From Halocalculus aciditolerans (GTDB lineage: Archaea > Halobacteriota > Halobacteria > Halobacteriales > Halobacteriaceae), in NCBI RefSeq assembly GCF_014647475.1, contig NZ_BMPG01000007.1, positions 4,696 to 68,695 on the forward strand: a DNA stretch of 64,000 nt. Direction: 5' to 3'. Under the pieces are notes generated by a model that had not been told where the DNA came from, ran no database searches, and saw only the letters and a list, made by a program, of their open reading frames with translations. Below are positions 1 through 64,000 of this stretch, one piece after another (position 1 is the stretch's first letter; each line of letters begins with the position of its first letter). The translations under genes were made by a program, and so were the position numbers.

Positions 1-499
1 AGGCGGTGTGCCAGTCGGCGAGCGCGGTGAGGCCGACCATGAGACCGGGGGCGGCGGCGAACCCGACGAACCCGCCGAAGGAGTGGACGCTGAACTGGCG
101 GCCTTCGGTGGCGTCGTCGCCGGCGGCGTCGAGGAGCGCGTAGTTCCCGGGGTGGAAGGGCGCTTGGCCGACGCCGGAGAGGAAGGCGAGCGCGAGCACG
201 TGGAGGGGCGAGGTGGCGAATCCGACGAGGCCGACGCTGACGGCGGTGAGGGCGAGGCCGCCGACGACGACGCGTTTCCCGCCGACGCGGTCGACGAGTT
301 CGCCGGCGGGGACTTGGCAGAGGAACTGCGCGACGAAGATGAGCGTGACGCTCAACGCGAGTTGGGTCTCGCTCGCGTCGAGCGCGCCGGCGAGCACGGG
401 GAAGAGCGGCGGGAGGGCGAGGAGGTAGACGTGAGAGACGAAGTGGTCGACGCTCACGAGCGCGGTGACGCCGAGCGGGCCGGACGCTCGCCGCGTCAC
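1..499 (-). CDS. MFS transporter, 5' part only (gene runs off the window start)
   Basis: Minus-strand translation from a GTG at 499 gives VTRRASGPLGVTALVSVDHFVSHVYLLALPPLFPVLAGALDASETQLALSVTLIFVAQFLCQVPAGELVDRVGGKRVV...; hydrophobic helices and the GxLaDRxGrk motif are typical of MFS transporters. The track does not list it, so the exact start is uncertain. Confidence 0.55.
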   Translation of the reverse strand, partial: MTRRASGPLGVTALVSVDHFVSHVYLLALPPLFPVLAGALDASETQLALSVTLIFVAQFLCQVPAGELVDRVGGKRVVVGGLALTAVSVGLVGFATSPLHVLALAFLSGVGQAPFHPGNYALLDAAGDDATEGRQFSVHSFGGFVGFAAAPGLMVGLTALADWHTA

Positions 500-614
500 G
501 CGACCACCCCCGCGGGCGTCGTTGTCGCGGTCGACATATCCGTCGGTAGTGGGGTTTCGACCCTAAGCGTTGTGAACGCTCCAAGATTCGGCGACAGTGA
601 GGAACCGTCAGTTG

Positions 615-1280
615 TCAGGCGGCGCGGCCGCGTCGCGGCCGGTAGACGCGGGCGTACCAGAGCGCGAAGAGGACGAGGAGGACGCCGGTGCCGAGGAGGA
701 AGGCTTCGACGCCGGGCTGGGAGAGGAACTCGACGGCTCTATCGAGGAGCGAGGGCTGGGTGTCCGCGGTCGAGACGGCCATCGTGGAGACTTGGCCGCC
801 GCCGGCGTCGGCCTCCGAGCTCGCCGGTGCGCCGAGCGGGAGGCGGGTGACGAGCCCCTGGACGAGCACGCCGAGGACGGCGACGAGCGCGACCGCGCCG
901 AAGAGCCGGGTGAGCGCGCGCGTGAGCACGGACTTCGACTCCTCGCCGCCGGCGAAGAGGACGAGACCGGCGTTCGTCGGCGCGTAGACGTTCATCTCCG
1001 TTCCCTGCTCGGAGTACCACGTGCCGGCGACTTCGACGAGCCCGGCTTCCTGGAGTTTCTCGAGGTGGTAGCTCGTGTTCTGCAGCGAGGTGTCGTGGCG
1101 GTCCGCGAGGTCTGAGGTCGTCGAGGGCTCCTCGTAGAGCGACGCGAGGAACTCGCGGCGCGTCCGCGCGGCGAGGACGTCGAAGACGTCGTCGGCGTCC
1201 GCGTCGTCCAGCGCGAGGACGCGCGTGTCGTCGTCACCCGACCCCTGCACGCGTGGTCGCGGTGGGAACTGACTGGGCAC
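615..1280 (-). CDS. winged-helix (ArsR-like) DNA-binding protein with C-terminal transmembrane helix
   Basis: Acidic N-terminal domain with an HTH-like segment (TSDLADRHDTSLQNTSYHLEKLQEAGLVE), then two hydrophobic stretches. Confidence 0.55.
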   Translation of the reverse strand: MPSQFPPRPRVQGSGDDDTRVLALDDADADDVFDVLAARTRREFLASLYEEPSTTSDLADRHDTSLQNTSYHLEKLQEAGLVEVAGTWYSEQGTEMNVYAPTNAGLVLFAGGEESKSVLTRALTRLFGAVALVAVLGVLVQGLVTRLPLGAPASSEADAGGGQVSTMAVSTADTQPSLLDRAVEFLSQPGVEAFLLGTGVLLVLFALWYARVYRPRRGRAA

Positions 1281-1355
1281 GCGTACGGATACGTGCCGGG
1301 TGGCTTAGATGTTTTCGAGAGTCAAGCCGTGATTTGACCCGGGTTCGTTCGCCGG

Positions 1356-2363
1356 TTACGCGCCGCGCCAGAGAACGTCGTCGGCGAGGTCGCCGCGCGT
1401 GATGACGCCGACCGTGCGCCTCCCGGCGTCGCGGACGACGGCGAACGCCACGTTCTGCTCGCGGAACGCCTGGTAGAGTTCGCGGGCGGTCCACGAGTCG
1501 CGCGCGGAGAGCGGCGCGTCGAGCACGCTGTCGAGCGTCGCTCCGTCGCGAGCGGCGCGGGCGGCGGCCCGCGCGGTGACGACGCCGCGGACGTCGTCCA
1601 GCGTGTCGCCGACGACGAGGACGCGGGTGACGTCGGCGTCGAGGGCCGCGTCGCGCGCCGCTTCCGCGGTGGCGCTGACGGGAACGGCGACGACGCTCTC
1701 ACGCGGCGTCATGAGTTCCTCCACGGCTTCCTGTTCGAGGGAGAGCACGGCGTTCACGCTCTGGCGTTCGTCGTCGTCGATGACGCCGATCTGCGCGCCG
1801 GTGTGGAGGAGCGCGAGAATCTCCTCGCGGGTGACGTAGGGTTTCTCCACGGCCGGGCCGGCTACGAGCGTGGTGAGCGCGGCGGAGGCGTGCTCGAACA
1901 GCCAGACGACGGGGCCGAGCGCGCGTTCGAGGGCGGCGACGGGGCGGGCGACGCGGAGCGACCACGACTCGGCGTTCGCGACGCCGAACGCCTTCGGCGC
2001 GATCTCCCCGAAGAGGAGCACGAGCACGCTCGTCACGACGGTCGCGAGCGCGATGCCCGCCCCGTCGGGGAGGAGGGCGACGGAGAGCGCGGCGACGACC
2101 GTGGAGAGCGCGACGTTCACGACGTTGTTCCCGACGAGGATGGTGACGAGCAGTCGGTGTGGGTCCTCGCGGAGCGCGGCGAGCGTGCGCGCACGGGCGT
2201 CCGCCGACGAGGCGAGCGATTCGACACGGTGGATTTGGAGGCTGAAGATCGCGATTTCGGCCGAAGAGAAGAACGCGCTCGCGGCGAGCAACACGGCGCA
2301 GAAGACGGCCGCCCCGACGAGGAACGTATCGACCATACCGAATCGAGCGGGCGACGGCCACAT
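1356..2363 (-). CDS. CNNM/CorC/HlyC-family protein (DUF21 transmembrane domain + CBS pair), putative Mg/Co efflux
   Basis: N-terminal multi-TM DUF21-like region (MVDTFLVGAAVFCAVLLAASAFFSSAEIAIFSL), then two CBS-like repeats. The start may be the internal ATG at 2336. Confidence 0.8.
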   Translation of the reverse strand: MWPSPARFGMVDTFLVGAAVFCAVLLAASAFFSSAEIAIFSLQIHRVESLASSADARARTLAALREDPHRLLVTILVGNNVVNVALSTVVAALSVALLPDGAGIALATVVTSVLVLLFGEIAPKAFGVANAESWSLRVARPVAALERALGPVVWLFEHASAALTTLVAGPAVEKPYVTREEILALLHTGAQIGVIDDDERQSVNAVLSLEQEAVEELMTPRESVVAVPVSATAEAARDAALDADVTRVLVVGDTLDDVRGVVTARAAARAARDGATLDSVLDAPLSARDSWTARELYQAFREQNVAFAVVRDAGRRTVGVITRGDLADDVLWRGA

Positions 2364-2419
2364 AAGTGCCGTCCCGCGGACGGCGTCGCTTTTCCCGACG
2401 CCGCGTGAACAGACAAGTA

Positions 2420-2632
2420 ATGAGCGGTCCCCCGGCCGAGTGTCCGCGGTGCGGCGGCGTGCGCTTCGAGCGACAGTACACGACCGGCGCGGGGTGGCGC
2501 GTCGTCGGCTACCGCTGTCAGGCGTGCGGCTACCGAGCGAGCGCGGACGCGACGACGCAGGCGGCGACCGTCGTGGGGGCGGCCGCGCTCGCCGCCGCCG
2601 TCGCCGCCGCGGTGAAGCGCTGGGTCTCCTGA
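2420..2632 (+). CDS. small zinc-ribbon protein with C-terminal hydrophobic tail
   Basis: MSGPPAECPRCGG...YRCQACGY has two CxxC pairs and a hydrophobic C-terminus (VVGAAALAAAVAAAV). I start it at the internal ATG at 2420 because the track ORF 2366.. has an Arg-rich, implausible N-terminus. Confidence 0.4.
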   Translation: MSGPPAECPRCGGVRFERQYTTGAGWRVVGYRCQACGYRASADATTQAATVVGAAALAAAVAAAVKRWVS

Positions 2633-4432
2633 CTACGCGTCCCAGCGCGCGTCGGAGAGCGTGCGCTGCACGACCTCGTGGCCGACGGCTTCCGCGAGCG
2701 CCTCGTAGCCGGCGCGCTCCGCGGGGTTCCGGGCGTTCGCGATGAGGCGGGAGACGATGAACTCGGGCGTGGAGCGGCCGACGACGCCGAACCGCGGCTG
2801 GTAGTCGACTTCGAGTTCGAGGTCGGGCGTGAGGCCTTCGGCGAAGATACCGTCGACGCGCGCGGCGTCCGGGAGCGGTTCGAGGTCGTCCGCGAGGTGC
2901 GTGACGAACACGCCGAGCGCGCCGCGGTCGACCGTGAGCGTGACGAGGCCGTGCAGGAGGTCGGCGGCGCTCCCCGGCTCCGTGATGGCTTCGAACTCGT
3001 CGACGAGCATGATGGTCTTCCCCTCCGCCGTCACCGGCGGGACGACGGACTTCAGCGTTGACTCCAGCACGCCCGCGTTGAACGACGCGTGCCGGCGGTG
3101 GAAGACCACGGCGTCCACGACCGGGACTTCGGCGTGTTCCGCGGGCACGGGGAGGCCGAGGTGCGCGAGCACGCTCACCTCGCAGAGCGTCTCCAGCACC
3201 GTCGTCTTCCCGCCGGAGTTCGCGCCCGTCAGCACGGCGACTGCGTCGTCAGACGGCATCGGCGTCCCCGTCGCGTCCTCGCCGAACGTGATCCCGTCCG
3301 CCCCGCTCGCTCCATTCGCGCTCGCACCGAGCGCGTGCACGCCGACGCCGTAGTCGATGGGTTGGACGGATTCTCCCTCGGCTTCGAGGTCGAGGTTCCG
3401 CGCGCCCACGACGGCGAGTCCGTCGTCGACGAGCGTCGGGCGCGTGAGGTCGAACGCGTCGGCGAACCGCGCGAGCGAGAGCGCGAAGGCGATGTCGTCC
3501 ACGGCTTCCACCGCGGCGTCCACGTCCGCCCGCGCGTCGTCCACCGCGTCCCGGAGGTCGTCGGCGACCGCCGCCTCCCGCTGCTCGACGTCCTCACGGA
3601 GGTCGTCCGCGAGCCCGCGGAGCGTGTTCGAGACGAAATCCGCCGCGTCAGCCGCCTCCACTTCGGTCGCGCGCCGCACGCGCGTCGACGACACGCCCGC
3701 CTCGTCGACGACGTACTCGACGAACGCCTCGCGGAATCCCTCTGTACCCTGCACGCCCTCGCTCCGCACCGCCGCCATGACGCTCGCCGGGTCGCGCGCC
3801 AGCCGCTCCACCGCGTCCAGCGACTCGCGGTACTCGTCCAGCCGGTCGTCCGCTCCGGGCGCGACACCGCCGTCGTCGAGCGCCGACAGCGCCGTCGACG
3901 CGTCCGCCAGTGCGTCCGCGTCCAAGTCGCCGAGCGGCGCGAACACCCCGTCCGTGAACCCCGCGTCGAGGAGGTCGACCGCCGTATCCACCGCCGACGC
4001 CTCGCCGCCCGCAACCGCGTCGTGCGCGTCGAACACCGCCAACACGCGCTCGCGCCCCCCCGCATCGAGCCCGCGCCACGTCTCCCGCGCCTCGCCCACG
4101 AGGTCCAAGCGCGCCTCTATCGCGTCCGCGTCGAGCAGCGGCGTCAACACGCGAATCCGGTCCGCCGCGTGCCCCGTCACCGCGTACGACTGCGCGCGCT
4201 CCACGAGATCCTTGTAGATGTCGCGCGCGTCGTCCGTCGCCAAGAGGTCCAAGCCCTCACCGCCGTTCGCCCGCCGCAGAATCCGCGTCGCCCGCCCGCT
4301 CGACACCCCCGCCTCCACGAGCGCGCGACTGTTCGCCGACTCGATCGCCGACACCGCCGCCTCCACCCCGAGCGCCTCCGACAGCAACGCCGCCGTCTTC
4401 GGGCCCACGCCCCAGTACTCCTCCAGTCGCAT
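2633..4432 (-). CDS. archaeal MutS2-like protein (N-terminal helix-hairpin-helix, C-terminal MutS domain V ATPase)
   Basis: Walker A LTGANSGGKTTVLETL, MutS ABC-ATPase signature region and an N-terminal HhH (EYWGVGPKTAALLSEALG). Start trimmed from 4504 to ATG 4432 to drop an Arg/Gly-rich N-terminal extension. Confidence 0.8.
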   Translation of the reverse strand: MRLEEYWGVGPKTAALLSEALGVEAAVSAIESANSRALVEAGVSSGRATRILRRANGGEGLDLLATDDARDIYKDLVERAQSYAVTGHAADRIRVLTPLLDADAIEARLDLVGEARETWRGLDAGGRERVLAVFDAHDAVAGGEASAVDTAVDLLDAGFTDGVFAPLGDLDADALADASTALSALDDGGVAPGADDRLDEYRESLDAVERLARDPASVMAAVRSEGVQGTEGFREAFVEYVVDEAGVSSTRVRRATEVEAADAADFVSNTLRGLADDLREDVEQREAAVADDLRDAVDDARADVDAAVEAVDDIAFALSLARFADAFDLTRPTLVDDGLAVVGARNLDLEAEGESVQPIDYGVGVHALGASANGASGADGITFGEDATGTPMPSDDAVAVLTGANSGGKTTVLETLCEVSVLAHLGLPVPAEHAEVPVVDAVVFHRRHASFNAGVLESTLKSVVPPVTAEGKTIMLVDEFEAITEPGSAADLLHGLVTLTVDRGALGVFVTHLADDLEPLPDAARVDGIFAEGLTPDLELEVDYQPRFGVVGRSTPEFIVSRLIANARNPAERAGYEALAEAVGHEVVQRTLSDARWDA

Positions 4433-4573
4433 ACCACCGACTGCGCGACCACGCCGGTTAGAGCTTTCGCGAGAACACACGGAGCCTCCACCGAATCGCC
4501 CCATTCGCTCGCTCGACCGTTCGGCTGTCCGGCGGGTCTCCCTCCTTCGCGTCGCTCTATCGCTCCGACCCGC

Positions 4574-5392
4574 CTACTCCTCGAAGGTCGCGCCTGCCGG
4601 GTGAACCCGGCAGGTCTCCGCGTCGTAGCCGGCGTCGGTGAGGCCGGTGCCGAGGGTGTAGACGGTGCGGCCGAGCATCGCCATGCTGGCGGTGTCGACG
4701 TCGTCGAGGACGGCGGCGACGTCGTCGGTGATGACGCCGGCGTCGCGGGCGAAGCTGCGGGCGGCGTCGATGAAGCCGGGGAGGGTCGGGCGGTCGAGGA
4801 GCGCGGTGAGAGCGTCTTCGCCGGCGGCGGAGAGTTCGGTGGTGGAGCCGGAGATGACGTCGCTGGTGGCGAGCCCGCCGAAGGTGAGGTATTCGACGCG
4901 GGCGGCGGCGGGGATGGCGTCGAGGCGGCCGTGGGGGGGTGCGCCGGGTTCGAGGCGGATGGGAACGCCGCCGCGGGCCTGCGCGACGACGTCGCCGAGG
5001 CCGGTTCCGGAGGAGACTTCGGCCTCGTGGGCGACGCGGATGACGGCGTTGTCCGTCTTCCCGCAGTCGAACGCGGCGTTCGCGGCGTAGGCGGTGCCGA
5101 GCGCCATCGCGCCGGAGACGCCGAAGCCCGCGCCGAGGGGGAGCGGCGTCTCCGCGTGAATCTCGGCGGTGACGTCGAGCGCGTCGAGCACGCCGGCGAC
5201 GGGCGGCATCTCGACCGGGTCGCCGTTGAGCGTCACGAGAGAGTCCGGAGCGGGTGTGAGCGCGACGGTGACGCCGTCGGTGAGCGTGACGCCGGCACCG
5301 CGGGAGCCGGCGCGTTCGGGGTCGGCGTGTCGGTGGACGCTGAACAGCCCGGTGATGTGCCCGGGGACGAAAACCTCGACTGCGTCCGTCAT
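4574..5392 (-). CDS. pantoate kinase (archaeal CoA biosynthesis, GHMP kinase family)
   Basis: Motifs FVPGHITGLF, GSRGAGVTL, GAGFGVSGAMALGTA and AHEAEVSSGTGLGDVVAQARGGVPIRLEPGAP match the archaeal pantoate kinase family block for block. Start trimmed to ATG 5392; the track N-terminus 5393-5554 is Arg-rich and runs into a repeat. Confidence 0.8.
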   Translation of the reverse strand: MTDAVEVFVPGHITGLFSVHRHADPERAGSRGAGVTLTDGVTVALTPAPDSLVTLNGDPVEMPPVAGVLDALDVTAEIHAETPLPLGAGFGVSGAMALGTAYAANAAFDCGKTDNAVIRVAHEAEVSSGTGLGDVVAQARGGVPIRLEPGAPPHGRLDAIPAAARVEYLTFGGLATSDVISGSTTELSAAGEDALTALLDRPTLPGFIDAARSFARDAGVITDDVAAVLDDVDTASMAMLGRTVYTLGTGLTDAGYDAETCRVHPAGATFEE

Positions 5393-5548
5393 TCGTGCGA
5401 GAGGAAGCGATGGGTGTAAGTTAACCGTTCGATTCGCGGACGGCGTCGACCGGGCCGCGGGCGCGGAGCGCGAGGAGCGCGCCGAGGAGGACGACCCCGG
5501 ACGCGGTGACGACGAGGGGAGAGCGAGGCGTCGTCGACGGCGCTCAGC

Positions 5549-5740
5549 CCTCACTCCGCGCGGCTCGCGTGTCGCTCACGTTCGTGCTCCCGCTCGCCAT
5601 AACGCGGTTCTCGCTCGCGCCGTCGGCGCTCGCTCCTCACTCCCCGCCCGGCTCACGGGTCGCTCACGTTCGTTCGCTCCCCGTTCGCGTCATCGCGGTT
5701 CTCGCTCGCGCCGTCGGCGCTCGCTCCGAACCGCGTTACG
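5549..5740. repeat. intergenic repeat element, copy A: two tandem about 90 bp units plus a ccgaaccgcgtta end module
   Basis: Unit 1 is 5549-5634 and unit 2 is 5635-5725, with about 85% identity. The end module ccgaaccgcgtta directly abuts the GGGPS stop codon. It shares the modules cgcggttctc, ctcacgttcgttcgctc and gctccccgttcgc with the repeats at 32.6, 61.1 and 63.9 kb. Confidence 0.8.
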
Positions 5741-6434
5741 CCTCTTTCGCTCCTTTCACCGTCTCGCGGACGGCGTCGACGCCTTCGTCGTGCAGGAGGT
5801 CGCCGACGACGATGGTGTCGGCGTGCTGCGCCATCTCGTAGGCGGCGTCGTAGCCGTGGATGCCGCCGCCGTAGAAGAGCGTCGCCTCGTCGATGCCGTC
5901 CTGGGCGGCCTGCACGACGTCGGGGTCGCCGAGCGTCCCCGAATATTCGACGTAGACGATGTCCTGGCCGAACAGGCGTTCGGCGACTTTCGCGTACGAG
6001 TGGACGTCGTCCGCGGTGAGGTCCGTGTCCGCGTCAGTGAGTTCCGCGACGCTCGCATCGTCGTTCAGAACGATGTAGGCCTCCGTCGTCGTGCGCTCCC
6101 ACGCGATGTCCGCGATGCGCTCCCACTCCTTGTGCGCGCCCGTCACCCAGAACACGTCGCCCGCGTTGAACACCGTCGGAATGAGATACCCATCTAAGGC
6201 GTCGTCCTCGACGACGACGCTCGGCATCGACGGCTCCTGATAGAGCGGCACGTCGTGTTTCGCGCACGCCTCGATGACGCGCTCCATCTTCTCCGCCGTG
6301 ATATCCAGTGTGCCGCCGATCTCGATGGCGTCCGTCCCCGTCGCACAGACGTCGTCGAACGTCTCACCCGCTACCAGTTCCTTGTCCGGGTCCACCTTCA
6401 GAACGTGGTCCCAGTCCGTCCACGGCGTAGTCAT
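5736..6434 (-). CDS. geranylgeranylglyceryl phosphate synthase (GGGPS / PcrB family)
   Basis: N-terminal [11 protein letters not shown] signature, TIM-barrel composition and a length of about 230 aa are typical of archaeal GGGP synthase. Confidence 0.8.
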
Positions 6435-6503
6435 ACTACCGGGTAGCGGCGCGGACAGGCAAATTCCTTCCGAACCGACGGGAGAACCAGAACGTCTCGC
6501 CGA

Positions 6504-7457
6504 CTAGTGGAGGCCCATCGCCTCGATCTGCTCCTGGTAGCGGTTCCGGATGGTGACCTCAGTCACCTGCGCGACGTCGGCGACCTCGCGCTGCGTCTTC
6601 TTCTCGTTGCAGAGGAGGGACGCGGCGTAGATGGCGGCTGCGGCGTAGCCCGTCGGACTCTTGCCGGAGAGGAGCCCCTTCTCGGCGGTGGTTTCGATGA
6701 TTTCGCCGGCTTTCGACTGCACTTCCTCGGAGAGGTCGAGTTCGCTGCAGAACCGCGGGACGTACTTCGTCGGGTCGACGGGTTTCATCTCCAGGCCGAG
6801 CTCCTGACTCACGTACCGATACGTGCGGCCGATCTCCTTGCGCTCGACGCGGGAGACCTCGCTGATCTCCTCCAGCGAGCGCGGGATACCCTCTTTCCGG
6901 CACGCCGCGTAGAGACAGGAGGTGGCGACGCCTTCGATACTGCGCCCGCGGATGAGGTCCTCCTTCAGCGCGCGCCGGTAGATGACCGACGCCACCTCGC
7001 GCACGGAGCGCGGCACGCCGATAGCGGACGCCATGCGGTCGATTTCGCTGAGCGCGAACTGGAGGTTCCGCTCGCCCGCGTCCTTCGTTCGGATGCGCTC
7101 TTGCCACTTGCGCAGGCGGTGCATCTGCGAGCGCTTCTTCGAGCTGATGGACCGACCGTAGGCGTCCTGGTCCTTCCAGTCGATCTGGGTGGTGAGACCC
7201 TTGTCGTGCATCGTCTGGGTGGTGGGGGCCCCGACTCGCGACTTCTGCTGGCGCTCCGAGTGGTTGAACGCCCGCCACTCCGGCCCTCGGTCCACGTTGT
7301 CCTCCTCGACGACGAGCCCGCAGTCCTCGCAGATGAGCTCGCCCCGGTCGGCGCTCTGCACGAGGTTCGAGGACTCACACTCGGGGCAACCCCGCTGGTC
7401 GCCGTCGCGTTCTCGCTCCGCTACGTCCTCCTCTCGCGTGCGCGTGGACCGTGACAT
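6504..7457 (-). CDS. tfb: transcription initiation factor IIB (TFB)
   Basis: N-terminal zinc ribbon [11 protein letters not shown]...CEDCG, B-finger and two cyclin-fold repeats ([16 protein letters not shown]...; [17 protein letters not shown]). Confidence 0.95.
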
Positions 7458-7480
7458 TCTATTGATAGAGTAGAGAAACG

Positions 7481-7492
7481 CTTATCATAAAA
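7481..7492 (-). promoter_or_regulatory. candidate TATA box for tfb (leaderless transcript)
   Basis: On the minus strand this reads ttttatgataag, an AT-rich hexamer-plus in a 70% GC background, centred about 30 nt upstream of the tfb ATG (7457). Confidence 0.3.
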
Positions 7493-7634
7493 CCACTGGC
7501 CGGGGTGAAGGTGGTCCGGCGTCGACGTCGAGGCCGAAAAGAGCGCCTATCGCGGTTTTACGGGCCTGAGGGAGGTGTTCTCCGTCTCCGGATAGAACGG
7601 AATCCCTATACGAGAGGAAGAGTGACTGCGGGTA

Positions 7635-8231
7635 ATGCCGACCATTGAATGCGACGTCGCGGCCGCGCGCGAGCGCCTCGCGGACGCGGGCGCGGACGTC
7701 GAGGAGGGGAACACGCCTCACGAGCGGTGGCGGGCGTCGCTCGGCGACGCGACCGCCGTCGCCTACGAGGATAAGGTCGTGGTGCAGGGGAAGAACCCGG
7801 CCGACGTCACGGCGGTCCTCGAAGGCGAGCGCGGCGGGCGCGTACACGCGTACTTCGACGGGGCGAGCCGCGGGAATCCGGGGCCGGCCGCCGTCGGCTG
7901 GGTGCTCGTGAGCGGCGACGGCATCGTCGCCGAGGGCGGGGAGACCATCGGGCGCGCGACGAACAATCAGGCGGAGTACGAGGCGTTGACGAAGGCGCTG
8001 GAGATGGCGAGCCAGTACGGCTTCGACGAAGTGGAGGCGAAGGGCGACAGCCAGCTCATCGTGAAGCAGGTGAAGGGCGCGTGGAACACGAACGACCCCG
8101 AGCTGAAGGAGAAACGCATCGCGGTCCGCCAGCTCCTCGAAGGGTTCGACGACTGGTCGCTGACGCACGTCCCACGGGAGGTGAACGAGCGCGCGGACGA
8201 CTTAGCGAACGAGGCGCTCGACGATGCCTGA
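7635..8231 (+). CDS. rnhA: ribonuclease HI
   Basis: Carries the RNase H fold signature (DGASRGNPGPAAVGWVL, NNQAEYEALTKALE, Q..VK.V) and is about 198 aa. Confidence 0.85.
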   Translation: MPTIECDVAAARERLADAGADVEEGNTPHERWRASLGDATAVAYEDKVVVQGKNPADVTAVLEGERGGRVHAYFDGASRGNPGPAAVGWVLVSGDGIVAEGGETIGRATNNQAEYEALTKALEMASQYGFDEVEAKGDSQLIVKQVKGAWNTNDPELKEKRIAVRQLLEGFDDWSLTHVPREVNERADDLANEALDDA

Positions 8232-8787
8232 ACTGCCCGAAGACACCGTGGAGGAGGTCGAGCGGTTGACGCGGCTGGCGCGGGACGCCGTCGACGACGC
8301 GGCGGCCGACGCGTACCGCGCCGAGCGCGACGAACTGCTCGACGAGCACGGGTATACGGCGCGTCATCGGGAGGCCGACGACACGCTCGTCCTCCACCCG
8401 AAGGAGTGGCTGGACGACGCCGGGACGGTCCGGATGGACGCCGTCGACACCGAGGAGGCGGTGGAGCTCTCGCTGTCCGGGCCGGGCGACGCGGCGGCGT
8501 ACCGGGAGACGGCGGAGCAGAACGCGGCAATCGTCGACGCCGTCGCCGAGAAACACGGGGAGACGCACGCGGCGAACGTCCGCACCCTCGCGGACTTCGC
8601 GGAGAACCACTACGCGAAACCCATCGGCGACCTCGCGTCCGAGGAGGTCGAGGAGTTCGCCGAGGAGTACTTCCCGCGGAACGCGTGGCCGACCGACGAA
8701 CAGCGCGAACTGCTGGAGCAGTCGCTCGAATACGCGTTAAAAGAAGCCGAAACAGTGGGGTCCGACGATGTCAGGACGTCGGATTAG
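8224..8787 (+). CDS. conserved hypothetical acidic protein, translationally coupled to rnhA
   Basis: Its start overlaps the rnhA stop by 8 nt. The protein is strongly acidic and non-repetitive, with no recognisable catalytic motif. Confidence 0.55.
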   Translation: MPELPEDTVEEVERLTRLARDAVDDAAADAYRAERDELLDEHGYTARHREADDTLVLHPKEWLDDAGTVRMDAVDTEEAVELSLSGPGDAAAYRETAEQNAAIVDAVAEKHGETHAANVRTLADFAENHYAKPIGDLASEEVEEFAEEYFPRNAWPTDEQRELLEQSLEYALKEAETVGSDDVRTSD

Positions 8788-9128
8788 TTAACCAGGGATT
8801 CGATGGTGTCGCGGCGCTCGTCGTCGATGACGAACTTATCGAGCACCCACGAGAGGTCGTCGACGACGGCGTCGAGGCCGTCGGCGGTGAGACCGTACTC
8901 GTTGGTTCGCTTGTCGAGTTCGGATTTCTCGACGAACCCCATGGTGACGAGGTCGTCGAGGTTCGGGTAGAGACGGCCGTGGTTGACCTCCTCGCCGTAG
9001 TAGTCTTCGAGTTCGCGTTTGATGGCGAGTCCGTAGCGCGCCTCCTCGGCGAGTACGAACAGGATGTTCTTCTGGAACGCTGTCAGGTCGCGGACGTCAC
9101 TCCGCGTCGCAGGTTGTGCCTCTGACAT
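8784..9128 (-). CDS. PadR-family transcriptional regulator
   Basis: N-terminal winged-helix block TAFQKNILFVLAEEARYGLAIKRELEDYYGEEVNHGRLYPNLDDLVTMGFVE is the classic PadR block. Confidence 0.8.
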   Translation of the reverse strand: MSEAQPATRSDVRDLTAFQKNILFVLAEEARYGLAIKRELEDYYGEEVNHGRLYPNLDDLVTMGFVEKSELDKRTNEYGLTADGLDAVVDDLSWVLDKFVIDDERRDTIESLVN

Positions 9129-9150
9129 ACATTAATTCATGTCATCCCGC

Positions 9151-9158
9151 TATTTAAA
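9151..9158 (-). promoter_or_regulatory. candidate TATA box for the PadR gene
   Basis: tatttaaa sits 23-30 nt upstream of the ATG at 9128 in the divergent padR/ppa intergenic region. Confidence 0.3.
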
Positions 9159-9240
9159 CGCTTCCCACCAGGGCGGGCGGTTCTATCGAACGCCGACCCG
9201 AAAGGCCCTTTAGGGCGTCGAACGCAGGTCGAACCGACCG

Positions 9241-9774
9241 ATGACGAACCTCTGGGAAGACTTAGAAACCGGCCCGAACGCACCGGACGAGATCTACGCC
9301 GTCGTCGAATGCCTGAAAGGCGAGCGGAACAAGTACGAGTACAACAAGGACATCCCCGGCGTCATGCTGGACCGCGTCCTCCACTCGAACGTCCACTACC
9401 CGAGCGACTACGGCTTCATCCCGCAGTCCTACTACGACGACGAGGACCCCTTCGACGTCCTCGTGCTCGTGAAGGACAAGACGTTCCCCGGCTGCGTCAT
9501 CGAGGCGCGCCCGGTCGCCCTGATGCATATGGACGACGACGGCGAGCAGGACGACAAGGTCATCGCCGTCCCGTCCGAGGACCCCCGCTACGACCACATC
9601 GACGACCTCGACGACCTCACGAAGCAGAAGAAAGACGAGATCGCGGAGTTCTTCCGCACGTACAAGAACCTCGAGGAGGGCAAGGAAGTCGCCGTCGAGG
9701 GCTGGTCGGATAAGGCGACCGCGAAGGAGGCCATCGAGCACGCGATGGACCTCTACGAGGAGAACTTCGCGTAA
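9241..9774 (+). CDS. ppa: inorganic pyrophosphatase
   Basis: Family I PPase signatures are present (DxDPxD-type YYDDEDPFDVLVL, KVIAV) and the length is 177 aa. Confidence 0.95.
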   Translation: MTNLWEDLETGPNAPDEIYAVVECLKGERNKYEYNKDIPGVMLDRVLHSNVHYPSDYGFIPQSYYDDEDPFDVLVLVKDKTFPGCVIEARPVALMHMDDDGEQDDKVIAVPSEDPRYDHIDDLDDLTKQKKDEIAEFFRTYKNLEEGKEVAVEGWSDKATAKEAIEHAMDLYEENFA

Positions 9775-9794
9775 CGGACGAACCGACGGACCGA

Positions 9795-9810
9795 GTCGCG
9801 CTTTTTACTC
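9795..9810. terminator. T-tract between convergent ppa and 2H-phosphoesterase genes
   Basis: The T5 run in gcgctttttac lies between two convergent stop codons; archaeal terminators are oligo-T tracts. Confidence 0.25.
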
Positions 9811-10464
9811 TTCGAGTTCGTAGGTGCGGAGCGTTTCGAGCGACGAGAAGGATTTCGCGGGGTCGCGTTCGACGAGGTGGAAGGCGTCGATCTCGATGGG
9901 GTCGGCGTCGATGTCGCGGTTGTCTTCGAGCCACTCGACGAAGTATTCGAAGTCGCTGGTGCTCCGGAAGTCGCCGAGCGTGACGTGCGGCGTGTAGGCG
10001 TCGCCGTCGTTGGGGAGGGCGGGGACGTCGGGGAGGGAGAGGAGTTCGCGGTGGATGCGTTCGAAGCGGCCGTCGGCGTCGATTTCGGCGAAGACGGAGT
10101 CGGGGAAGAGGTTGACGCGCTCGAGTTCGGCTTCGAAGGGTCGTTCGTCGGCGAAGACGTCCGCGGCGGCGTCCGCGGCGGCGTCCGCGGTGTCCGGGTC
10201 GAGTTCGTCGCCGCCGTCGGGGTCGTCGACGACGAATCCGAGCGGTTTCACGGCGACGTGAAGGTATTCTTCCGATACGGGGTGGACGCAGTCGAACCCC
10301 CCGACGGCGTCGGCGAGGTCGGCGAGGGTGTTCGCCGGAGCGCCGGTGAGTCGGACCACGAAGCTTCGGTATCGATGCCGTCCGTCAGCCCACGCGGCGC
10401 GAGTCTCCGCGTCGGTAACGACGGGGTCGAGTCGACGTTTTCGTCCCCAGTAGCCCGAAGTCAT
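9805..10464 (-). CDS. 2H phosphoesterase superfamily protein (LigT / RNA 2',3'-cyclic phosphodiesterase-like)
   Basis: Two H-x-T/S-x-type motifs (HVAVK and HVTLG) are spaced as in 2H phosphoesterases. Confidence 0.6.
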   Translation of the reverse strand: MTSGYWGRKRRLDPVVTDAETRAAWADGRHRYRSFVVRLTGAPANTLADLADAVGGFDCVHPVSEEYLHVAVKPLGFVVDDPDGGDELDPDTADAAADAAADVFADERPFEAELERVNLFPDSVFAEIDADGRFERIHRELLSLPDVPALPNDGDAYTPHVTLGDFRSTSDFEYFVEWLEDNRDIDADPIEIDAFHLVERDPAKSFSSLETLRTYELEE

Positions 10465-10856
10465 TAGGTGAACGGAGACGCCGGAGGGATTAGGCCCTTC
10501 GGGTATCCGACGAGATTACCAGCGGGCATGGACACCCGCGCGACCGATACGTTATGCGTATGGGTAATTTTAGGGATGGCGAGCGGCTATCCCCGGGTAT
10601 GGCAGCAAACCAGCCGATCGGCATCGACCACGTCACGGTCGTTCCCGGAGAGGCCGGCGCGGACGAAGAACCGGGCCGCGACGACGCGGACGAGGCCTGA
10701 ACGCGCCGCAACGCCCGGAGTCCGCCTTAGCCGAACGCGTACGCGGCGGCACGAGAAGGGCGTATGGCGGACGGCCGGGCGCGTGCTCGCGTCGTAGCCC
10801 GCGGCAATCGGGGGCGAAGGCTGAAGATACTTGTAGGCGACAGCGGAAGGTGGGGT

Positions 10857-12200
10857 ATGGGACTGTTCGACCGGCTGACGGGCGGGGATGCTCCGCGCGT
10901 CGCCTTCATCGGTATCGACGGGGTGCCGTTCTCGCTCATCGAGAACGAACCCGAGACGTTCCCGAACCTCCACCGCATCATGGAGTCGGGTTCTGGCGGT
11001 GACATCGACAGCATCGTGCCGCCGGAGTCGAGCGCGTGCTGGCCGTCGCTCACCACGGGCGTGAACCCCGGAAAGACCGGCGTGTACGGCTTCCAGGACC
11101 GGGAGAACGGGACGTACGACACGTACGTGCCGATGGGGAGTGACGTGCAGGCGGAGCGTGTCTGGGACCGCGTCACCGACGACGGCCGCGACGCGACCGT
11201 GATGAACGTCCCCGTCACCTTCCCGCCGCAGGGGAACGTCCAGCGGATGGTGTCGGGCTTCCTGTCGCCGGGCGTGAAGAAGGCGGCGCAGCCCGACGAC
11301 GTCGCCGCCTTCCTCGACGACATCGACTACCGCATCGACACGAACGCGAAACTCGGCCACCGCGACGACAAATCCGAGTTCCTCGAAAACGCCCACGAGA
11401 CGCTCGACGCGCGCTACGAGGCGTTCAAACACTACGTCGACGCGGACGACTGGGACCTCTTCTTCGGCGTCTTCATGACCACCGACCGCGTGAACCACTT
11501 CCTCTTCAAGGATTACGAGGAGGACGGCGAGAACAAGGAGGGGTTCCTCGAGTTCTACGAGAAGGTCGACCGCTACATCGGCGACCTCGAAGACCGCCTG
11601 CCGGACGACGTCACTCTGCTCGTCGCGTCCGACCACGGGTTCACGAGCGAGGAGTACGAAGTCCACCTGAACACGTGGCTGGAAGACGAAGGCTGGCTCG
11701 CGTTCGAGGACGACGACCACGACAGCCTCGACGACATCGACGGCGACACGAAGGCGTACTCCTTCATCCCCGGCCGGTTCTACATCAACCTCGAAGACCG
11801 CGAACCGCGCGGGAGCGTCCCCGAATCCGAGTACGAGGCCGTCCGCGACGAACTCAAGGGGAAGCTCGAAGGCCTCACCGGCCCCGACGGCGAGCAGGTC
11901 ATCGACCGCGTCGTCGAGAAGGAGGACGCCTTCGCCGGCGACCACGACGACATCGCCCCCGACCTCGTCGCCATCCCCGCGCACGGCTTCGACCTCAAAG
12001 CCGGCTTCAAAGGCCACGAGGACGTCTTCGACGTCGGCCCGCGAAACGGCATGCACTCCTTCGAGAACGCGACGCTCGTCAGCAGCGACCCCGACGTCAC
12101 CGTCGGCGACACCGACCTCTTCGACCTCACGCCGACCATCCTCGACCTCCTGGACGTGAACTACACGCCCCAGGAGTTCGACGGCGAATCGCTCGTGTGA
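10857..12200 (+). CDS. alkaline-phosphatase-superfamily phosphodiesterase / nucleotide pyrophosphatase (type I phosphodiesterase family)
   Basis: IGIDGVPFS...WPSLTTGVNPGKTGVYGF is the metal-site block and LVASDHGF is the second metal-binding block. Start trimmed to ATG 10857 (MGLFDRL). Confidence 0.75.
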   Translation: MGLFDRLTGGDAPRVAFIGIDGVPFSLIENEPETFPNLHRIMESGSGGDIDSIVPPESSACWPSLTTGVNPGKTGVYGFQDRENGTYDTYVPMGSDVQAERVWDRVTDDGRDATVMNVPVTFPPQGNVQRMVSGFLSPGVKKAAQPDDVAAFLDDIDYRIDTNAKLGHRDDKSEFLENAHETLDARYEAFKHYVDADDWDLFFGVFMTTDRVNHFLFKDYEEDGENKEGFLEFYEKVDRYIGDLEDRLPDDVTLLVASDHGFTSEEYEVHLNTWLEDEGWLAFEDDDHDSLDDIDGDTKAYSFIPGRFYINLEDREPRGSVPESEYEAVRDELKGKLEGLTGPDGEQVIDRVVEKEDAFAGDHDDIAPDLVAIPAHGFDLKAGFKGHEDVFDVGPRNGMHSFENATLVSSDPDVTVGDTDLFDLTPTILDLLDVNYTPQEFDGESLV

Positions 12201-12335
12201 AGCGCCTCGACGAGTCCCGGAACTGACCGCGACCGGGGCTACGAGGTGCGCGGCGGGCTCACCGAGAACCGAACGAGATCATCCTCGTCCTGGAGGAAGC
12301 CGTCGCCGAGGAGGGGTCGGTGAACGTCCTCGTCC

Positions 12336-12554
12336 GTGTCCGAGTTCCCGTGGCCGGACCGCGGCGCGTTAGAGGAGGACATCGCGTTCTGGCGGACGCA
12401 CGGCGACGACATCGAGAGGTACGCCGTCGTCGGCGGCAGGCGGTTCGCGGAGTCGGCGACTCGGCTCGGCGACCGCCTCACCGACCGCGACGTCCGCCAC
12501 TACGACGGCGGCGAAGTCGACGACGCCTGGGCGTGGCTGGAAGGCGGAGCGTAA
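12336..12554 (+). CDS. small acidic hypothetical protein (72 aa, GTG start)
   Basis: The ORF opens immediately after an in-frame stop and encodes a non-repetitive acidic product. It may be a gene remnant. Confidence 0.3.
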   Translation: MSEFPWPDRGALEEDIAFWRTHGDDIERYAVVGGRRFAESATRLGDRLTDRDVRHYDGGEVDDAWAWLEGGA

Positions 12555-13012
12555 CTAGAGGCCTTCGAGGCTGCGGAGTTTCTGTTCGACGTCGGGGGGT
12601 GCGCCGCTGGGGCCGTCGCGGACGCGGTGGTCGGGGACGACGAGCGGGAGGGGGTTGTCGGCGAGGGCGTTCCGCACGGCGTCGGCGCTCGTCTCGTCGT
12701 TCGGGTCGAGGCCGGGGGTCTTGGCGACGAGCTGGTCGACGGTGAGCTGTTCGCCGTAGGGGATGTCTCGCACGGCTTCGAGGACGCTGCGGTGGTCGGT
12801 GGGGACGGTGAGGCCGATGGTGACGTCCGCGAAGTCGTCTTTGACGCCTTCGAGGTAGGCGAGGATGCGGTCGAGGACGGGGTGGTCGGCTTCGGCGTCT
12901 TCGGGCGGGGCGTTCGGGAAGCTGACGGAGATGACGTTCTCGCCCGCGACGCCGATCTGCACGTACCGTTCGAGGTACGGGGCGTCGGCTGCGTAGATAC
13001 CGGCGTCGTCCA
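12555..13012 (-). CDS. MGMT-family (O6-alkylguanine-DNA alkyltransferase-like) protein lacking the catalytic cysteine (PDHRV instead of PCHRV)
   Basis: C-terminal [15 protein letters not shown] aligns to the NPxPxxxPCHRV active-site motif with Cys replaced by Asp. Start trimmed to ATG 13012. Confidence 0.65.
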
Positions 13013-13125
13013 TACGGGGAGGTCGGGTGTCTGCTTCTTCAAGCTTCCCACCCGCGGTTCCCGTCTCGCGAGCGCCCGCCACGTGGGAAAGACTAATGTA
13101 CAGATTAGCTCATTAGCGTACAGTA

Positions 13126-13896
13126 ATGAACGATGGAGTCGAGCTAGCGCCGGCGGTCCAGTCGATTCTGGACAGCGCGGACGACCGTCCGGGCGGCGCG
13201 GAGCGCGTGAGCGTGGACGCGCGGTCGCTGGACGAGGCGTTCGCGGCGGCGGACGCCGACGGACGCGTCCCGGTAATCGCGGAGGTGAAGCCGACGAGTC
13301 CGACGACCGAGGGCGAGCGGACGGAGGACCCCGTCGCGCTCGCGGAAGCGATGGTCCGCGGCGGCGCGGCCGCGCTGAGCGTCCTCACGGAGCCCACGCA
13401 CTTCGGCGGGAGCGTGGAGAACCTCGAACGCGTGCGGGCCGCCGTCGACGTCCCGGTGCTCCGGAAGGATTTCCTGCTCCGCACCGAGCACCTCGACGTC
13501 GCCGAGTCGGACGTCGCGCTCCTCATCGCGCGGTTCCTCGAAACCGACGAGGCGGACAGCCTGGAGGCGATGCACGCGGCGGCGCTGGAGCGCGGGTTCC
13601 AGCCGCTCGTCGAGGTCCACACGCGAGCGGAACTCGAAAGAGCCGTGTCGGTGGACGCGGAGTACATCGGCGTGAACAATCGCGACCTCGCCGAACTCGT
13701 CGTGGACCTCGGGACCTTCGAGGACCTCGCGCCGCACGCCCCGGACCACGTGACGCTCGTCGCGGAGAGCGGTATCGGGAATCCGGAGGACGTCCGGCGG
13801 ATGCGGGACGCGGGCGCGGACGCGCTCCTCGTCGGCTCCGCCATCATGGCCGACGGCGACGTCGAGGCGAACACGCGGGAGTTGGTGTCCGCATGA
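13126..13896 (+). CDS. trpC: indole-3-glycerol phosphate synthase
   Basis: TIM-barrel IGPS blocks ([37 protein letters not shown]) are present and the gene is the first of a trpCBA arrangement. Confidence 0.9.
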
Positions 13897-15131
13897 GTCG
13901 CGCGGAGAACACTGGCAAATTCGGGCAGTACGGCGGGCAGTTCGTTCCCGAGGTGCTCATGCCCGCCGTCGAGGAACTCACGGACGCCCACCGGCGATAC
14001 GTGGTGGAGAACGAGGACGGCTTCATCGACGACTTCCGGAAGCGCCTCCGGAACTTCGGCGGGCGGCCGACGCCGCTCGGCCGCGCGGACAACCTCTCCG
14101 AGCGCTACGGCCACGACGTCTACCTCAAGCGCGAGGACCTCGTGCACGGCGGCGCGCACAAGCTCAACAACGCGCTCGGCCAAGCCCTCCTCGCGAAGTA
14201 CATGGGGAAAGACCGCGTCATCGCGGAGACGGGCGCGGGCCAGCACGGCACGGCGACGGCGATGGCCTGCGCGTACCTCGGCCTCGACTGCGAGATCTAC
14301 ATGGGCCGCACCGACATCAACCGGCAGCGGCCGAACGTCTTCCGGATGCGGACGCACGGCGCGGACGTGAACCCCGTCGACGTCGGCTCCGGAACGCTCA
14401 AGGAGGCGACGAACGAGGCGATGCGGGACTGGGCGACGACAGTGGAAGACACCCACTACGTCATCGGGTCGGTCGTCGGCCCGCACCCCTTCCCGACGAT
14501 GGTTCGGGACTTCCAGGCCGTCATCAGCGAGGAGGCGCGCGAGCAGTCCCGCGAGGTCATCGGGAGCCTCCCGGACGCCGTCGTCGCCTGCGCGGGCGGC
14601 GGGTCGAACACGATGGGCGCGTTCCACCACTTCGTCCCCGACGACGCCGTGAGCCTCTACGCGGTCGAAGCGGGCGGGAGCGCGCTCGGCGTCGAAGAAG
14701 CCGAGTCGTACGCGCCGAACTCCGCCTCCCTCGGCACCGGAACCGTGGGCGTGCTCCACGGCGCGCGGACGAAGCTCCTCCAGACGGGCGAGGGGCAGAT
14801 CGTCGAGTCCCACTCGGTCTCCGCGGGCCTCGACTACGCGGGCGTCGGCCCCGAACTCGCCTACCTCGTCGACGAGGAGCGAGTGACACCGGTGAACGTG
14901 GACGACGACGACGCGCTCGAAGCCTTCCACCGGCTGAGCCGCGAAGAAGGCATCATCCCGGCGCTGGAGTCGAGCCACGCGCTCGCCTACCTCGAACACG
15001 CGGACTTCGACGAGGACGACGCCGTCGTCGTGAACGTCTCCGGCCGCGGCGACAAGGACTTAGATACCGTCATCGAGGAGTCCGCGAAACGCGACCTCGA
15101 TATCGCCCCCGACATGGAGGTCTTCCGATGA
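13893..15131 (+). CDS. trpB: tryptophan synthase beta chain
   Basis: PLP-site blocks ([32 protein letters not shown]) are present. Its ATG overlaps the trpC stop (ATGA), and the track ORF 12627..15131 is an upstream read-through artefact. Confidence 0.95.
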
Positions 15132-15958
15132 CGAGAGCGGATGTCCGCGCGGCGTTCGAGGGTGAGCCGGCGCTCGTGCCGTACGTCGTCGCCGGCGACC
15201 CCGGCGTCGAGGAGACGAAGGCGTACGTGGAGGCGCTCGTCGAGGGCGGCGCGGACGTCGTGGAGCTCGGTCTGCCGTTCTCGGAGCCCATCGCGGACGG
15301 GCCGACGATTCAGGCGGCGATCCGCCGCGCGCTGGACGCGGGCATCACGCCGCGGGACTACCTCGACCTCGTGCGCGACCTCGACGTCGACGTCCCCATC
15401 GTCTGCATGACGTACTACAACCTCCTGCTCCAGTACGGCGCGGACGAAGCGGAGACGCCGGAAGACCTCGACGTGAGCGCGTTCGTCGCCGACGCCGCCG
15501 AGGCGGGTGTCTCGGGACTCATCATCCCCGACCTCCCGCTGGAGGAGTCCGACGAGCTCGAAGCGGCCTGCGAGAAACACGATATCGCGCTCGTCTACAT
15601 CGTCGCGCCGACGACGACGCCCGAACGCGCGGAGCGCATCCTCGAACACGCCTCCGGGTTCGTCTACGTCCAGGCGCGCATGGGGACGACGGGGGCGCGC
15701 GAGGACGTCTCCGGAGACACGCACGCGAGCCTCGACCGCCTCCGCGAGAAGAACGCGGACTTCCCGCTCGCTGTCGGGTTCGGCATCTCCGAGCGCGAAC
15801 ACGCCCGCGAGGTCGTCGCCGGCGGCGCGGACGGCGTCGTCGCCGGGAGCGTCTTCGTCGACATCATCGCGGAACACGCAGACGACGGCACCGCCGCCGA
15901 GCGCCTCGAAGAGAAGGCGTGCGAACTGAAAACGGGTGCCCGCGAGGGCGCTGAATAA
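15128..15958 (+). CDS. trpA: tryptophan synthase alpha chain
   Basis: [19 protein letters not shown] and the C-terminal GFGIS...GADGVVAGS blocks are present, and the 4-nt overlap with trpB indicates translational coupling. Confidence 0.9.
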
Positions 15959-16004
15959 GCCGGAACCGGAACGACCATACCCGACTCTTTGCTACACAAT
16001 CGCA

Positions 16005-16790
16005 ATGACTGACGCTGGCAAATCTGCACGACTCGACCGCATCGGAAAAGACGGGAAGCTCGTCACCATCCCGATGGACCACGGCATCACCCTCGGCGCG
16101 GTGAAGGGCCTGAAGGACATCGAGGCGACCATCGACGCGGTGACACGCGGCGGCGCGGACGCCGTGCTCACACAGAAAGGCATCGCCGAACGCGTCCACC
16201 CGAACAAGAACGGCGCGGGCTACATCGTCCACCTGAACGCCTCGACGACGATCGGCCCGGACGCGAACGACAAACGCATGACTGGAACGGTCGAGGAGGC
16301 CGTTCGCGCCGGCGCGGACGCCGTCTCCATCCACGTGAACGTCGGGAGCGACCACGAGCCGAAACAGCTCGAAGACCTCTCCCGCGTCACGAGGAACGCC
16401 GAGCGCCTCGGGATGCCCGTGCTCGCGATGGCGTACGCGCGCGGCCCCGGCGTCGACGAGCACGACGCCACGAACCTCGGACACGCCGTCCGATTCGCCG
16501 AGGAAGCCGGCGCGGACATCGTGAAGACCGCGTACTCCGGCGACGCCGAATCCTTCCGGCACGTCGTCGAATCGACGTCGAAGCCCGTCATCATCGCCGG
16601 CGGCAGCCCGAAGGGCGACCTCGAAACCCTCGAAGGCGTCGCCGGCGCGATGGAAGCCGGCGCGGCCGGCGTCTCCACCGGACGAACCGTCTTCCAGCAC
16701 GACGACCCCGAAGCCATGTCGAACGCCATCGCCGCCGTCGTCCACGACGACGCCGACCCCGCCGACGCCCACGCCGAGTTCCTCGACTGA
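16005..16790 (+). CDS. aroA': 2-amino-3,7-dideoxy-D-threo-hept-6-ulosonate synthase (archaeal AroA', DhnA-type class I aldolase family)
   Basis: DhnA-type aldolase fold with a Schiff-base Lys region (DIVKTAYSGD), immediately downstream of trpA and upstream of aroB'. Start trimmed to ATG 16005. Confidence 0.75.
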   Translation: MTDAGKSARLDRIGKDGKLVTIPMDHGITLGAVKGLKDIEATIDAVTRGGADAVLTQKGIAERVHPNKNGAGYIVHLNASTTIGPDANDKRMTGTVEEAVRAGADAVSIHVNVGSDHEPKQLEDLSRVTRNAERLGMPVLAMAYARGPGVDEHDATNLGHAVRFAEEAGADIVKTAYSGDAESFRHVVESTSKPVIIAGGSPKGDLETLEGVAGAMEAGAAGVSTGRTVFQHDDPEAMSNAIAAVVHDDADPADAHAEFLD

Positions 16791-16925
16791 CCCGTCCGGC
16801 GAACCGGCCCAGACCATCGACTTCCTCCCCGGTTCTCGATACCCCTCCGGAGCGTTATCGAGGGCGGCCGCGGACGTTTCGGGCGTCTAACATCCTCTTC
16901 CGCCACGTTCAAGCCGGCCGCACGA

Positions 16926-18104
16926 ATGCGTAGGGGTATGACGCGGGAAGTCTGGCTGAAAGCCGACGCGGAGGTCGGTGACTGGGAGACGCGAAAGCAA
17001 CGAATCACCGCCGGCCTCGAATCCGGCGTGGACTGGGTACTCGTCGACGAGCGCGACGTCGGGCGCGTCCGCGAGCTCGGCTCCGTGAACGTCGCGGCGT
17101 TCCGCGCCGACGACGTCGACGTCATCGGCGACGCCGAGTCCGAGCACGCCGAGGCCGACGCCTACGTCGTCGGGAAGGACGGCGAGGGCGACGGCACTAT
17201 CGACCTCCCCGGTGACTTCTCCGGCTCTGCGGACCTGACGACGCTCCGGCGGAACGACGACGTCGTCGGCCAGTACGTCCGTATCTTCGACGAAGACTAC
17301 GAGGCGTTCGCGGAAGCCGCGGCGCGCGACGCCGACTACACCATCGTCGTCGGCGAGGACTGGACCATCATCCCGCTCGAAAACCTCATCGCGCGCATCG
17401 GCGACGAGACCTCGCTCGTCGCCGGCGTCACCACCGCCGAGGAAGCCGAAACGGCGTTCGAGACGCTCGAACACGGCTCCGACGCCGTCCTCCTCGACAC
17501 CGACAACCCCGACGAGATCCGACGCACCTGCAACGTCCGCGACGCCGCCGACCGCGAACAGCTCGAGTTCGAGTACGCTACCGTCGTCGACGTCGAGGAA
17601 GCCGGCTCCGCCGACCGCGTCTGCGTCGACACCGCCACCATGATGGACGGCGACGAAGGCATGCTCGTCGGCTCCATGAGCCGCGGGTTCTTCTTCGTGC
17701 ACGCCGAGACCGCCGACTCGCCCTACGTCGCCTCCCGCCCCTTCCGCGTGAACGCCGGCGCGGTCCACGCCTACGTCCGCACCCCCGACGGCACGACGAA
17801 ATACCTCTCCGAGCTCAAGTCCGGCGACGAAGTCCAGATCGTCGACACCGCCGGCCACACCCGCGAAGCCACCGTCGGCCGCGCGAAAATCGAGCGCCGC
17901 CCGATGTTCCGCGTCGAGGTCGAAACCGAGGACGGCGACCGCTTCGAGACCCTCATCCAGAACGCCGAAACCGTGAAAGTCGAGAGCGACGCCGGCCCGC
18001 TCGCCGTCACCGACCTCGCCGAGGGCGACAGCCTCCTCGTCTACCGCGACGAAGGCGGCCGCCACTTCGGCGAACCCGTCGAAGAACGCATCATCGAGCA
18101 GTAA
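16926..18104 (+). CDS. aroB': 3-dehydroquinate synthase II (archaeal AroB')
   Basis: About 390 aa with the DHQS-II architecture, directly following aroA' as in the archaeal shikimate variant pathway. Confidence 0.75.
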   Translation: MRRGMTREVWLKADAEVGDWETRKQRITAGLESGVDWVLVDERDVGRVRELGSVNVAAFRADDVDVIGDAESEHAEADAYVVGKDGEGDGTIDLPGDFSGSADLTTLRRNDDVVGQYVRIFDEDYEAFAEAAARDADYTIVVGEDWTIIPLENLIARIGDETSLVAGVTTAEEAETAFETLEHGSDAVLLDTDNPDEIRRTCNVRDAADREQLEFEYATVVDVEEAGSADRVCVDTATMMDGDEGMLVGSMSRGFFFVHAETADSPYVASRPFRVNAGAVHAYVRTPDGTTKYLSELKSGDEVQIVDTAGHTREATVGRAKIERRPMFRVEVETEDGDRFETLIQNAETVKVESDAGPLAVTDLAEGDSLLVYRDEGGRHFGEPVEERIIEQ

Positions 18105-18107
18105 ACG

Positions 18108-18145
18108 CACGTTTTTATTGCGGGCGGGTCGCGACGCGACCCGCT
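18108..18145 (+). terminator. oligo-T tract plus GC hairpin after aroB'
   Basis: cgtttttattg follows the TAA stop immediately, then the palindrome gggtcgcgacgcgaccc. Confidence 0.3.
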
Positions 18146-18301
18146 CGGTCGCCGGACGCTGGCCGATGGTTCGCTCGTTCTCTGTCACACGTCTCCGTAG
18201 GTCGTTCCGTACCTTCATCTCGGAGTGAGCGGACGCAGAACTCGACGCCTACCGCGTTCGCGGGGTCGTCGTGGCGGTTCTGGTCATCCAAGACGTCCGA
18301 T

Positions 18302-19201
18302 TCAGCTGACGCGGTCGTGGAAGGCCTCGACGGCGTCGTAGAGTCGCTCTCTGTTCTCCTCGAGTTGGAGGAAGTGCGTGCCGCCGGCGAGTTCCGCGTA
18401 GGTCGCGTCAGGCGTGGAGAGGTCGTCGTAGAGCGCGAGGGCGTCGTCGCGAGTGGACGCGGTATCACGAGAACCGCGGACGACGAGCGTCGGGACGTCG
18501 ATGTCGGCGGGGTCGTACTGGGGGTCGTCGATCGATGCGGCGAGGTCGGCGAGCGTTCCGTTCGGCGCGACCACGGTCTCGTCGCGGACGCGCTGACCGG
18601 ATTCGTCGAGCGTCGCCCAGAAGGCGTCGAAGGCGTCGTCGGGGACCGCGGCGTCGCGCTGTGCGCGCCACCGGTCGCGGGCGGTGTCGCGGTCGACGTG
18701 CCGGTAGGCCTTCGGCGGCTCTCCCGGTGCGTAGTAGTCGCGGCGGGACGCGGGCGGGCTGTAGACGGGCGCGTACTGGACGAGTGAATCGGCGTCGAAC
18801 CCGTCAGCGGTGAGCGCGTGCCCGGCCGTGATGGTCCCCCACGAGTAGCCGACGAGGTGGAGGGTGTCGTAGGTATCGCGAATAGCGGTGAAGGCGTCGG
18901 CGGCGTCGCTCGCGGCGGTCGGCGCGCGAACCACGGGGCCGTTGTCGGCGGCGGGCACGTCGAGTTCGGGCGGGCGCTCGGCGTCGCCGTACCCGCGGAC
19001 GTCCACGGCGAAAGCCGCGCGTCCAGCGTCGGCGACCGCGTCGAGCCAAGAGAACCCGTCCGGGGCGAACGCGCTGCGCCCGCCGTAGGTCGCGCCGTGG
19101 ACGAAGCAGACGGCTTCGGTGGCATCAGCGGGGGCGCGTTCCCAGCGCCGGAGTCGCGTCCCGTCGCTCGCGGTGACGTCAGTGTGGGCGAGTGCGGTCA
19201 C
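18302..19201 (-). CDS. alpha/beta-fold hydrolase
   Basis: Contains the nucleophile elbow GYSWG, an HGATYGG oxyanion-hole region and a C-terminal His. The N-terminal 150 aa of track ORF 18302..19645 is Arg-rich junk, so I use the GTG at 19201 as a tentative start. Confidence 0.7.
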   Translation of the reverse strand: MTALAHTDVTASDGTRLRRWERAPADATEAVCFVHGATYGGRSAFAPDGFSWLDAVADAGRAAFAVDVRGYGDAERPPELDVPAADNGPVVRAPTAASDAADAFTAIRDTYDTLHLVGYSWGTITAGHALTADGFDADSLVQYAPVYSPPASRRDYYAPGEPPKAYRHVDRDTARDRWRAQRDAAVPDDAFDAFWATLDESGQRVRDETVVAPNGTLADLAASIDDPQYDPADIDVPTLVVRGSRDTASTRDDALALYDDLSTPDATYAELAGGTHFLQLEENRERLYDAVEAFHDRVS

Positions 19202-19299
19202 GACCGCCGAGACGCACCGGACGCACAAACCGATGGCGGGCCGGTGAACGCGGCGAGAAGACCCCTCGAGTGAGCGGGGGTCGCGAGAGACGGGGGCGG

Positions 19300-19725
19300 C
19301 TACCGCGTCGAGTCGTACTGGTCGGCGTCGTCGACCCACTCGAGCTCCGTGGTGCACCACGGGCAGAAGTCGAGTTCGGTGTCGAGCGCGCGCCCGCAGA
19401 CCGGGCACGCCGGCTCCTCCGTCGCGTCGGCGGTGGAGGGCATGGACTGCTGGACGGCGACGCGGTAGGCGTCCACCATCGTCGCGAGGCGGACGGCGAG
19501 CACGCCGACGGTGACGTAGAGCGGGAACTCGTAGTCGACGAGCGCCATCACGCCGCCCTGCTGGGCGACCTGGTAGGCCGAGTCCGGCAGGAGGAGCGCG
19601 GCGGTGACGATGGCGAGCGCGAACCACGCGAACGCCCGCGCCCACGTCCGGAGGTAGGCGTGACCCAGCCCCGGGTAGACGAAGGCGAGCGCGCTCGCGA
19701 TGAGGCCGCGTCGATTCACGCTCAC
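19300..19725 (-). CDS. membrane protein with C-terminal zinc ribbon
   Basis: Three hydrophobic helices are followed by CPVCG...CPWC. Confidence 0.5.
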   Translation of the reverse strand: MSVNRRGLIASALAFVYPGLGHAYLRTWARAFAWFALAIVTAALLLPDSAYQVAQQGGVMALVDYEFPLYVTVGVLAVRLATMVDAYRVAVQQSMPSTADATEEPACPVCGRALDTELDFCPWCTTELEWVDDADQYDSTR

Positions 19726-21758
19726 TAGTTCGGACTCGCGCTGCCGGACGCGCCCTGCTGGCCGGCGTCGAGCGCCTTGCTCGTGATGTTCTTCAGGCGG
19801 TCGACAAGCGAGTCCTTCTCGACTTCGCCGACGAGCGCCACGTCGAGCACTTCGCTGATGTGGCTCACCGGGATGATCTCGATCTGGTCTTTGTACTCGT
19901 CTTCGATCATGACGTCCTGTTCGTTCGCCTTCGGGATGATGACGCGCTTACAGCCGGCTTTCGCGGCGGCTTCGATCTTGTGCGTCACGCCGCCGACGGG
20001 GAGGACGTCCCCGCGGACGGAGAGGCTCCCGGTCATGGCGAGGTCCTGCGCGACGGGGATGTTTTCGAGCGCGCTGATGACGGCGGTCGCGACCGTAATC
20101 GAGGCCGAATCGCCGTCGACGCCGCCTTCACCCACCTGAACGAACTGGATGTGGACGTCCTTCTGGGAGAGGTCCTCGTCGCTGAACTTCTTGATGATGG
20201 CGGAGACGTTCTCGACGGCCTCCTGTGCCATCTCCTTCAGCTGGCCGGTCGCGATGACCTCACCGGGGCCCTGCGACGGCGCGACTTCCGCCATCACGGG
20301 GAGCACGATACCGGAGTCGCCGCCCATGACGGCGAGCCCGTTCACGCGCCCGACGGCTTCGCCCTGGGAGACGCGGAGCTCGTAATCCTTCCGGCGTTCG
20401 ATGTAGTCGTCGGCGACCTGCTGTTCGATGCTGCGCGAGCGCTTCTTCGCGTCGAGGACGTCCTGCCGCGTCGTCCTCTCGGCGTCGCGAGACCGCGCGA
20501 TGTCGCCGGCGACGCGGACGAGCCCGCCGAGGTCGCGGAGTTCGAGCGTCAGCTGGCCTTTCCGGCCGGCGCGACGCTTCGCCTCCAGGATGATCTCCCG
20601 GACGGCGTCCGGAGAGAAGTGCGGGAGGCGGCCGTCCTTGTCGACCTCCTGCGCGATGAACCGGACGTACTGCCGGCGCATCTCGGGGTCGTCGTCGATG
20701 GTGTCCTCCATGTACACCTCGTACCCGTAGCCCTTGATTCGGGAGCGGAGCGCCGGGTGCATGTTCTCCATCGCGTCCATGTTCCCCGCGGCGACCATGA
20801 TGAAGTCACAGGGGACGGGTTCGGTCTGCACCATCGCGCCCGAGCTGCGTTCGGACTGCCCGGTGATGGCGAACTCGCCCTCCTGAATCGCGGTCATCAG
20901 GTGCTGTTGGCTGCGGATGTCGAGCGTGTTGATCTCGTCGACGAACAGCACGCCCTTGTTCGCTTTGTGGATGGCACCGGCCTCGACGCGGTCGTGGCTC
21001 GGCGTCTCCATCCCGCCGGACTGGAACGGGTCGTGGCGGACGTCGCCGAGCAGCGCACCCGCGTGCGCGCCGGTCGCGTCCTCGAACGGCGCGACGGAGC
21101 GGTCGGCGTTGTTGATGAGGAGCTTCGGCACCATCGCGTCCCCGCCCCGGCTGGAGTACCGGAAGGCGAAGTAGATGATCCCGGCGGCGAGGATGCCGAT
21201 GAGGATCTGGTGGACCACCAGGAAGGAGTAGCCGATGATGACGGCGAGGATGATCCACATCAGGAAGGAACGCATCTGGTTGCGTTTCCGGGATTCCTCG
21301 CGGTGGGCTTCGACGATCTGGTCGCCCTTCCCCGCCGGGACCGTCCGAACTTTCGGCTCGTTCGAGTCGTCGGGGTTGTGGTAGACGAGGACGTCCTGGA
21401 GCGACTCCTTCGGCAGGAGGTAACTCATCGCCTTCGCGAGCATCGACTTCCCCGTCCCCGGGGAGCCGATCATCATCACGTGGCGGTGTTGTTTCGCGGC
21501 GCGCATCACGATGTCGCGCGCCTCCTTCTGGCCGATGACTTGGTCGACCAGTCGGTCGGGGATGCTGATGTTCGAGGTGTCGTCGAAGCGGAGGCCGCCG
21601 AGGAGGTCGTCCTCGTTCGCCTCGTCGATTTCGACGTTCTCCCCCTCGACGGCGACCTCGCTACCGAGGGCGTCGAGGTCCCCGTCGGTCGGTTCGTCCG
21701 CACCCGCCTCCGAATCGTCCTTCGGAGGCGGAAGGTCAGTCGTGGGGTCGTCGCTCAT
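19725..21758 (-). CDS. lon: archaeal ATP-dependent Lon protease (LonB, membrane-anchored)
   Basis: AAA+ Walker A GSPGTGKS, a membrane insertion ([15 protein letters not shown]..) within the ATPase domain and a C-terminal Lon protease domain with a Ser-Lys dyad region. Confidence 0.95.
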
Positions 21759-22051
21759 GAGAACGGTAGTTCCGTTGGTTGAATTTCAAGGGAGCGCGAT
21801 TGATATACTTTCTCCCTCCGGAACACACGTACGCGCCTCGTAGCCCGCGAAAACGCCGGGTAGCGCCGTCAACGGGTCGGGTCGTGAGTCGCGGCCGCTG
21901 CGGCCGGCTCGGAGCCGTCGCGAGCGAGTGGTACGACTCGACGCGGACAGGCAGTGTGACTCGACGCGAGCGCGGCGTCGACGCCGGGCGAGGCCGAAAC
22001 GGGGGCGTGGAAACTCGCCACGCTTATGCGGGCGCGTGGGGACGTTCAGTC

Positions 22052-22573
22052 ATGCGACGCGGCTTCTACATCGGCCGGTTCCAGCCGTTCCACGACGGCC
22101 ACTACCGCGTGGTCGAGGAGATCGCGGCGGACGTCGACGAACTCGTCCTCGGCATCGGGAGCGCGGGAGACTCCCACTCGACCCACGACCCCTTCACGGC
22201 CGGGGAGCGCATCATGATGATTCGGCAGGCGCTCGCCGACCACGAGCTCACCGTCTACGCGGTCCCCATCGAGGACCTCGACCGGAACGCGGTCTGGGTG
22301 AGCCACGTCCAGTCGATGACGCCGGAGTTCGACGTGGCGTACTCGAACAACCCGCTCGTCGTCCGGCTCTTCGAGGAGAAGGGCGTGCGCGTCGAGGGGT
22401 CGCCGATGTTCGAACGCGACGTCTTAGAGGGGACGGAGATTCGCGAGCGGATGGTCCGAGGCGACGACTGGGCGGCGCTCGTCCCGGACGCCGTCGCGGC
22501 CGTCATCCGCGAGGTCGGCGGCGTGGAGCGCATCACGCAGGTCGCGGAGACCGACACGAGCATCGACGAGTGA
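22052..22573 (+). CDS. nicotinamide-nucleotide adenylyltransferase
   Basis: Nucleotidyltransferase motif RGFYIGRFQPFHDGH in a 173-aa archaeal-NMNAT-sized protein. Start trimmed to ATG 22052. Confidence 0.85.
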   Translation: MRRGFYIGRFQPFHDGHYRVVEEIAADVDELVLGIGSAGDSHSTHDPFTAGERIMMIRQALADHELTVYAVPIEDLDRNAVWVSHVQSMTPEFDVAYSNNPLVVRLFEEKGVRVEGSPMFERDVLEGTEIRERMVRGDDWAALVPDAVAAVIREVGGVERITQVAETDTSIDE

Positions 22574-22667
22574 CGGAACGGTCTCGCTCGGCGTCGGCCC
22601 CTTCCTCGGCGTCGACGAGCGGCGGCGGTGTCGAGCGGTTTTTGCCGGGCTGCGTCCAGAGTCGTGT

Positions 22668-23279
22668 ATGGTCTCGGTCTTCGACGTGATGAACGCGGTC
22701 GGGCTGGTGGCGTTCGCGGTCGTCGGGTCGCTGAAGGCGAGCGACGCCCGCCTCGACCTGCTCGGCGTCGCGGTTCTCGGCTTTCTGACGGCGCTCGGCG
22801 GCGGCATCACGCGCGACGTGCTCGTCGGTCGCGTGCCGGCGGCGCTCGGCGGGAGCGGCGACGTGGCGTGGGCGGGTGTCGGCGTGGTGCTGGCGGTCGC
22901 GCTCGCAGCGGTGACGGAGGAGCGCGACCTCCTCGACCGGCCGGCGCTCCTCGTGCCCGACGCGGTCGGGCTGGCGGCGTTCGCGGCGACGGGCGCGCTC
23001 GTCGGCGTCGAAGCGGGCGTCACGGCGTTCGGCGTCGTCGTGCTCGCCACGCTGACCGGCGTCGGCGGCGGGACGATTAGCGACGTGCTCCTCGACCGCG
23101 TGCCCTTCGTGCTCACGGAGGATTTCTACGCGACGTGCGCTATCGGCGGCGGCGTCGTCTTCGTCGCGGCGTCGGCGGCCGGCGCGACGGCGCGGACCGC
23201 GGCGGTCGCGTGCGCCGGCGTCGTCTTCACCACCCGCCTCGCCGCGCTCCACTGGGGGTGGCGGCTCCCGAAGCTCTGA
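22668..23279 (+). CDS. UPF0126 / TRIC-type membrane protein (two glycine-rich repeats)
   Basis: An internal duplication each carries a GGG(I/T)(T/I)(R/S)DVL motif (LGGGITRDVL and VGGGTISDVL), with six predicted TM helices. Confidence 0.75.
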   Translation: MVSVFDVMNAVGLVAFAVVGSLKASDARLDLLGVAVLGFLTALGGGITRDVLVGRVPAALGGSGDVAWAGVGVVLAVALAAVTEERDLLDRPALLVPDAVGLAAFAATGALVGVEAGVTAFGVVVLATLTGVGGGTISDVLLDRVPFVLTEDFYATCAIGGGVVFVAASAAGATARTAAVACAGVVFTTRLAALHWGWRLPKL

Positions 23280-23418
23280 CCCGGCCGGTTATTGCGAACG
23301 CTCCGTCCGGCCTTCTCGATGCGCTCCTCGACCATCTCGGACTGTGTGCGGGAGACGAGTTCGAGGGCGGGAACGACCGTGGACGGGGGAGAGCAGTGGG
23401 TGGGACGAGCGGCCCGGG

Positions 23419-24723
23419 TCAGTCGTGGAGGCCGGCGACGCGGGCGAGCTGCTCGCGTTCGAAGTAGGAGAGTTCGATGAGGAAGACGGCGATGGCGGTG
23501 AGGACGACGGCGACGAAGGTGCGGGGTTCGCGGCTGAGGAGGTGGTAGAAGAGGAGGGGGAGGAAGGCGGCGGTGCCGAGCACGCCGACGGCGGGGAGGA
23601 CGGGATTGACGCGGTCGTCGTCGCGGAGGCGGAAGGCGAGCGCGCTCATGGCGCCGAAGACGACGATGAAGGCGAGGCTGGCGAGGGTGGTGATGCCGTC
23701 GAGGCTGCCGTAGATGGTGAAGCCGACGGTGATGACGCCGAGGAGGACGAGGGTGCGTTCGGGGACGCCGTCGGCGTCGCCGTCGCCGACGCGGTCGGGG
23801 AGGAGGTTCTCGTCGAGCATCCCCTTGGCGAAGTGCGCGGCGGAGAAGAGCGTCGCGTTGATGGCGGAGCCAGTGGAGACGACGGCGGCGAGCGACATGA
23901 GGGTGTAGCCTCGCTGTCCGAGGAAGGGTTCGGCGGCGGCGGCGAGCGCGACCTCCTTGTACTGGGCGATAGTCTCGGGGGAGAGGAGGCTGGTGGTGAC
24001 GACGGCGATGAGGACGTAGACGGCGACGGCGACGGGGATGGCGACGTAGACCGCGCGGGCGATGGTGGTGTCGGGGTCGCGGATGCTCTCGCGGTCGTAG
24101 AAGAGGAGCTGCCAGCCCTGGAAGGCGACGAAGGAGACGGCGGCGGCGACGAGCGGCGCGACGCCGAGGCTCCCGGACGCGCCATAGGAGAGGACGCCCT
24201 CCGCGTGGCCGTAGTACGCGCCGGCGACGCCGAAGCCGACGAGGACGAGCATCTTCGCGCCCACGAGGAGGTTCTCGGTGGTGCCGGACGCCCGCGCGCC
24301 GAGGAGGTTCAGTCCGACGAACCCGGCGACGGCGAGCGTGGAGACGGCCGGGCGGGCGACGGGGCCGAACGCGGCGTGGAGGCCGAGGAGTTGCACGGAG
24401 AACTCGCCGAAGGCGTAGGCGTACATCGCCATCGAACCGATGTAGCCGAAGAGCAAGGTCCACCCGACCATGCCGGCGAGCGTCGCGTTCCCCGTGAACC
24501 GCTGGACGTAGGTGACGGACGCGCCGTGGCGCGCTGCGACCGCGTTCAGTTTGTTGTACGAGTAGCCCGCGCAGAGCGCGACGACGCCGGCGGCGGTGAA
24601 CGCGAGCCACGTCCGCGCGCCCGCGATCTTCGCGACGACGCCCAGCACGGAGAAGATGCCGCCCCCGATCATCCCGCCGAGGGCGATAGAGACACTCGAC
24701 GGCAGCCCGAGTTTCTCAGCCAT
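23419..24723 (-). CDS. APC-superfamily amino acid permease
   Basis: Twelve hydrophobic segments and the N-terminal GGMIGGGIFSVLG signature. Confidence 0.85.
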   Translation of the reverse strand: MAEKLGLPSSVSIALGGMIGGGIFSVLGVVAKIAGARTWLAFTAAGVVALCAGYSYNKLNAVAARHGASVTYVQRFTGNATLAGMVGWTLLFGYIGSMAMYAYAFGEFSVQLLGLHAAFGPVARPAVSTLAVAGFVGLNLLGARASGTTENLLVGAKMLVLVGFGVAGAYYGHAEGVLSYGASGSLGVAPLVAAAVSFVAFQGWQLLFYDRESIRDPDTTIARAVYVAIPVAVAVYVLIAVVTTSLLSPETIAQYKEVALAAAAEPFLGQRGYTLMSLAAVVSTGSAINATLFSAAHFAKGMLDENLLPDRVGDGDADGVPERTLVLLGVITVGFTIYGSLDGITTLASLAFIVVFGAMSALAFRLRDDDRVNPVLPAVGVLGTAAFLPLLFYHLLSREPRTFVAVVLTAIAVFLIELSYFEREQLARVAGLHD

Positions 24724-24885
24724 TATCGGAGTTCTGTCGCGCCGCGGAGTTACGGATTACGGCTCGAAGCATCACGCCGCGGGCGGGGTCGTCGCAGCGG
24801 CAGAGTCGGCGACGGCGTCGGCAACCCATCGATCAGGGTCGCTCGCGCCACAAGCCTTTCACGGGCGGCGTCGAACGGCACACGC

Positions 24886-25506
24886 ATGCTCGATGACCGA
24901 ACGGACGCGGGGGCGGCGTTGGCGGCGGCGCTCCGTGACGCCGGCGTCGAGGCGGACCTCGTGGTCGCGATTCCACGCGGCGGCCTCCCGGTCGCCCGCC
25001 CGGTCGCGGACGCGCTCGGCGTGCCGCTCGACATCGTCGCCGCGAAGAAGCTGGGCGCGCCGGGGGACGCGGAGTACGCCATCGGCGCGGCCGCGCCCGA
25101 CGGGAGCGCGTGGCTGAACGAGGACGCCATCGCTCGGCTCGGTGTCTCGGACGCGTACGTCGCGGAAGCGCGGGAACGCGCCGCCGAGACCGCGCGGCGG
25201 AAAGAGGAGACCTACCGCACGGGCGACCCCGAGCCGGTCGCGGGGCGGCGTGTCGTCGTCGTCGACGACGGCGTGGCGACGGGCGCGACGATGCTCGCGA
25301 GCGTCCGCCGGCTGAACGAGGCGGGTGCCGCGTCGGTCGTCGTCGCCGTCCCCGTCGGCCCGCCAGACACCCTCGATCGACTCCGACAGGAGGTCGACGA
25401 CGTCGTCGCCCTTGAGGAACCCGCGGCCTTCCGAGCCGTCGGCCAGTTCTACCGGGATTTCGAGCAAGTGACAGACGACGAAGCCCGCGCATACCTCCGA
25501 CGGTAG
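24886..25506 (+). CDS. phosphoribosyltransferase-domain protein
   Basis: PRPP-binding loop VVVVDDGVATGATM. This is only the C-terminal 206 aa of the 720-aa track ORF 23344..25506, whose upstream part lies antisense to the permease. Confidence 0.75.
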   Translation: MLDDRTDAGAALAAALRDAGVEADLVVAIPRGGLPVARPVADALGVPLDIVAAKKLGAPGDAEYAIGAAAPDGSAWLNEDAIARLGVSDAYVAEARERAAETARRKEETYRTGDPEPVAGRRVVVVDDGVATGATMLASVRRLNEAGAASVVVAVPVGPPDTLDRLRQEVDDVVALEEPAAFRAVGQFYRDFEQVTDDEARAYLRR

Positions 25507-25572
25507 GTCGAACCGCCGCATCGCGGGTCTCGTCAGCGGGGGAGAGCAGAAAGTGCGCGTCGGTGCGTATGC

Positions 25573-27141
25573 TTATTCCCCGGCGATGATGTCGTCGATG
25601 CGGAGGATCATCGTCGCGGCTTCGGTGGCGGACTCTAAGGCTTCGCGTTTGACGGCGGCGGGGTCGAAGACGCCGTGGTCGACGGGGTCGGCGATGTCGC
25701 CGTGTTCGCCGGTGGCGATGAGGCCGGCGCGGCCGGTCTCGTTGGCGGCGCGGAGGTCGACGAGAGCGTCGATGGGGTCCATGCCGGTGTTCTCCGCGAG
25801 GGTGCGCGGGAGGACGTCGAGCGCGTCGGCGAACGCGTCGGCGGCGAGCTGGCCGCGGCCGCTGATGGAGTTCGCGCGCTCGCGGACGTGGTCGGCGAGC
25901 TTGATTTCGGGGTAGCCCGCGCCGGGGACGACGCCGCCCTCGTCGAGGGCGACCGCCGCGACGTCGAGGGCGTCGCCGACGGCGCGTTCGAGTTCGTCGA
26001 GGACGTGCTCGGTGCCGCCGCGCAGGAGGAGCGTGACGGTCTCGGCGTCCGCGCCGCCTTCGACGAAGGTGAGGTCGTCCTCGCCGACGCGCTCCACGCG
26101 GACGGACGCGGCGTAGCCGAGGTCGTCGGCGTCGATGTCGTCGACGGACGCGATGCTGACCGCGCCGGTCGCGGAGGCGAGCGCCTTCGCGTCCGAGGTC
26201 TTCACGGACTTGAACGCGAGGATGCCGTGCTTCGCGAGGTGGGCGGCCGCGCGGTCGTCGATTTTCTTCGTGCAGAAGAGCACGTCGACGCCGGCGTCGT
26301 CGAGCGACTGCGCATAGGATTCGAACTCGGCCTCTTCGGCGTCGAGCGCGGCGTTCAGCTGGTCGACGTCCGTGATGTTGTACTCGGCGTCGACGCTCGC
26401 CTCGCGCGTGTCGAGCTTCGTGCGGAGGATGGCGACGGTGGCGTCCTCGACGCTCCGGGGCATGTTGTCGCGGACGGGTTCCTCGTCGACGACGATGCCC
26501 TCCACGAGCGCGGATTCGGAGGCGGCCGCGCCGACCTCCGTCTGGATGCGGACGTTGTCGCGCTGGACGCCCTCGGCGGTCTCGACGCGTCGGACGGCGT
26601 CGACGACGAGGTCCGCGAGGCGGTCGGCGGAGACGTCGCCCGTGCCCTTCCCGGTCATGCTTGACGCGGCGACGCGGCGGAGGAGCGCGTCGTCGAGTTC
26701 GTCGTCCAGCGTGAGGTCGTCGAGCGCTTCGAGCGCGAAGTCACGGGCCTGCGCGTACCCCTCGACGATGGTCGTCGGGTGGACGTTCTGTTCGACGAGC
26801 TCCTCCGACTTCGCGAGGAGCTGGCCCGCGAGGACGGACGCCGTCGTCGTGCCGTCGCCGACTTCGCTCTCCTGCGTCTGCGCGACCTCGACGAGCATCT
26901 GCGCGGCGGGGTGTTCGATATCCATCTCCTCGAGGATGGTCACGCCGTCGTTCGTGATGACGACCGTCCCCGTCGAGTCAACGAGCATCTTGTCCATGCC
27001 TCGCGGACCGAGAGTCGTGCGGACGGACTCCGCGACCGCTTTCCCGGCGGTGATGTTCGAGGACTGCGCGTCGCGCCCGCGGGTGCGCTGCGCGTCGTCA
27101 CCGAGGATAAACACCGGACTGCGTGAACCTCTAACGGCCAT
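25573..27141 (-). CDS. thermosome subunit (group II chaperonin)
   Basis: Contains [18 protein letters not shown], the GDGTTT ATP-binding motif and the apical domain. Start trimmed to ATG 27141. Confidence 0.95.
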
Positions 27142-27245
27142 ACTATCTGGATGGTTAGCGGTTCTATATGTACGTTTCGCGCCGTGTGCTCGCACAGCGC
27201 GCGGCGTCCGTCAGAGAGAAATAGCCGGCCGCGAGAGACCCCCGT

Positions 27246-28055
27246 ATGCTGGAGTTGAACCACGGGTTCCGCGTCGTCGACGTGAACGCGCGCCTCCACG
27301 CCGGCCCGACGCCGCCGGCCCGCGGCCGCGACGTCGACGCCGAGGAGCTCGAACGGGAACTCCACCAGGCCGGCGTCGTCCGCGCCGTCGTCCACGCCGG
27401 CCCGGAAGAAGCGGGGTATCTCCGCGCGAACAACGCCGTGGCGCGCGCGAGCGTCGACCGGCCGTTCGTCGCGTTCGCCCGCATCGACGGCCCGCGCGCC
27501 CCCGGCGAGACCGCGCGCTCCCGCCTCCGGAACCTCACCGCCGTCCGCGACGACGCCCACACCAGCCCCGACGACGTCGAACAGTACGCCTACGACGACC
27601 GATTCGACGGGTTCTACCTCGACCCCGCGACCGACGGCCTCCCGGACGAGGAGACCCTCGACGTCCTCGCCGCCACCGACCTCCCCCTCCTCGTCCACGC
27701 CGGCGACGCCCTCACGCCCGCGCAGGTCGAAGCGTCCCTCCTCGGCCGCGGCCTCACCGTCATCCTCGAAGGCTTCGGCGGCCACCCCCTCGACCGCGAC
27801 CGCATGACCGACGCCCTCGACCTCCTCGACGCCCGCGACGACCTCTACCTCGACACCGCCGCCGTCCGCTACCGCGACCTCCTCGAACGCGCGCTCCGCG
27901 AACACCCCGACCGCGTGCTCTTCGGCAGCGGCGTCCCCGACGTCCACCCGAACGTCGCCGTCATGGAACTCCTCACGCTCGACGTCCCCGAAGACCTCAT
28001 GGGCCGCGCGTTCGAGAAAAACCCCCGACGCGTCATCCCCGGGCTCGACGGCTGA
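27246..28055 (+). CDS. amidohydrolase-2 family (TIM-barrel metal-dependent hydrolase)
   Basis: Metal-ligand His pairs (NARLHAG, LLVHAGD) and a C-terminal D in a barrel of about 270 aa. Confidence 0.7.
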
Positions 28056-28115
28056 CGCATCGTCGAGCACCATCGGCCTCGACGGCTGACGCAGTGTGGA
28101 AGGAGCGGCGGGCGT

Positions 28116-29054
28116 TCAGATAGACTGCTGTTCGTGGGCGTCGTGGCGGGCGACGGCTCGGTCCATGCGCGTGGAGACGCCGTTGGGGTTGCGGCGGGGG
28201 GTGGTGTCGGCGCGGCGGGCGCGCGTGCCGTCGCGGACGCCGTCGGCCGCGCCGCGGACGACGGCAGAGCCGTTGGACACCCACTTCGAGGGGAGTTCTT
28301 CGCCGGAGACGACGTCGCGGGCGACCGTCCACGCGTCCAGTCCCGCCTGTTTGGCGAGGACGAAGGCGACGCCGGGGCGGACGCCGTAGTTCTTCGCGAG
28401 GCGGTAGCCGAGCGCGCGGTATTTCACGCCCCAGCGGGACTCGTCGGAGGCGGAGACGACGCGGTCGGCGACGTCCTCGTGGTCTTCGCGGAGGACGACC
28501 ATCGACGGCTCCCAGCGGACGGTTCGGTCGAGCGCGGCGAGGCGGTGGGCGGCGTCGCGCGCGCCGCCGGTTTCGAGGTATTCGTCGAACCCGTCGAGGG
28601 CGTCGAGGGTGTCGCGGGCGAACGCGACGTTGCCGCCGTCGAAGAAGGAGACGTCGCGGCCGGCGACGGTCGCGGATTCGAGGGATTCGGTGGTGACGCC
28701 GCCGGAGACTTCGCGGTGGACGGGGCCGGTGACGGCGTCCGCGCCGGCGTCGAACGCTGCGCGCACGCCGTCGAGCCACGACTCGCGGATGCGGGAGTCC
28801 TGGCCGACGAAGGCGACGGCGTCGCCGTTCGCGGCGGAGATACCGGCGTTCCGGGCGGCGTTGAGGTTGCGTTCGGAGAGTTCGAGGAGGACGTCGACGG
28901 CGGGGTGGGCGCGCGCGAGGCCGGACGTGCCGTCGGAGGAGGGGCCGTTGACGACGACGACTTCGACGCCGGGAGCGTGGTCGTCGAGCGCGGACAGCGC
29001 GTCGGCGAGGCTGTCGCGGGCGTTCAGCGTGGCGACGACCACGGACAGCTCCAT
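28116..29054 (-). CDS. family 2 glycosyltransferase
   Basis: [14 protein letters not shown] opening, GT-A fold and a DxD-like region. Confidence 0.85.
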
Positions 29055-29108
29055 GCCCGCTACAACGAGTCGGGGCGTAAAAACACCACGGGACGCGTCC
29101 TCCGGGCG

Positions 29109-29813
29109 TCAGACGCTCGTCCGCCAGTAGGAGACGGACGCGAGCGGCTGGCCGACGGGCGTGTCGACGACGGAGACGTCGAGGTTCCGGATGGGGTCGG
29201 CGACCCAGTCGGGAATCTTCCGGTAGAAGCCGTAGGGGAGGATGAAGTCGTGTTCAGCGCCGGCGAGCGAGAGGTTCGCGCCGTCGACGAGGCGTTCGAC
29301 CTGCCCGCGCGTGTAGAGGCGCGACCCCATCGGGAGGAGCCAGTTGTAGAGCGAGCGCGTGCTGCGCGCGTTGAACGTGTCGAAGAAGACGACGTCCTTG
29401 GAGACGCGCGCCATCTCGGTGAGGAACTTCGCCGGGGTGTCGGCGAGGTGGAAGAAGCGCATCGCGAAGACGACGTCGAAGTGGTCGTCGGGGAACGGGA
29501 GGCGCGCGGCGTCGCCGCGCATGAACTCGAGGTGGTCGTCGACGCCGGCGGCGTGCGCCTTCTCCCGGCCCTCCTGGAGCATCGCCTCGGAGATGTCGAG
29601 GCCGGTGATGTCCGCGCCGCGTTCGGCGAGCATCACGGTGAACCGCCCGGTCCCGCAGGCGATTTCGAGGACGCGCTCCCCGTCGACGGGTCCGATGGCT
29701 TCGAGCACCGCTCGCTTCTCCCGCCGGTCGATGAGGCGGCCGCCGCGGGAGAATCGCTTCTCGTCGTACTCCTCGGCGACCTCGGCGGTCTGATACCACT
29801 CCTGGCCCTTCAC
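29109..29813 (-). CDS. class I SAM-dependent methyltransferase
   Basis: Motif I VLEIACGTGRFT and motif II DVVF, about 235 aa. I use the GTG at 29813 as start because the track N-terminal extension is Ser/Thr/Trp-rich junk. The gene lies directly upstream of the GT2 gene on the same strand. Confidence 0.75.
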   Translation of the reverse strand: MKGQEWYQTAEVAEEYDEKRFSRGGRLIDRREKRAVLEAIGPVDGERVLEIACGTGRFTVMLAERGADITGLDISEAMLQEGREKAHAAGVDDHLEFMRGDAARLPFPDDHFDVVFAMRFFHLADTPAKFLTEMARVSKDVVFFDTFNARSTRSLYNWLLPMGSRLYTRGQVERLVDGANLSLAGAEHDFILPYGFYRKIPDWVADPIRNLDVSVVDTPVGQPLASVSYWRTSV

Positions 29814-29904
29814 GGTATTCGCTCGAAATACCTCGGCGGAAGCATAAAACCGTACTGGAAGGCCGGCGCGAACGTCTATGGTGGGTGTGGCCGTACCACG
29901 TCGT

Positions 29905-30045
29905 ATGCCGACGTGTCCAGGCTGCCACGAGACCTTCGACGTCGACGAACTCGACGACCACCGCGTGGAGGGCGTCCACCACGTCCACTGTCCGGGCTGC
30001 GGGCGCGCGCTCGGGACGTACAACGAACACGCCGACAGAGAGTAA
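29905..30045 (+). CDS. small CxxC-x-CxxC zinc-ribbon protein (46 aa)
   Basis: Encodes MPTCPGCHETFDVDELDDHRVEGVHHVHCPGCGRALGTYNEHADRE. The track omits it because it is under 60 aa. Confidence 0.4.
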   Translation: MPTCPGCHETFDVDELDDHRVEGVHHVHCPGCGRALGTYNEHADRE

Positions 30046-30082
30046 TATGGATATAAGGAATATAGTCGTGCATATAGCCAAC

Positions 30083-30088
30083 CTTTAC
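30083..30088 (+). promoter_or_regulatory. candidate TATA box for the wHTH gene at 30115
   Basis: ctttac lies 27-32 nt upstream of the ATG, inside a conspicuous AT-rich island (30040-30085). Confidence 0.3.
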
Positions 30089-30114
30089 CCGACGTCCCGA
30101 GTCACCTACGCGGT

Positions 30115-30384
30115 ATGAGCACATCTGTCGAACAGAAACACTCTCCGATCCGGAACGACGAGGCGTTCCGCGACACTCTCCGCGAACTCCCGCCGAGCGC
30201 CAAGCTCGTCGCCAAAGTCTTAGAGAGCGACGCCCCGCTCTCCCAGGGCGAACTCGCCACCGAGACCCTCCTCCCGGACCGGACGGTCCGCTACGCCCTC
30301 AACCGCCTCGACGACGCCGGCCTCGTCGACTCCCGCCACAGCTTCCGCGACGCCCGGAAGCAGGTCTACTCCCTCTCCGCCTGA
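30115..30384 (+). CDS. small winged-helix transcriptional regulator
   Basis: HTH segment LSQGELATETLLPDRTVRYALNRLDDAGLV in an 89-aa protein. Confidence 0.65.
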   Translation: MSTSVEQKHSPIRNDEAFRDTLRELPPSAKLVAKVLESDAPLSQGELATETLLPDRTVRYALNRLDDAGLVDSRHSFRDARKQVYSLSA

Positions 30385-30427
30385 CGCGGACGAACGTCTT
30401 TTTCTCCCGCCCCGCCTACCCGCCGAC

Positions 30428-31183
30428 GTGATAGACTCCTTCGCCCTCCCCGTGGACGCCGCCGCGCCCGGCGGGGAGACGAACGGCGCGCTCGTCGGCG
30501 ACACGCTCCTCGTCGACCCGGCCGCGCGCACCCCGGAGCTCGACGACGCCGTCGCCGCCGCCGACGTCGAGCACCTCGCGCTCACGCACACCCACCCCGA
30601 CCACGTCGCCGGTGTCGCCCACTACGCCGCGACGACCGACGCGACCGTCTGGTGTCGGTACGGCCGCGAGGACCGCTTCGAGGACTCGACCGGCGTAGAA
30701 CCCGACGAGACGTTCCGCGAGGGCGACCGCGTCGGCCCCGCGACCGTCCTGGAGACGCCCGGACACGCGCCCGACCACGTCGCGTTCCGAGTGGACGGAG
30801 AAATCGTCTCGGGCGACCTCGTCTTCCGCGACACCTCGACCTACGTCGGGTCGCGCGACGGCGACATGCGCGCGTACCTCGCGAGCCTCCGCCACCTCCG
30901 CGCCGCCGAACCGGGGACGCTCTACCCGGGCCACGGCCCGCGCATCGAGAACCCGATGGAGCGCATCGCGGAACTCCTCGCACACCGCCGCTACCGCGAG
31001 CGCCAGGTCGAGACCGCCGTCCACGGGGGCGCGCGAACCGCGAGCGAAGTCGTCGACGCCGCCTACGACCGAAACCTCGGCGACGCCCGCCCGCTCGCCG
31101 TCGAAGCCGTCCGCGCCCACCTCGAGAAACTCGCCGTCGAGAAGCGCGTCGCGTGGGACGGCGACCGCGCCGAACCGCGCTGA
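30428..31183 (+). CDS. MBL-fold metallo-hydrolase
   Basis: Metal-ligand motif THTHPDHVAG, then the downstream His (GHAPDH) and Asp. Confidence 0.85.
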   Translation: MIDSFALPVDAAAPGGETNGALVGDTLLVDPAARTPELDDAVAAADVEHLALTHTHPDHVAGVAHYAATTDATVWCRYGREDRFEDSTGVEPDETFREGDRVGPATVLETPGHAPDHVAFRVDGEIVSGDLVFRDTSTYVGSRDGDMRAYLASLRHLRAAEPGTLYPGHGPRIENPMERIAELLAHRRYRERQVETAVHGGARTASEVVDAAYDRNLGDARPLAVEAVRAHLEKLAVEKRVAWDGDRAEPR

Positions 31184-31224
31184 GAGAGCGGGGCGTTTTT
31201 CCACCTCTCGCGCGTTCTCTCCCT

Positions 31225-31869
31225 ATGGAGAGCCTCGAAACCGAGCTCGAACGCGCCCGCGGACTGGACGTCGACGACCTCGCGGACGCCATCGAGTCCA
31301 TCGGATTCGAGTGCACGCGCTGCGGCGCGTGCTGTACCGCCGAGGCCGACGACCCCCACACCGCCACCGTCTTCCCGGACGAAATCCGCACCCTCGAAGC
31401 CGAGACGGACAGTGAGTGGAACGACGTCGCGCGCCCGATGCCCTACGGCCTCGACGCCGACGGGACCGGCGAGACGTTCGAGTGGGCGCTCCAGACCGAC
31501 GCGTGCGGCGACTGCGTCTTCTACGAAGAACACGACGGCCGGGGAGCCTGCGGCGTCCACGCGGACCGCCCGCTCATCTGCGAGACCTACCCGTTCAGCG
31601 TCGCGCTCGCCGGCACCAGCCAGCCGATGGGCGACGCCGTCGACGAAGCCGGCGTCGTCCGCGCGCACGAGTGCGAGGGCCTCGGTCGCGACATCAGCCG
31701 GGAGGACGCCGAAGAGCTGGCCGCCGCGCTCAAAGAACGCGCCGTCACGGAACTCGAAGAAGCCATCGGCGTCCGCGACGCCTACGCCCCCGTCGACGTC
31801 GCCCCCGGCGAAACCGTCGTCCACGACTCCGAAGGCGCGAAACGCGCCGACGGCACCCGAATCGAGTAG
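31225..31869 (+). CDS. YkgJ/UPF0153-family putative Fe-S or zinc-chelating protein
   Basis: Cysteine cluster CTRCGACCT plus the downstream pair CGDC...C...C. Start trimmed to ATG 31225. Confidence 0.65.
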   Translation: MESLETELERARGLDVDDLADAIESIGFECTRCGACCTAEADDPHTATVFPDEIRTLEAETDSEWNDVARPMPYGLDADGTGETFEWALQTDACGDCVFYEEHDGRGACGVHADRPLICETYPFSVALAGTSQPMGDAVDEAGVVRAHECEGLGRDISREDAEELAAALKERAVTELEEAIGVRDAYAPVDVAPGETVVHDSEGAKRADGTRIE

Positions 31870-31928
31870 CCCGCCGCGCCCCGCCAACCACGCCCGCGGC
31901 GGCCCGAACCGACCCGCAGAGGCCGAAG

Positions 31929-31936
31929 ATATATTA
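31929..31936 (+). promoter_or_regulatory. candidate TATA box for the TRAM-domain gene
   Basis: atatatta lies about 40 nt upstream of the TTG start at 31974. Confidence 0.3.
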
Positions 31937-31973
31937 CGAACGATTACGTGGGTCGGGCCGGAGGTCTGTTCCC

Positions 31974-32399
31974 TTGGAAATCTCTGATAAGCTCCTCTGT
32001 CTGTTCAACGCGGAAGTCGCGGTCTCCGACGACGAGTACGTCGTCGAAATCCCCCGACGCGAGATCGACTCCGGCGCAATCGAACCCGGTGAGACCTACC
32101 GCGTCGCACTCATCGCCCGCGACGAGGACGACGCCGACACCGAAACGACAACGTCGACGGCCGCCTCCACCGGCCCGTCGACGGCCGACCAACCACAACC
32201 GCCCGTCGAGGAGAACGAAATCCGCTACGTCGAAATCGAAGACATCGGCAAACAGGGCGACGGCATCGCCCGCGTCGAACGCGGCTACGTCATCATCGTC
32301 CCCGACGCCGAAATCGGCGAACGCGTGAAGATCGAAATCACCGAAGTCAAATCCAACTTCGCCGTCGGCGAAATCATCGACGACGAGGAGCCACAGTAA
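31974..32399 (+). CDS. TRAM-domain protein
   Basis: C-terminal OB-fold TRAM block YVEIEDIGKQGDGIARVERGYVIIVPDAEIGERVKIEITEV. I place a TTG start at 31974 (LEISDKLLCLF), which matches haloarchaeal TRAM proteins opening M-E-I-S-D-K. Confidence 0.7.
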   Translation: MEISDKLLCLFNAEVAVSDDEYVVEIPRREIDSGAIEPGETYRVALIARDEDDADTETTTSTAASTGPSTADQPQPPVEENEIRYVEIEDIGKQGDGIARVERGYVIIVPDAEIGERVKIEITEVKSNFAVGEIIDDEEPQ

Positions 32400-32571
32400 C
32401 CGCACCAGCCACCGACCACCCCACAGCGGCCCCACCGGCCGCCATTCTCTCGACCACACACCGACCGCCAGAGCCACGTCTCCCGAACGCCCAGAGCGCC
32501 GAACCTACGCCTGTCGCGTCGATTCCTCTCGGTCACTCCTCGTCTCTCCGTGAATCCGGTTGGGACGACCG

Positions 32572-32766
32572 CGAACCACATTACTCGCGTGTCGCTCCCT
32601 ATCGGTCGCTCCCGCTCGCCTCCTCCGTGGTTCTCCCTCGACCGCCTGCGGCGGCCTCTCCGAACCACATTACTCGCGTGTCGCTCCCTATTCGGTCGCT
32701 CCCGCTCGCCTCCTCCGTGGTTCTCCCTCGCTCACGTTCGTTCGCTCGCTCCGAACCACGTTACTC
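32572..32766. repeat. intergenic repeat element, copy B: two 69/70 bp tandem units plus a ctcacgttcgttcgctcgctccgaaccacgtta end module
   Basis: Units 32572-32640 and 32661-32730 are about 98% identical, separated by 20 bp. The end module abuts the stop codon of the radical SAM gene. Confidence 0.8.
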
Positions 32767-34458
32767 CACGTACTTCCGCAGCTCCGCATCGATGGGGACG
32801 TCGCCGGGCGAGTCGTAGGGGCGGTTGACGACGACGTCGCCGGCGGACTGCGAGCCGACGCCCGGGATGGCCTGGAGCTCGTCCATGGAGGCGTCGTTGA
32901 GGTCGAGGGGGTACGGGATACCCGTGATGGAGCGGTAGCCGTGGCCGGTGACGGCGATATCTATCGACTGGCCGAGTTCGCGTTCGCCGGGGATGCCGAC
33001 GAGGAGAGCGTACGTGCCGAGCTGGCGGCCGAACGTCTTCCCGTCCTGGTGGTATTCGAGGTGGACGTCCTCCAGGATGGTGCCCGGTGGGCAGACGCGG
33101 TTCAGCATCGGGTTGTCGATCTGTTCGCGCACCTCCTGCTTGTAGGATTTGAAGTTCTGTTTGTGGTCGTTGGCGATGCTCGCGCCGGTGTCGCTCATCT
33201 CCGTGCCCTCGAAGGCCATGACCTGACGGATGTTGATGCGGCGGAGCATCAGGCCCTCGTCGTAGACGCGCTGGAGGAACTGCTTGTTGTGCTCGTAGGT
33301 CTCGGGGCGTTCGCCCTGGAGGCCGTGGAGGAGGTTGATGCCGGGGAGAATCTTCGGGAGGCGGTTCGCCGCGTCGGCACCGGTCGTGGGGGCGTCGGCG
33401 GGGTCGTCGCCGGGCCGCCAGCCGCCGGCTTCGTTCACGACGCGAATCGCCTCTAAGCACTCGTCGGCGGTGACGAGGAGGTTGTTCTTCTCCTGGACGA
33501 CGGGGTCGGCGGACTCGAGGCCGAACGCGGCGGTGTCGCCGGGCGTGTTGTGCTCGGCGATGATTTCGATGGCTTCCCGCGACGCCTCGGGGTAGTCCAC
33601 GATGGTCACGGGGTTCATGTTGTCGAGGTGGAGGGTTTCGAGGTCGGGCGCGACCTCGCGGATGCCGCCGTAGAGCCGCTGGATGGCGTCGGGGTTGGGG
33701 GCTTCGCCGTCGCCGCCGAACGCGAGGATGTCGGCCTGCCGGCCGAGGCGGAAGTGCCGCACGCCCGCCTCGTAGAGCTGTTCGACCTCCCGAACGACGC
33801 TCTCGGCCGTGCGGAAGGAGGGGTTGCCGTAGAGGGGTTCCGTGCAGAACGAACACCGGTAGGCGCAGCCGCGGCTCGTCTCCAGTTCCGCGATGAGGTA
33901 TTCGGGGAAATTCGGGTGTTGGTCGACGACGAACGCGCCTTTCGCGCCCCAGCGGTCGATCTCTTCGTTGCTCCGCACGCGGTTCCCGAAGCCCTCCATG
34001 CCCTCGGAGACGAGGTCGTAGACGGCGGCTTCGACGTCGCCTTTCGCGACGAAGTCGAAGTCGAGGTCCTTGCGTTCCATGTCGCTCGCGCCGGCGTTCT
34101 CCTCGCCGACGCCGAACCGAATCGGGCCGCCCATGACGCTCGTCCCGTTCGCCGTCCACGCGAGCTCGCGGACTTCGTCGGGTTCGGCGGGCGTCCCGCC
34201 GACGTACTTGCCGGGGACGGTCATTCCGCCGAGGTAGACGAGGAGGTCCGCTCGCTCGACGTCCAGCCACCGCGAGCGCTCCTCGCGGAGCGCGTCGATG
34301 GTGTGGTAGGTGACGTTCTCCTCGGGGACGCCGGCGTCGACGAGCGCGCCCGCCGTGTAGCGCGGATACGTCGAGATATACGGGGGAACGCCGAAGTGCG
34401 CGGGTTCGTCCACGTACCCGTCCACTAACACGACGTCCAGGGACGCGGGGTCAGTCAT
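32761..34458 (-). CDS. radical SAM protein with N-terminal B12-binding-like domain
   Basis: Radical SAM cluster motif RGCAYRCSFC in a 565-aa protein, with an N-terminal Rossmann-like domain. Confidence 0.8.
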   Translation of the reverse strand: MTDPASLDVVLVDGYVDEPAHFGVPPYISTYPRYTAGALVDAGVPEENVTYHTIDALREERSRWLDVERADLLVYLGGMTVPGKYVGGTPAEPDEVRELAWTANGTSVMGGPIRFGVGEENAGASDMERKDLDFDFVAKGDVEAAVYDLVSEGMEGFGNRVRSNEEIDRWGAKGAFVVDQHPNFPEYLIAELETSRGCAYRCSFCTEPLYGNPSFRTAESVVREVEQLYEAGVRHFRLGRQADILAFGGDGEAPNPDAIQRLYGGIREVAPDLETLHLDNMNPVTIVDYPEASREAIEIIAEHNTPGDTAAFGLESADPVVQEKNNLLVTADECLEAIRVVNEAGGWRPGDDPADAPTTGADAANRLPKILPGINLLHGLQGERPETYEHNKQFLQRVYDEGLMLRRINIRQVMAFEGTEMSDTGASIANDHKQNFKSYKQEVREQIDNPMLNRVCPPGTILEDVHLEYHQDGKTFGRQLGTYALLVGIPGERELGQSIDIAVTGHGYRSITGIPYPLDLNDASMDELQAIPGVGSQSAGDVVVNRPYDSPGDVPIDAELRKYVE

Positions 34459-34595
34459 TAGCCCGGATACGGCGTCGACGCGTAAAAACTCGGCTGACTC
34501 GCCCGGGTCGCCACGCGAGACGGCCGTCGAACGCGGCGCGGCCGGCGTGCGGCGACGTTCGGGTTCCGCGATTCAGTGCCGCGTCCCGCCCGTTT

Positions 34596-34781
34596 ATGCC
34601 GCTGGCAGTCGAACAACGAGATATGCCCGCAACGCTGGAACTCACCTGTACGAGCGACGACTGCGAGATGGACATGTTCGACATGCATTACACCTACGAC
34701 ATGCCGGACGACGTCGGCGTCGAGGACTTCCAGTGCCCGTACTGCGGGGGGACGGACTGCCTGGAGGAGACGATGGGATGA
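34596..34781 (+). CDS. small zinc-finger protein (CPxCG-type), translationally coupled to hsp20
   Basis: Encodes ...TCTSDDCEMDMF...FQCPYCGGTDC. Its stop overlaps the Hsp20 ATG (ATGA). The start could instead be the internal ATG at 34623. Confidence 0.5.
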   Translation: MPLAVEQRDMPATLELTCTSDDCEMDMFDMHYTYDMPDDVGVEDFQCPYCGGTDCLEETMG

Positions 34782-35188
34782 GGGGGACAGAGTTCGGGAA
34801 GGCGCTGGGGACGGAGGCGTTGAAGCGCGTGGGGCGTGCGGCGTCGCGCTTCCAGGAGGAGCGCCCGCTCCCCGTGGACGTGCTGGAGAGCGACGAGGAG
34901 TACCTCGTGGTGTTCGACGCGCCGGGCGTGACGAGCCAGGACGTCCAGGTGGACGTCGACGGCCGCGAGGTGCGCGCGCGCATCGACCGATTCCGCGAGC
35001 CACGCCCGGGGTTCGAGATGCGGTTCCCGGGGCGCGGCCTCGCGCTCGACGGCTCCGCGAAACTCCCGGCCGACGCCGATGTCGACGCCGACGCCACGCG
35101 CGCACAGCTCAACGACGACGGAACGCTCTACGTCTACGTGCCAAAACGTGATTCGGAAGGAGCGAACGGCGTCGACGTGAGCGAGTGA
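34778..35188 (+). CDS. Hsp20/alpha-crystallin family small heat shock protein
   Basis: ACD core (VDVLESDEEYLVVFDAPGVTSQDVQVDVDGREVRA) and C-terminal region. Confidence 0.85.
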   Translation: MRGTEFGKALGTEALKRVGRAASRFQEERPLPVDVLESDEEYLVVFDAPGVTSQDVQVDVDGREVRARIDRFREPRPGFEMRFPGRGLALDGSAKLPADADVDADATRAQLNDDGTLYVYVPKRDSEGANGVDVSE

Positions 35189-35300
35189 GAGGCGCGAATT
35201 AGCGCGGGGGAGCGCGTGGTTCGGAGCGAGCCGAGGCGTTTCGGAGGGAGAGAGCCGTCGGCGTGAGAGCGAGGTGGCGGCGTGCTCGAGTGATTCGTGG

Positions 35301-35693
35301 TTAGGCGTCGAGTGCGATGAACTCGATGTCGTGTTCTTCCATGTAGGCGCGGAATTCGGAGACGATGTCGTCGAGGTGGGGGAAGACGCCGCGGTCGAAG
35401 GCGGCGATGGCGACTTTGTCCCCGACGAAGCCGGTGAAGAGGATTTTGTCGTCGGCGACTTTGATTATCTGGTTGATGTTTTCGGCGCTCATGAGGGTCT
35501 CGTAGGTGTCGACGGCGACGAGGCTGTCGAGTTCGCTCTCGATTTCGCGGTCGCGGTTCGCGTTCCACTCGACGTCGTCGCGGAGGTAGAGGCGTTCGAC
35601 GTCGCGGTCGTCGGGAGTCGCGCCGACGAAGTAGCGGAGGGTCCCGCCGGCGTTCTCCTCGGTGATCGTCGCCATGTCCGCGAGCACGTCCAT
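35301..35693 (-). CDS. hypothetical acidic protein (130 aa)
   Basis: Clean acidic ORF with no recognisable motif. Confidence 0.5.
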   Translation of the reverse strand: MDVLADMATITEENAGGTLRYFVGATPDDRDVERLYLRDDVEWNANRDREIESELDSLVAVDTYETLMSAENINQIIKVADDKILFTGFVGDKVAIAAFDRGVFPHLDDIVSEFRAYMEEHDIEFIALDA

Positions 35694-35744
35694 GGTTTCG
35701 CCACGGAGGGAGGGAAATTAAAATTACCCGATGTTCATCGCGTA

Positions 35745-36839
35745 TCACCCGATATCCATGCCTTCGCGAATCGCGAAGGACTCGTCGCCGTCGAAGCGCG
35801 CGGGGTCGAAGGGAGCGACGTCGATGCCGTCGCGGCCGAGGACGGCGTCGGCGAGGGCCTCGCCGGTGGCGGGGGCGCGCATGAAGCCGTGGCCCTGCCA
35901 GCCGGCGGCGACGTAGACGCCGTCTGCGAGTTCGCCGAGGAGCGGGTCGCCGTCGGGGGTGGCGACGCAGAGGCCGGCCCAGGAGCGGTGGAGTGAGATG
36001 TCACCGCGGAGGCGTTCGCGGAGGGCGGCGAGGGTGCGGGCCTCGAACCAGCCGTCTCCCTCGCGGTTCCAGTCGTCGGGGTCGAACTCGCGGGGTTCGG
36101 TGCCGTCGCCGGCGAGGATGCCCTGGGGGTGGGGGCGGGCGTAGTAGCCGGCGGTGGCGTCGTGGAACATCGGGACGGGCGGGCCGGTGGCGACGAGCGC
36201 CTGCACGCGGTAGGGTTTGAGTGGGACGGAGAGACCGGCGTCGGCGAGCACCTGTTTGGTGTGTGCGCCGGCGGCGACGGCGACGGCGTCGAAGGGGTCG
36301 CCGTTCACCGCGGTCGGGTCGAGCGTGAGTTCGGCGGGCGTGCGCTCGCGGACGTCGACGCCGCGCTCGCGGGCGAGGTCGGCGAGGAGCGCGGGGTAGG
36401 TCGCGGGGTCGGCGTAGCCGGCGTTCCGCGCGACCATCGCGCCTTCGACGTCCGACCAGTCGACGTGCGGGAACTCGCGTTCGAGGTCGTCGCGAGAGAT
36501 AACCGAGACGTCGCGGTCCTGCGCTTGGAGGTGGAAGACGGTCTCCTCGATGACGTCGGCGCGTTCGGCGTCGGTGGCGAACTGGACGTAGGGCGTCTCG
36601 TGGAAGGCGAAGTCGCCGCGCCCCGAGAAGGCGCGGAAGCGGTCGAGCGCGCGGTCGGCGATGCGGGCGTCGACGGCGTCGCTGTAGGCGTCGTAGAGGA
36701 CGCCGGCGGCGCGCCCGCTGCTCCCCGCGCCGACCGTCTCGCGCTCGAAGACGGTGACGTCCGCGCCGGCCTCGGCGAGGTCGTAGGCGGCGGTGAGGCC
36801 GACCGCGCCCGCGCCGACGACGGCGACGGAGACCGTCAT
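35745..36839 (-). CDS. FAD-dependent oxidoreductase (glycine/D-amino-acid oxidase-like)
   Basis: N-terminal dinucleotide-binding VAVVGAGAVGLTAAYDL and a C-terminal GxGxxG-like region. Confidence 0.85.
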   Translation of the reverse strand: MTVSVAVVGAGAVGLTAAYDLAEAGADVTVFERETVGAGSSGRAAGVLYDAYSDAVDARIADRALDRFRAFSGRGDFAFHETPYVQFATDAERADVIEETVFHLQAQDRDVSVISRDDLEREFPHVDWSDVEGAMVARNAGYADPATYPALLADLARERGVDVRERTPAELTLDPTAVNGDPFDAVAVAAGAHTKQVLADAGLSVPLKPYRVQALVATGPPVPMFHDATAGYYARPHPQGILAGDGTEPREFDPDDWNREGDGWFEARTLAALRERLRGDISLHRSWAGLCVATPDGDPLLGELADGVYVAAGWQGHGFMRAPATGEALADAVLGRDGIDVAPFDPARFDGDESFAIREGMDIG

Positions 36840-37597
36840 CGGTGCGGGGCGGGCCGGAGGTCCTCGAATCGCTGTGCCGCGAGCCAGTCGACGAGGGCGT
36901 TCAGGTCGTCGACGGCTTCGGCGACGAGCTCCGCGCCGATCTCCGCAGTGCCGTCCGTGGGGTGGCCGACAGCGCCGGAGTCGGAGAAGTCCGCGGTGTC
37001 GAAGCCGACGTCAGCGCCGCCCGGCACTTCCCGCCCCCACGAGTCGGCCGCGCCGGCCTCGGCGTCGGCCAGGAGGTCTTCCTGGACGAGTTCGGTGAGG
37101 TGGAGCATCGCGCTCGTCTCGACGGCGTCGGCGTGCCCGAGCGAGGTGTCCAATCGCGCGTCGATGAGGTCGTCGAGGTTGTCCCACCAGTGCCAGGGGA
37201 CGGTGAAGGCGACGTCGTCGGCGCGGAGGCGGCGGGCGGCGCGCCGGAGGGCGTTCGTGTTGCCGCCGTGGCCGTTGACGACGACGACCTTGCGGACGCC
37301 GTGGGCGGCGACGCTCTCGACGATGTCGGCGACGTAGTCGGCGAAGGTCTCCTCGGTCGTGGACAGCGTCCCGTGGAACTGGCGGTGGTGGTCGCTCACG
37401 CCGACGGGGACGCCGGGGAGGACGATTGCGTCGGCGCGGTCGACGCGGGTGGCGACGCCGGCGGCGGCGAAGAGGTCGGTGCCGAGCGGGAGCGCGGGGC
37501 CGTGCTGTTCGACGCTCCCGGTGGGGAGGACGGCGACCTCGGCCTCGCCGAGGGCGTCGGCGGCCGTCGTCGTCGTGTGTTCGTGGAGTTCGCGCAT
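36836..37597 (-). CDS. creatininase-family amidohydrolase
   Basis: Blocks LPTGSVEQHGPALPLGTD and VVNGHGGN. Start trimmed to ATG 37597, and the stop overlaps the start of the oxidoreductase gene. Confidence 0.8.
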   Translation of the reverse strand: MRELHEHTTTTAADALGEAEVAVLPTGSVEQHGPALPLGTDLFAAAGVATRVDRADAIVLPGVPVGVSDHHRQFHGTLSTTEETFADYVADIVESVAAHGVRKVVVVNGHGGNTNALRRAARRLRADDVAFTVPWHWWDNLDDLIDARLDTSLGHADAVETSAMLHLTELVQEDLLADAEAGAADSWGREVPGGADVGFDTADFSDSGAVGHPTDGTAEIGAELVAEAVDDLNALVDWLAAQRFEDLRPAPHR

Positions 37598-37929
37598 ACG
37601 GAGTGGGCGTCGGCCCGGCCCTTCAGGGTTCGCGTCCCGGCGGCGAGTGAAACTGGAGCGCGAAGCGGTTCGGAAGAATCCGGAGACGGCGGCGGGTTTT
37701 CTCGACGGCGGTTTCAGTTTCACTTTCACCCCGCGTATGGCTGAGGTATATGCTCGGTGGCCGGCGAGAGAGGAGTATGACGCGAGATGGAAGCAGTCAG
37801 GGGGTATCGTTCGCGGGGGTCGACGTCTCGGAGCTCCCGCTCGCGGAAGTCGAGTCGTTCGTTGAGAACCGGGGGGAGGACGCCTACCTCGAACGGCGGG
37901 TCTCGCGGACGTACGTCGGCCGCGAGTAG

Positions 37930-38712
37930 TCAGACGAGGTCGTCGAGGCCGCGGGCGGGGTAGGCGACGACGTGGTCGACGCCGGCCTCGCGGAGGGCGT
38001 CCACGCGCTCGCTGACGGTCGCCGCGTTGCCGACGAGCGCGTAGTCGCGGACGGCCTTCGAGAGGACCTCGCGGGCGCGGCCGGCGGCGTCGCCGTCGGT
38101 GGCGGCGTCGTCGGGGAGCGCGCGGTTCACGGGGCCGCGGCGAGCGGCGTAGGCACCGACGGCGTCGAGCACCGCGTCCTCGTCGTCCGTGAGGACGGTG
38201 GGAGCGTAGACGGCGATGTCGCCGGTGTAGCCGGCGGCGCGGAGCGCGCGCACGTCCCGCTCAGTGGTTCGTGAGAGGAGTTCGAACTGGGGTGCGCCGG
38301 TGGCGAGCGCGACGCGTTCGACGCCCTCCGTGCCGACCCAGGCGTCCGGGTGTCTGCCGGTGGCGTCGCCGAGCCGGGGGGCGACGGCGCGCGCTCGCTC
38401 CGCGTCGGTGAGGTAGGCGGCGTGACCGGCGACGAGCACGCGGCCGACGCCCTCGGGGATGTCGCGGTCGAGGGCGTCGTCGCCGCGCGGGTCGAAGCCG
38501 TCGGCGCGCACGGGCGTCGTCACCCGCACGTCCTTGGCGGCGGCGAGGTCGGCGAGCGTCCCGCGGTCCGGGAAGGCCGCTCGGCCCTCGTAGTCGACGA
38601 CGACGCGAGGAATCGAGATATCGAGAGCGTCGCGGACGTCGCACTCTTCGGGTTTGAGGGCGACGGCGTCGAACGCGACACGCGCCTCTGTGACGGCGGT
38701 CTCGCTATGCAA
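37930..38712 (-). CDS. hypothetical protein with luciferase-like (LLM-class) C-terminal signature
   Basis: C-terminus LVGNAATVSERVDALREAGVDHVVAYP resembles the LLM/F420-dependent oxidoreductase tail, but the protein is only 260 aa. Confidence 0.45.
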   Translation of the reverse strand: MHSETAVTEARVAFDAVALKPEECDVRDALDISIPRVVVDYEGRAAFPDRGTLADLAAAKDVRVTTPVRADGFDPRGDDALDRDIPEGVGRVLVAGHAAYLTDAERARAVAPRLGDATGRHPDAWVGTEGVERVALATGAPQFELLSRTTERDVRALRAAGYTGDIAVYAPTVLTDDEDAVLDAVGAYAARRGPVNRALPDDAATDGDAAGRAREVLSKAVRDYALVGNAATVSERVDALREAGVDHVVAYPARGLDDLV

Positions 38713-38825
38713 CTCGAATCACTCCGTTAGAGAAGGGGTCAGTCGTGGGCTCGCGGAACGCGATCCATCGTCTCTGCGACCATACGCGTGGTACTCCGTC
38801 CGGGGGCAAAAGGGCGTCGCTCGCG

Positions 38826-39449
38826 TCAACCGCGCTCCGGGGAGGCGTCGGGGTCGATGACGTACTCGGGGCCGGCCGGCGGCTGCCAGTCGAGCGCGAG
38901 GTCGAGGAAGTCGGTGAGGATGCGGCCGGTCGCCCCCCAGACGGTGTAGCCGTCGACGTGGAAGAAGTGGACGAGGATGGGGCCGTATTCGGGGTGGTCG
39001 CGGCGTTCGGCCTCGTAGTTCGCGGGGTCGAGGAGGTCGTCGAGCGCGAGCACCGCGACCTCAGCGACTTCGCGCTCGTCGGGCGTGTACGCGCGGTCGG
39101 GGACGCGGCCGACGAACGGCGAGATGGCGTAGCCGGTCGTCGTCTCGATGTCGTCGAGGCGGCCGACGACTTCGACCTCCTCGGAGTGGAGGCCGATTTC
39201 CTCGTCGCATTCGCGGAGCGCGGTGGCTTCGAGGGAGTCGTCGCTCGGCTCGCGGCCGCCCCCGGGGAAGCTCATCTGGCCGGGGTGTTCGGAGAGGTGG
39301 CTGGCGCGTTTCGTGAACAGGAGGTGCGGGTCGCCGTCGCGCTCGACGACGGGGACGAGCACGGCCGATTCGCGCTCCGGGTCGGCGGCCCGGACGGGCT
39401 CGTGGCGGGCGACGGCCGCGAGGTTCATACGAGGGGTGACGCCGGCCAC
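38826..39449 (-). CDS. NUDIX hydrolase (CoA pyrophosphatase-like)
   Basis: Nudix box GGGREPSDDSLEATALRECDEEIGL. Confidence 0.85.
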   Translation of the reverse strand: MAGVTPRMNLAAVARHEPVRAADPERESAVLVPVVERDGDPHLLFTKRASHLSEHPGQMSFPGGGREPSDDSLEATALRECDEEIGLHSEEVEVVGRLDDIETTTGYAISPFVGRVPDRAYTPDEREVAEVAVLALDDLLDPANYEAERRDHPEYGPILVHFFHVDGYTVWGATGRILTDFLDLALDWQPPAGPEYVIDPDASPERG

Positions 39450-39482
39450 GGACTTATACTGTCGGCTGAAGGTCCGTGATGG

Positions 39483-39947
39483 TTAGGCGTCGAGGCGGGC
39501 GTGGATGCGGTCGCGGTAGGGTTCGAGGGTCGCGTCGATCCAGACTTCGGCGTCGTAGGTGACGTCGAGAAGGGTTTCGGCGCGGTCGTCGTCGCCGGGG
39601 CCGAGCGCGGCGACGTCGGTTTCGAGGCGGGAGCGGAGCGCGGCGGCCTTCTCGGGTTCCGTGACGTCGCGGCGGTCGATGTCGAGGATGTGCGGGAGGT
39701 CGTCGGCGTCGTCGGGAACAGTTGGAAAGGCGGCGGGGCCGGGCGCGACGAGGACGTCGCCGTCGTGCGGGACTTCGAGGAGGCGGTAGTCCGCGGTGGC
39801 GGCGTCGACGGCGTCCTCGACGGCGGCTTCGTCGAGGTCGCGGCCGTCGCGGAACGCGAGTTCCACGAGCGCCTCGGTGAGCTCGTCGCGCGTCAGGCCG
39901 CCGAAGAGGTCGACGATGCCCGCGAGCTCGTCGTGCGTTCGCTGCAT
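39483..39947 (-). CDS. hypothetical acidic protein (154 aa)
   Basis: Clean ORF of typical haloarchaeal composition. Confidence 0.5.
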   Translation of the reverse strand: MQRTHDELAGIVDLFGGLTRDELTEALVELAFRDGRDLDEAAVEDAVDAATADYRLLEVPHDGDVLVAPGPAAFPTVPDDADDLPHILDIDRRDVTEPEKAAALRSRLETDVAALGPGDDDRAETLLDVTYDAEVWIDATLEPYRDRIHARLDA

Positions 39948-40004
39948 ACTCCCTCGAACCGGCTTCTCGCCTATGAGTCTACTGCCTGCCGTGCGAGACT
40001 CTCT

Positions 40005-41105
40005 CTACCGGTCGCGGGCGGCGGCGAGGTCGTCGCGGGCGGCGGCGACGACCGCGGCGGGGTCGAGGTCGGCGTCCGCCCACGCGGGGAGGCGGGTGTC
40101 CGCGCCGGGCGGGGCGATGGCGTCGGCGTACGCGGCCACCTGCTCGCGTTCGCCGTGTTCGTCGTGCGCGAAGTCGTTGAAGGCGGCGTCGGCGGCGTAC
40201 GCGCGGACGTGGCGCTCGGCGGCGTCGCGGTAGGCGGCGGTGAGTTCGTCGTAGTCGACGGTCGCGCCGTCCGCTTCGACGGCGTGGAGGACGGCCGCGC
40301 CGACGCCGTCGCTCATGTCCGTGAGGCCGGAGGGGCCGGAGACGGCGCGGTGGTCGTGTTCGTAGCGGCCGAGGTCGACCTGCGCCGCGGCGTCGCTGCC
40401 GGCGACGCGGTAGGCCTCCGCGAGCACGCCGACTTCGAGCCCCCAGCGCCGCCGGACGCGGACGCGTCGCGCGAGGTCGGCGGTGAGCGCGCATTCGCCG
40501 GCGAGCGCGTACCGGAACGCGTCGAGGTAGTCGACGACGGGCGCGTCCGTGACGTCGCCGAGCGCGGCGACGAGCGGTTCGTAGAAGAGCCGACAGAGCC
40601 GGCCGTAGAGCCGGTCGTTCTCCACGCGGGCGTAGTAGCCTTTCGCGAAGTCGTGCCCGCGCGTGAGCGGGAAGAGGAGTTTGCGGACGTCGCGGGCTTC
40701 GTAGGTAGTGGTGTCGGCGTCGTGGACGGCGACGAAGTCCGCGCGGTCGGCGGCGTGGCCGAGCGCGAGCCAGATGTCGCGGCCCTTCCCGCTCTCGCCG
40801 TCGAGGCCGGCGTCGGCGAGGCGGTCGGCGAGCCGCGGCCCCGTACACCAGAGGACGTCGAGCGGGAGGTCGAAGCCGTCGAGCCAGTCGGCGAACGCCG
40901 GGGCGCGTTCCGGGGACGCGCGGAGCGGGACGACGACGCGTTTCGGCTGGAGCGTTTCGAGTTCGGAGAGGACGGCTTCGGTGGCGAGCGCGGTGTACTC
41001 GCGCTCCGTCATGGGGACGACGACGGCGGCGTCGGCGACCGGGGCGTCGGGGTTCGCGCGCCCGAAGTCGTGGAGCGTCGTCACGCGCTCCTGCGTGTAA
41101 TCCAT
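40005..41105 (-). CDS. GT-A-fold glycosyltransferase-like protein (possibly glucosyl/mannosyl-3-phosphoglycerate-synthase-like)
   Basis: Opens AAVVVPMTERE, has a DxD-like VHDADT and is about 366 aa. The specific function is uncertain. Confidence 0.45.
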   Translation of the reverse strand: MDYTQERVTTLHDFGRANPDAPVADAAVVVPMTEREYTALATEAVLSELETLQPKRVVVPLRASPERAPAFADWLDGFDLPLDVLWCTGPRLADRLADAGLDGESGKGRDIWLALGHAADRADFVAVHDADTTTYEARDVRKLLFPLTRGHDFAKGYYARVENDRLYGRLCRLFYEPLVAALGDVTDAPVVDYLDAFRYALAGECALTADLARRVRVRRRWGLEVGVLAEAYRVAGSDAAAQVDLGRYEHDHRAVSGPSGLTDMSDGVGAAVLHAVEADGATVDYDELTAAYRDAAERHVRAYAADAAFNDFAHDEHGEREQVAAYADAIAPPGADTRLPAWADADLDPAAVVAAARDDLAAARDR

Positions 41106-41144
41106 ACGCGTGGCGAGGGCGTGCGCGCCGAAAAAACACGCCGG

Positions 41145-42425
41145 TTACTCGTGAGACGCGGTCGGGAGGACGCCGCCGCGGTGCGCGAGGAGGACGGTGA
41201 GGGCGACGACGGCGACGGCGACGGCGGCGACGCGGAAGATGCCGTCGTAGGAGAACCCGGCGGTGCGGAGGCCGCCGACGAGGACGCCGCCGCCGGCCTG
41301 GAAGAGCATCGTGACGGCGGAGTAGGCGGCGTAGGCGCTCGCGCGGTCGGCGTCCGGCAGGGAGTCGAGGAGGAAGGTGTCGACGGTCGGGAAGATGTGG
41401 TGGATGGCGTAGCCGACGACGACGGTGGCGGCGACGACGGCGTAGAGGCCGCGGGCGTAGGTGAAAGCGAAGAGCGAGCCGGCGAAGGCGGCGGGGACGC
41501 CGACGAGGAGGACGATGTAGGAGAGGCGGTCGGCGAGGCGGCCGGCGAACCAGAACGCGGGGATGCCGGCGGCGAACATCACGGTGAGAAGGGTGCGGGC
41601 GGTGGCGGCGTCGACGACGCGGGCGTCAGTGACGTAGGAGACGTAGAAGTTGAAGAAGCCGTTCCAGACGATGCCGGCGACGCTCATGACGAGGATGCCG
41701 GTGAGGACGAGCGGGAGGCGGCGGCGGGTCGCGCCGAGGAAGTCGCGGTCGCCGCGGCCGGCGGCGGGCATGCGGTCGGCGGCGACGGCGGCGCGCGAGG
41801 AGACCGCGAGCGCGGCAGTGCCGAGGAGGGCGGCGGCGGCGAGCAGCCAGAAGACGAGTCGCCAGTCGCCGACGCCGAGGACGACGCCGACGGCGAGCGG
41901 GGCGACGACGGCGGCGGACTGGCTCGCGGTGCCGTGGATGCCGATGACGCGGCCGACGCGGTCCGGGAAGAGCTCGCTCACGAGCGGGTTGCCGGCGATG
42001 AAGTAGACGCCGGAGGCGACGCCGACGAGGAACGCGCCGACGGCGACGGCAGTGACGCTCCCCGCCATCGCGGTGCCGGCGCTCGCGGCGGCGAGGAAGA
42101 CGCCGTCCGCGATGATGACGTGGTGGCGGTCGAAGCGCGTGAGGAGGTAGCCGGTCGGGAGGCGCGGGAGGGCGCTGCCGAGCCACGCGAGCGACGCGAT
42201 GACGCCGACGGTCGCGGCGTTCACGCCGAACGCCGTTTCGAAGGTGTCGAGGAGCGGTGCGAAGGTGATGCGGCCGAAGTTCACGAGGAAGACGACACCG
42301 CAGAGCGACCCGAACACGCGGAGTCGGCGGTCGTCGCTCTCGGTGGACTGAGACACGACCGCGAGTCGGACGGCGTCGGCCTTCAGCCTCTCGGTTCGAC
42401 ACCGCCACGAGCGTTTTACGTCCAC
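41145..42425 (-). CDS. MFS transporter
   Basis: Twelve TM segments and a 6+6 organisation. Confidence 0.85.
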   Translation of the reverse strand: MDVKRSWRCRTERLKADAVRLAVVSQSTESDDRRLRVFGSLCGVVFLVNFGRITFAPLLDTFETAFGVNAATVGVIASLAWLGSALPRLPTGYLLTRFDRHHVIIADGVFLAAASAGTAMAGSVTAVAVGAFLVGVASGVYFIAGNPLVSELFPDRVGRVIGIHGTASQSAAVVAPLAVGVVLGVGDWRLVFWLLAAAALLGTAALAVSSRAAVAADRMPAAGRGDRDFLGATRRRLPLVLTGILVMSVAGIVWNGFFNFYVSYVTDARVVDAATARTLLTVMFAAGIPAFWFAGRLADRLSYIVLLVGVPAAFAGSLFAFTYARGLYAVVAATVVVGYAIHHIFPTVDTFLLDSLPDADRASAYAAYSAVTMLFQAGGGVLVGGLRTAGFSYDGIFRVAAVAVAVVALTVLLAHRGGVLPTASHE

Positions 42426-42442
42426 TCTGCGTAGGCCGCGTC

Positions 42443-42613
42443 ATGGACTCTGTCCAGAAGGGGCTGCGAGGCGGCGCGCTGGAGAAGGACACCTACGACC
42501 GGCTGGTGTGTTCGGACTGCGGCGAGCAGTTGAAGACGAAGGCGATGCCGGACGAAGTCTACTCGGTGCGCGTCTGCCCGGAGTGCGGACTGGAGTGGCG
42601 GCAGTTAGGCTGA
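42443..42613 (+). CDS. small zinc-ribbon protein (56 aa)
   Basis: Encodes MDSVQKGLRGGALEKDTYDRLVCSDCGEQLKTKAMPDEVYSVRVCPECGLEWRQLG with CxxC...CxxC. The track omits it as under 60 aa. Confidence 0.45.
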   Translation: MDSVQKGLRGGALEKDTYDRLVCSDCGEQLKTKAMPDEVYSVRVCPECGLEWRQLG

Positions 42614-43486
42614 CCGGCGCGCGTCGACGGCGGCGCGATAGCCCTCGCGGAACGTCGGATACTGGAAGTCGTAGCCGCGCTCGTGGAGGCGGTGGTTCGA
42701 GCAGCGTTTGCTCGTGGTGACGCGGCGACACGCGGCCTCGGAGAGGTCGCCGTCGTCGAGGCGTTCTTCTTTCGTTCGTTTCGGCGGGCGCTGGCGGTCG
42801 CACTGGTCGGCGAGCCAGTCGGCGAACTCCCACTTCGAGACCGGTTCGTCGTCGACCGCGAGGAGGGTGTCGTCGCCGGGTTCGTCGAGCGCGAAGCGGA
42901 CGACGCCGGCGGCGTCATCGCGGTGAATCATGTTCAGGTAGCCCTCGGTGACGGGGCCGTCGAGGTAGCGGTCGAGCCGGTAGCGGTCGGGGCCGTAGAG
43001 GCCCGCGAACCGAACGACCGTGGGCGTCATGCCGTATTCGGCGGCGGAGCGCGCGACGTCCTCCGCCTCCGTGAGGACGCGCGTCTTCTCCGTCGTCGGC
43101 TCCAGCGGCGTGGACTCGTCCACCCAGTCGCCGCCGTGGTCGCCGTAGACGCCCGTACTGGAGGTGTAGACGAGGCGGTCGGGGGCGTCGTCGCGCGCGG
43201 CGAACGCGTCGACGGCGGTGCGGAGGCCGTCGACGTAGACCTCGCGGGCCGCCGCGGCGTCGCGGCCGCCGGAGCTCGCGATGAAGACGAGCGCGTCGAC
43301 GTCCGGCACGCGCGCGAGCGAGTCGGCGTCCGTCACGTCCGCCTGCACCGCGTCGATGCCGTGGGTTTCGAGCGTCTCGATGCCGTCGTCCGACCGGCGC
43401 ACGCCGACCGGGTGGTGGCCGGCGGCGTCGAGCTGGCGGGCGAGTTCGATGCCGACGTAGCCACAGCCGAGGATGGCGACGCGCAT
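42605..43486 (-). CDS. NAD-dependent epimerase/dehydratase family protein
   Basis: Opens with Rossmann MRVAILGCGYVG and has a YxxxK-like active-site region. Confidence 0.85.
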   Translation of the reverse strand: MRVAILGCGYVGIELARQLDAAGHHPVGVRRSDDGIETLETHGIDAVQADVTDADSLARVPDVDALVFIASSGGRDAAAAREVYVDGLRTAVDAFAARDDAPDRLVYTSSTGVYGDHGGDWVDESTPLEPTTEKTRVLTEAEDVARSAAEYGMTPTVVRFAGLYGPDRYRLDRYLDGPVTEGYLNMIHRDDAAGVVRFALDEPGDDTLLAVDDEPVSKWEFADWLADQCDRQRPPKRTKEERLDDGDLSEAACRRVTTSKRCSNHRLHERGYDFQYPTFREGYRAAVDARRSA

Positions 43487-43491
43487 CGGCG

Positions 43492-43920
43492 CTACCAGGG
43501 GTTCTCCGCGGCGAGGTGGTGAGTGATGCGCGCGTACTCGCCGATCGTCATCGGGTGGCGGCCTTCGACGCGCTGTTGGACTTCCTTCGCGTCGAGGTCG
43601 TCGTCGATGGCGGCGGCGAGCGACTCGACGTCGACGATGGCGGAGCTCATCTCCAACATCACGTGGTCCTGGACTTCGAGTTTGAGGGTTTCGGCGTCAG
43701 GCCAGTCGTCGGTGAGCGCGAGGATTTCGGCGGCCTCCGTGACCGTGATACCCGCCGACTCGCCCGCGCGGATGGCGTCGAGTCGGTCCGCGTCGATGCC
43801 GGTCTCGGCGGCCGCGGCGTCGACGCCGACGTCGTCGAGTACCGTCTCCAGCGTCGCTTCGTACTGGGCGCGGACGTCCGCGGGCGACGCCGCGTCCGCG
43901 TCAATCTGGTCGGTGAACAT
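43492..43920 (-). CDS. hypothetical acidic protein (142 aa)
   Basis: Trimmed to ATG 43920 (MFTDQIDAD); the upstream part of the track ORF is Arg/Pro-rich junk. Confidence 0.5.
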   Translation of the reverse strand: MFTDQIDADAASPADVRAQYEATLETVLDDVGVDAAAAETGIDADRLDAIRAGESAGITVTEAAEILALTDDWPDAETLKLEVQDHVMLEMSSAIVDVESLAAAIDDDLDAKEVQQRVEGRHPMTIGEYARITHHLAAENPW

Positions 43921-43954
43921 ACCCGGGCGTAGGCGGCGGAAGTAAAAGGGCCTT

Positions 43955-46768
43955 TCACCAGCCGGTCGAGCGTTCGTCGGCGTTCCCGTCGGTGTCGCCG
44001 ACGCCGCGCGGCCCGGGCGGGACGACCACGACGACGACGGTCGAGACCGAGAACGTGACCTCCTCGTTCCGGCCGACGACCTCTCGCGCGCCGTCGCCGT
44101 CCACGTCGACGCGCACGGTCTCGTTCTGCCGAACGTAGGTGAGCGAGTCGTTCCCGGGCGTGTGCGTGCGGGCGGTGACGGCGACGCGCTCGTAGCCGCC
44201 GCGGGCGGAGACCACCCAGGCGTTCGCGGTCGCGTACCAGTAGCCGGGAACGGGCGCGATGGGGAGGCCGGCGGGCAGTTGTGCGAGCCGCTGCTTGGCG
44301 GCGCGGCGCGCCGCGGCGTCGTCGAGTTTCTCGCCGAGCACGCGCTCGCCGGCGTCGGCGACGCGGTGGGCGGCTTCCCGCTTCGCCGCGTCGCCGATGC
44401 GGTTCGCGCCCTCCGCGGTGACTGCACTGAGAGCGGTCTGCGCGCTCCGTCGCGCGTCGGTGACGCGGCCGCCGGGCACGCGGCCGCGCGTCCGCCGCGC
44501 CTCGCGGAGCGCCACGCGGAGCGCGATGCGGAGCCCCGGAGCGTCCGCGCCGCGCGCCGCGGCCTCACGCGCGACCGTGGACGCGAGCGAGCCGTTCACC
44601 GCGGCGGTCGCCGTCACGGCTGGGCCATCGTACCGGGCGAACGCGGCGTCGACGGCCGCCCGACGAGCGTCCTCGGTGAGGGTTGTTCGGCGCGCGAGCG
44701 CGTCGACGAGCGGCGGCCGCAGTCGGTCGGTCGCGGCGGCGACGTCGGAGCGGAGCGCGGCGCGCCGCTCGCGCAGCGTCGCGTTACCGCGGACGCCGTC
44801 GAGCGCGCGGAGCGTGGTGACGGCGGAGGCGAGCGACGCGTCCGCGGGCGGGTCGGGAACGACGGCGTCGGCGACCGCGTCCCCGGCGTCCGCGTAGGGG
44901 ACGGTGAAGAGATTCGTGTTCCGCGTGGCGAGCGGGTAGCGGCCGTCGACGCGGCTCGTCGAGAGGTACGACGGCGTCCCTCGAACGGAGAGCACTGGGG
45001 AGTCCCCGGCAGAGGCGTTCGCGGTTCGCTCCGGTCGGGCGGTCGCGGCGGCGAGCGGCTGGTCGGCGTGAGCAGCGACGACGCGGCGCACGGCGTCGAA
45101 CCCGCCGGTTTCGCCGCGGAGACGCTCGACGACCGCGTCGAGGTAGGCGGCGCGGGCGGCGGTCGCGGCGCGCGCGTCGAGCGAGCGATACCGCGCCGGC
45201 GCGTCGACGAGCGCGGCTCGTTGCTCGGCGAGTCGGTCGGCGAGCCGACGGCGCGGATTCGCGTCGAGTCCCGCCCCGGGGGAGAGAGTCGTGGAGAGCG
45301 CCCGGGTGAGGCGGTCGTGGAGGCGCGTGACGTTCCGAACAGCCACTTTTCGGGCGTTCTCGGGGACGCTGAGGGGAACGGTCGCGGCGGTCGTGCTCGC
45401 GCCGCCGTCGGCGGCGCGGCGGGCGAGCGTGTCGACGCCGCCGCGCGCACGGACGACGGCGTTCGACGCGTCGCGGAGCAGACCGGTAGGCTGGTCGACG
45501 AGCGCTCGATCCGGCGCGCGGCCGTCGGGTGCGGCGCGGCCGACGACGGCGACGGTCACGAGGCTGGTCGTCGCGAGCGACGCGTTCCCGACTCGGCGGA
45601 CGGTCCGGACGCGTCGGTGGCGTGTCGCGAGGCGCACGAAGCCCCCGGGCGTGGCAACCGCGGGGCCGCGCTCTGCGGCCGTAACCCCGGCGCGCGCGGC
45701 GGTGGCGTTTACGCGACGGGTACTGAGTGTCGTCGCCGCGGTTTCGACGCGGATGCGGCCGCGGTAGGTGTCGCGGAAGACGCCGTCGAGGTCCTCGTCG
45801 AGGGCGAGAAACGCGCGGTCGGCGGTCGCGTTCACGTCGACGGAAACCGCCTTCTTCTCGCCAAGGAGCGTGCCGGCGGCGTCGCCGGGTAGGCCGGGTG
45901 AGGCGGGCGCGCCGCCGACAGCGCCAGCGCTCGGGCCGAGGAGGTCCTGCACGCCGGTTTCGACGGCGGCTCGGCGATACCGAGTGGTCGCGCGGGCGTC
46001 GGCGCGGCCGAGTGTCTCACGCTGGACGCCGAGAACGGCGGCGTTCGTCGTGACAGCGACGTGGCGGGTGGCGAGGACGTTCGCGACGGGCGCGCCGCCG
46101 TACTGCGCCCAGCCGCGGCCCCACGCGACGACGGTGGCGCGGGCGGTGAGGCGGCGACCGAGGCCGGGGCCGTCGAGCGGGCCGGCGTCGAGTCGCGCCG
46201 CGTAGTCGGCGACGCGGTCGTGGAGACCGAGCACGGGCGTGGCGACGGCGACGGTCACGGCGGTAGTTTCACGGGAGACGACGCGTCCGTCGCGGCGAAG
46301 CGTGAGTCGGAGGCCGGTGACGGTGACGTTCGTCCCGCCGTCGGCGCGCTCGGCGAGGTGGACGCGGCCGATGGCGCGTTCGGCGTCCGCGGGCGAGTCG
46401 ATGCCGGGGAGGGCGACGGTCGCCGTCACGTCGCCGCGGCGCGTGGTCGTGTTCGCGAGCGCGCGCCGGACGGCCGCGTAGGTCCGGAGGCGGAGGGCGT
46501 CCCGGAAGGCGTGGTCGGCGCGGAGGGCGTCGCCGTAGGGGCCGGCGGGCGCGACGACCGGGTGTGCGGCCGCCGCTCGCGCCGCGCGGGTCGCGCCGTC
46601 GGCGACGGCGAGGCGCGCGAGCACGGTGGCTTCGCGGGCGGCAGCGTCGGTGTCCGGCGTCGTGGCCTGTGGCGCGGCGAGGGAGACGTGGCTGGCGACG
46701 CCCGCGCTCGCGACGAGCAGGGCGACGCCGACGAGGGCGAGCGGGACGCGGCCGCGTTCGTCGGTCAC
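43955..46768 (-). CDS. large (937 aa) Ala/Arg/Thr-rich protein with N-terminal pilin-like hydrophobic segment; last gene of the Tad-like locus (TadG-like?)
   Basis: A GTG start overlaps the stop of the upstream pilin-like gene (GTGA). The N-terminus VTDERGRVPLALVGVALLVASAGVA is pilin-like, and the rest is low-complexity but continuous, with no internal stops over 2.8 kb. Confidence 0.5.
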   Translation of the reverse strand: MTDERGRVPLALVGVALLVASAGVASHVSLAAPQATTPDTDAAAREATVLARLAVADGATRAARAAAAHPVVAPAGPYGDALRADHAFRDALRLRTYAAVRRALANTTTRRGDVTATVALPGIDSPADAERAIGRVHLAERADGGTNVTVTGLRLTLRRDGRVVSRETTAVTVAVATPVLGLHDRVADYAARLDAGPLDGPGLGRRLTARATVVAWGRGWAQYGGAPVANVLATRHVAVTTNAAVLGVQRETLGRADARATTRYRRAAVETGVQDLLGPSAGAVGGAPASPGLPGDAAGTLLGEKKAVSVDVNATADRAFLALDEDLDGVFRDTYRGRIRVETAATTLSTRRVNATAARAGVTAAERGPAVATPGGFVRLATRHRRVRTVRRVGNASLATTSLVTVAVVGRAAPDGRAPDRALVDQPTGLLRDASNAVVRARGGVDTLARRAADGGASTTAATVPLSVPENARKVAVRNVTRLHDRLTRALSTTLSPGAGLDANPRRRLADRLAEQRAALVDAPARYRSLDARAATAARAAYLDAVVERLRGETGGFDAVRRVVAAHADQPLAAATARPERTANASAGDSPVLSVRGTPSYLSTSRVDGRYPLATRNTNLFTVPYADAGDAVADAVVPDPPADASLASAVTTLRALDGVRGNATLRERRAALRSDVAAATDRLRPPLVDALARRTTLTEDARRAAVDAAFARYDGPAVTATAAVNGSLASTVAREAAARGADAPGLRIALRVALREARRTRGRVPGGRVTDARRSAQTALSAVTAEGANRIGDAAKREAAHRVADAGERVLGEKLDDAAARRAAKQRLAQLPAGLPIAPVPGYWYATANAWVVSARGGYERVAVTARTHTPGNDSLTYVRQNETVRVDVDGDGAREVVGRNEEVTFSVSTVVVVVVPPGPRGVGDTDGNADERSTGW

Positions 46769-47193
46769 GGCGACCACGTCCGAACGACGAGGGTCGCGTC
46801 GGGCGCACCGGGGAGGGCGGCGGTGGCGGCGCGGACACGGTCGCCGTGCGGCGGCGGCCCGGCGGCGAGTACGCGCTGCCCGGTCGTGACGAGTGTAAGG
46901 TTCGCCCGCGGGACCGCCAGCCCGAGCGCGCGCTCCGCGGCGCGTGCCGCACACGCGGGCGGAGTTCGGTTGGCGGCGGCGCTGGCGAGGAGGTCGCCGA
47001 GCGGCGCGCGGACGCGGCCGGCGCGGCCGGTGCAGGAGACGTTCGCCGTCACGGGAAGAACGGCGTCGGCGACGCGGTGTGGCGACGGCGCGGGGTCACT
47101 AGGTGGCTGCGCGGCGACGAGCACGGCGATGGCAGCGGCGACGAGGAGGACGGCGAGGGCGGCGTCGAGCGGCGTGCTGACGGCGCGGCTCAC
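46765..47193 (-). CDS. pilin-like / pseudopilin-like small protein 3
   Basis: A GTG start overlaps the upstream stop (GTGA), and the N-terminal hydrophobic helix is DAALAVLLVAAAIAVLVA. Confidence 0.4.
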   Translation of the reverse strand: MSRAVSTPLDAALAVLLVAAAIAVLVAAQPPSDPAPSPHRVADAVLPVTANVSCTGRAGRVRAPLGDLLASAAANRTPPACAARAAERALGLAVPRANLTLVTTGQRVLAAGPPPHGDRVRAATAALPGAPDATLVVRTWSP

Positions 47194-47576
47194 GTCCACA
47201 CCACCACGCGGAGGCGGCCGAACGCGACCCGCCCGCCGGTGCGAACGGGGAGCGGACGCGCGGCGGCCGGCGCATCTCTCGGCGGGCGCGGCCCGACCGA
47301 CCACGCGCGGGTCGCCGCGCGGAGCGTGACGTTCAGCGAGAGACCCGCGGAGCGTTCGAGGTTCGCCAATTTCGCAGGTCGGGCGACGCCGCCCGCGGTG
47401 ATTTCGTCCGCGACGTGGTCGAGCGTGGCCGTCGGCTGCGCCGTCGCCTGTCCGGGGAGCGCGCGGCCGTAGACGGTGGCGTACGTGCCGACCGCGGCGA
47501 CGACGGCGAGGACGGCGACGAGCGCGGCGAGCGGCTCCGTCTGCGCGCTATCCGACGAGCGTCGCATCGACGTCAC
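47190..47576 (-). CDS. pilin-like / pseudopilin-like small protein 2
   Basis: N-terminus MTSMRRSSDSAQTEPLAALVAVLAVVAAVG pairs a short polar leader with a hydrophobic helix. Confidence 0.45.
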   Translation of the reverse strand: MTSMRRSSDSAQTEPLAALVAVLAVVAAVGTYATVYGRALPGQATAQPTATLDHVADEITAGGVARPAKLANLERSAGLSLNVTLRAATRAWSVGPRPPRDAPAAARPLPVRTGGRVAFGRLRVVVWT

Positions 47577-48018
47577 CCCAGGTGACGTGGCGGACGCGGA
47601 GGCGGTCGGTCGTCAGCCAGCCGCCGGCGCGGGTTCGAGCACGGGCGAGCGCTCGCTCGACGGCGTCGCGGAACGCGGCGGGCGTCTCGAAGACGTCCCG
47701 AACGTCTCGACCGGCGAGGACGGCCGCGAGCCGGCCGGACGCGGGGACGACGGGGCCGTAGCGGAGGGTGGCGGTCGCGGTGCCGCCGTCGGAGCGGAGG
47801 GAGAGCCGGGCGGGGTGGAGGCGGACGGCGTCGGCGCGGACGGGGAGCGTGCGACGCGTGGGATGGTCGCTGGCGGCGACGGCGTCGACGGCGCGGGCGA
47901 GCGCGGCGGCGTCGGGCGGCGGGGCGGTCGGAACGGCGAGAGCCGCGGCGAGGAGGACGGCCGTGACGGCGGTGAGAGCGACCCAGACGGGGAGCGTGTC
48001 GGCGGCGAGCGTCGGCAT
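47548..48018 (-). CDS. pilin-like / pseudopilin-like small protein 1
   Basis: Opens MPTLAADTLPVWVALTAVTAVLLAAALAV. This is the C-terminal part of junk track ORF 47548..49518; the real ATG is at 48018. Confidence 0.45.
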   Translation of the reverse strand: MPTLAADTLPVWVALTAVTAVLLAAALAVPTAPPPDAAALARAVDAVAASDHPTRRTLPVRADAVRLHPARLSLRSDGGTATATLRYGPVVPASGRLAAVLAGRDVRDVFETPAAFRDAVERALARARTRAGGWLTTDRLRVRHVTWGDVDATLVG

Positions 48019-48052
48019 ACGCCCGTATGGCCGCGGTATCGGGTAAAAAGGT

Positions 48053-49759
48053 TCAGACGAGGCGGCCGGTGGTGCAGAGCGTCGCGGGGAAGACGACGCT
48101 GGCGGCGAGGAGGCCGCGGCCGGCTGCGCCGGCGAGCGCGGTTCGGTCGAGCGGGCCGTCGAGGCCTGCGGCGAGCACGGGGAGGAGGGCGGCGAGCCAG
48201 AGGACGTACGCGCCGACGACGAGCGCGAGCGTGCCGACCGCGAAGGTCTCGGTGGGTGCGCCCGCGCTGGCGGCGGCGAGCGGGGTGCCGGCGGGCTGGC
48301 CGAGGCCGCGGACGCGACCGGCGAGCGCGACGGTTGCGCCGGCGATGCCGGGGGCGAAGAAGCGGCCGGTGGTGCGGAGCGTACCGGTGGTGTGGCCGAG
48401 TTCGGCGCGGAGGTCGGCGGCGAGTTCGTGGAGGCCGTGCCGGGCGTCGGCGTAGTCGCGGAGCACGCGGCCGCCGCGCGGGCCGGCGTCGGCGGCGGTG
48501 ACGAGGAGGCGTACGGTGCGAGCCACGCCGGGGAGCGCGTCGGTGGGGAGCGCGCCGTAGGGCCCCGAGACCGCGTCGGTGGGTGTGAGGGAGAGCGCGC
48601 GACGACGGGTGGCGGCGTCGGCGAAGACGTCGCCGGTCGAGCCGGGGACGGAGCCGGCGGCGGTGAGGGCGCGCTCGGGCGGGTCGCCGGCGACGAGTCG
48701 GGTGGCGGCGGCGGTGGTCGCGGCGGGGAGGCCGCGGGCGACGCGTTCGTAGCGGTCGCGTATCGCCTCGCGCGGCCGGGAGAACGCGAGGAGGCCGATG
48801 CCGAGGGCGAGGCCGACGCCGGTGACGGGGGCGGCGGTGGGGACGACGAGCCGGCAGGCGAGCGAGCCGGCAACGCCGGCGGCGAGACCGAGCGCGAGCG
48901 GACCTGCCGGAGAGTCGGGGACGTCCGGGTGGTCGGTGGGGACGCCGGGGGCGGGGAGGGCGAGGGGGCGGCGGGCGACGAGCCACGCGCTGGCGGCGGC
49001 GAGCGCGAGCGGGAGCGCGACGTCGTAGCAGAGAGCGAGCGCGCCGAGGGGAATGGTCGCGCCGGCGCTGGGGAGGACGGGGAGGACGCCGACGAGGGCG
49101 AGGGGGAGGACGACGCCGAAGGCGTAGACGCCCGAGACGGGGCCGTGGAGGGCGGCGGCGTAGTCGCCGAAGCGTTCGCGGGTGGCGCGGCGCGCGGCGG
49201 CGACGGCGGCGTCGAGGAGACGGTCGCGTTCCGCGGGCGGCGCGTCCGTCGCGGCGTCGAGGAGTGCGAGCGACCCGGCGAAGGCGGGGGAGCGGTCGGC
49301 GACGCGCTCGCGGAAGGCCCGCCAGCCCGCGACGGGGTCGCCGTGTGCGGCGGCGACGCAGCGAGTGAGTTCGCGGCCGAGCGGGCCGTCGCTCGCCGTG
49401 TCGACGGCGGCTTCGAGCGTGCCGTGGAGGGCGATTCCGAGGGTCGCGCGACAGACGAATCCGGGACCGTCACCGTCGGCGCGCGCTCGGTCGGCAGCGG
49501 CGAGGAGGCGCGGCCCACAGAGAACGGCGGCTGTCCCGCTCGCGCCGAGGAGGCAGACGACTGCGGCGAGGAGGGGTGCGAGGGGGGCGCAGGCGACGGT
49601 GAGCACCGCTGTGGCTGCGGCCGCGAGGATGGCGAGCGAGCGGAGCGTCCGACTCCCGGTCTCCCAGCCGACGCGGGCGAGCGCCGCGTCGAGTTCGCGG
49701 TCGCGGCCGGGGTCGATCGGGACGGCGGCCGCGAGCCGGCGGAAGGAACGGGAAGTCAC
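48053..49759 (-). CDS. type II secretion system F-domain membrane protein (TadC/FlaJ/PilC-like)
   Basis: Two repeats of a cytoplasmic helical domain plus TM bundle, 568 aa, with the start overlapping the ATPase stop. Confidence 0.7.
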   Translation of the reverse strand: MTSRSFRRLAAAVPIDPGRDRELDAALARVGWETGSRTLRSLAILAAAATAVLTVACAPLAPLLAAVVCLLGASGTAAVLCGPRLLAAADRARADGDGPGFVCRATLGIALHGTLEAAVDTASDGPLGRELTRCVAAAHGDPVAGWRAFRERVADRSPAFAGSLALLDAATDAPPAERDRLLDAAVAAARRATRERFGDYAAALHGPVSGVYAFGVVLPLALVGVLPVLPSAGATIPLGALALCYDVALPLALAAASAWLVARRPLALPAPGVPTDHPDVPDSPAGPLALGLAAGVAGSLACRLVVPTAAPVTGVGLALGIGLLAFSRPREAIRDRYERVARGLPAATTAAATRLVAGDPPERALTAAGSVPGSTGDVFADAATRRRALSLTPTDAVSGPYGALPTDALPGVARTVRLLVTAADAGPRGGRVLRDYADARHGLHELAADLRAELGHTTGTLRTTGRFFAPGIAGATVALAGRVRGLGQPAGTPLAAASAGAPTETFAVGTLALVVGAYVLWLAALLPVLAAGLDGPLDRTALAGAAGRGLLAASVVFPATLCTTGRLV

Positions 49760-51552
49760 GTTTCCTCCCGGAAGCGGTCGGCGCGCGCGTCGATGGCGGC
49801 GCGGACGTCGGCGTAGGTCTCGTCGGGTGCGGCGAGCGCGGCGACGGCGGCGCTCTGCCCGCGGTCGATGCGGCCCGTCGCGGCGAGCCCGGTCGGCCCG
49901 CGGGTGTAGAGTTCGGCGGCGGCGTCGGGGCCGGCGACTTCCTCGATGGTCGTGACGCGTCGCCCGTCGGGGGTGGGGGCGAGCGTGACGACGAGGTCGG
50001 TGGCGGCGAACGCGGCCGGGGTGACGCCGAGGTCGGCGACGCGGCCGCGGAGTTCCGCCGCGCCCTCGCCGTGGACGGTGCCGAGGACCGCGCCGTCGTG
50101 CGCGCCGACGCGCATCGCCTCGAAGAGCGCGGGGGCTTCCTGGCCGCGGATTTCGCCGACGGCGAGCGCGCCGTCGCCGAGGCGGAGGGCGGTGCGGACG
50201 GCGTCGGCGGGCGTGAACGCGCCGCCGGGGTCGGCGCGGAGGCCCTGGGCGTCGCGGTCGGCGTCGCGGAGCGCGGCGAGCGGGAGTTCGGGCGTGTCCT
50301 CGATGGCGACGAGGCGCGTGGACGGCGGGAGCTCCCAGCAGAGCGCGCCGAGGAGGGTGGTCTTCCCCGCGCCGCGGGGGCCGGCGAGGAGGCAGGCCGC
50401 GCCGCGCTCGACGGCGAGGGAGAGAAAGCCCGCGGCGGCGGGGGTGACGGTTCCGTTGGCGACGAGGGCGGTGAGCCGCCAGGGGTCGCTGTCGGCGGCG
50501 CGGACGGCGAACGCGGGGCCGTCGCTGACGGGGTCGGTGACGGCGGCGGCGCGGACGCGGTCGCGGGTGCCGACGCCGGTCGCGGTGGCGTCGAGCGTCG
50601 GGCTGGCGGCGGAGAGCGGGCGACCGCTCGTCGCGCGGAGGCGGGAGGCGAGGGCGTCTGCGCCCGCGGCGGAGAGAACGGCGTTCGTGGTCATCGTCTC
50701 GCCGTCGACGACGACGCGGAGCGGGGTGTCGTCGGCGGGGGCGGTGGCGTAGACGTCCGTCACGCGGGAGTCGGCGAAGAGGTCGTCGAGCACGCCGAAC
50801 CCGCGGGTGTGTTTCCGGAGGACGGCGGCGAGGTCGGCGGTCGGGTCGTCGCGGCCGGCGACGCGGCGGACGGCGGCGGTCGCGGCGCGCGCCCCGCCGA
50901 GTGCGCCGTCGGCGAGCCGGGCGGCGGCGGCGTCGAGCGTCGCGTAGTCGTCGGCGTCGAAGGCGGCTTCGCGGGGCGTGACGTGGTAGACGGGGAGAGG
51001 GTCGGCGTCGTAGACGCGGACGGTCGCGCCGGCCGTGTCGCGGGTGTCGCGGAGGCGGGCGTCGGCCGGCGGGTCGGGGTCGAGGCGGGCGTGAGCGAGC
51101 GTCGGGCCGTCGAACGTCCGGACCCCGTCGTAGCCGGGGTGGGCGTCGGCGACGGCTGCGAGTGCGGTTTCGGCGGCGATGCGGGCGACGGGGCCGGCGC
51201 GGCCGGCGGCGGCGCTGGCGGCGGAGAGGGGGTCGGTGGCGGCGCGGTCGGCGAGGCGGTCGTCGTGGACGGCGGCGCGTTCGGCGAACCGGCCGGCGGC
51301 GAGGAGGAGCGCGGCGGTCGCCGCGTCGTAGCGGCTGTCGACGCCGGGGCGGCGGACGACGACGCGGTCGGCGTCGGCGCGGCGGAGCGCGCGGACGGCG
51401 GTGGCGCGGCAGGCCGGGGCGTCGGCGAGGCGGCCGTCGCCTGGGCAGTCGGCGGCGTCGAGTCGGAGCGTCCCGGCGTCGACCGTGGCATCGCAGGCGC
51501 AGGCGGCAGTGCCGTCGGGTCGCCCGCGGAGTCCACCGAGTCGTTCGAGCAT
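49756..51552 (-). CDS. type II/IV secretion ATPase (TadA/CpaF/FlaI/PilB family)
   Basis: Walker A LLAGPRGAGKTTLLGAL, the Asp/Glu box LVAIEDTPEL, GEIRGQEA and His box GTVHGEG. Trimmed to ATG 51552. The N-terminus carries an unusual Cys cluster (CACDATVDAGTLRLDAADCPGDGRLADAPAC). Confidence 0.85.
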   Translation of the reverse strand: MLERLGGLRGRPDGTAACACDATVDAGTLRLDAADCPGDGRLADAPACRATAVRALRRADADRVVVRRPGVDSRYDAATAALLLAAGRFAERAAVHDDRLADRAATDPLSAASAAAGRAGPVARIAAETALAAVADAHPGYDGVRTFDGPTLAHARLDPDPPADARLRDTRDTAGATVRVYDADPLPVYHVTPREAAFDADDYATLDAAAARLADGALGGARAATAAVRRVAGRDDPTADLAAVLRKHTRGFGVLDDLFADSRVTDVYATAPADDTPLRVVVDGETMTTNAVLSAAGADALASRLRATSGRPLSAASPTLDATATGVGTRDRVRAAAVTDPVSDGPAFAVRAADSDPWRLTALVANGTVTPAAAGFLSLAVERGAACLLAGPRGAGKTTLLGALCWELPPSTRLVAIEDTPELPLAALRDADRDAQGLRADPGGAFTPADAVRTALRLGDGALAVGEIRGQEAPALFEAMRVGAHDGAVLGTVHGEGAAELRGRVADLGVTPAAFAATDLVVTLAPTPDGRRVTTIEEVAGPDAAAELYTRGPTGLAATGRIDRGQSAAVAALAAPDETYADVRAAIDARADRFREET

Positions 51553-51574
51553 GCGGGTGGGTCGCCGCGTACTC

Positions 51575-52048
51575 CTACTTAGAGTCTCGCGCGACGCGGA
51601 CCATCGACCGATTCGCCGACCGGACGTAGCGGAGCGCGAGCCGGGCGCGTTCGCCGCTCTCGACGGTGAGTCGACGGCCGGCGGCATCGGTCGCGAGCGG
51701 GAGTCGGGTTCGCGTCGCGTGCGTCCGGCCGTTCACGCGGTAGCCGACCCGCGAGCGGTTCGCGCGGCCGACGTCGGCCGCTGGCGGCGGGTCGAGGAAG
51801 ACCGAGACGCGCGGGAACGTGAGCGAGGGGGGCGGGATACGAACGGCGAGACGCCGGACCGCGCCGGGGGCGTCGGGCGGCGTCGGGTCGCTCCGCTCGA
51901 CGAGCGCTCCGACGGCGTCGAGGAGTCGCGCCGTCTCCGTCGCGCCGACCTGCGCGCCGCGGTCGGTGCGCGCGGCGTCGAGCGCGGGCGTCGTGGCAGC
52001 CAGGAGCGCGGCGGCGAGCACGACGCCGACGACGACTCGGACGATCAC
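51575..52048 (-). CDS. membrane-anchored protein (N-terminal TM helix), second gene of the Tad-like operon
   Basis: MIVRVVVGVVLAAALLAATTPAL is followed by a 130-aa extracytoplasmic region. Confidence 0.45.
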   Translation of the reverse strand: MIVRVVVGVVLAAALLAATTPALDAARTDRGAQVGATETARLLDAVGALVERSDPTPPDAPGAVRRLAVRIPPPSLTFPRVSVFLDPPPAADVGRANRSRVGYRVNGRTHATRTRLPLATDAAGRRLTVESGERARLALRYVRSANRSMVRVARDSK

Positions 52049-52575
52049 AGGCGCGCCCGGAGCCGCGCGAGGAGGCCGGGCGCGCTCGCGCGTGACTCAG
52101 CGGCGTCACGGTCGAACGCGCCGCGGTCGAACCCACTACGTTCGAGGGCGTCGCGTCCGGGTTCGAGTGCATCCTCGGATCCGGTTTGAGCCGCGTCGTC
52201 GGGGCGGTTTTGGGGTGTGTCGTCCGGTGAGCCGCGGGGTGTTCGCGCGGGGCCCGGGCCGCCGTTCGGGACCGGGTCCGCGTCGGCTTCGAGGCGGTCG
52301 ACGGCGGCGAGGGCGGCGTCGGCGCGGCGCTCGACGGCGTCGTTGACGGTGTCGAGTTCGCCGGCGAACCCGCGCACCGCCTGGAGGTCGGCGTCGAGTC
52401 TATCGAGTCGGGCTTCGACGTCGTCGAGGCGGGCTTCGAGCGCGCCGGTGTCAGGGCCGGATGTCGCGAGCAGCGCGTCAGCGTCGGTATCGGCGGCGTC
52501 AGCGGCTGCGTCGTGGCCAGTGGCGCGCCGTTCGAGGGCGCGGACGCGGGCGGCGAGCGTTTCGGTGTCGGGCAC
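52045..52575 (-). CDS. coiled-coil acidic protein, first gene of the Tad-like operon
   Basis: Heptad-like Asp/Ala/Leu-rich repeats, with the stop overlapping the next gene's start. Confidence 0.45.
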   Translation of the reverse strand: MPDTETLAARVRALERRATGHDAAADAADTDADALLATSGPDTGALEARLDDVEARLDRLDADLQAVRGFAGELDTVNDAVERRADAALAAVDRLEADADPVPNGGPGPARTPRGSPDDTPQNRPDDAAQTGSEDALEPGRDALERSGFDRGAFDRDAAESRASAPGLLARLRARL

Positions 52576-52683
52576 GCGGTTGGCTGGCCGCGCGATACTA
52601 TGTGAACGTTCGGACGGGGCGGTGGGCTAGTCGTCGTTGAAGCCTCCCGAACGTTGAAGGGACAAGAACGTGACAAACTGCGT

Positions 52684-53763
52684 ATGAAGGCAGCCGTCGT
52701 CGGTGTCGGGCAGGCGGGCGGAAAGCTCGCACAGGCGCTCACAGAGTACGACTCCCGGACGGGATTCGACGCCGTCGAGGGCGCGCTCGCGGTGAACACG
52801 GCCCGACAGGACCTCGAAGGCCTCGACCTCCCGACAGTGCTCGTGGGGCAAGAGCGCGTGGCGGGGAACGGCGTCGGCGGCGACAACGAGCTCGGCGCGT
52901 CGGTGATGCAGGCCGACGCGCCGATGGTGCTCGACGAACTCGACGGGATCGTCCGGTCGAGCACGGAAGCCATCTTCGTGGCGGCAGGGCTGGGCGGGGG
53001 GACGGGGTCGGGCGGCGCGCCCGTGCTCGCCCGCCAGCTCTCCCGCGTCTACGACGCGCCGGTCTACGTGCTCGGCGTGCTCCCCGGGAAGGACGAGGGG
53101 GCGCTCTACCAGGCGAACGCCGGGCGGTCGCTGAAGACGGTGTCGCGGGAGGCAGACGCGGTGCTCCTCGTGGACAACGACGCGTGGCGGGAAGCGGGTG
53201 AGAGCGTCGGGGACGCCTACGCGGCCATCAACGAGCGCGTCGCGAAGCGCGTCGGCCTCCTGCTGGCGTCCGGTGAGGCCGTGCAGGGAGTCGGCGAGTC
53301 CGTCGTCGACTCCTCCGAGGTCATCAACACGCTCCGGAAGGGCGGGCTGGCGGTGCTCGGGTTCGCGGACGCACCGGCCGCGGCGGACGCGGGAGAGAAC
53401 GTGAACGTCATCACGTCGACGGCGCGGAAAGCCCTTCTCACGGGCACGAGCGTGCCGAACGTCGTCGACGCGGACGCGGCGCTGGTGGTCGTCGCGGGCG
53501 ACACCGACCGGCTGTCGCGGAAGGGCGTAGAGCGCGCTCGCCAGTGGGTGCAAGAGCAGACCGGGTCGATGGAGGTACGCGGCGGCGACTTCCCGCTCGA
53601 CGGCGAGAAGCTCGCGGTGCTCGTCCTGCTCGCGGGCGTCACGCGAAACGACCACATCCAGTCGTTCGTGGACCGCGCGCGGGACGCCGCCGAGGCGGAC
53701 GCGGAGGACGCGCCCGACCCGGCGGCGGCGTTCGAGAACGACGAGCTGGACGGGCTCTTCTAA
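52684..53763 (+). CDS. cetZ: tubulin/FtsZ-superfamily GTPase, CetZ-like
   Basis: Tubulin signature GGGTGSGGAPVLA and the N-terminal nucleotide loop VGVGQAGGK. Trimmed to ATG 52684; the track start at 52654 is a TTG. Confidence 0.85.
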   Translation: MKAAVVGVGQAGGKLAQALTEYDSRTGFDAVEGALAVNTARQDLEGLDLPTVLVGQERVAGNGVGGDNELGASVMQADAPMVLDELDGIVRSSTEAIFVAAGLGGGTGSGGAPVLARQLSRVYDAPVYVLGVLPGKDEGALYQANAGRSLKTVSREADAVLLVDNDAWREAGESVGDAYAAINERVAKRVGLLLASGEAVQGVGESVVDSSEVINTLRKGGLAVLGFADAPAAADAGENVNVITSTARKALLTGTSVPNVVDADAALVVVAGDTDRLSRKGVERARQWVQEQTGSMEVRGGDFPLDGEKLAVLVLLAGVTRNDHIQSFVDRARDAAEADAEDAPDPAAAFENDELDGLF

Positions 53764-54458
53764 CGGAGGTCGTCGACGAGGCGTCGGAGCGTCGCGACGT
53801 CGTACTGGCCGGCGGCGGTCGCGTCCGCGGGGTCGACGGGCGCGTAACCGATTTTCGAGCCGTAGACGGGCGCGACGGCGCGCGTGTGCCGGCCGGCCTC
53901 GCCCATCGCCATCGTCGCGACGGACTTGCCCTCCAAGTCGTACTCGTGCGTGACGGTGAGGAGGTCGACGGCGTCCGTGTGGTCTTCGGCGGTGACGGCG
54001 AGTTTCCCGACGTCGCCGTGTTCGAGGGCGTTCCCGAGGAACCCCCGCATGTCCTGGCGGAAGGGCGTGCGGTCGAAGTCGTGGTAGGAGACGACGACGG
54101 ACGCGTGGTTCCCGCGGGCGGCGTCGACGACGCGTGCGGCGTCGTGGTCGGCGGCCGTGTCGCCGTCGAGGAGCGCGTTCAGTTCGACGTCGACCGCGCC
54201 CACGGCGTCGTGCTCGACGGCGGTTTCGAGCGCGTCGAGGCGGGCGGCGTCGTCCGCGGCGTCGCCGCCCTCCCAGTCGACCCGGTTCGTCGCGAGAATC
54301 GGGAGGTCGCCGTCGTAGGCGTCGAGCGCGGCGAGCGGGTCGACGGCGAGGTCGAAGCGGAATTCGATGGCGTCCGCGCCGGCGTCGCGCGCCGCCGGTT
54401 CGACGTCGAGGTCGGCCGTCGACGCGCAGAGCGTGAACTCGTCGAAGTCGAGCGTCAT
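53760..54458 (-). CDS. aroD: 3-dehydroquinate dehydratase, type I
   Basis: Schiff-base Lys region and the C-terminal MAMGEAGRHTR block. Trimmed to ATG 54458. Confidence 0.8.
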   Translation of the reverse strand: MTLDFDEFTLCASTADLDVEPAARDAGADAIEFRFDLAVDPLAALDAYDGDLPILATNRVDWEGGDAADDAARLDALETAVEHDAVGAVDVELNALLDGDTAADHDAARVVDAARGNHASVVVSYHDFDRTPFRQDMRGFLGNALEHGDVGKLAVTAEDHTDAVDLLTVTHEYDLEGKSVATMAMGEAGRHTRAVAPVYGSKIGYAPVDPADATAAGQYDVATLRRLVDDLR

Positions 54459-54489
54459 GCGGAAGCGTGTCGGCCGCGCGGGTAAGAGG

Positions 54490-54885
54490 CTACGGGTTCG
54501 GGCGGTCATCGTCGCCGACGCCGGTGCCGGCGGTGGTGCCGAGCATCGCCGCGCCGGCCGCGAGCGCCACGGCGACCGTCCCGGTGAGTCCGACGGCGAG
54601 GACGACCGCCGTTCCGACGCCGCCCGCGACCAGCCCGCCGGCGATGCCGGTGAGGACGACGGTCGCGGCGCGCCGCGGGTCGTCCGGGACGCTGCCGGGG
54701 CGGGCCGCGGCGTCGAGCGGCGGATAGAACACAGCGAGCATCGCGACGGTCGGTGCGGGGTCCGGCGCGAGAGCGCTCGTGACGACGACGGCGGCGATCC
54801 CGGCGACGACGCCGGCGAGCGCGAGGGCCGCCCGCGAGCGGAGTGAGTGGAGGGACACGTCGTGAGATTGTCGAAGTACGAACAA
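54490..54885 (-). CDS. small membrane protein (3 predicted TM helices)
   Basis: The ORF is hydrophobic but Gly/Ala-rich, so it could be spurious. Confidence 0.35.
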   Translation of the reverse strand: MFVLRQSHDVSLHSLRSRAALALAGVVAGIAAVVVTSALAPDPAPTVAMLAVFYPPLDAAARPGSVPDDPRRAATVVLTGIAGGLVAGGVGTAVVLAVGLTGTVAVALAAGAAMLGTTAGTGVGDDDRPNP

Positions 54886-54929
54886 GAATGTATCGGGAAC
54901 GCGAGCGACGGCGGAAACGGATCGCGGCG

Positions 54930-55892
54930 TCAGACCGGGATGGAGTCCTCGGCCTCTAAGAGTTCGTGGTAGCGGTTGCGGATGGTGACTTCGCTGATGT
55001 CGGCGACCTCGGAGACGGCGGCCTGCGTGGTCTTCTCGTTGGTGAGGAGAGCGGCGGCGTAGACGGCGGCTGCGGCGAGGCCGACAGGGCTCTTACCGGA
55101 GTGGACGCCTTTGTCCTTCGCGGTCTTGAGGAGGTCGCGGGCGCGGTGTTCGGCTTCGTCGGAGAGGCCGAGGCTGGAGGCGAAGCGAGGGACGTAGCTC
55201 TCGGGGTCCGCGGGGCGTACCTCGAGGGAGAGTTCGCGGACGACGTAGCGGTAGGTGCGGGCGATCTCGTCCTTCTCGACGCGGGAGACGTCGGCGATTT
55301 CGTCGAGGCTGCGGGGAACGCCGGCCTGCCGGGCGGCGGCGTAGACACAGGAGGTGGAGACGCCCTCGATGGAGCGACCGGGGAGGAGGTCTTCTTCGAG
55401 CGCGCGGCGGTAGATGACGGAGGCCATCTCGCGGACGTTGTCGGGGAGGCCGAGCGCGGACGCCATGCGGTCGACTTCGCCGAGCGCCTGCTTGAGGTTG
55501 CGTTCTTTGGCGTCGCGGGTGCGGAAGCGCTCGTTCCACTTCCGGAGGCGCTGCATCTTCTGGCGCTGGTTCGAGGAGAGCGAGTTGCCGTAGGCGTCCT
55601 TGTCGCGCCAGTCGATGTTGGTGGAGAGGCCCTTGTCGTGCATCGTGTTCGTCGTCGGCGCGCCGACGCGGGACTTCTTGTCCTTCTCGGCGGAGTCGAA
55701 GGCGCGCCACTCGGGGCCGCGGTCGATGCCGTCTTCCTCGACGACGAGACCGCAGTCGACGCAGACGGTCTCGCCGTGTTCGTCGTCGGTGGCGACGAGG
55801 CCGCCGCACTCGGGGCACTCGTTTGCGTTCTCGCTCTGTTCGTCCGTCGTCTCGTCTTCTTGCTGCCGTGACCGGAATCGTGCGTTCGTCAT
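54930..55892 (-). CDS. tfb: transcription initiation factor IIB (second TFB paralogue)
   Basis: Zn ribbon CPECGG...CVDCG, two cyclin repeats and about 75% similarity in conserved blocks to the TFB at 6504-7457. Confidence 0.95.
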   Translation of the reverse strand: MTNARFRSRQQEDETTDEQSENANECPECGGLVATDDEHGETVCVDCGLVVEEDGIDRGPEWRAFDSAEKDKKSRVGAPTTNTMHDKGLSTNIDWRDKDAYGNSLSSNQRQKMQRLRKWNERFRTRDAKERNLKQALGEVDRMASALGLPDNVREMASVIYRRALEEDLLPGRSIEGVSTSCVYAAARQAGVPRSLDEIADVSRVEKDEIARTYRYVVRELSLEVRPADPESYVPRFASSLGLSDEAEHRARDLLKTAKDKGVHSGKSPVGLAAAAVYAAALLTNEKTTQAAVSEVADISEVTIRNRYHELLEAEDSIPV

Positions 55893-56003
55893 AGTGGCGA
55901 AAAGGTCGTGGACACGACGTTAGCCCAAAACTCACTTCAACCTTCCGTAATGCGGTGTCGCGTGAGCGGAGTTCTCAAGGCACTGGGCCGCCGTCGTCTC
56001 GGT

Positions 56004-56534
56004 ATGACTGAGACGGTTCGCGTCGCCGTCGGAAGTGGCAATCCGGTGAAACGCTCGGCGGCGGTGGCGGCGTTCGAGCGCGCCGGCGTCCCCGCCGCCG
56101 TCGAGGCCGAACCCGTCCCCTCGGGCGTCCCCGAGCAACCCCGGGGGACGGCGGAAACAGTACGAGGCGCGGAGAACCGGGCGACAGCGGCCCTCGACGC
56201 GGGCGACTACGACTACGGCGTCGGCCTCGAAGGCGGCGTCACCCGCGTCGAGGCGCAAGACGGCCTCTGGCTGACGATGTGGGCGGCCGTCGCCGACGGG
56301 GAGCGCGTCACGACCGGCTGCGGCCCGCGACTGCGGCTCCCGGACAGCATCGCATCGCGCGTCGAGTCGGGCGCGGAACTCGGCCCCGTGATGGACGACG
56401 TGCTCGACACGACGGGCGTCGCGGAAAACGAGGGCGCGGCCGGCGTCCTCACCGCCGGCGTCGTGAACCGGAAGAGCGCGCTGCGCGCGGCGCTCGCCGG
56501 CGCGCTCGGCCCGCACCTCACGGCGTACTACTAG
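56004..56534 (+). CDS. inosine/xanthosine triphosphatase (DUF84 / YjjX-family non-canonical NTPase)
   Basis: N-terminal VAVGSGNPVKRSAAVAAF block. Trimmed to ATG 56004. Confidence 0.65.
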   Translation: MTETVRVAVGSGNPVKRSAAVAAFERAGVPAAVEAEPVPSGVPEQPRGTAETVRGAENRATAALDAGDYDYGVGLEGGVTRVEAQDGLWLTMWAAVADGERVTTGCGPRLRLPDSIASRVESGAELGPVMDDVLDTTGVAENEGAAGVLTAGVVNRKSALRAALAGALGPHLTAYY

Positions 56535-56537
56535 CGC

Positions 56538-58382
56538 TCAGTCGCTCGCTGCCTCGACGTCCGCTTCCGCCTCCGCCTCCGCGCTCCCTTCGACGGCCTT
56601 GGTCAGGGAGACGTTGAGCGAGAGCATGCTGGCGACGCCGCCGACGACGGTGACGGCGTTCTTCACGGCGTGGTCGACGATGGCGACGCCGAGCGCCGCC
56701 GCGGCGGGGACGGGCGTGAGCGCGACGACGAGCAGCGTGAACGCGCCCTCGTAGAGGCCGATGCCGCCCGGAGAGAGGGGGAGGACTTTCGCGAGGTTCC
56801 CGACGCTGACCGCGAAGAACGAGACGGCGAGGAGGCTCGCAGTCGAGATGGCCGGGTCGAAGGCTTCGAAGACGAGGACGGCGGTGACGACGTCGACCGT
56901 CCAGATGAGGACGCTCGTGCCGCCGACGCGCACGAACGACCCGGCGTCGCTCGTGACGGTCTGGATGTCGCCGACGAAGCGTTCGAGGACGCCGGCGACG
57001 ACGTCGACGTAGGAGTCGTCGCTCGTCCACGAGACCGCGCGGCGGATGTAGTTCCCGTCCGTTCGGGCGGACGCGACGATGGCGACGACGGCGGCGATGG
57101 CGGCCGCGCCGACGAGGCTCGCGACGACGACAGCGGTGCGCGCGGAGGACTGCTGGTCGCCGGAGAGCGGCCCCGTGGACCCGAAGAGCGCGCCCGTGAG
57201 CTGCGTGATCGTCTCCGGGGCGAGCGCGGCGAGGCCGACGAGGACGCTCCCCGCGAGCAGCGTGATGGTCAGGAGGTCGAAGACGCGCTCGACCGCGAGC
57301 GACGCGAACCCGGACGCGTACGGGACTTTCCGCCGGGCTTTCACGACGTACGCGCGGACGGCGTCGCCGGCGCGGGCGGGGAAGACGAGGTTCCCGGTCT
57401 GACTGATGAATATCGCCCCCGTGAGGAAGCCGACCCCTTCGCGGTAGCCGAGCTCGGAGAGGATGTCGCGGTAGCGAACACCGCGGAGCGGCCACGACAC
57501 CGCGTAGACGGCCGCCGCGGCGGCGACGAGGGCCGGGTCCGCGTTCTCGATGTGCGAGAGCACCGTGGAGGGGTCGAGGTAGACGAACATCAGCGCGACG
57601 GCGACGAGCGTCAGGAGGACGCCGACGCCCGCGCCCGTCCGCCGGTTCGCGTGCGGCTGGACGTTGAACTCCCACCAGCACCGGAGAATCTGACTCCCCA
57701 TCCCGAAGACGTCCCGGACGAGGTCGACCTTCGAGTCGCCCTTCGGCGTCCACTCCACCGGGAACTCTCGAACGCGAAACCCGCGGCGCTGGGCGCGCAC
57801 GAGCATCTCCGTGTCCCAGAACCAGTGTTCGTCCTCGACCGCCGGGCGCAGGTCCGCGAACGCCTCCTTACTGAAGGCCTTGAAGCCGCACTGGTGGTCC
57901 CGGAGGTCGGAGCCGAGGAACGTCCGGGTGAGGAAGTTGAATCCACGAGAGGGGACGCCGCGCTTCGCCGGTCGGTCCGCGACGTTCTCCGACATCCACC
58001 GAGAGCCCGTCGCCACGTCCCACTCGCCGGAGCGAACCGACTCCACGAGCGCTTCGAGATGCCGCATATCCGTCGCGAGGTCCGTATCGAAGTAGACGAG
58101 CACGTCGCCGTGCGCCGCCTCGAACGCCGCGTTCAGCGCGCCGCCGCGGCCGAGGCGCTCGTCGCTGTGGAAGTGCCGCACGCGCGAATCCGCGGCCGCG
58201 AGCTCGTCCGCAATCTCGGGCGTCCGGTCGTCGCAGCCGTCCTCGGCCACGATGACCTCGAACGCGTTCGAAGGGAGGAACTCGCCGAGCGTCGAGAGCG
58301 TCGTCTGCACCGTCTTCTCGATGGTCGCCTCCTCGTTGTACGCCGGGAGGACGACACTCACCTCGACGCCGCTATCACTCAT
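56538..58382 (-). CDS. AglD-like dolichyl-phosphate hexosyltransferase (GT2 catalytic domain fused to a multi-TM flippase-like C-terminal domain)
   Basis: N-terminal Dpm1-like GT2 (VSVVLPAYNEE, DxD) followed by about 300 aa with roughly 8 TM helices. The architecture and size (about 614 aa) match haloarchaeal AglD. Confidence 0.75.
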   Translation of the reverse strand: MSDSGVEVSVVLPAYNEEATIEKTVQTTLSTLGEFLPSNAFEVIVAEDGCDDRTPEIADELAAADSRVRHFHSDERLGRGGALNAAFEAAHGDVLVYFDTDLATDMRHLEALVESVRSGEWDVATGSRWMSENVADRPAKRGVPSRGFNFLTRTFLGSDLRDHQCGFKAFSKEAFADLRPAVEDEHWFWDTEMLVRAQRRGFRVREFPVEWTPKGDSKVDLVRDVFGMGSQILRCWWEFNVQPHANRRTGAGVGVLLTLVAVALMFVYLDPSTVLSHIENADPALVAAAAAVYAVSWPLRGVRYRDILSELGYREGVGFLTGAIFISQTGNLVFPARAGDAVRAYVVKARRKVPYASGFASLAVERVFDLLTITLLAGSVLVGLAALAPETITQLTGALFGSTGPLSGDQQSSARTAVVVASLVGAAAIAAVVAIVASARTDGNYIRRAVSWTSDDSYVDVVAGVLERFVGDIQTVTSDAGSFVRVGGTSVLIWTVDVVTAVLVFEAFDPAISTASLLAVSFFAVSVGNLAKVLPLSPGGIGLYEGAFTLLVVALTPVPAAAALGVAIVDHAVKNAVTVVGGVASMLSLNVSLTKAVEGSAEAEAEADVEAASD

Positions 58383-58646
58383 TACCACCGTATAGGGCAA
58401 TCTCCGCCTAAGTAGCTTCTGCCCTGACCCGACCCCCAGACGTCCGGTGGCCTCGCGAGCGCGACCCGTCGCCGTCGACGCGCGTTAACCACTCGTACCA
58501 AGCGCGGGCCCACACCCACCGCAAACCGCCTCCCGAACCAGCACCGGACCACCAGAGATGCCGCTAACGGGCTTCCGAAGGCTTCTATCCCGCGTTTTAC
58601 TCGTCGTACCAAACCCCCCATATGCGGCGAGCGTGAATGTCGGTGT

Positions 58647-58901
58647 ATGAGCGCGAGTGCCAGTGCCGTCGTGGCGTCGGAGTCGGAGTCCCTGTCGGCG
58701 AAGCAGGCCCGCATCCTCGACTACCTCGCGGAGCAGGCCGGGGCGAAGACGTACTTCAAGAGCCGGCTCATCGGCGAGGAGCTCGGCATGTCCGCGAAGG
58801 AGGTCGGAACGAACATGACGAAGCTCACCGAGGGCGAGTACGGAATCACCGTGGAGAAGTGGGGGTACTCGTCGTCGACGACGTGGAAAGTCACCGCGTA
58901 G
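58647..58901 (+). CDS. small putative DNA-binding protein (84 aa)
   Basis: HTH-like segment KQARILDYLAEQAGAKTYFKSRLIGEELGMSAKEVGTNMTKL. Confidence 0.45.
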   Translation: MSASASAVVASESESLSAKQARILDYLAEQAGAKTYFKSRLIGEELGMSAKEVGTNMTKLTEGEYGITVEKWGYSSSTTWKVTA

Positions 58902-58916
58902 CGCGTCGAATACGCG

Positions 58917-64000: not shown

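Follow-up and report, generated by a model that had tools for sequence, protein, structure and literature searches.

What kind of machine is encoded by the eight consecutive genes at 43955-52575 of the 64-kb stretch of Halocalculus aciditolerans DNA analysed here (hereafter the window)? An earlier note had read them as a pilus or secretion operon whose gene order mirrors that of bacterial Tad systems, and raised the possibility of a distinct Tad-like machine. Our comparisons of gene content and order instead indicate that this is very probably a type IV filament (TFF) locus of haloarchaeal subclade (or subsystem) 4F, of the PilB2/PilC2 ("pil-2") type, orthologous to the Haloferax volcanii pilB2/pilC2 regulon and most probably to the pil-2 locus of Halobacterium (Hbt.) salinarum as well. 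Such a cluster is already catalogued and is common to most haloarchaea. The ORF list and a check of the sequence both place eight co-directional ORFs on the minus strand across this span, as the note had described:

52045..52575, minus strand: DUF7310 coiled-coil protein, 176 aa (Pfam PF23991, E 7e-21)
51575..52048, minus strand: DUF7311 protein, 157 aa (Pfam PF23993, E 1e-31)
49756..51552, minus strand: PilB2-type secretion ATPase of the FlaI/GspE2/CpaF superfamily, 598 aa (Pfam T2SSE, E 3e-21)
50356-50382, minus strand: ATPase Walker A, GPRGAGKTT (residue 391)
50284-50310, minus strand: ATPase Asp box, VAIEDTPEL (residue 415)
50143-50157, minus strand: ATPase Walker B, GEIRG (residue 466)
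50065-50082, minus strand: ATPase His box, GTVHG (residue 491)
48053..49759, minus strand: putative PilC2-type platform protein, a divergent T2SSF/TadC/FlaJ member, 568 aa (orthologues and structure model)
47548..48018, minus strand: DUF7283 pilin-like protein, 156 aa (Pfam PF23954, E 3e-42)
47190..47567 (or 47576), minus strand: DUF7285 pilin-like protein, 125 aa from ATG 47567 or 128 aa from GTG 47576 (Pfam PF23956, E 1e-26)
46765..47193, minus strand: DUF7284 pilin-like protein, 142 aa (Pfam PF23955, E 5e-6, at its cut-off)
43955..46768, minus strand: DUF7286 giant, 937 aa (Pfam DUF7286, E 3e-243)

Seven of the eight products score above the curated cut-off of a Pfam family, and this set of matches, with E values down to 3e-243, lies far beyond chance. 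The profile search, which the note had proposed, returned no TadE, TadF or TadG among those families, and with Pfam and NCBIfam together none of the eight products matched FlaH, archaellin or the FlaF/G families, in agreement with the note's statement that FlaH and archaellin are missing. The locus is thus a TFF assembly operon distinct from the archaellum operon. It combines a coiled-coil protein predicted to be cytoplasmic, a membrane protein anchored by its N-terminus, an ATPase, a divergent PilC-type platform and four proteins (DUF7283, DUF7285, DUF7284 and DUF7286) with a pilin-style N-terminus, in which a hydrophobic helix comes after a short leader. The genes are translationally coupled: all four of the 4-nt overlaps previously listed exist (52045-48, 49756-59, 47190-93 and 46765-68), and all four read GTGA on the coding strand, including the first two, which had been given as ATGA. 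One of them joins the GTG start of DUF7311 to the stop of the gene upstream, and DUF7284 has such an overlap at both ends.

The ATPase carries every motif that had been ascribed to it, at the residues given above. Its N-terminal extension contains four cysteines, C18, C20, C36 and C48 (about 51409-51501), and in an alignment of 26 orthologues these and the motif residues are invariant. Extended as far as possible (to 51687), the ORF runs 113 nt into the upstream gene; the start is more plausibly the ATG at 51552 (MLERLGG...), which gives a protein of 598 aa, within the length range of the orthologues, and whose M1 is invariant among those aligned. The next gene had been called TadC-like. It matches no Pfam family directly, not even with the threshold at E 5, and its assignment as a probable PilC/TadC-type platform comes from its orthologues and from a structure model, which consists entirely of helices: a twice-repeated set of transmembrane helices and a cytoplasmic helical bundle.

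Could the operon be a bacterial-type Tad/Flp pilus gained by horizontal transfer, for example from Actinobacteria, and so distinct from the described haloarchaeal PilB/PilC loci? Its ATPase belongs to the same superfamily as TadA/CpaF, the succession from ATPase through platform and small pseudopilins to a large pseudopilin resembles tadA-tadC-tadE-tadF-tadG, and Losensky et al. (2015) speculated about an actinobacterial origin of pil-2. The best NCBIfam match of the ATPase is indeed the actinobacterial TadA family TIGR03819, but its 133 bits fall far under the cut-off of 373, and the protein scores below every NCBIfam equivalog cut-off. Among structures in the PDB it matches CpaF at 80 bits and FlaI at 62, whereas the archaeal GspE2 of A. 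fulgidus reaches 94, and its nearest named relatives outside the haloarchaeal clade are archaeal (Methanocella, Methanolobus and Thermoplasmatota). The bacterial Tad/Flp pilus comprises TadA/CpaF, TadB, TadC, Flp, TadE, TadF, TadG, TadV, TadZ and RcpA; the H. aciditolerans operon, in contrast, has a single platform gene rather than TadB plus TadC, and no homologue of Flp, TadE/F/G, TadV, TadZ or the secretin was found with Pfam and NCBIfam. The GC content of the operon is also 8 points above that of the remaining window, which would fit a foreign origin; however, the excess sits in codon positions 1-2, while GC3 equals that of the flanks, and it recurs in 52 of 52 haloarchaeal loci. Its position in the codon indicates that it reflects Ala/Arg-rich composition. 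Neither the Pfam matches nor the relatives, then, tie the resemblance to the bacterial Tad family. The bacterial Tad pilus is itself reportedly of archaeal origin, in which case the resemblance would be one of shared ancestry. We give the transfer hypothesis almost no credence. What stands of the Tad-like reading is that this is a TFF operon and not an archaellum operon.

A synteny comparison, also suggested in the note, found the order DUF7310-DUF7311-ATPase-PilC-7283-7285-7284-7286 complete in 52 species-representative loci from all haloarchaeal orders, and independent gene calls in a Halobacterium genome recover all eight Pfam families, identically arranged. As this is a described PilB/PilC locus with an identical neighbourhood, it is not a distinct Tad-like system. 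Further features lie on either side:

52576..52683, no strand assigned: divergent intergenic region of 108 bp between the first operon gene and cetZ
52684..53763, plus strand: CetZ tubulin-like protein, 359 aa (Pfam CetZ_C, E 9e-60; Tubulin, E 4e-29)
43492-43920, minus strand: DUF5791 small acidic protein (Pfam match)
42605-43486, minus strand: NAD-dependent epimerase (Pfam match)

The intergenic region presumably holds the promoters for both the operon and cetZ; a sigma-70 scan, a method not applicable to archaea, gave no match there. A cetZ gene lies divergently upstream in 32 of the 49 complete operons with enough flanking sequence, and synteny suggests that the one here encodes CetZ2. The DUF5791 and epimerase genes follow the operon immediately and in the same direction (42605..43920); of 51 operons, 43 have DUF5791 as the next gene and 41 have the epimerase after it, and the two are probably arCOG04674 and arCOG03095.

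These features match published descriptions. Subclade 4F has been described as containing a coiled-coil protein (arCOG07564) and an S-layer-like protein, with an ftsZ-like gene nearby and, as a hallmark, four N-terminal cysteines in the ATPase (Makarova et al. 2016, PMC4858521), and it has been treated as "subsystem 4F" by Sivabalasarma & Albers (2026, bioRxiv 10.64898/2026.04.22.720090). In H. volcanii the pilB2/pilC2 regulon adjoins cetZ2, with the synteny cetZ2-pilB2/C2-arCOG04674-arCOG03095 (Brown & Duggin 2023, PMC9856176). That regulon shares several features with the H. aciditolerans locus: the ATPase has a Cys-rich N-terminus and its gene precedes one of PilC type; there are several pilin-like genes, a cytoplasmic protein with a coiled coil and a single large secreted protein labelled "S-layer/adhesin-like"; and the neighbours are a divergent cetZ gene and, downstream, genes for a DUF5791-type small protein and an epimerase. 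Our identification as 4F rests on the agreement in gene set, gene order, coiled-coil gene, cysteine-rich ATPase N-terminus and CetZ neighbour; orthology to the H. volcanii genes was drawn from synteny in a Haloferax elongans locus and from the literature, and the correspondence of Pfam to arCOG families from published descriptions. Against the 4F call, H. volcanii PilB2 is assigned to subclade 4C in two reviews. The 4F system is restricted to Halobacteria, with relatives in Methanomicrobia. We found nothing substantive that separates the H. aciditolerans copy from the H. volcanii regulon; the H. aciditolerans copy has degenerate cleavage motifs in DUF7283 and DUF7285, and its products are of atypical, often basic composition (pI about 11).

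Two accessory proteins open the operon. DUF7310, acidic (pI 4.4) and lacking a hydrophobic segment, is found in 63 of 80 related loci and is probably arCOG07564, the signature accessory protein of 4F, on a mapping taken from the description in PMC4858521. DUF7311 starts straight with a hydrophobic helix, has a [KR][GA] cleavage motif in none of 64 orthologues, and is probably anchored in the membrane, with a part in assembly or alignment.

The four pilin-like genes are single-copy and fixed in order, and their N-termini differ in how closely they follow the class III pattern. The DUF7283 gene forms the 3' end of a mechanically called 656-aa ORF (47548-49518), which is a high-GC artefact. DUF7283 begins M-x-x-x-[AP]-x-[DE]-x before its hydrophobic helix, with an acidic residue at position -2 in all 58 orthologues and G/A at -1 in 36 of them; the H. 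aciditolerans site, D-T|LPVW, is non-canonical. DUF7285 has a class III-type site, R-[GA]|Q-[VT]-E-P, ahead of its helix in 53 of 56 orthologues, and here again the local version, S-A|Q-T-E-P, is non-canonical. Canonical [KR][GA] sites in this locus are confined to DUF7284 (M-S-R-A|V-S-T-P-L-D) and DUF7286 (D-E-R-G|R-V-P-L-A-L), each followed by a hydrophobic helix. The motif occurs in 31 of 55 DUF7284 orthologues, and most of those without it start with M/V right before T-S-T-V-L-D and are thus leaderless; among 56 DUF7286 orthologues, 52 carry R-[GA]|R. The giant has the length previously given and is identical in sequence to the NCBI entry "DUF7286 family protein [Halocalculus aciditolerans]". 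Beyond its N-terminus it has a mixed alpha/beta multidomain body in which a structure search found no recognisable fold and no match. It is probably the "S-layer-like/adhesin-like" component of 4F, and since no structure matches, "adhesin" is only a label; as a large minor pilin, the protein may play the part that TadG plays in Tad systems.

Is the operon still functional? The pil-2 locus of Hbt. salinarum (pilB2 OE1347R, pilC2 OE1344R and three FlaFind-positive prepilin genes) is likewise confined to haloarchaea, GC-rich and co-transcribed, with small genes following ATPase and PilC, and it is induced 8.5-fold in adherent cells (Losensky et al. 2015). In all three sequenced strains, however, its pilC2 is interrupted by an in-frame stop, and in NRC-1 a 10-kb insertion breaks up pilB2 (Losensky et al. 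2015), so the system is dispensable in Hbt. salinarum. That, the two degenerate cleavage motifs, and the fast evolution of the operon products (35-45% identity, against 60-70% for flanking genes) could suggest a decaying remnant. We regard decay as very unlikely in H. aciditolerans: all eight ORFs are intact and of lengths typical of their orthologues, the catalytic residues of the ATPase are invariant, and retention of the full set and order in 52 species-representative genomes is unlikely without purifying selection.

No major pilin gene and no PibD gene lie within the 64-kb window. The four operon-encoded proteins might build no long pilus and instead form, by themselves, a short pseudopilus or membrane-anchored envelope complex. 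This complex could help CetZ2, perhaps together with the epimerase, to organise the envelope or shape the cell, or could act as a secretion piston or bindosome-like scaffold. Their fixed, coupled, single-copy genes would suit such a complex, as would the absence of [KR][GA] sites from DUF7311 and DUF7283, the leaderless DUF7284 orthologues, the tight linkage of CetZ, DUF5791 and epimerase, the products' composition, and the very low expression in Hbt. salinarum (CT 31, against 21 for pilB1; Losensky et al. 2015). Yet CetZ is missing from about a third of loci, arCOG04674 and arCOG03095 have been assigned to cetZ2 and not to the pilus genes (Brown & Duggin 2023, PMC9856176), the genes for archaeal major pilins commonly lie in trans, and 4F is linked to the stand-alone PilA-type pilins arCOG02981 and arCOG10216 (Makarova et al. 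2016, PMC4858521). On balance we consider such a short pseudopilus or envelope complex unlikely.

We favour a model in which the locus encodes a pilus machine. The ATPase hexamer would dock on the platform protein, and PibD, encoded elsewhere, would cleave after [KR][GA] in DUF7285, DUF7286 and, in many species, DUF7284. The four stoichiometrically coupled pilin-like proteins would form a priming or tip complex with DUF7286 as its distal, surface-exposed subunit, beneath which a PilA-type major pilin, encoded in trans elsewhere in the genome, would be polymerised. DUF7310, DUF7311 and perhaps the neighbouring CetZ2 would regulate or position the machine. Bacterial T4P, T2SS and Tad systems have minor-pilin/large-adhesin complexes to which this one would be analogous. 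The priming or tip complexes GspH-I-J-K of the T2SS and FimU-PilVWX-PilY1 of T4aP consist of four single-copy, co-translated pilin-like proteins, one of which carries or recruits a very large distal subunit; the likeness of DUF7283/7285/7284/7286 to them is one of analogy.

The PilB3-PilC3/PilA1-6 and PilB1-PilC1 adhesion pili of H. volcanii (clade 2 and subclade 4C) also combine an ATPase, a platform and PibD-processed pilins, and their major pilins can come from genes in trans and serve more than one machine. They differ in belonging to other ATPase clades, in using other pilin families, and in lacking the DUF7310 gene, the DUF7286 giant and the CetZ linkage. Adhesion phenotypes have been demonstrated for those systems. 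For the PilB2/PilC2 system, adhesion would be the most likely output.

The eight minus-strand genes between 43955 and 52575, described in the earlier note as a Tad/Flp-like operon, are all present, and Pfam families were assigned to seven of the eight products. They lie in a haloarchaeal chromosome segment, the window having a GC content of about 70%.

Genes of the operon, all on the minus strand, starting with the first gene (assignment by Pfam unless stated).
52045-52575, minus: DUF7310, coiled coil, first operon gene
51575-52048, minus: DUF7311
49756-51552, minus: T2SSE ATPase
48053-49759, minus: platform protein, 568 aa (assigned through matches of its orthologues to PF00482)
47548-48018, minus: DUF7283
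47190-47567 or 47576, minus: DUF7285
46765-47193, minus: DUF7284
43955-46768, minus: DUF7286, 937 aa (E 3e-243)

The gene set, its order and its neighbours match 4F, a described haloarchaeal subclade of archaeal type IV filament (TFF) systems. The operon is therefore a TFF operon of a locus type already known and not a distinct Tad-like system, an alternative that the earlier note had left open. Much of the first description holds in detail. Start and stop codons overlap by 4 nt at 52045-52048, 49756-49759, 47190-47193 and 46765-46768 as described, but all four overlaps read GTGA on the coding strand, and the reading of the first two as ATGA was wrong. The Walker A (GPRGAGKTT), Asp (VAIEDTPEL), Walker B (GEIRG) and His (GTVHG) boxes of the ATPase were found, with no variation at their key residues among 26 orthologues. 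Four very long ORFs, 47548-49518 (minus), 48392-49816 (plus), 44162-45892 (plus) and 39501-42434 (plus), lie in alternative frames of or antisense to real genes; they were rejected as genes because their codon-position GC pattern is wrong, and are by-products of 75-79% GC. One of the four encodes 977 aa rich in Gly, Asp, Glu and Arg, and the Pro/Ser/Arg-rich 656-aa ORF at 47548-49518 is likewise an artefact of high GC (78%); its 3' end coincides with the true DUF7283 gene. The promoter and terminator scan used bacterial models and is uninformative for an archaeon.

The ATPase, which has a Pfam T2SSE match, belongs to the FlaI/GspE2/CpaF superfamily and scores below the cut-off of every curated NCBIfam equivalog, with 133 bits against the TadA-type TIGR03819 (cut-off 373) and 80 bits against FlaI (cut-off 550). 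The latter score, together with the lack of any archaellin, ArlF/G, ArlH (FlaH) or ArlC/D/E family match in the eight products, agrees with the initial view that this is not an archaellum operon. Among solved structures the ATPase matches archaeal GspE2 (94 bits) ahead of CpaF (80) and FlaI (62). Its start is likely the ATG at 51552 and not the ORF maximum at 51687, since the longer form would overlap DUF7311 by 113 nt. Four cysteines in an N-terminal extension (C18, C20, C36 and C48; residues 18-48, window 51409-51501) are invariant in 26 of 26 aligned haloarchaeal ATPases, and this segment may be a metal-binding N-domain. Orthologues with 53-63% identity occur across Halobacteria. When 1.84 billion cluster representatives were searched, the score fell steeply past about 40 of them, and the matches beyond the drop are 35-47% identical across the ATPase core, the named ones being Methanocella, Methanolobus and an unclassified euryarchaeote. 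Genome scanning revealed Thermoplasmatota relatives as well; these also open with a Cys-rich N-terminus, and each has a PilC homologue adjacent. In low-GC MAGs of Thermoplasmatota or 'Methanobacteriota' (loci L071, L073 and L075-L080), a Cys-rich ATPase of 32-39% identity is paired with a PilC of ~660 aa, and these loci have neither a pilin-like set downstream nor a coiled-coil gene or CetZ. Because they comprise only ATPase and PilC without a pilin set, the Thermoplasmatota relatives are uninformative on the Tad-like order.

The platform gene had no Pfam or NCBIfam match of its own, even at E 5, and its homologues are all haloarchaeal, 34-44% identical and mostly labelled 'hypothetical'. PF00482 (T2SSF) was matched by 15 of 30 aligned orthologues, one of which, at 27.4 bits, passes the gathering score of 25.2, over a region corresponding to residues ~356-472 of the window protein. 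These matches identify the product as a very divergent platform protein of the PilC/TadC/FlaJ family; when PilC was checked for internal repeats with hhalign, the outcome was no more than suggestive (E 0.11).

The section of the archaeal TFF classification that deals with 4F describes it as mainly halobacterial and methanomicrobial (e.g. Methanocella) and makes no mention of Thermoplasmatota; according to this section the ATPases are Cys-rich at the N-terminus, the pilins belong to the euryarchaeal type, an S-layer-like protein occurs often, and the loci have an ftsZ-like neighbour and a unique coiled-coil protein of the cytoplasm, arCOG07564 (Makarova, Koonin & Albers 2016, PMC4858521). The pilB2/pilC2 regulon (arCOG01818) of Haloferacales and Halobacteriales adjoins cetZ2, arCOG04674 and the epimerase arCOG03095 (Brown & Duggin 2023, PMC9856176), and 'subsystem 4F' has been reported to co-localise with CetZ2 and to include an adhesin-like protein (Sivabalasarma & Albers 2026, bioRxiv 10.64898/2026.04.22.720090). 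Two reviews assign Haloferax volcanii PilB2 to 4C, not 4F. Five 4F traits have their counterpart here: a VirB11/FlaI-family ATPase with an extra Cys-rich N-terminal domain; an adjacent TadC/PilC (T2SSF) platform gene; a Halobacteria-specific cytoplasmic coiled-coil protein, DUF7310, which from its description we infer to be arCOG07564; operon-encoded pilin-like proteins with class III signal peptides, in the form of predicted sites for the signal peptidase PibD in DUF7285, DUF7286 and DUF7284; and a co-localised tubulin homologue, the window CetZ, which is CetZ2 by synteny only. As judged from sequence, the CetZ and coiled-coil traits point to 4F. The pil-2 locus of Halobacterium salinarum, which holds pilB2 and pilC2, is restricted to haloarchaea and co-transcribed, contains three FlaFind-positive genes, and is weakly expressed with 8.5-fold induction in adherent cells; in this species pilC2 has an in-frame stop, and pilB2 is disrupted in NRC-1 (Losensky et al. 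2015, PMC4292770). Natrinema sp. J7 has a 'PilB2-PilC2' beside pilA genes (PMC12426801); as a shared name is no evidence of orthology, this pair was left out of the comparison. Querying the literature with the DUF numbers found no paper.

The order of ATPase, platform protein, small pseudopilins and large pseudopilin is indeed alike in this operon and in bacterial Tad. However, Tad systems have an ATPase of the TadA/CpaF clade, whereas the window ATPase falls far short of TIGR03819 and is closer to GspE2 than to CpaF, and they have two platform proteins, TadB and TadC, where the window operon has a single PilC-type gene. The HMM searches that the earlier note proposed gave no TadE, TadF or TadG match in the eight products, and none to Flp pilin, TadV peptidase or TadZ (Pfam and NCBIfam, E <= 0.01). 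No tested feature connects the resemblance in order to the bacterial Tad family, and the nearest non-haloarchaeal relatives of the ATPase are, by similarity, archaeal. An archaeal origin of Tad was reportedly proposed by Denise et al. in 2019, in which case the resemblance would be one of shared ancestry.

One genome per species was scanned; at least 563 relatives were found, 80 loci (L001-L080) were kept, and their ORFs were searched by tblastn and iterative HMMs. This synteny comparison across Halobacteria recovered the order DUF7310-DUF7311-(ATPase-PilC)-DUF7283-DUF7285-DUF7284-DUF7286 complete in 52 loci, from Halobacteriales, Haloferacales and some Natrialbales, the remainder being mostly truncated contigs or non-haloarchaeal relatives; DUF7310 is present in 63 of the 80. 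In Halobacterium GCA_001485535.1, gene calls made independently and labelled beforehand with Pfam families show an identical set of eight genes, with CetZ upstream and divergent and DUF5791 and an epimerase downstream. The window has the same neighbours.

Neighbours of the operon in the window.
52684-53763, plus: CetZ, divergent, 108 bp upstream of the operon
43492-43920, minus: DUF5791, downstream of the operon
42605-43486, minus: epimerase, downstream of the operon

Among 53 complete operons, 51 had enough flank for the downstream side to be read, and in 43 of these DUF5791 comes directly after the operon, followed by the epimerase in 41. A divergent CetZ is upstream of 32 of 49 complete operons, and 14 operons have DUF5791 without CetZ. 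In this sample, the linkage of the operon to DUF5791 and the epimerase is no looser than its linkage to cetZ2.

Upstream of the operon, at a distance of 2.3 kb and past cetZ and the gene for a type I dehydroquinase, is the gene for a TFIIB homologue (54930-55892, minus), and a TFB gene occurs within 10 kb in 18 of the 80 loci; TFIIB homologues are described as frequent in type IV pilus loci in a portion of the same classification (Makarova et al., PMC4858521). Between the dehydroquinase and TFIIB genes, a 131-aa ORF with coding-like GC3 (54490-54885, minus) contains two hydrophobic stretches with R-A ahead of each and does not belong to the operon families.

GC in the operon is 0.78, 8 points above the 0.70 of the remaining window, and in all 52 of the 52 orthologous loci the operon exceeds its flanks, with a mean difference of 4.6 points. 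Horizontal transfer as the source was rejected on this recurrence and on codon composition, since the excess sits in positions 1 and 2 (GC2 0.58-0.66 against 0.41-0.49) while GC3 equals that of flanking genes; it reflects proteins that are rich in Ala and Arg, nearly free of Lys and poor in Asp and Glu. DUF7311, DUF7283, DUF7285, DUF7284 and DUF7286 have pI values of 11.1-11.8; the median of 47 other window genes is 4.5. A conserved function of this charge, such as DNA binding, was rejected as a general feature because of DUF7286, whose net charge spans -151 to +89 across 55 species, with 55% of copies basic and no correlation with GC. The basic character of the operon products is thus a lineage-variable oddity and no sign of a conserved function. 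Elsewhere in the window a single product looks soluble and is basic (24859-25521, minus; 220 aa, pI 10.2, GRAVY -0.76).

For the pilin-like proteins, the start of conservation was read from alignments of stop-to-stop ORFs.

N-terminal patterns in five families (a slash marks the putative cleavage site).
DUF7285: R-[GA]/Q-[VT]-E-P and hydrophobic helix, 53 of 56 orthologues; window copy S-A/Q-T-E-P
DUF7286: R-[GA]/R-[VI]-P-F-A-L, 52 of 56 orthologues; window copy ERG/RVPLAL
DUF7284: R-[AG]/V-S-T-V-L-D, 31 of 55 orthologues; window copy MSRA/VSTPLD
DUF7283: [DE] at -2 in 58 of 58 and G/A at -1 in 36 of 58 orthologues; window copy D-T
DUF7311: hydrophobic helix from the very start, [KR][GA] site in 0 of 64; window copy without site

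From these counts, two of the five families are good candidate PibD substrates, one is a candidate in some lineages only, one is doubtful, and one is predicted to be a plain membrane anchor. In the alignment, most of the DUF7284 orthologues that lack a [KR][GA] site have an M/V start immediately before T-S-T-V-L-D and no leader, and in these a 'mature' pilin-type N-terminus would be made without signal-peptidase cleavage. Apparently leaderless copies, corresponding to window gene 46765-47193, were seen in loci L007, L011, L018, L024-L026, L030-L032, L035-L038 and L045. The candidate for the large secreted S-layer-like or adhesin-like protein of 4F is the 937-aa DUF7286, which behind its pilin-type N-terminus has a fold that matches nothing solved.

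We propose that the ATPase, which is intact, would drive the PilC2 platform and that PibD, whose gene is not in the 64-kb window, would cleave DUF7285, DUF7286 and, in the window copy, DUF7284. The pilin-like proteins, four in number, single-copy and translationally coupled, would assemble into a priming or tip complex in which DUF7286 is distal, the shaft would be a PilA-type pilin encoded in trans, and DUF7310, DUF7311 and possibly CetZ2 might regulate or position the machine. No PilA-type major pilin (arCOG02981/arCOG10216) was found within the 64-kb window; in 4F the major pilin is usually encoded elsewhere, according to the section of the classification on this subclade (PMC4858521). The main rival to a shaft supplied in trans, and a less probable one, is a pseudopilus or envelope complex without a major pilin; it is kept in view by the lack of a major pilin linked to the operon, by the members without cleavage sites and by the absence of any filament so far assigned to the 4F/PilB2-PilC2 system. 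The ectodomains of the pilin-like proteins are Arg-rich and often strongly basic (pI ~11 in the window copies). It is conceivable, though we think it improbable, that the 4F machine makes no adhesion pilus and is a CetZ2-positioned pseudopilus or envelope-spanning complex of DUF7283, DUF7285, DUF7284 and DUF7286 alone, whose basic ectodomains engage polyanions. If so, the polyanionic partners would be the acidic S-layer, surface glycans or DNA, and a tubulin-like cytoskeleton would be joined directly to a type IV filament machine.

As a discovery the locus offers little that is new: loci of this type entered the catalogue in 2016, were linked to cetZ2 in 2023 and were classified anew in 2026, and Pfam families exist for seven of the eight products. 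Experiments in H. volcanii now have as handles the strict gene order in 52 species, the identity of the pilin-like proteins predicted to carry conserved PibD sites, the leaderless DUF7284 of many species and the linkage to DUF5791 and the epimerase, at least as tight as that to CetZ. The value of the locus lies in the functional question that it poses, that of a conserved eight-gene type IV filament machine which, in a large part of the haloarchaea, adjoins the gene of a tubulin-like cytoskeletal protein.

Follow-up and report, generated by a model that had tools for sequence, protein, structure and literature searches.

DUF7286, most likely a large pilin-like surface subunit of a haloarchaeal type IV filament machine

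Why does a pilus-like operon in a haloarchaeon end in a gene for a 937-residue protein, and does that protein belong to the machine encoded beside it? The gene lies in the window, the 64,000-nucleotide stretch of the Halocalculus aciditolerans genome analyzed here, where an open reading frame of 938 codons (937 residues and the stop) exactly fills positions 43955-46768 of the minus strand. A plus-strand reading of the same interval was rejected, as stops are present there, and the gene is therefore assigned to the minus strand. The original prediction of a continuous 2.8-kb frame is borne out, as is the overlap of its GTG start (46768-46766) with the TGA stop of the upstream gene, the two sharing GTGA; a second GTG at 46777 (MVAVTDERG...) suits the N-termini of homologues equally well. 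The product matches the Pfam family PF23957 (DUF7286) with an E-value of 2.4e-243 and a score of 811.3 bits, where the gathering threshold is 27, and the alignment places residues 3-937 on positions 2-1000 of the 1000-position model. It is 100% identical to the NCBI entry 'DUF7286 family protein [Halocalculus aciditolerans]', and an NCBIfam search matched no model. The frame is correct and the gene is real.

The protein had been described as a low-complexity sequence rich in Ala, Arg, Thr, Val and Asp. Its composition is as stated (A 20.9, R 13.2, V 11.3, T 9.2, G 8.8 and D 7.0%), and the skew is a property of the whole operon, at 75-80% GC, rather than of DUF7286 alone: A, R, T, V, D and G together account for 70.4% of DUF7286 and 70.2% of the neighbouring ATPase. 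Low complexity is contradicted by a mean 30-residue entropy of 3.12 bits, next to values of 3.11 in the ATPase and 3.07 in the platform protein, and the supposed AT(A/V)R repeats did not hold up either, hhalign between seven sub-domains giving no internal repeat (all probabilities below 6%). Tandem Repeats Finder returned trivial DNA repeats only, in 2-3 copies with scores of 44-67, and on these three comparisons a low-complexity or repeat protein was ruled out. The VVVVVVPPGP end noted earlier does exist, the protein finishing in ...STVVVVVVPPGPRGVGDTDGNADERSTGW, but it is a conserved beta-strand and motif rather than a simple-sequence tail, none of 103 sequences departing from V916, P917, G922, G924, G928 and E932.

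DUF7286 is indeed the last gene of a pilus-like operon, its stop separated from the ATG (43920) of a DUF5791 gene by a 34-nt spacer with CCCTTTTAC; a scan for bacterial-type promoters and terminators near its 3' end returned nothing, as expected for an archaeon. The operon, all on the minus strand, opens with DUF7310, a cytoplasmic coiled-coil gene (52045-52575; PF23991, E 7.1e-21), followed by DUF7311, whose product has an N-terminal hydrophobic helix (51575-52048; PF23993, E 1.2e-31), a PilB-type secretion ATPase of the VirB11/TadA family (49756-51552; Pfam T2SSE E 2.7e-21, NCBIfam TadA-family E 1.1e-38) with a Cys-rich N-terminus (CxC...C...C, reading ...CAC...C...C), and, in the position of the PilC/TadC platform, a 568-residue polytopic membrane protein in which several segments are hydrophobic (48053-49759). 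No T2SSF or other Pfam model matched this last protein at E<=10, a PDB sequence search gave it no meaningful match, and its platform role follows the literature (PMC4858521, PMC9856176). Next come DUF7283 (47548-48018; PF23954, E 3.3e-42), which has an N-terminal hydrophobic helix without a K/R-G/A site, and two pilin-like genes recognized by Pfam, the first also by N-termini: DUF7285 (47190-47576; PF23956, E 1.1e-26), with the site SA↓QTEPLAALV (RGQ or RAQ in homologues), and DUF7284 (46765-47196; PF23955, E 2.7e-6), with SRA↓VSTPLD. The DUF7284 gene is about half its usual length, matching model positions 1-125 of 278 where homologues have 277-287 residues. In loci with a detected motif, the sites of the small operon proteins are of the canonical RGQ/RAQ and RA(V/I)S types. 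DUF7286 has the same N-terminal architecture as other proteins of the operon. A tubulin-like cetZ gene is transcribed divergently (52654-53763, plus strand), identified from its open reading frame and from PF00091 Tubulin and PF21011 CetZ_C matches at the same position in homologous loci (L001 and L002). The operon lacks a gene for a major pilin, and a filament may therefore not form.

Assigned by gene content rather than by ATPase phylogeny, the locus is best explained as subclade 4F, the PilB2/PilC2 system beside cetZ2. Its operon order is that of described 4F or pilB2/pilC2-cetZ2 loci (Makarova 2016; Sivabalasarma & Albers 2026; Brown & Duggin 2023), with which it has in common cetZ, the DUF7310 coiled coil, the Cys-rich PilB ATPase and the downstream DUF5791 and epimerase genes. 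The Cys-rich N-terminal domain of the ATPase is a hallmark of 4F loci, and DUF7310 matches, by description, their coiled-coil arCOG07564 (PMC4858521). These loci are reported to hold a predicted S-layer-like or adhesin-like protein (PMC4858521; bioRxiv 10.64898/2026.04.22.720090), and a locus with a large protein so labelled has already been described (PMC4858521; PMC9856176; bioRxiv 10.64898/2026.04.22.720090); judged by size and position, DUF7286 is most likely this protein, arCOG02945. Both protein and locus type are already known, the former by its Pfam name in NCBI and the latter from descriptions of 2016, 2023 and 2026, and nothing of substance distinguishes the window's copy from known DUF7286 loci beyond a shorter protein and the half-length DUF7284 neighbour. 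A literature search found no paper naming DUF7286, DUF7283, DUF7284, DUF7285, DUF7310 or DUF7311, or HVO_0748-0753 (guessed H. volcanii locus tags), and the searched literature likewise yielded nothing on transcripts, protein, processing or localisation for any DUF7286 family member. Pilus genes are absent from the discussion in the CetZ1/CetZ2 paper (mBio 2026), and the H. volcanii mating transcriptome paper offers nothing on a pilB2/pilC2-cetZ2-type locus. In laboratory media the operon is probably not expressed.

An archaeal protein of this kind and size had been expected to be unusual, an expectation contradicted by the 307 species-representative genomes that encode DUF7286, the best 80 of the 307 being Halobacteria except for one apparently mis-binned MAG. 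Homologues occur in hundreds of haloarchaea at 35-67% identity (344 by word-index search, 563 clusters by exhaustive HMM search), and the window copy, with 937 residues against about 1000-1040, is among the shorter members of the family. Across 70 loci the ATPase accompanies DUF7286 in 68, the platform protein in 69, DUF7283 upstream in all 70, and DUF7285 and DUF7310 in 65 each, with a CetZ relative no more than 9 kb upstream in 49. The tblastn counts for DUF7311 (26/70) and DUF7284 (8/70) do not denote absence, as tblastn under-detects these short, divergent proteins and Pfam finds both in L001 and L002. Gene order is identical in the Haloplanus and Haladaptatus loci.

The N-terminus, M/V-TDERG-RVPLALVGVALLVASAGVA, bears most directly on whether DUF7286 is a pilin-like subunit. 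The predicted short polar leader and hydrophobic helix are both present: a leader of 6 residues (9 with the start at 46777) ends in a putative class III (prepilin peptidase) site, M-T-D-E-R-G↓R (46748-46768, minus strand), and directly after it, at residues 8-28, lies the hydrophobic H-domain (VPLALVGVALLVASAGVASHV; 46685-46747, minus strand; AlphaFold helix 10-28). This is the only transmembrane helix, as 19-residue Kyte-Doolittle windows exceed 1.6 at starts 6-15 only. The archaeal class III rule calls for G, A or S at -1, a charged residue at -2 and then the H-domain (PMC4371748), and a search for the PibD motif found all three, with G at -1, R at -2 and the H-domain in place. Among 103 homologues, 100 have R at position -2, position -1 is occupied by G (54), A (47) or T (2), and every one has R at position +1; an independent genome set of 70 loci gave RG in 33 and RA in 32, with G 33, A 35, V 1 and T 1 at position -1. 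The motif R-[G/A]-R-V-P-F-A-L-V-G is almost invariant in both sets, and in the 103 homologues the H-domain never varies at P9 and A11 and hardly at L12, G14 and L18. Such constancy is expected of a segment recognized by peptidase and platform, or buried in a filament core, rather than of a plain signal anchor. The proline at +3 is reminiscent of archaeal pilins, with their R-A-V-S-P. When the first 72-75 residues were compared with Pfam's Pilin_N and class III signal models at E<=10, only DUF7286 matched. By the class III rule, the sequence supports a pilin-like N-terminus, and PibD would be expected to cleave after R-(G/A). Counting against a pilin is the R at +1, which at the level of sequence is unlike the sites of characterized archaeal pilins (RAVS, DAVS, KGQV, RGQ and RAQI; PMC4371748).

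The AlphaFold model of the whole protein is well ordered (mean pLDDT 83.4), with a low-confidence, Pro-containing break at residues 26-36 (pLDDT <50) between the membrane helix and the next. Classical pilins have a continuous alpha-1, and this modelled break likewise counts against a pilin. Beyond it, all on the minus strand, an N-terminal alpha/beta domain (residues 38-176; 46241-46657) packs helices 38-68 and 84-105 on a five-stranded sheet and appears weakly pilin-like; pilin folds recur among its structural matches, while PilN/PilO/GspL/GspM or ArlF/G-like proteins are absent from the top 60. The most conserved domain follows (residues 179-277; 45938-46234), helical in the model, bearing the motifs GPGLGRRLTAR...NV(V/L)ANRHV, with conservation of 0.77-0.79 per column and invariant R185, G202, R218, V231, N242 and Q249. 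The central region (residues 308-828; 44285-45847) combines, by secondary structure and pLDDT, helix-plus-sheet modules with a long helical bundle. A C-terminal beta-sandwich (residues 847-916; 44021-44230) is delineated by AlphaFold strands at pLDDT of about 90-98, and its loop D888-x-D890-G-D892-G893-x-x-E896, invariant by column counts, is what we take to be a putative DxDxDG-type Ca2+ site. The chain closes with the conserved motif PPG..GVGDxDG(N/D)ADERSxGW (43958-44020; column counts), W937 being present in 102/103 homologues. The approximately 750 residues by which DUF7286 exceeds GspK are predicted to adopt folds without a match in the PDB; a PDB profile search gave no sequence relative of a solved structure (best E 0.5), and the model, which has no beta-propeller, gave no structural matches to TadG/PilY1-type adhesins.

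The ectodomain is also enriched in N-glycosylation sequons, with 11 from 22 Asn, versus 2.7 +/- 1.5 in shuffles, none of 2000 of which reached 11. The family median is 12 of 26 Asn; in the window protein most sequons fall in the central region, among them N725-G-S, kept in 101/103 homologues. The net charge of the ectodomain is +34 (family median +31), a positive value that is unusual for a haloarchaeal protein.

The single transmembrane segment, the sequon enrichment and the conserved N725-G-S indicate an extracellular location, and we are confident that DUF7286 is an extracellular component of the PilB2/PilC2 machine. It is most likely a large, glycosylated, pilin-like surface subunit of this type IV filament machine, and probably a genuine PibD-processed one. 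The original prediction went further and cast it as a tip or assembly factor akin to TadG or minor-pilin adhesins. A class III-like N-terminus in a pilus-like operon with pilin-like neighbours makes that idea reasonable; kinship with TadG or PilY1 in sequence did not stand, as no TadE/TadG, vWA, PilY1/Neisseria_PilC or DUF2341 domain matched DUF7286 in Pfam or NCBIfam at E<=0.01. We place the protein at the tip, as adhesin or cap, only tentatively. Assembly could proceed in four steps. The N-terminal signal and H-domain would insert the protein in the membrane with about 900 residues outside the cell, in keeping with the lone N-terminal helix and sequon-rich ectodomain; PibD would then cut after R-(G/A), as the motif suggests. 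The PilB2 ATPase and platform would extract the helix together with DUF7283, DUF7285 and DUF7284, the four proteins forming an initiation or tip complex by analogy with GspH-I-J-K and PilV-W-X. By far the largest subunit, DUF7286 would cap this complex, displaying a glycosylated, basic ectodomain with its probable Ca2+-binding beta-sandwich as an adhesin or cap.

The strongest rival, which we regard as unlikely yet worth serious weight, is that DUF7286 is no pilin but an uncleaved, N-terminally anchored scaffold, pseudo-periplasmic or in contact with the S-layer, that fixes PilB2/PilC2 in the envelope. Such a role, comparable to that of ArlF/ArlG or of bacterial bitopic alignment proteins, fits the name 'S-layer-like protein' given by Makarova et al., the atypical R at +1, and an architecture of one N-terminal helix, flexible linker, long helix and large folded domains; strict co-occurrence with ATPase and platform is equally expected of a stator or scaffold, and the basic ectodomain could bind an acidic S-layer. 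However, a simple anchor hardly explains why -1 alternates strictly between G and A beside an R at -2, or why the helix sequence is nearly invariant, and in its top 60 structural matches the first domain keeps matching pilin folds rather than those of alignment or stator proteins. The C-terminal anchor of haloarchaeal S-layer proteins is missing as well: the chain ends in ...DERSTGW with no C-terminal hydrophobic segment, and no PGF-CTERM or S-layer model matched in Pfam or NCBIfam. A further reading, which we think distinctly improbable, is that the PilB2/PilC2-cetZ2 locus builds a short pseudopilus-like or envelope-spanning organelle rather than an adhesive pilus, with the basic, glycosylated DUF7286, of roughly 1000 residues and with an ectodomain unmatched among solved structures, as its working part; it may then serve as a secretion cap or piston, a cell-cell contact device or a CetZ2-positioned surface anchor. 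There is very little chance that DUF7286 is a surface glycoprotein or adhesin that has only the transcription unit in common with PilB2/PilC2 and does not depend on that machine for its export or use. Its fold has no known relative, and DUF5791 and epimerase genes are kept beside cetZ2 even without pilus genes (PMC9856176), so that neighbourhood does not always mean shared function; yet DUF7286 is practically never found apart from ATPase, platform and DUF7283, its start codon overlaps the stop of a pilin-like gene, and its N-terminal architecture is that of its operon partners. That the frame is wrong or no gene at all, held open by 77% GC in a region rich in other long frames (such as 44162-45892, 576 aa, and 46061-47329, 422 aa, both plus strand), is for practical purposes already refuted by codon-position GC of 0.80/0.62/0.90 (GC3 0.90 versus GC2 0.62), the full-length 811-bit Pfam match, conservation across many genera with indels only in loops, and a confident AlphaFold model.

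As a discovery the protein adds little, since NCBI already lists it under its Pfam name; its value is as a pointer to a widespread machine that is consistently paired with the tubulin-like CetZ2, and whose largest component combines a conserved prepilin-type N-terminus, heavy predicted glycosylation, net positive charge and folds without a solved relative. Were DUF7286 a GspK-like cap or a tip adhesin, no giant minor pilin would have been defined in archaea before it, and it would offer a handle on what the PilB2/PilC2 system does. Were the pseudopilus-like organelle real, archaeal type IV filament machines would gain a new functional class, and a tubulin-like cytoskeleton would be linked directly to a surface organelle.

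Among known systems, TadG and PilY1/PilC resemble DUF7286 as large accessory proteins encoded with a pilus machine and presumed to act at the tip, in adhesion or in assembly, and TadG shares its N-terminal pilin-like hydrophobic segment. The acidic DxDxDG-like loops of DUF7286 recall the Ca2+ sites of PilY1. GspK/XcpX, the largest minor pseudopilin, forms with GspI and GspJ the cap at the tip of the type II secretion pseudopilus. It has no sequence similarity to DUF7286, which is three to four times its size and about 750 residues longer, and their sites differ, archaeal R-(G/A)↓R as opposed to bacterial G↓F...E5. ArlF and ArlG, the S-layer-contacting stator proteins of the archaellum, also combine one N-terminal hydrophobic helix with an extracytoplasmic folded domain, but they are small (about 150 residues) and without sequence or detected structural similarity to DUF7286, and it is the conserved G/A at -1 that sets DUF7286 apart from them.

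ORF scan and translation show the DUF7286 gene on the minus strand (43955-46768) as one uninterrupted reading frame with 937 codons and a stop, enclosed in an open stretch that reaches 46954 (43955-46954, minus). The coordinates of the original prediction hold, but the gene lies on the minus strand, the plus reading of the interval having stops; the GTG at 46768 does overlap the stop of the preceding gene as proposed, through the shared tetranucleotide GTGA. An alternative GTG at 46777, nine bases upstream, would yield MVAVTDERG... and fits the N-termini of many homologues equally well. GC at codon positions 1, 2 and 3 is 0.80, 0.62 and 0.90, and the NCBI record 'DUF7286 family protein [Halocalculus aciditolerans]' is 100% identical with the same 937-residue start. 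The window also contains very long ORFs that run opposite real genes or in another frame of them (39501-42434, plus, 977 aa; 44162-45892, plus, 576 aa; 46061-47329, plus, 422 aa; 47548-49518, minus, 656 aa). Their translations are Arg/Gly/Asp- or Pro/Ser/Arg-rich nonsense; they are artefacts of high GC and could be taken for genes by anyone who ignores frame. Only 34 bases, AAGGCCCTTTTACTTCCGCCGCCTACGCCCGGGT, separate the DUF7286 stop from the ATG of DUF5791 (43920), and the T-run/TTTTAC element about 25 nt upstream of this ATG could provide a terminator and TATA box, consistent with DUF7286 as the final gene of the pilus operon.

Residues 3-937 match positions 2-1000 of the 1000-position Pfam model PF23957 (DUF7286; E 2.4e-243), while no NCBIfam model matches the protein. 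A word-index search returned 344 homologues, all with PF23957, 931-1159 residues long among the matches listed and 36-67% identical to the query in full-length alignments. When 1.84 billion cluster representatives were searched exhaustively with an HMM, 563 clusters matched at E<=1e-3 and 391 at E<=1e-30, the best 150 being nearly all about 1000 residues long and matching the profile end to end. With one genome scanned per species, 307 carry a relative, and the best 80 are Halobacteria throughout (Haloplanus, Halobellus, Haloarcula, Halorubrum, Haladaptatus, Halosimplex, Halodesulfurarchaeum and others), save one MAG labelled 'uncultured cyanobacterium'. The relative in this MAG, with 32% identity over residues 3-859, lies on a 176-kb contig (CAWGFK010000010.1) that is probably mis-binned or mislabelled haloarchaeal sequence. 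The window itself is archaeal, with TFB, cetZ and further haloarchaeal genes. Since the protein, its family and the locus type are already catalogued, the suggestion that such a protein is unusual for archaea was wrong; our literature search found no paper naming the DUF7286 family and no experiment on it.

DUF7286 closes an operon of eight minus-strand genes, which opens with the DUF7310 coiled coil (52045-52575) and continues through DUF7311 (51575-52048), a T2SSE/TadA-family ATPase (49756-51552; Pfam and NCBIfam), a 568-aa polytopic membrane protein in the PilC/TadC platform position (48053-49759), DUF7283 (47548-48018), DUF7285 (47190-47576) and DUF7284 (46765-47196), the DUF families all being Pfam assignments. 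DUF5791 and then an epimerase lie downstream, and cetZ (52654-53763, plus) is divergent from the operon. The gene order is exactly the same in Haloplanus rubicundus and Haladaptatus salinisoli, and among 70 loci whose upstream sequence was long enough, tblastn detected the ATPase in 68, the platform protein in 69, DUF7283 in 70, DUF7285 and DUF7310 in 65 each and CetZ in 49; DUF5791 follows DUF7286 in 69 of 78 loci. Systems of this type are named subclade 4F by Makarova et al. (PMC4858521), and a pilB2/pilC2 regulon adjoining cetZ2 and including 'one predicted surface protein' was described by Brown & Duggin (PMC9856176). Judged by gene content and similarity, our locus has features of this published 4F/pilB2-pilC2-cetZ2 system, and because DUF7286 is its sole large non-core protein, we infer that it corresponds to the surface or 'S-layer-like' protein of the literature.

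Several neighbours deserve comment. The candidate platform protein (48053-49759, minus), conserved beside the ATPase in 69/70 loci, has no Pfam match even at E<=10, T2SSF included, and lacks a sequence relative in the PDB; it would represent a platform family that has diverged strongly. The ATPase begins with a Cys-rich extension (51400-51552, minus; MLERLGGLRGRPDGTAACACDATVDAGTLRLDAADCPGDGRLADAPAC...), a described hallmark of 4F ATPases (PMC4858521), whose C-x-C...C pattern recurs in the homologous Haloplanus and Haladaptatus loci. Just 78 bp (52576-52653) separate the cetZ TTG (52654, plus) from the DUF7310 GTG (52575, minus), and a TATA-like CATAGTAT that precedes the DUF7310 start by about 25 nt suggests a leaderless transcript and possibly joint control of the pilus operon and cetZ. 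In this genome the pilin-like DUF7284 appears to lack its C-terminal half: counted from the start that Pfam aligns, it has just 143 aa (179 aa if the longest ORF is taken), and of the 278 model positions it covers 1-125, against a length of 277-287 aa in homologues. Within a window of 66-79% GC, the eight operon genes (43955-52575) reach 75-80% versus 67.5-72% in the flanks (DUF5791, epimerase, cetZ, DHQase, TFB), an excess that is smaller in Haloplanus (0.73-0.77 vs 0.69) and Haladaptatus and that could stem from amino-acid composition (Ala/Arg/Gly/Pro) or from an origin in mobile elements, as Brown & Duggin suggested (PMC9856176).

The N-terminus carries the sole hydrophobic helix of DUF7286, and across 103 homologues it reads D(86)-x-R(100)-[G 54/A 47/T 2]-R(103)-V(97)-P(103)-F(101)-A(103)-L(101)-V-G(96)-V-(L/V)-L-L-V-G (counts per position), the pair before R-V-P-F being RG in 33 and RA in 32 of 70 independent genomes. 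Archaeal prepilin-peptidase substrates have G/A/S at -1, a charged -2 residue and then the H-domain (PMC4371748); all three are present here, and the pilin-like reading originally proposed for the N-terminus was sound. Pfam pilin N-terminal models do not match it, and its +1 residue is Arg, unlike the published sites RAVS, DAVS and KGQV (PMC4371748). The operon partners DUF7285 (...R-G-Q-V-E-P / R-A-Q-T-E-P) and DUF7284 (...R-A-(I/V)-S-T-V-L-D) look like classical substrates by sequence.

The remainder of the protein is not the low-complexity, repetitive polypeptide originally envisaged. Mean 30-residue entropy is 3.12 bits, versus 3.11 in the ATPase and 3.07 in the platform protein; A+R+T+V+D+G make up 70.4% of residues versus 70.2% in the ATPase; hhalign finds no repeat between seven sub-domains, and DNA repeats are trivial only. 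From the 103-sequence alignment, AlphaFold2 predicts a well-ordered fold (mean pLDDT 83.4, 596 residues >=90, pTM 0.55) in which residues 10-28 form the membrane helix and, after a low-confidence linker, 38-176 an alpha/beta domain; the helical domain at 179-277 is highly conserved. The loop at 280-305 is disordered, modules of helix plus sheet occupy 308-645, helices bundle together over 646-828, and the C-terminal beta-sandwich spans 847-916. A sandwich loop, D888-x-D890-G-D892-G893-x-x-E896 (44153-44179, minus), is invariant, and the C-terminal end, GVGDxDG(N/D)ADERSxGW (residues 922-937; 43958-44002, minus), is conserved; both look like candidate DxDxDG-type Ca2+ sites. Eleven of the 22 ectodomain Asn lie in N-x-S/T sequons (shuffles 2.7 +/- 1.5; 11 reached in 0/2000), across the family the median is 12 of 26, with N725-G-S retained in 101/103. 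Net charge is +34 (family median +31, range -26 to +76). Each of the five operon products that have a hydrophobic helix at the N-terminus, DUF7286 included, is net basic (+5 to +34), and the cytoplasmic neighbours carry a net acidic charge (-13 to -26); net-negative cytoplasmic proteins are usual for haloarchaea, and basic extracellular proteins are unusual there.

The best-supported explanation makes DUF7286 a giant, pilin-like subunit on which the PilB2/PilC2 machine acts. It would insert in the membrane through its N-terminal helix, probably be trimmed by PibD after R-(G/A), and may join DUF7283, DUF7285 and DUF7284 in an initiation or tip complex, which it would cap, exposing an ectodomain predicted to be glycosylated. 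The main rival, an uncleaved scaffold anchored by its N-terminus or a component contacting the S-layer, draws on the flexible linker behind the membrane helix, on an Arg that is atypical at +1 and on an operon without a major pilin gene; the pilin-like matches and the strict G/A pattern at -1 speak against it. That DUF7286 is an unrelated passenger surface protein, or no gene at all, is very unlikely.

DUF7286 is not a member of the TadG or PilY1 families, Pfam and NCBIfam giving no such domain matches, nor of the S-layer glycoprotein type, domain matches and a C-terminal anchor both being absent. The type IV filament machine is widespread and linked to CetZ2, and the ectodomain of this large component of it lacks a solved structural relative; DUF7286 would offer a good experimental handle. 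As a cap, DUF7286 may be functionally akin to GspK of the type II secretion pseudopilus, to which it has no sequence relationship, and in its proposed tip role it would be functionally like type IV pilus tip adhesins.
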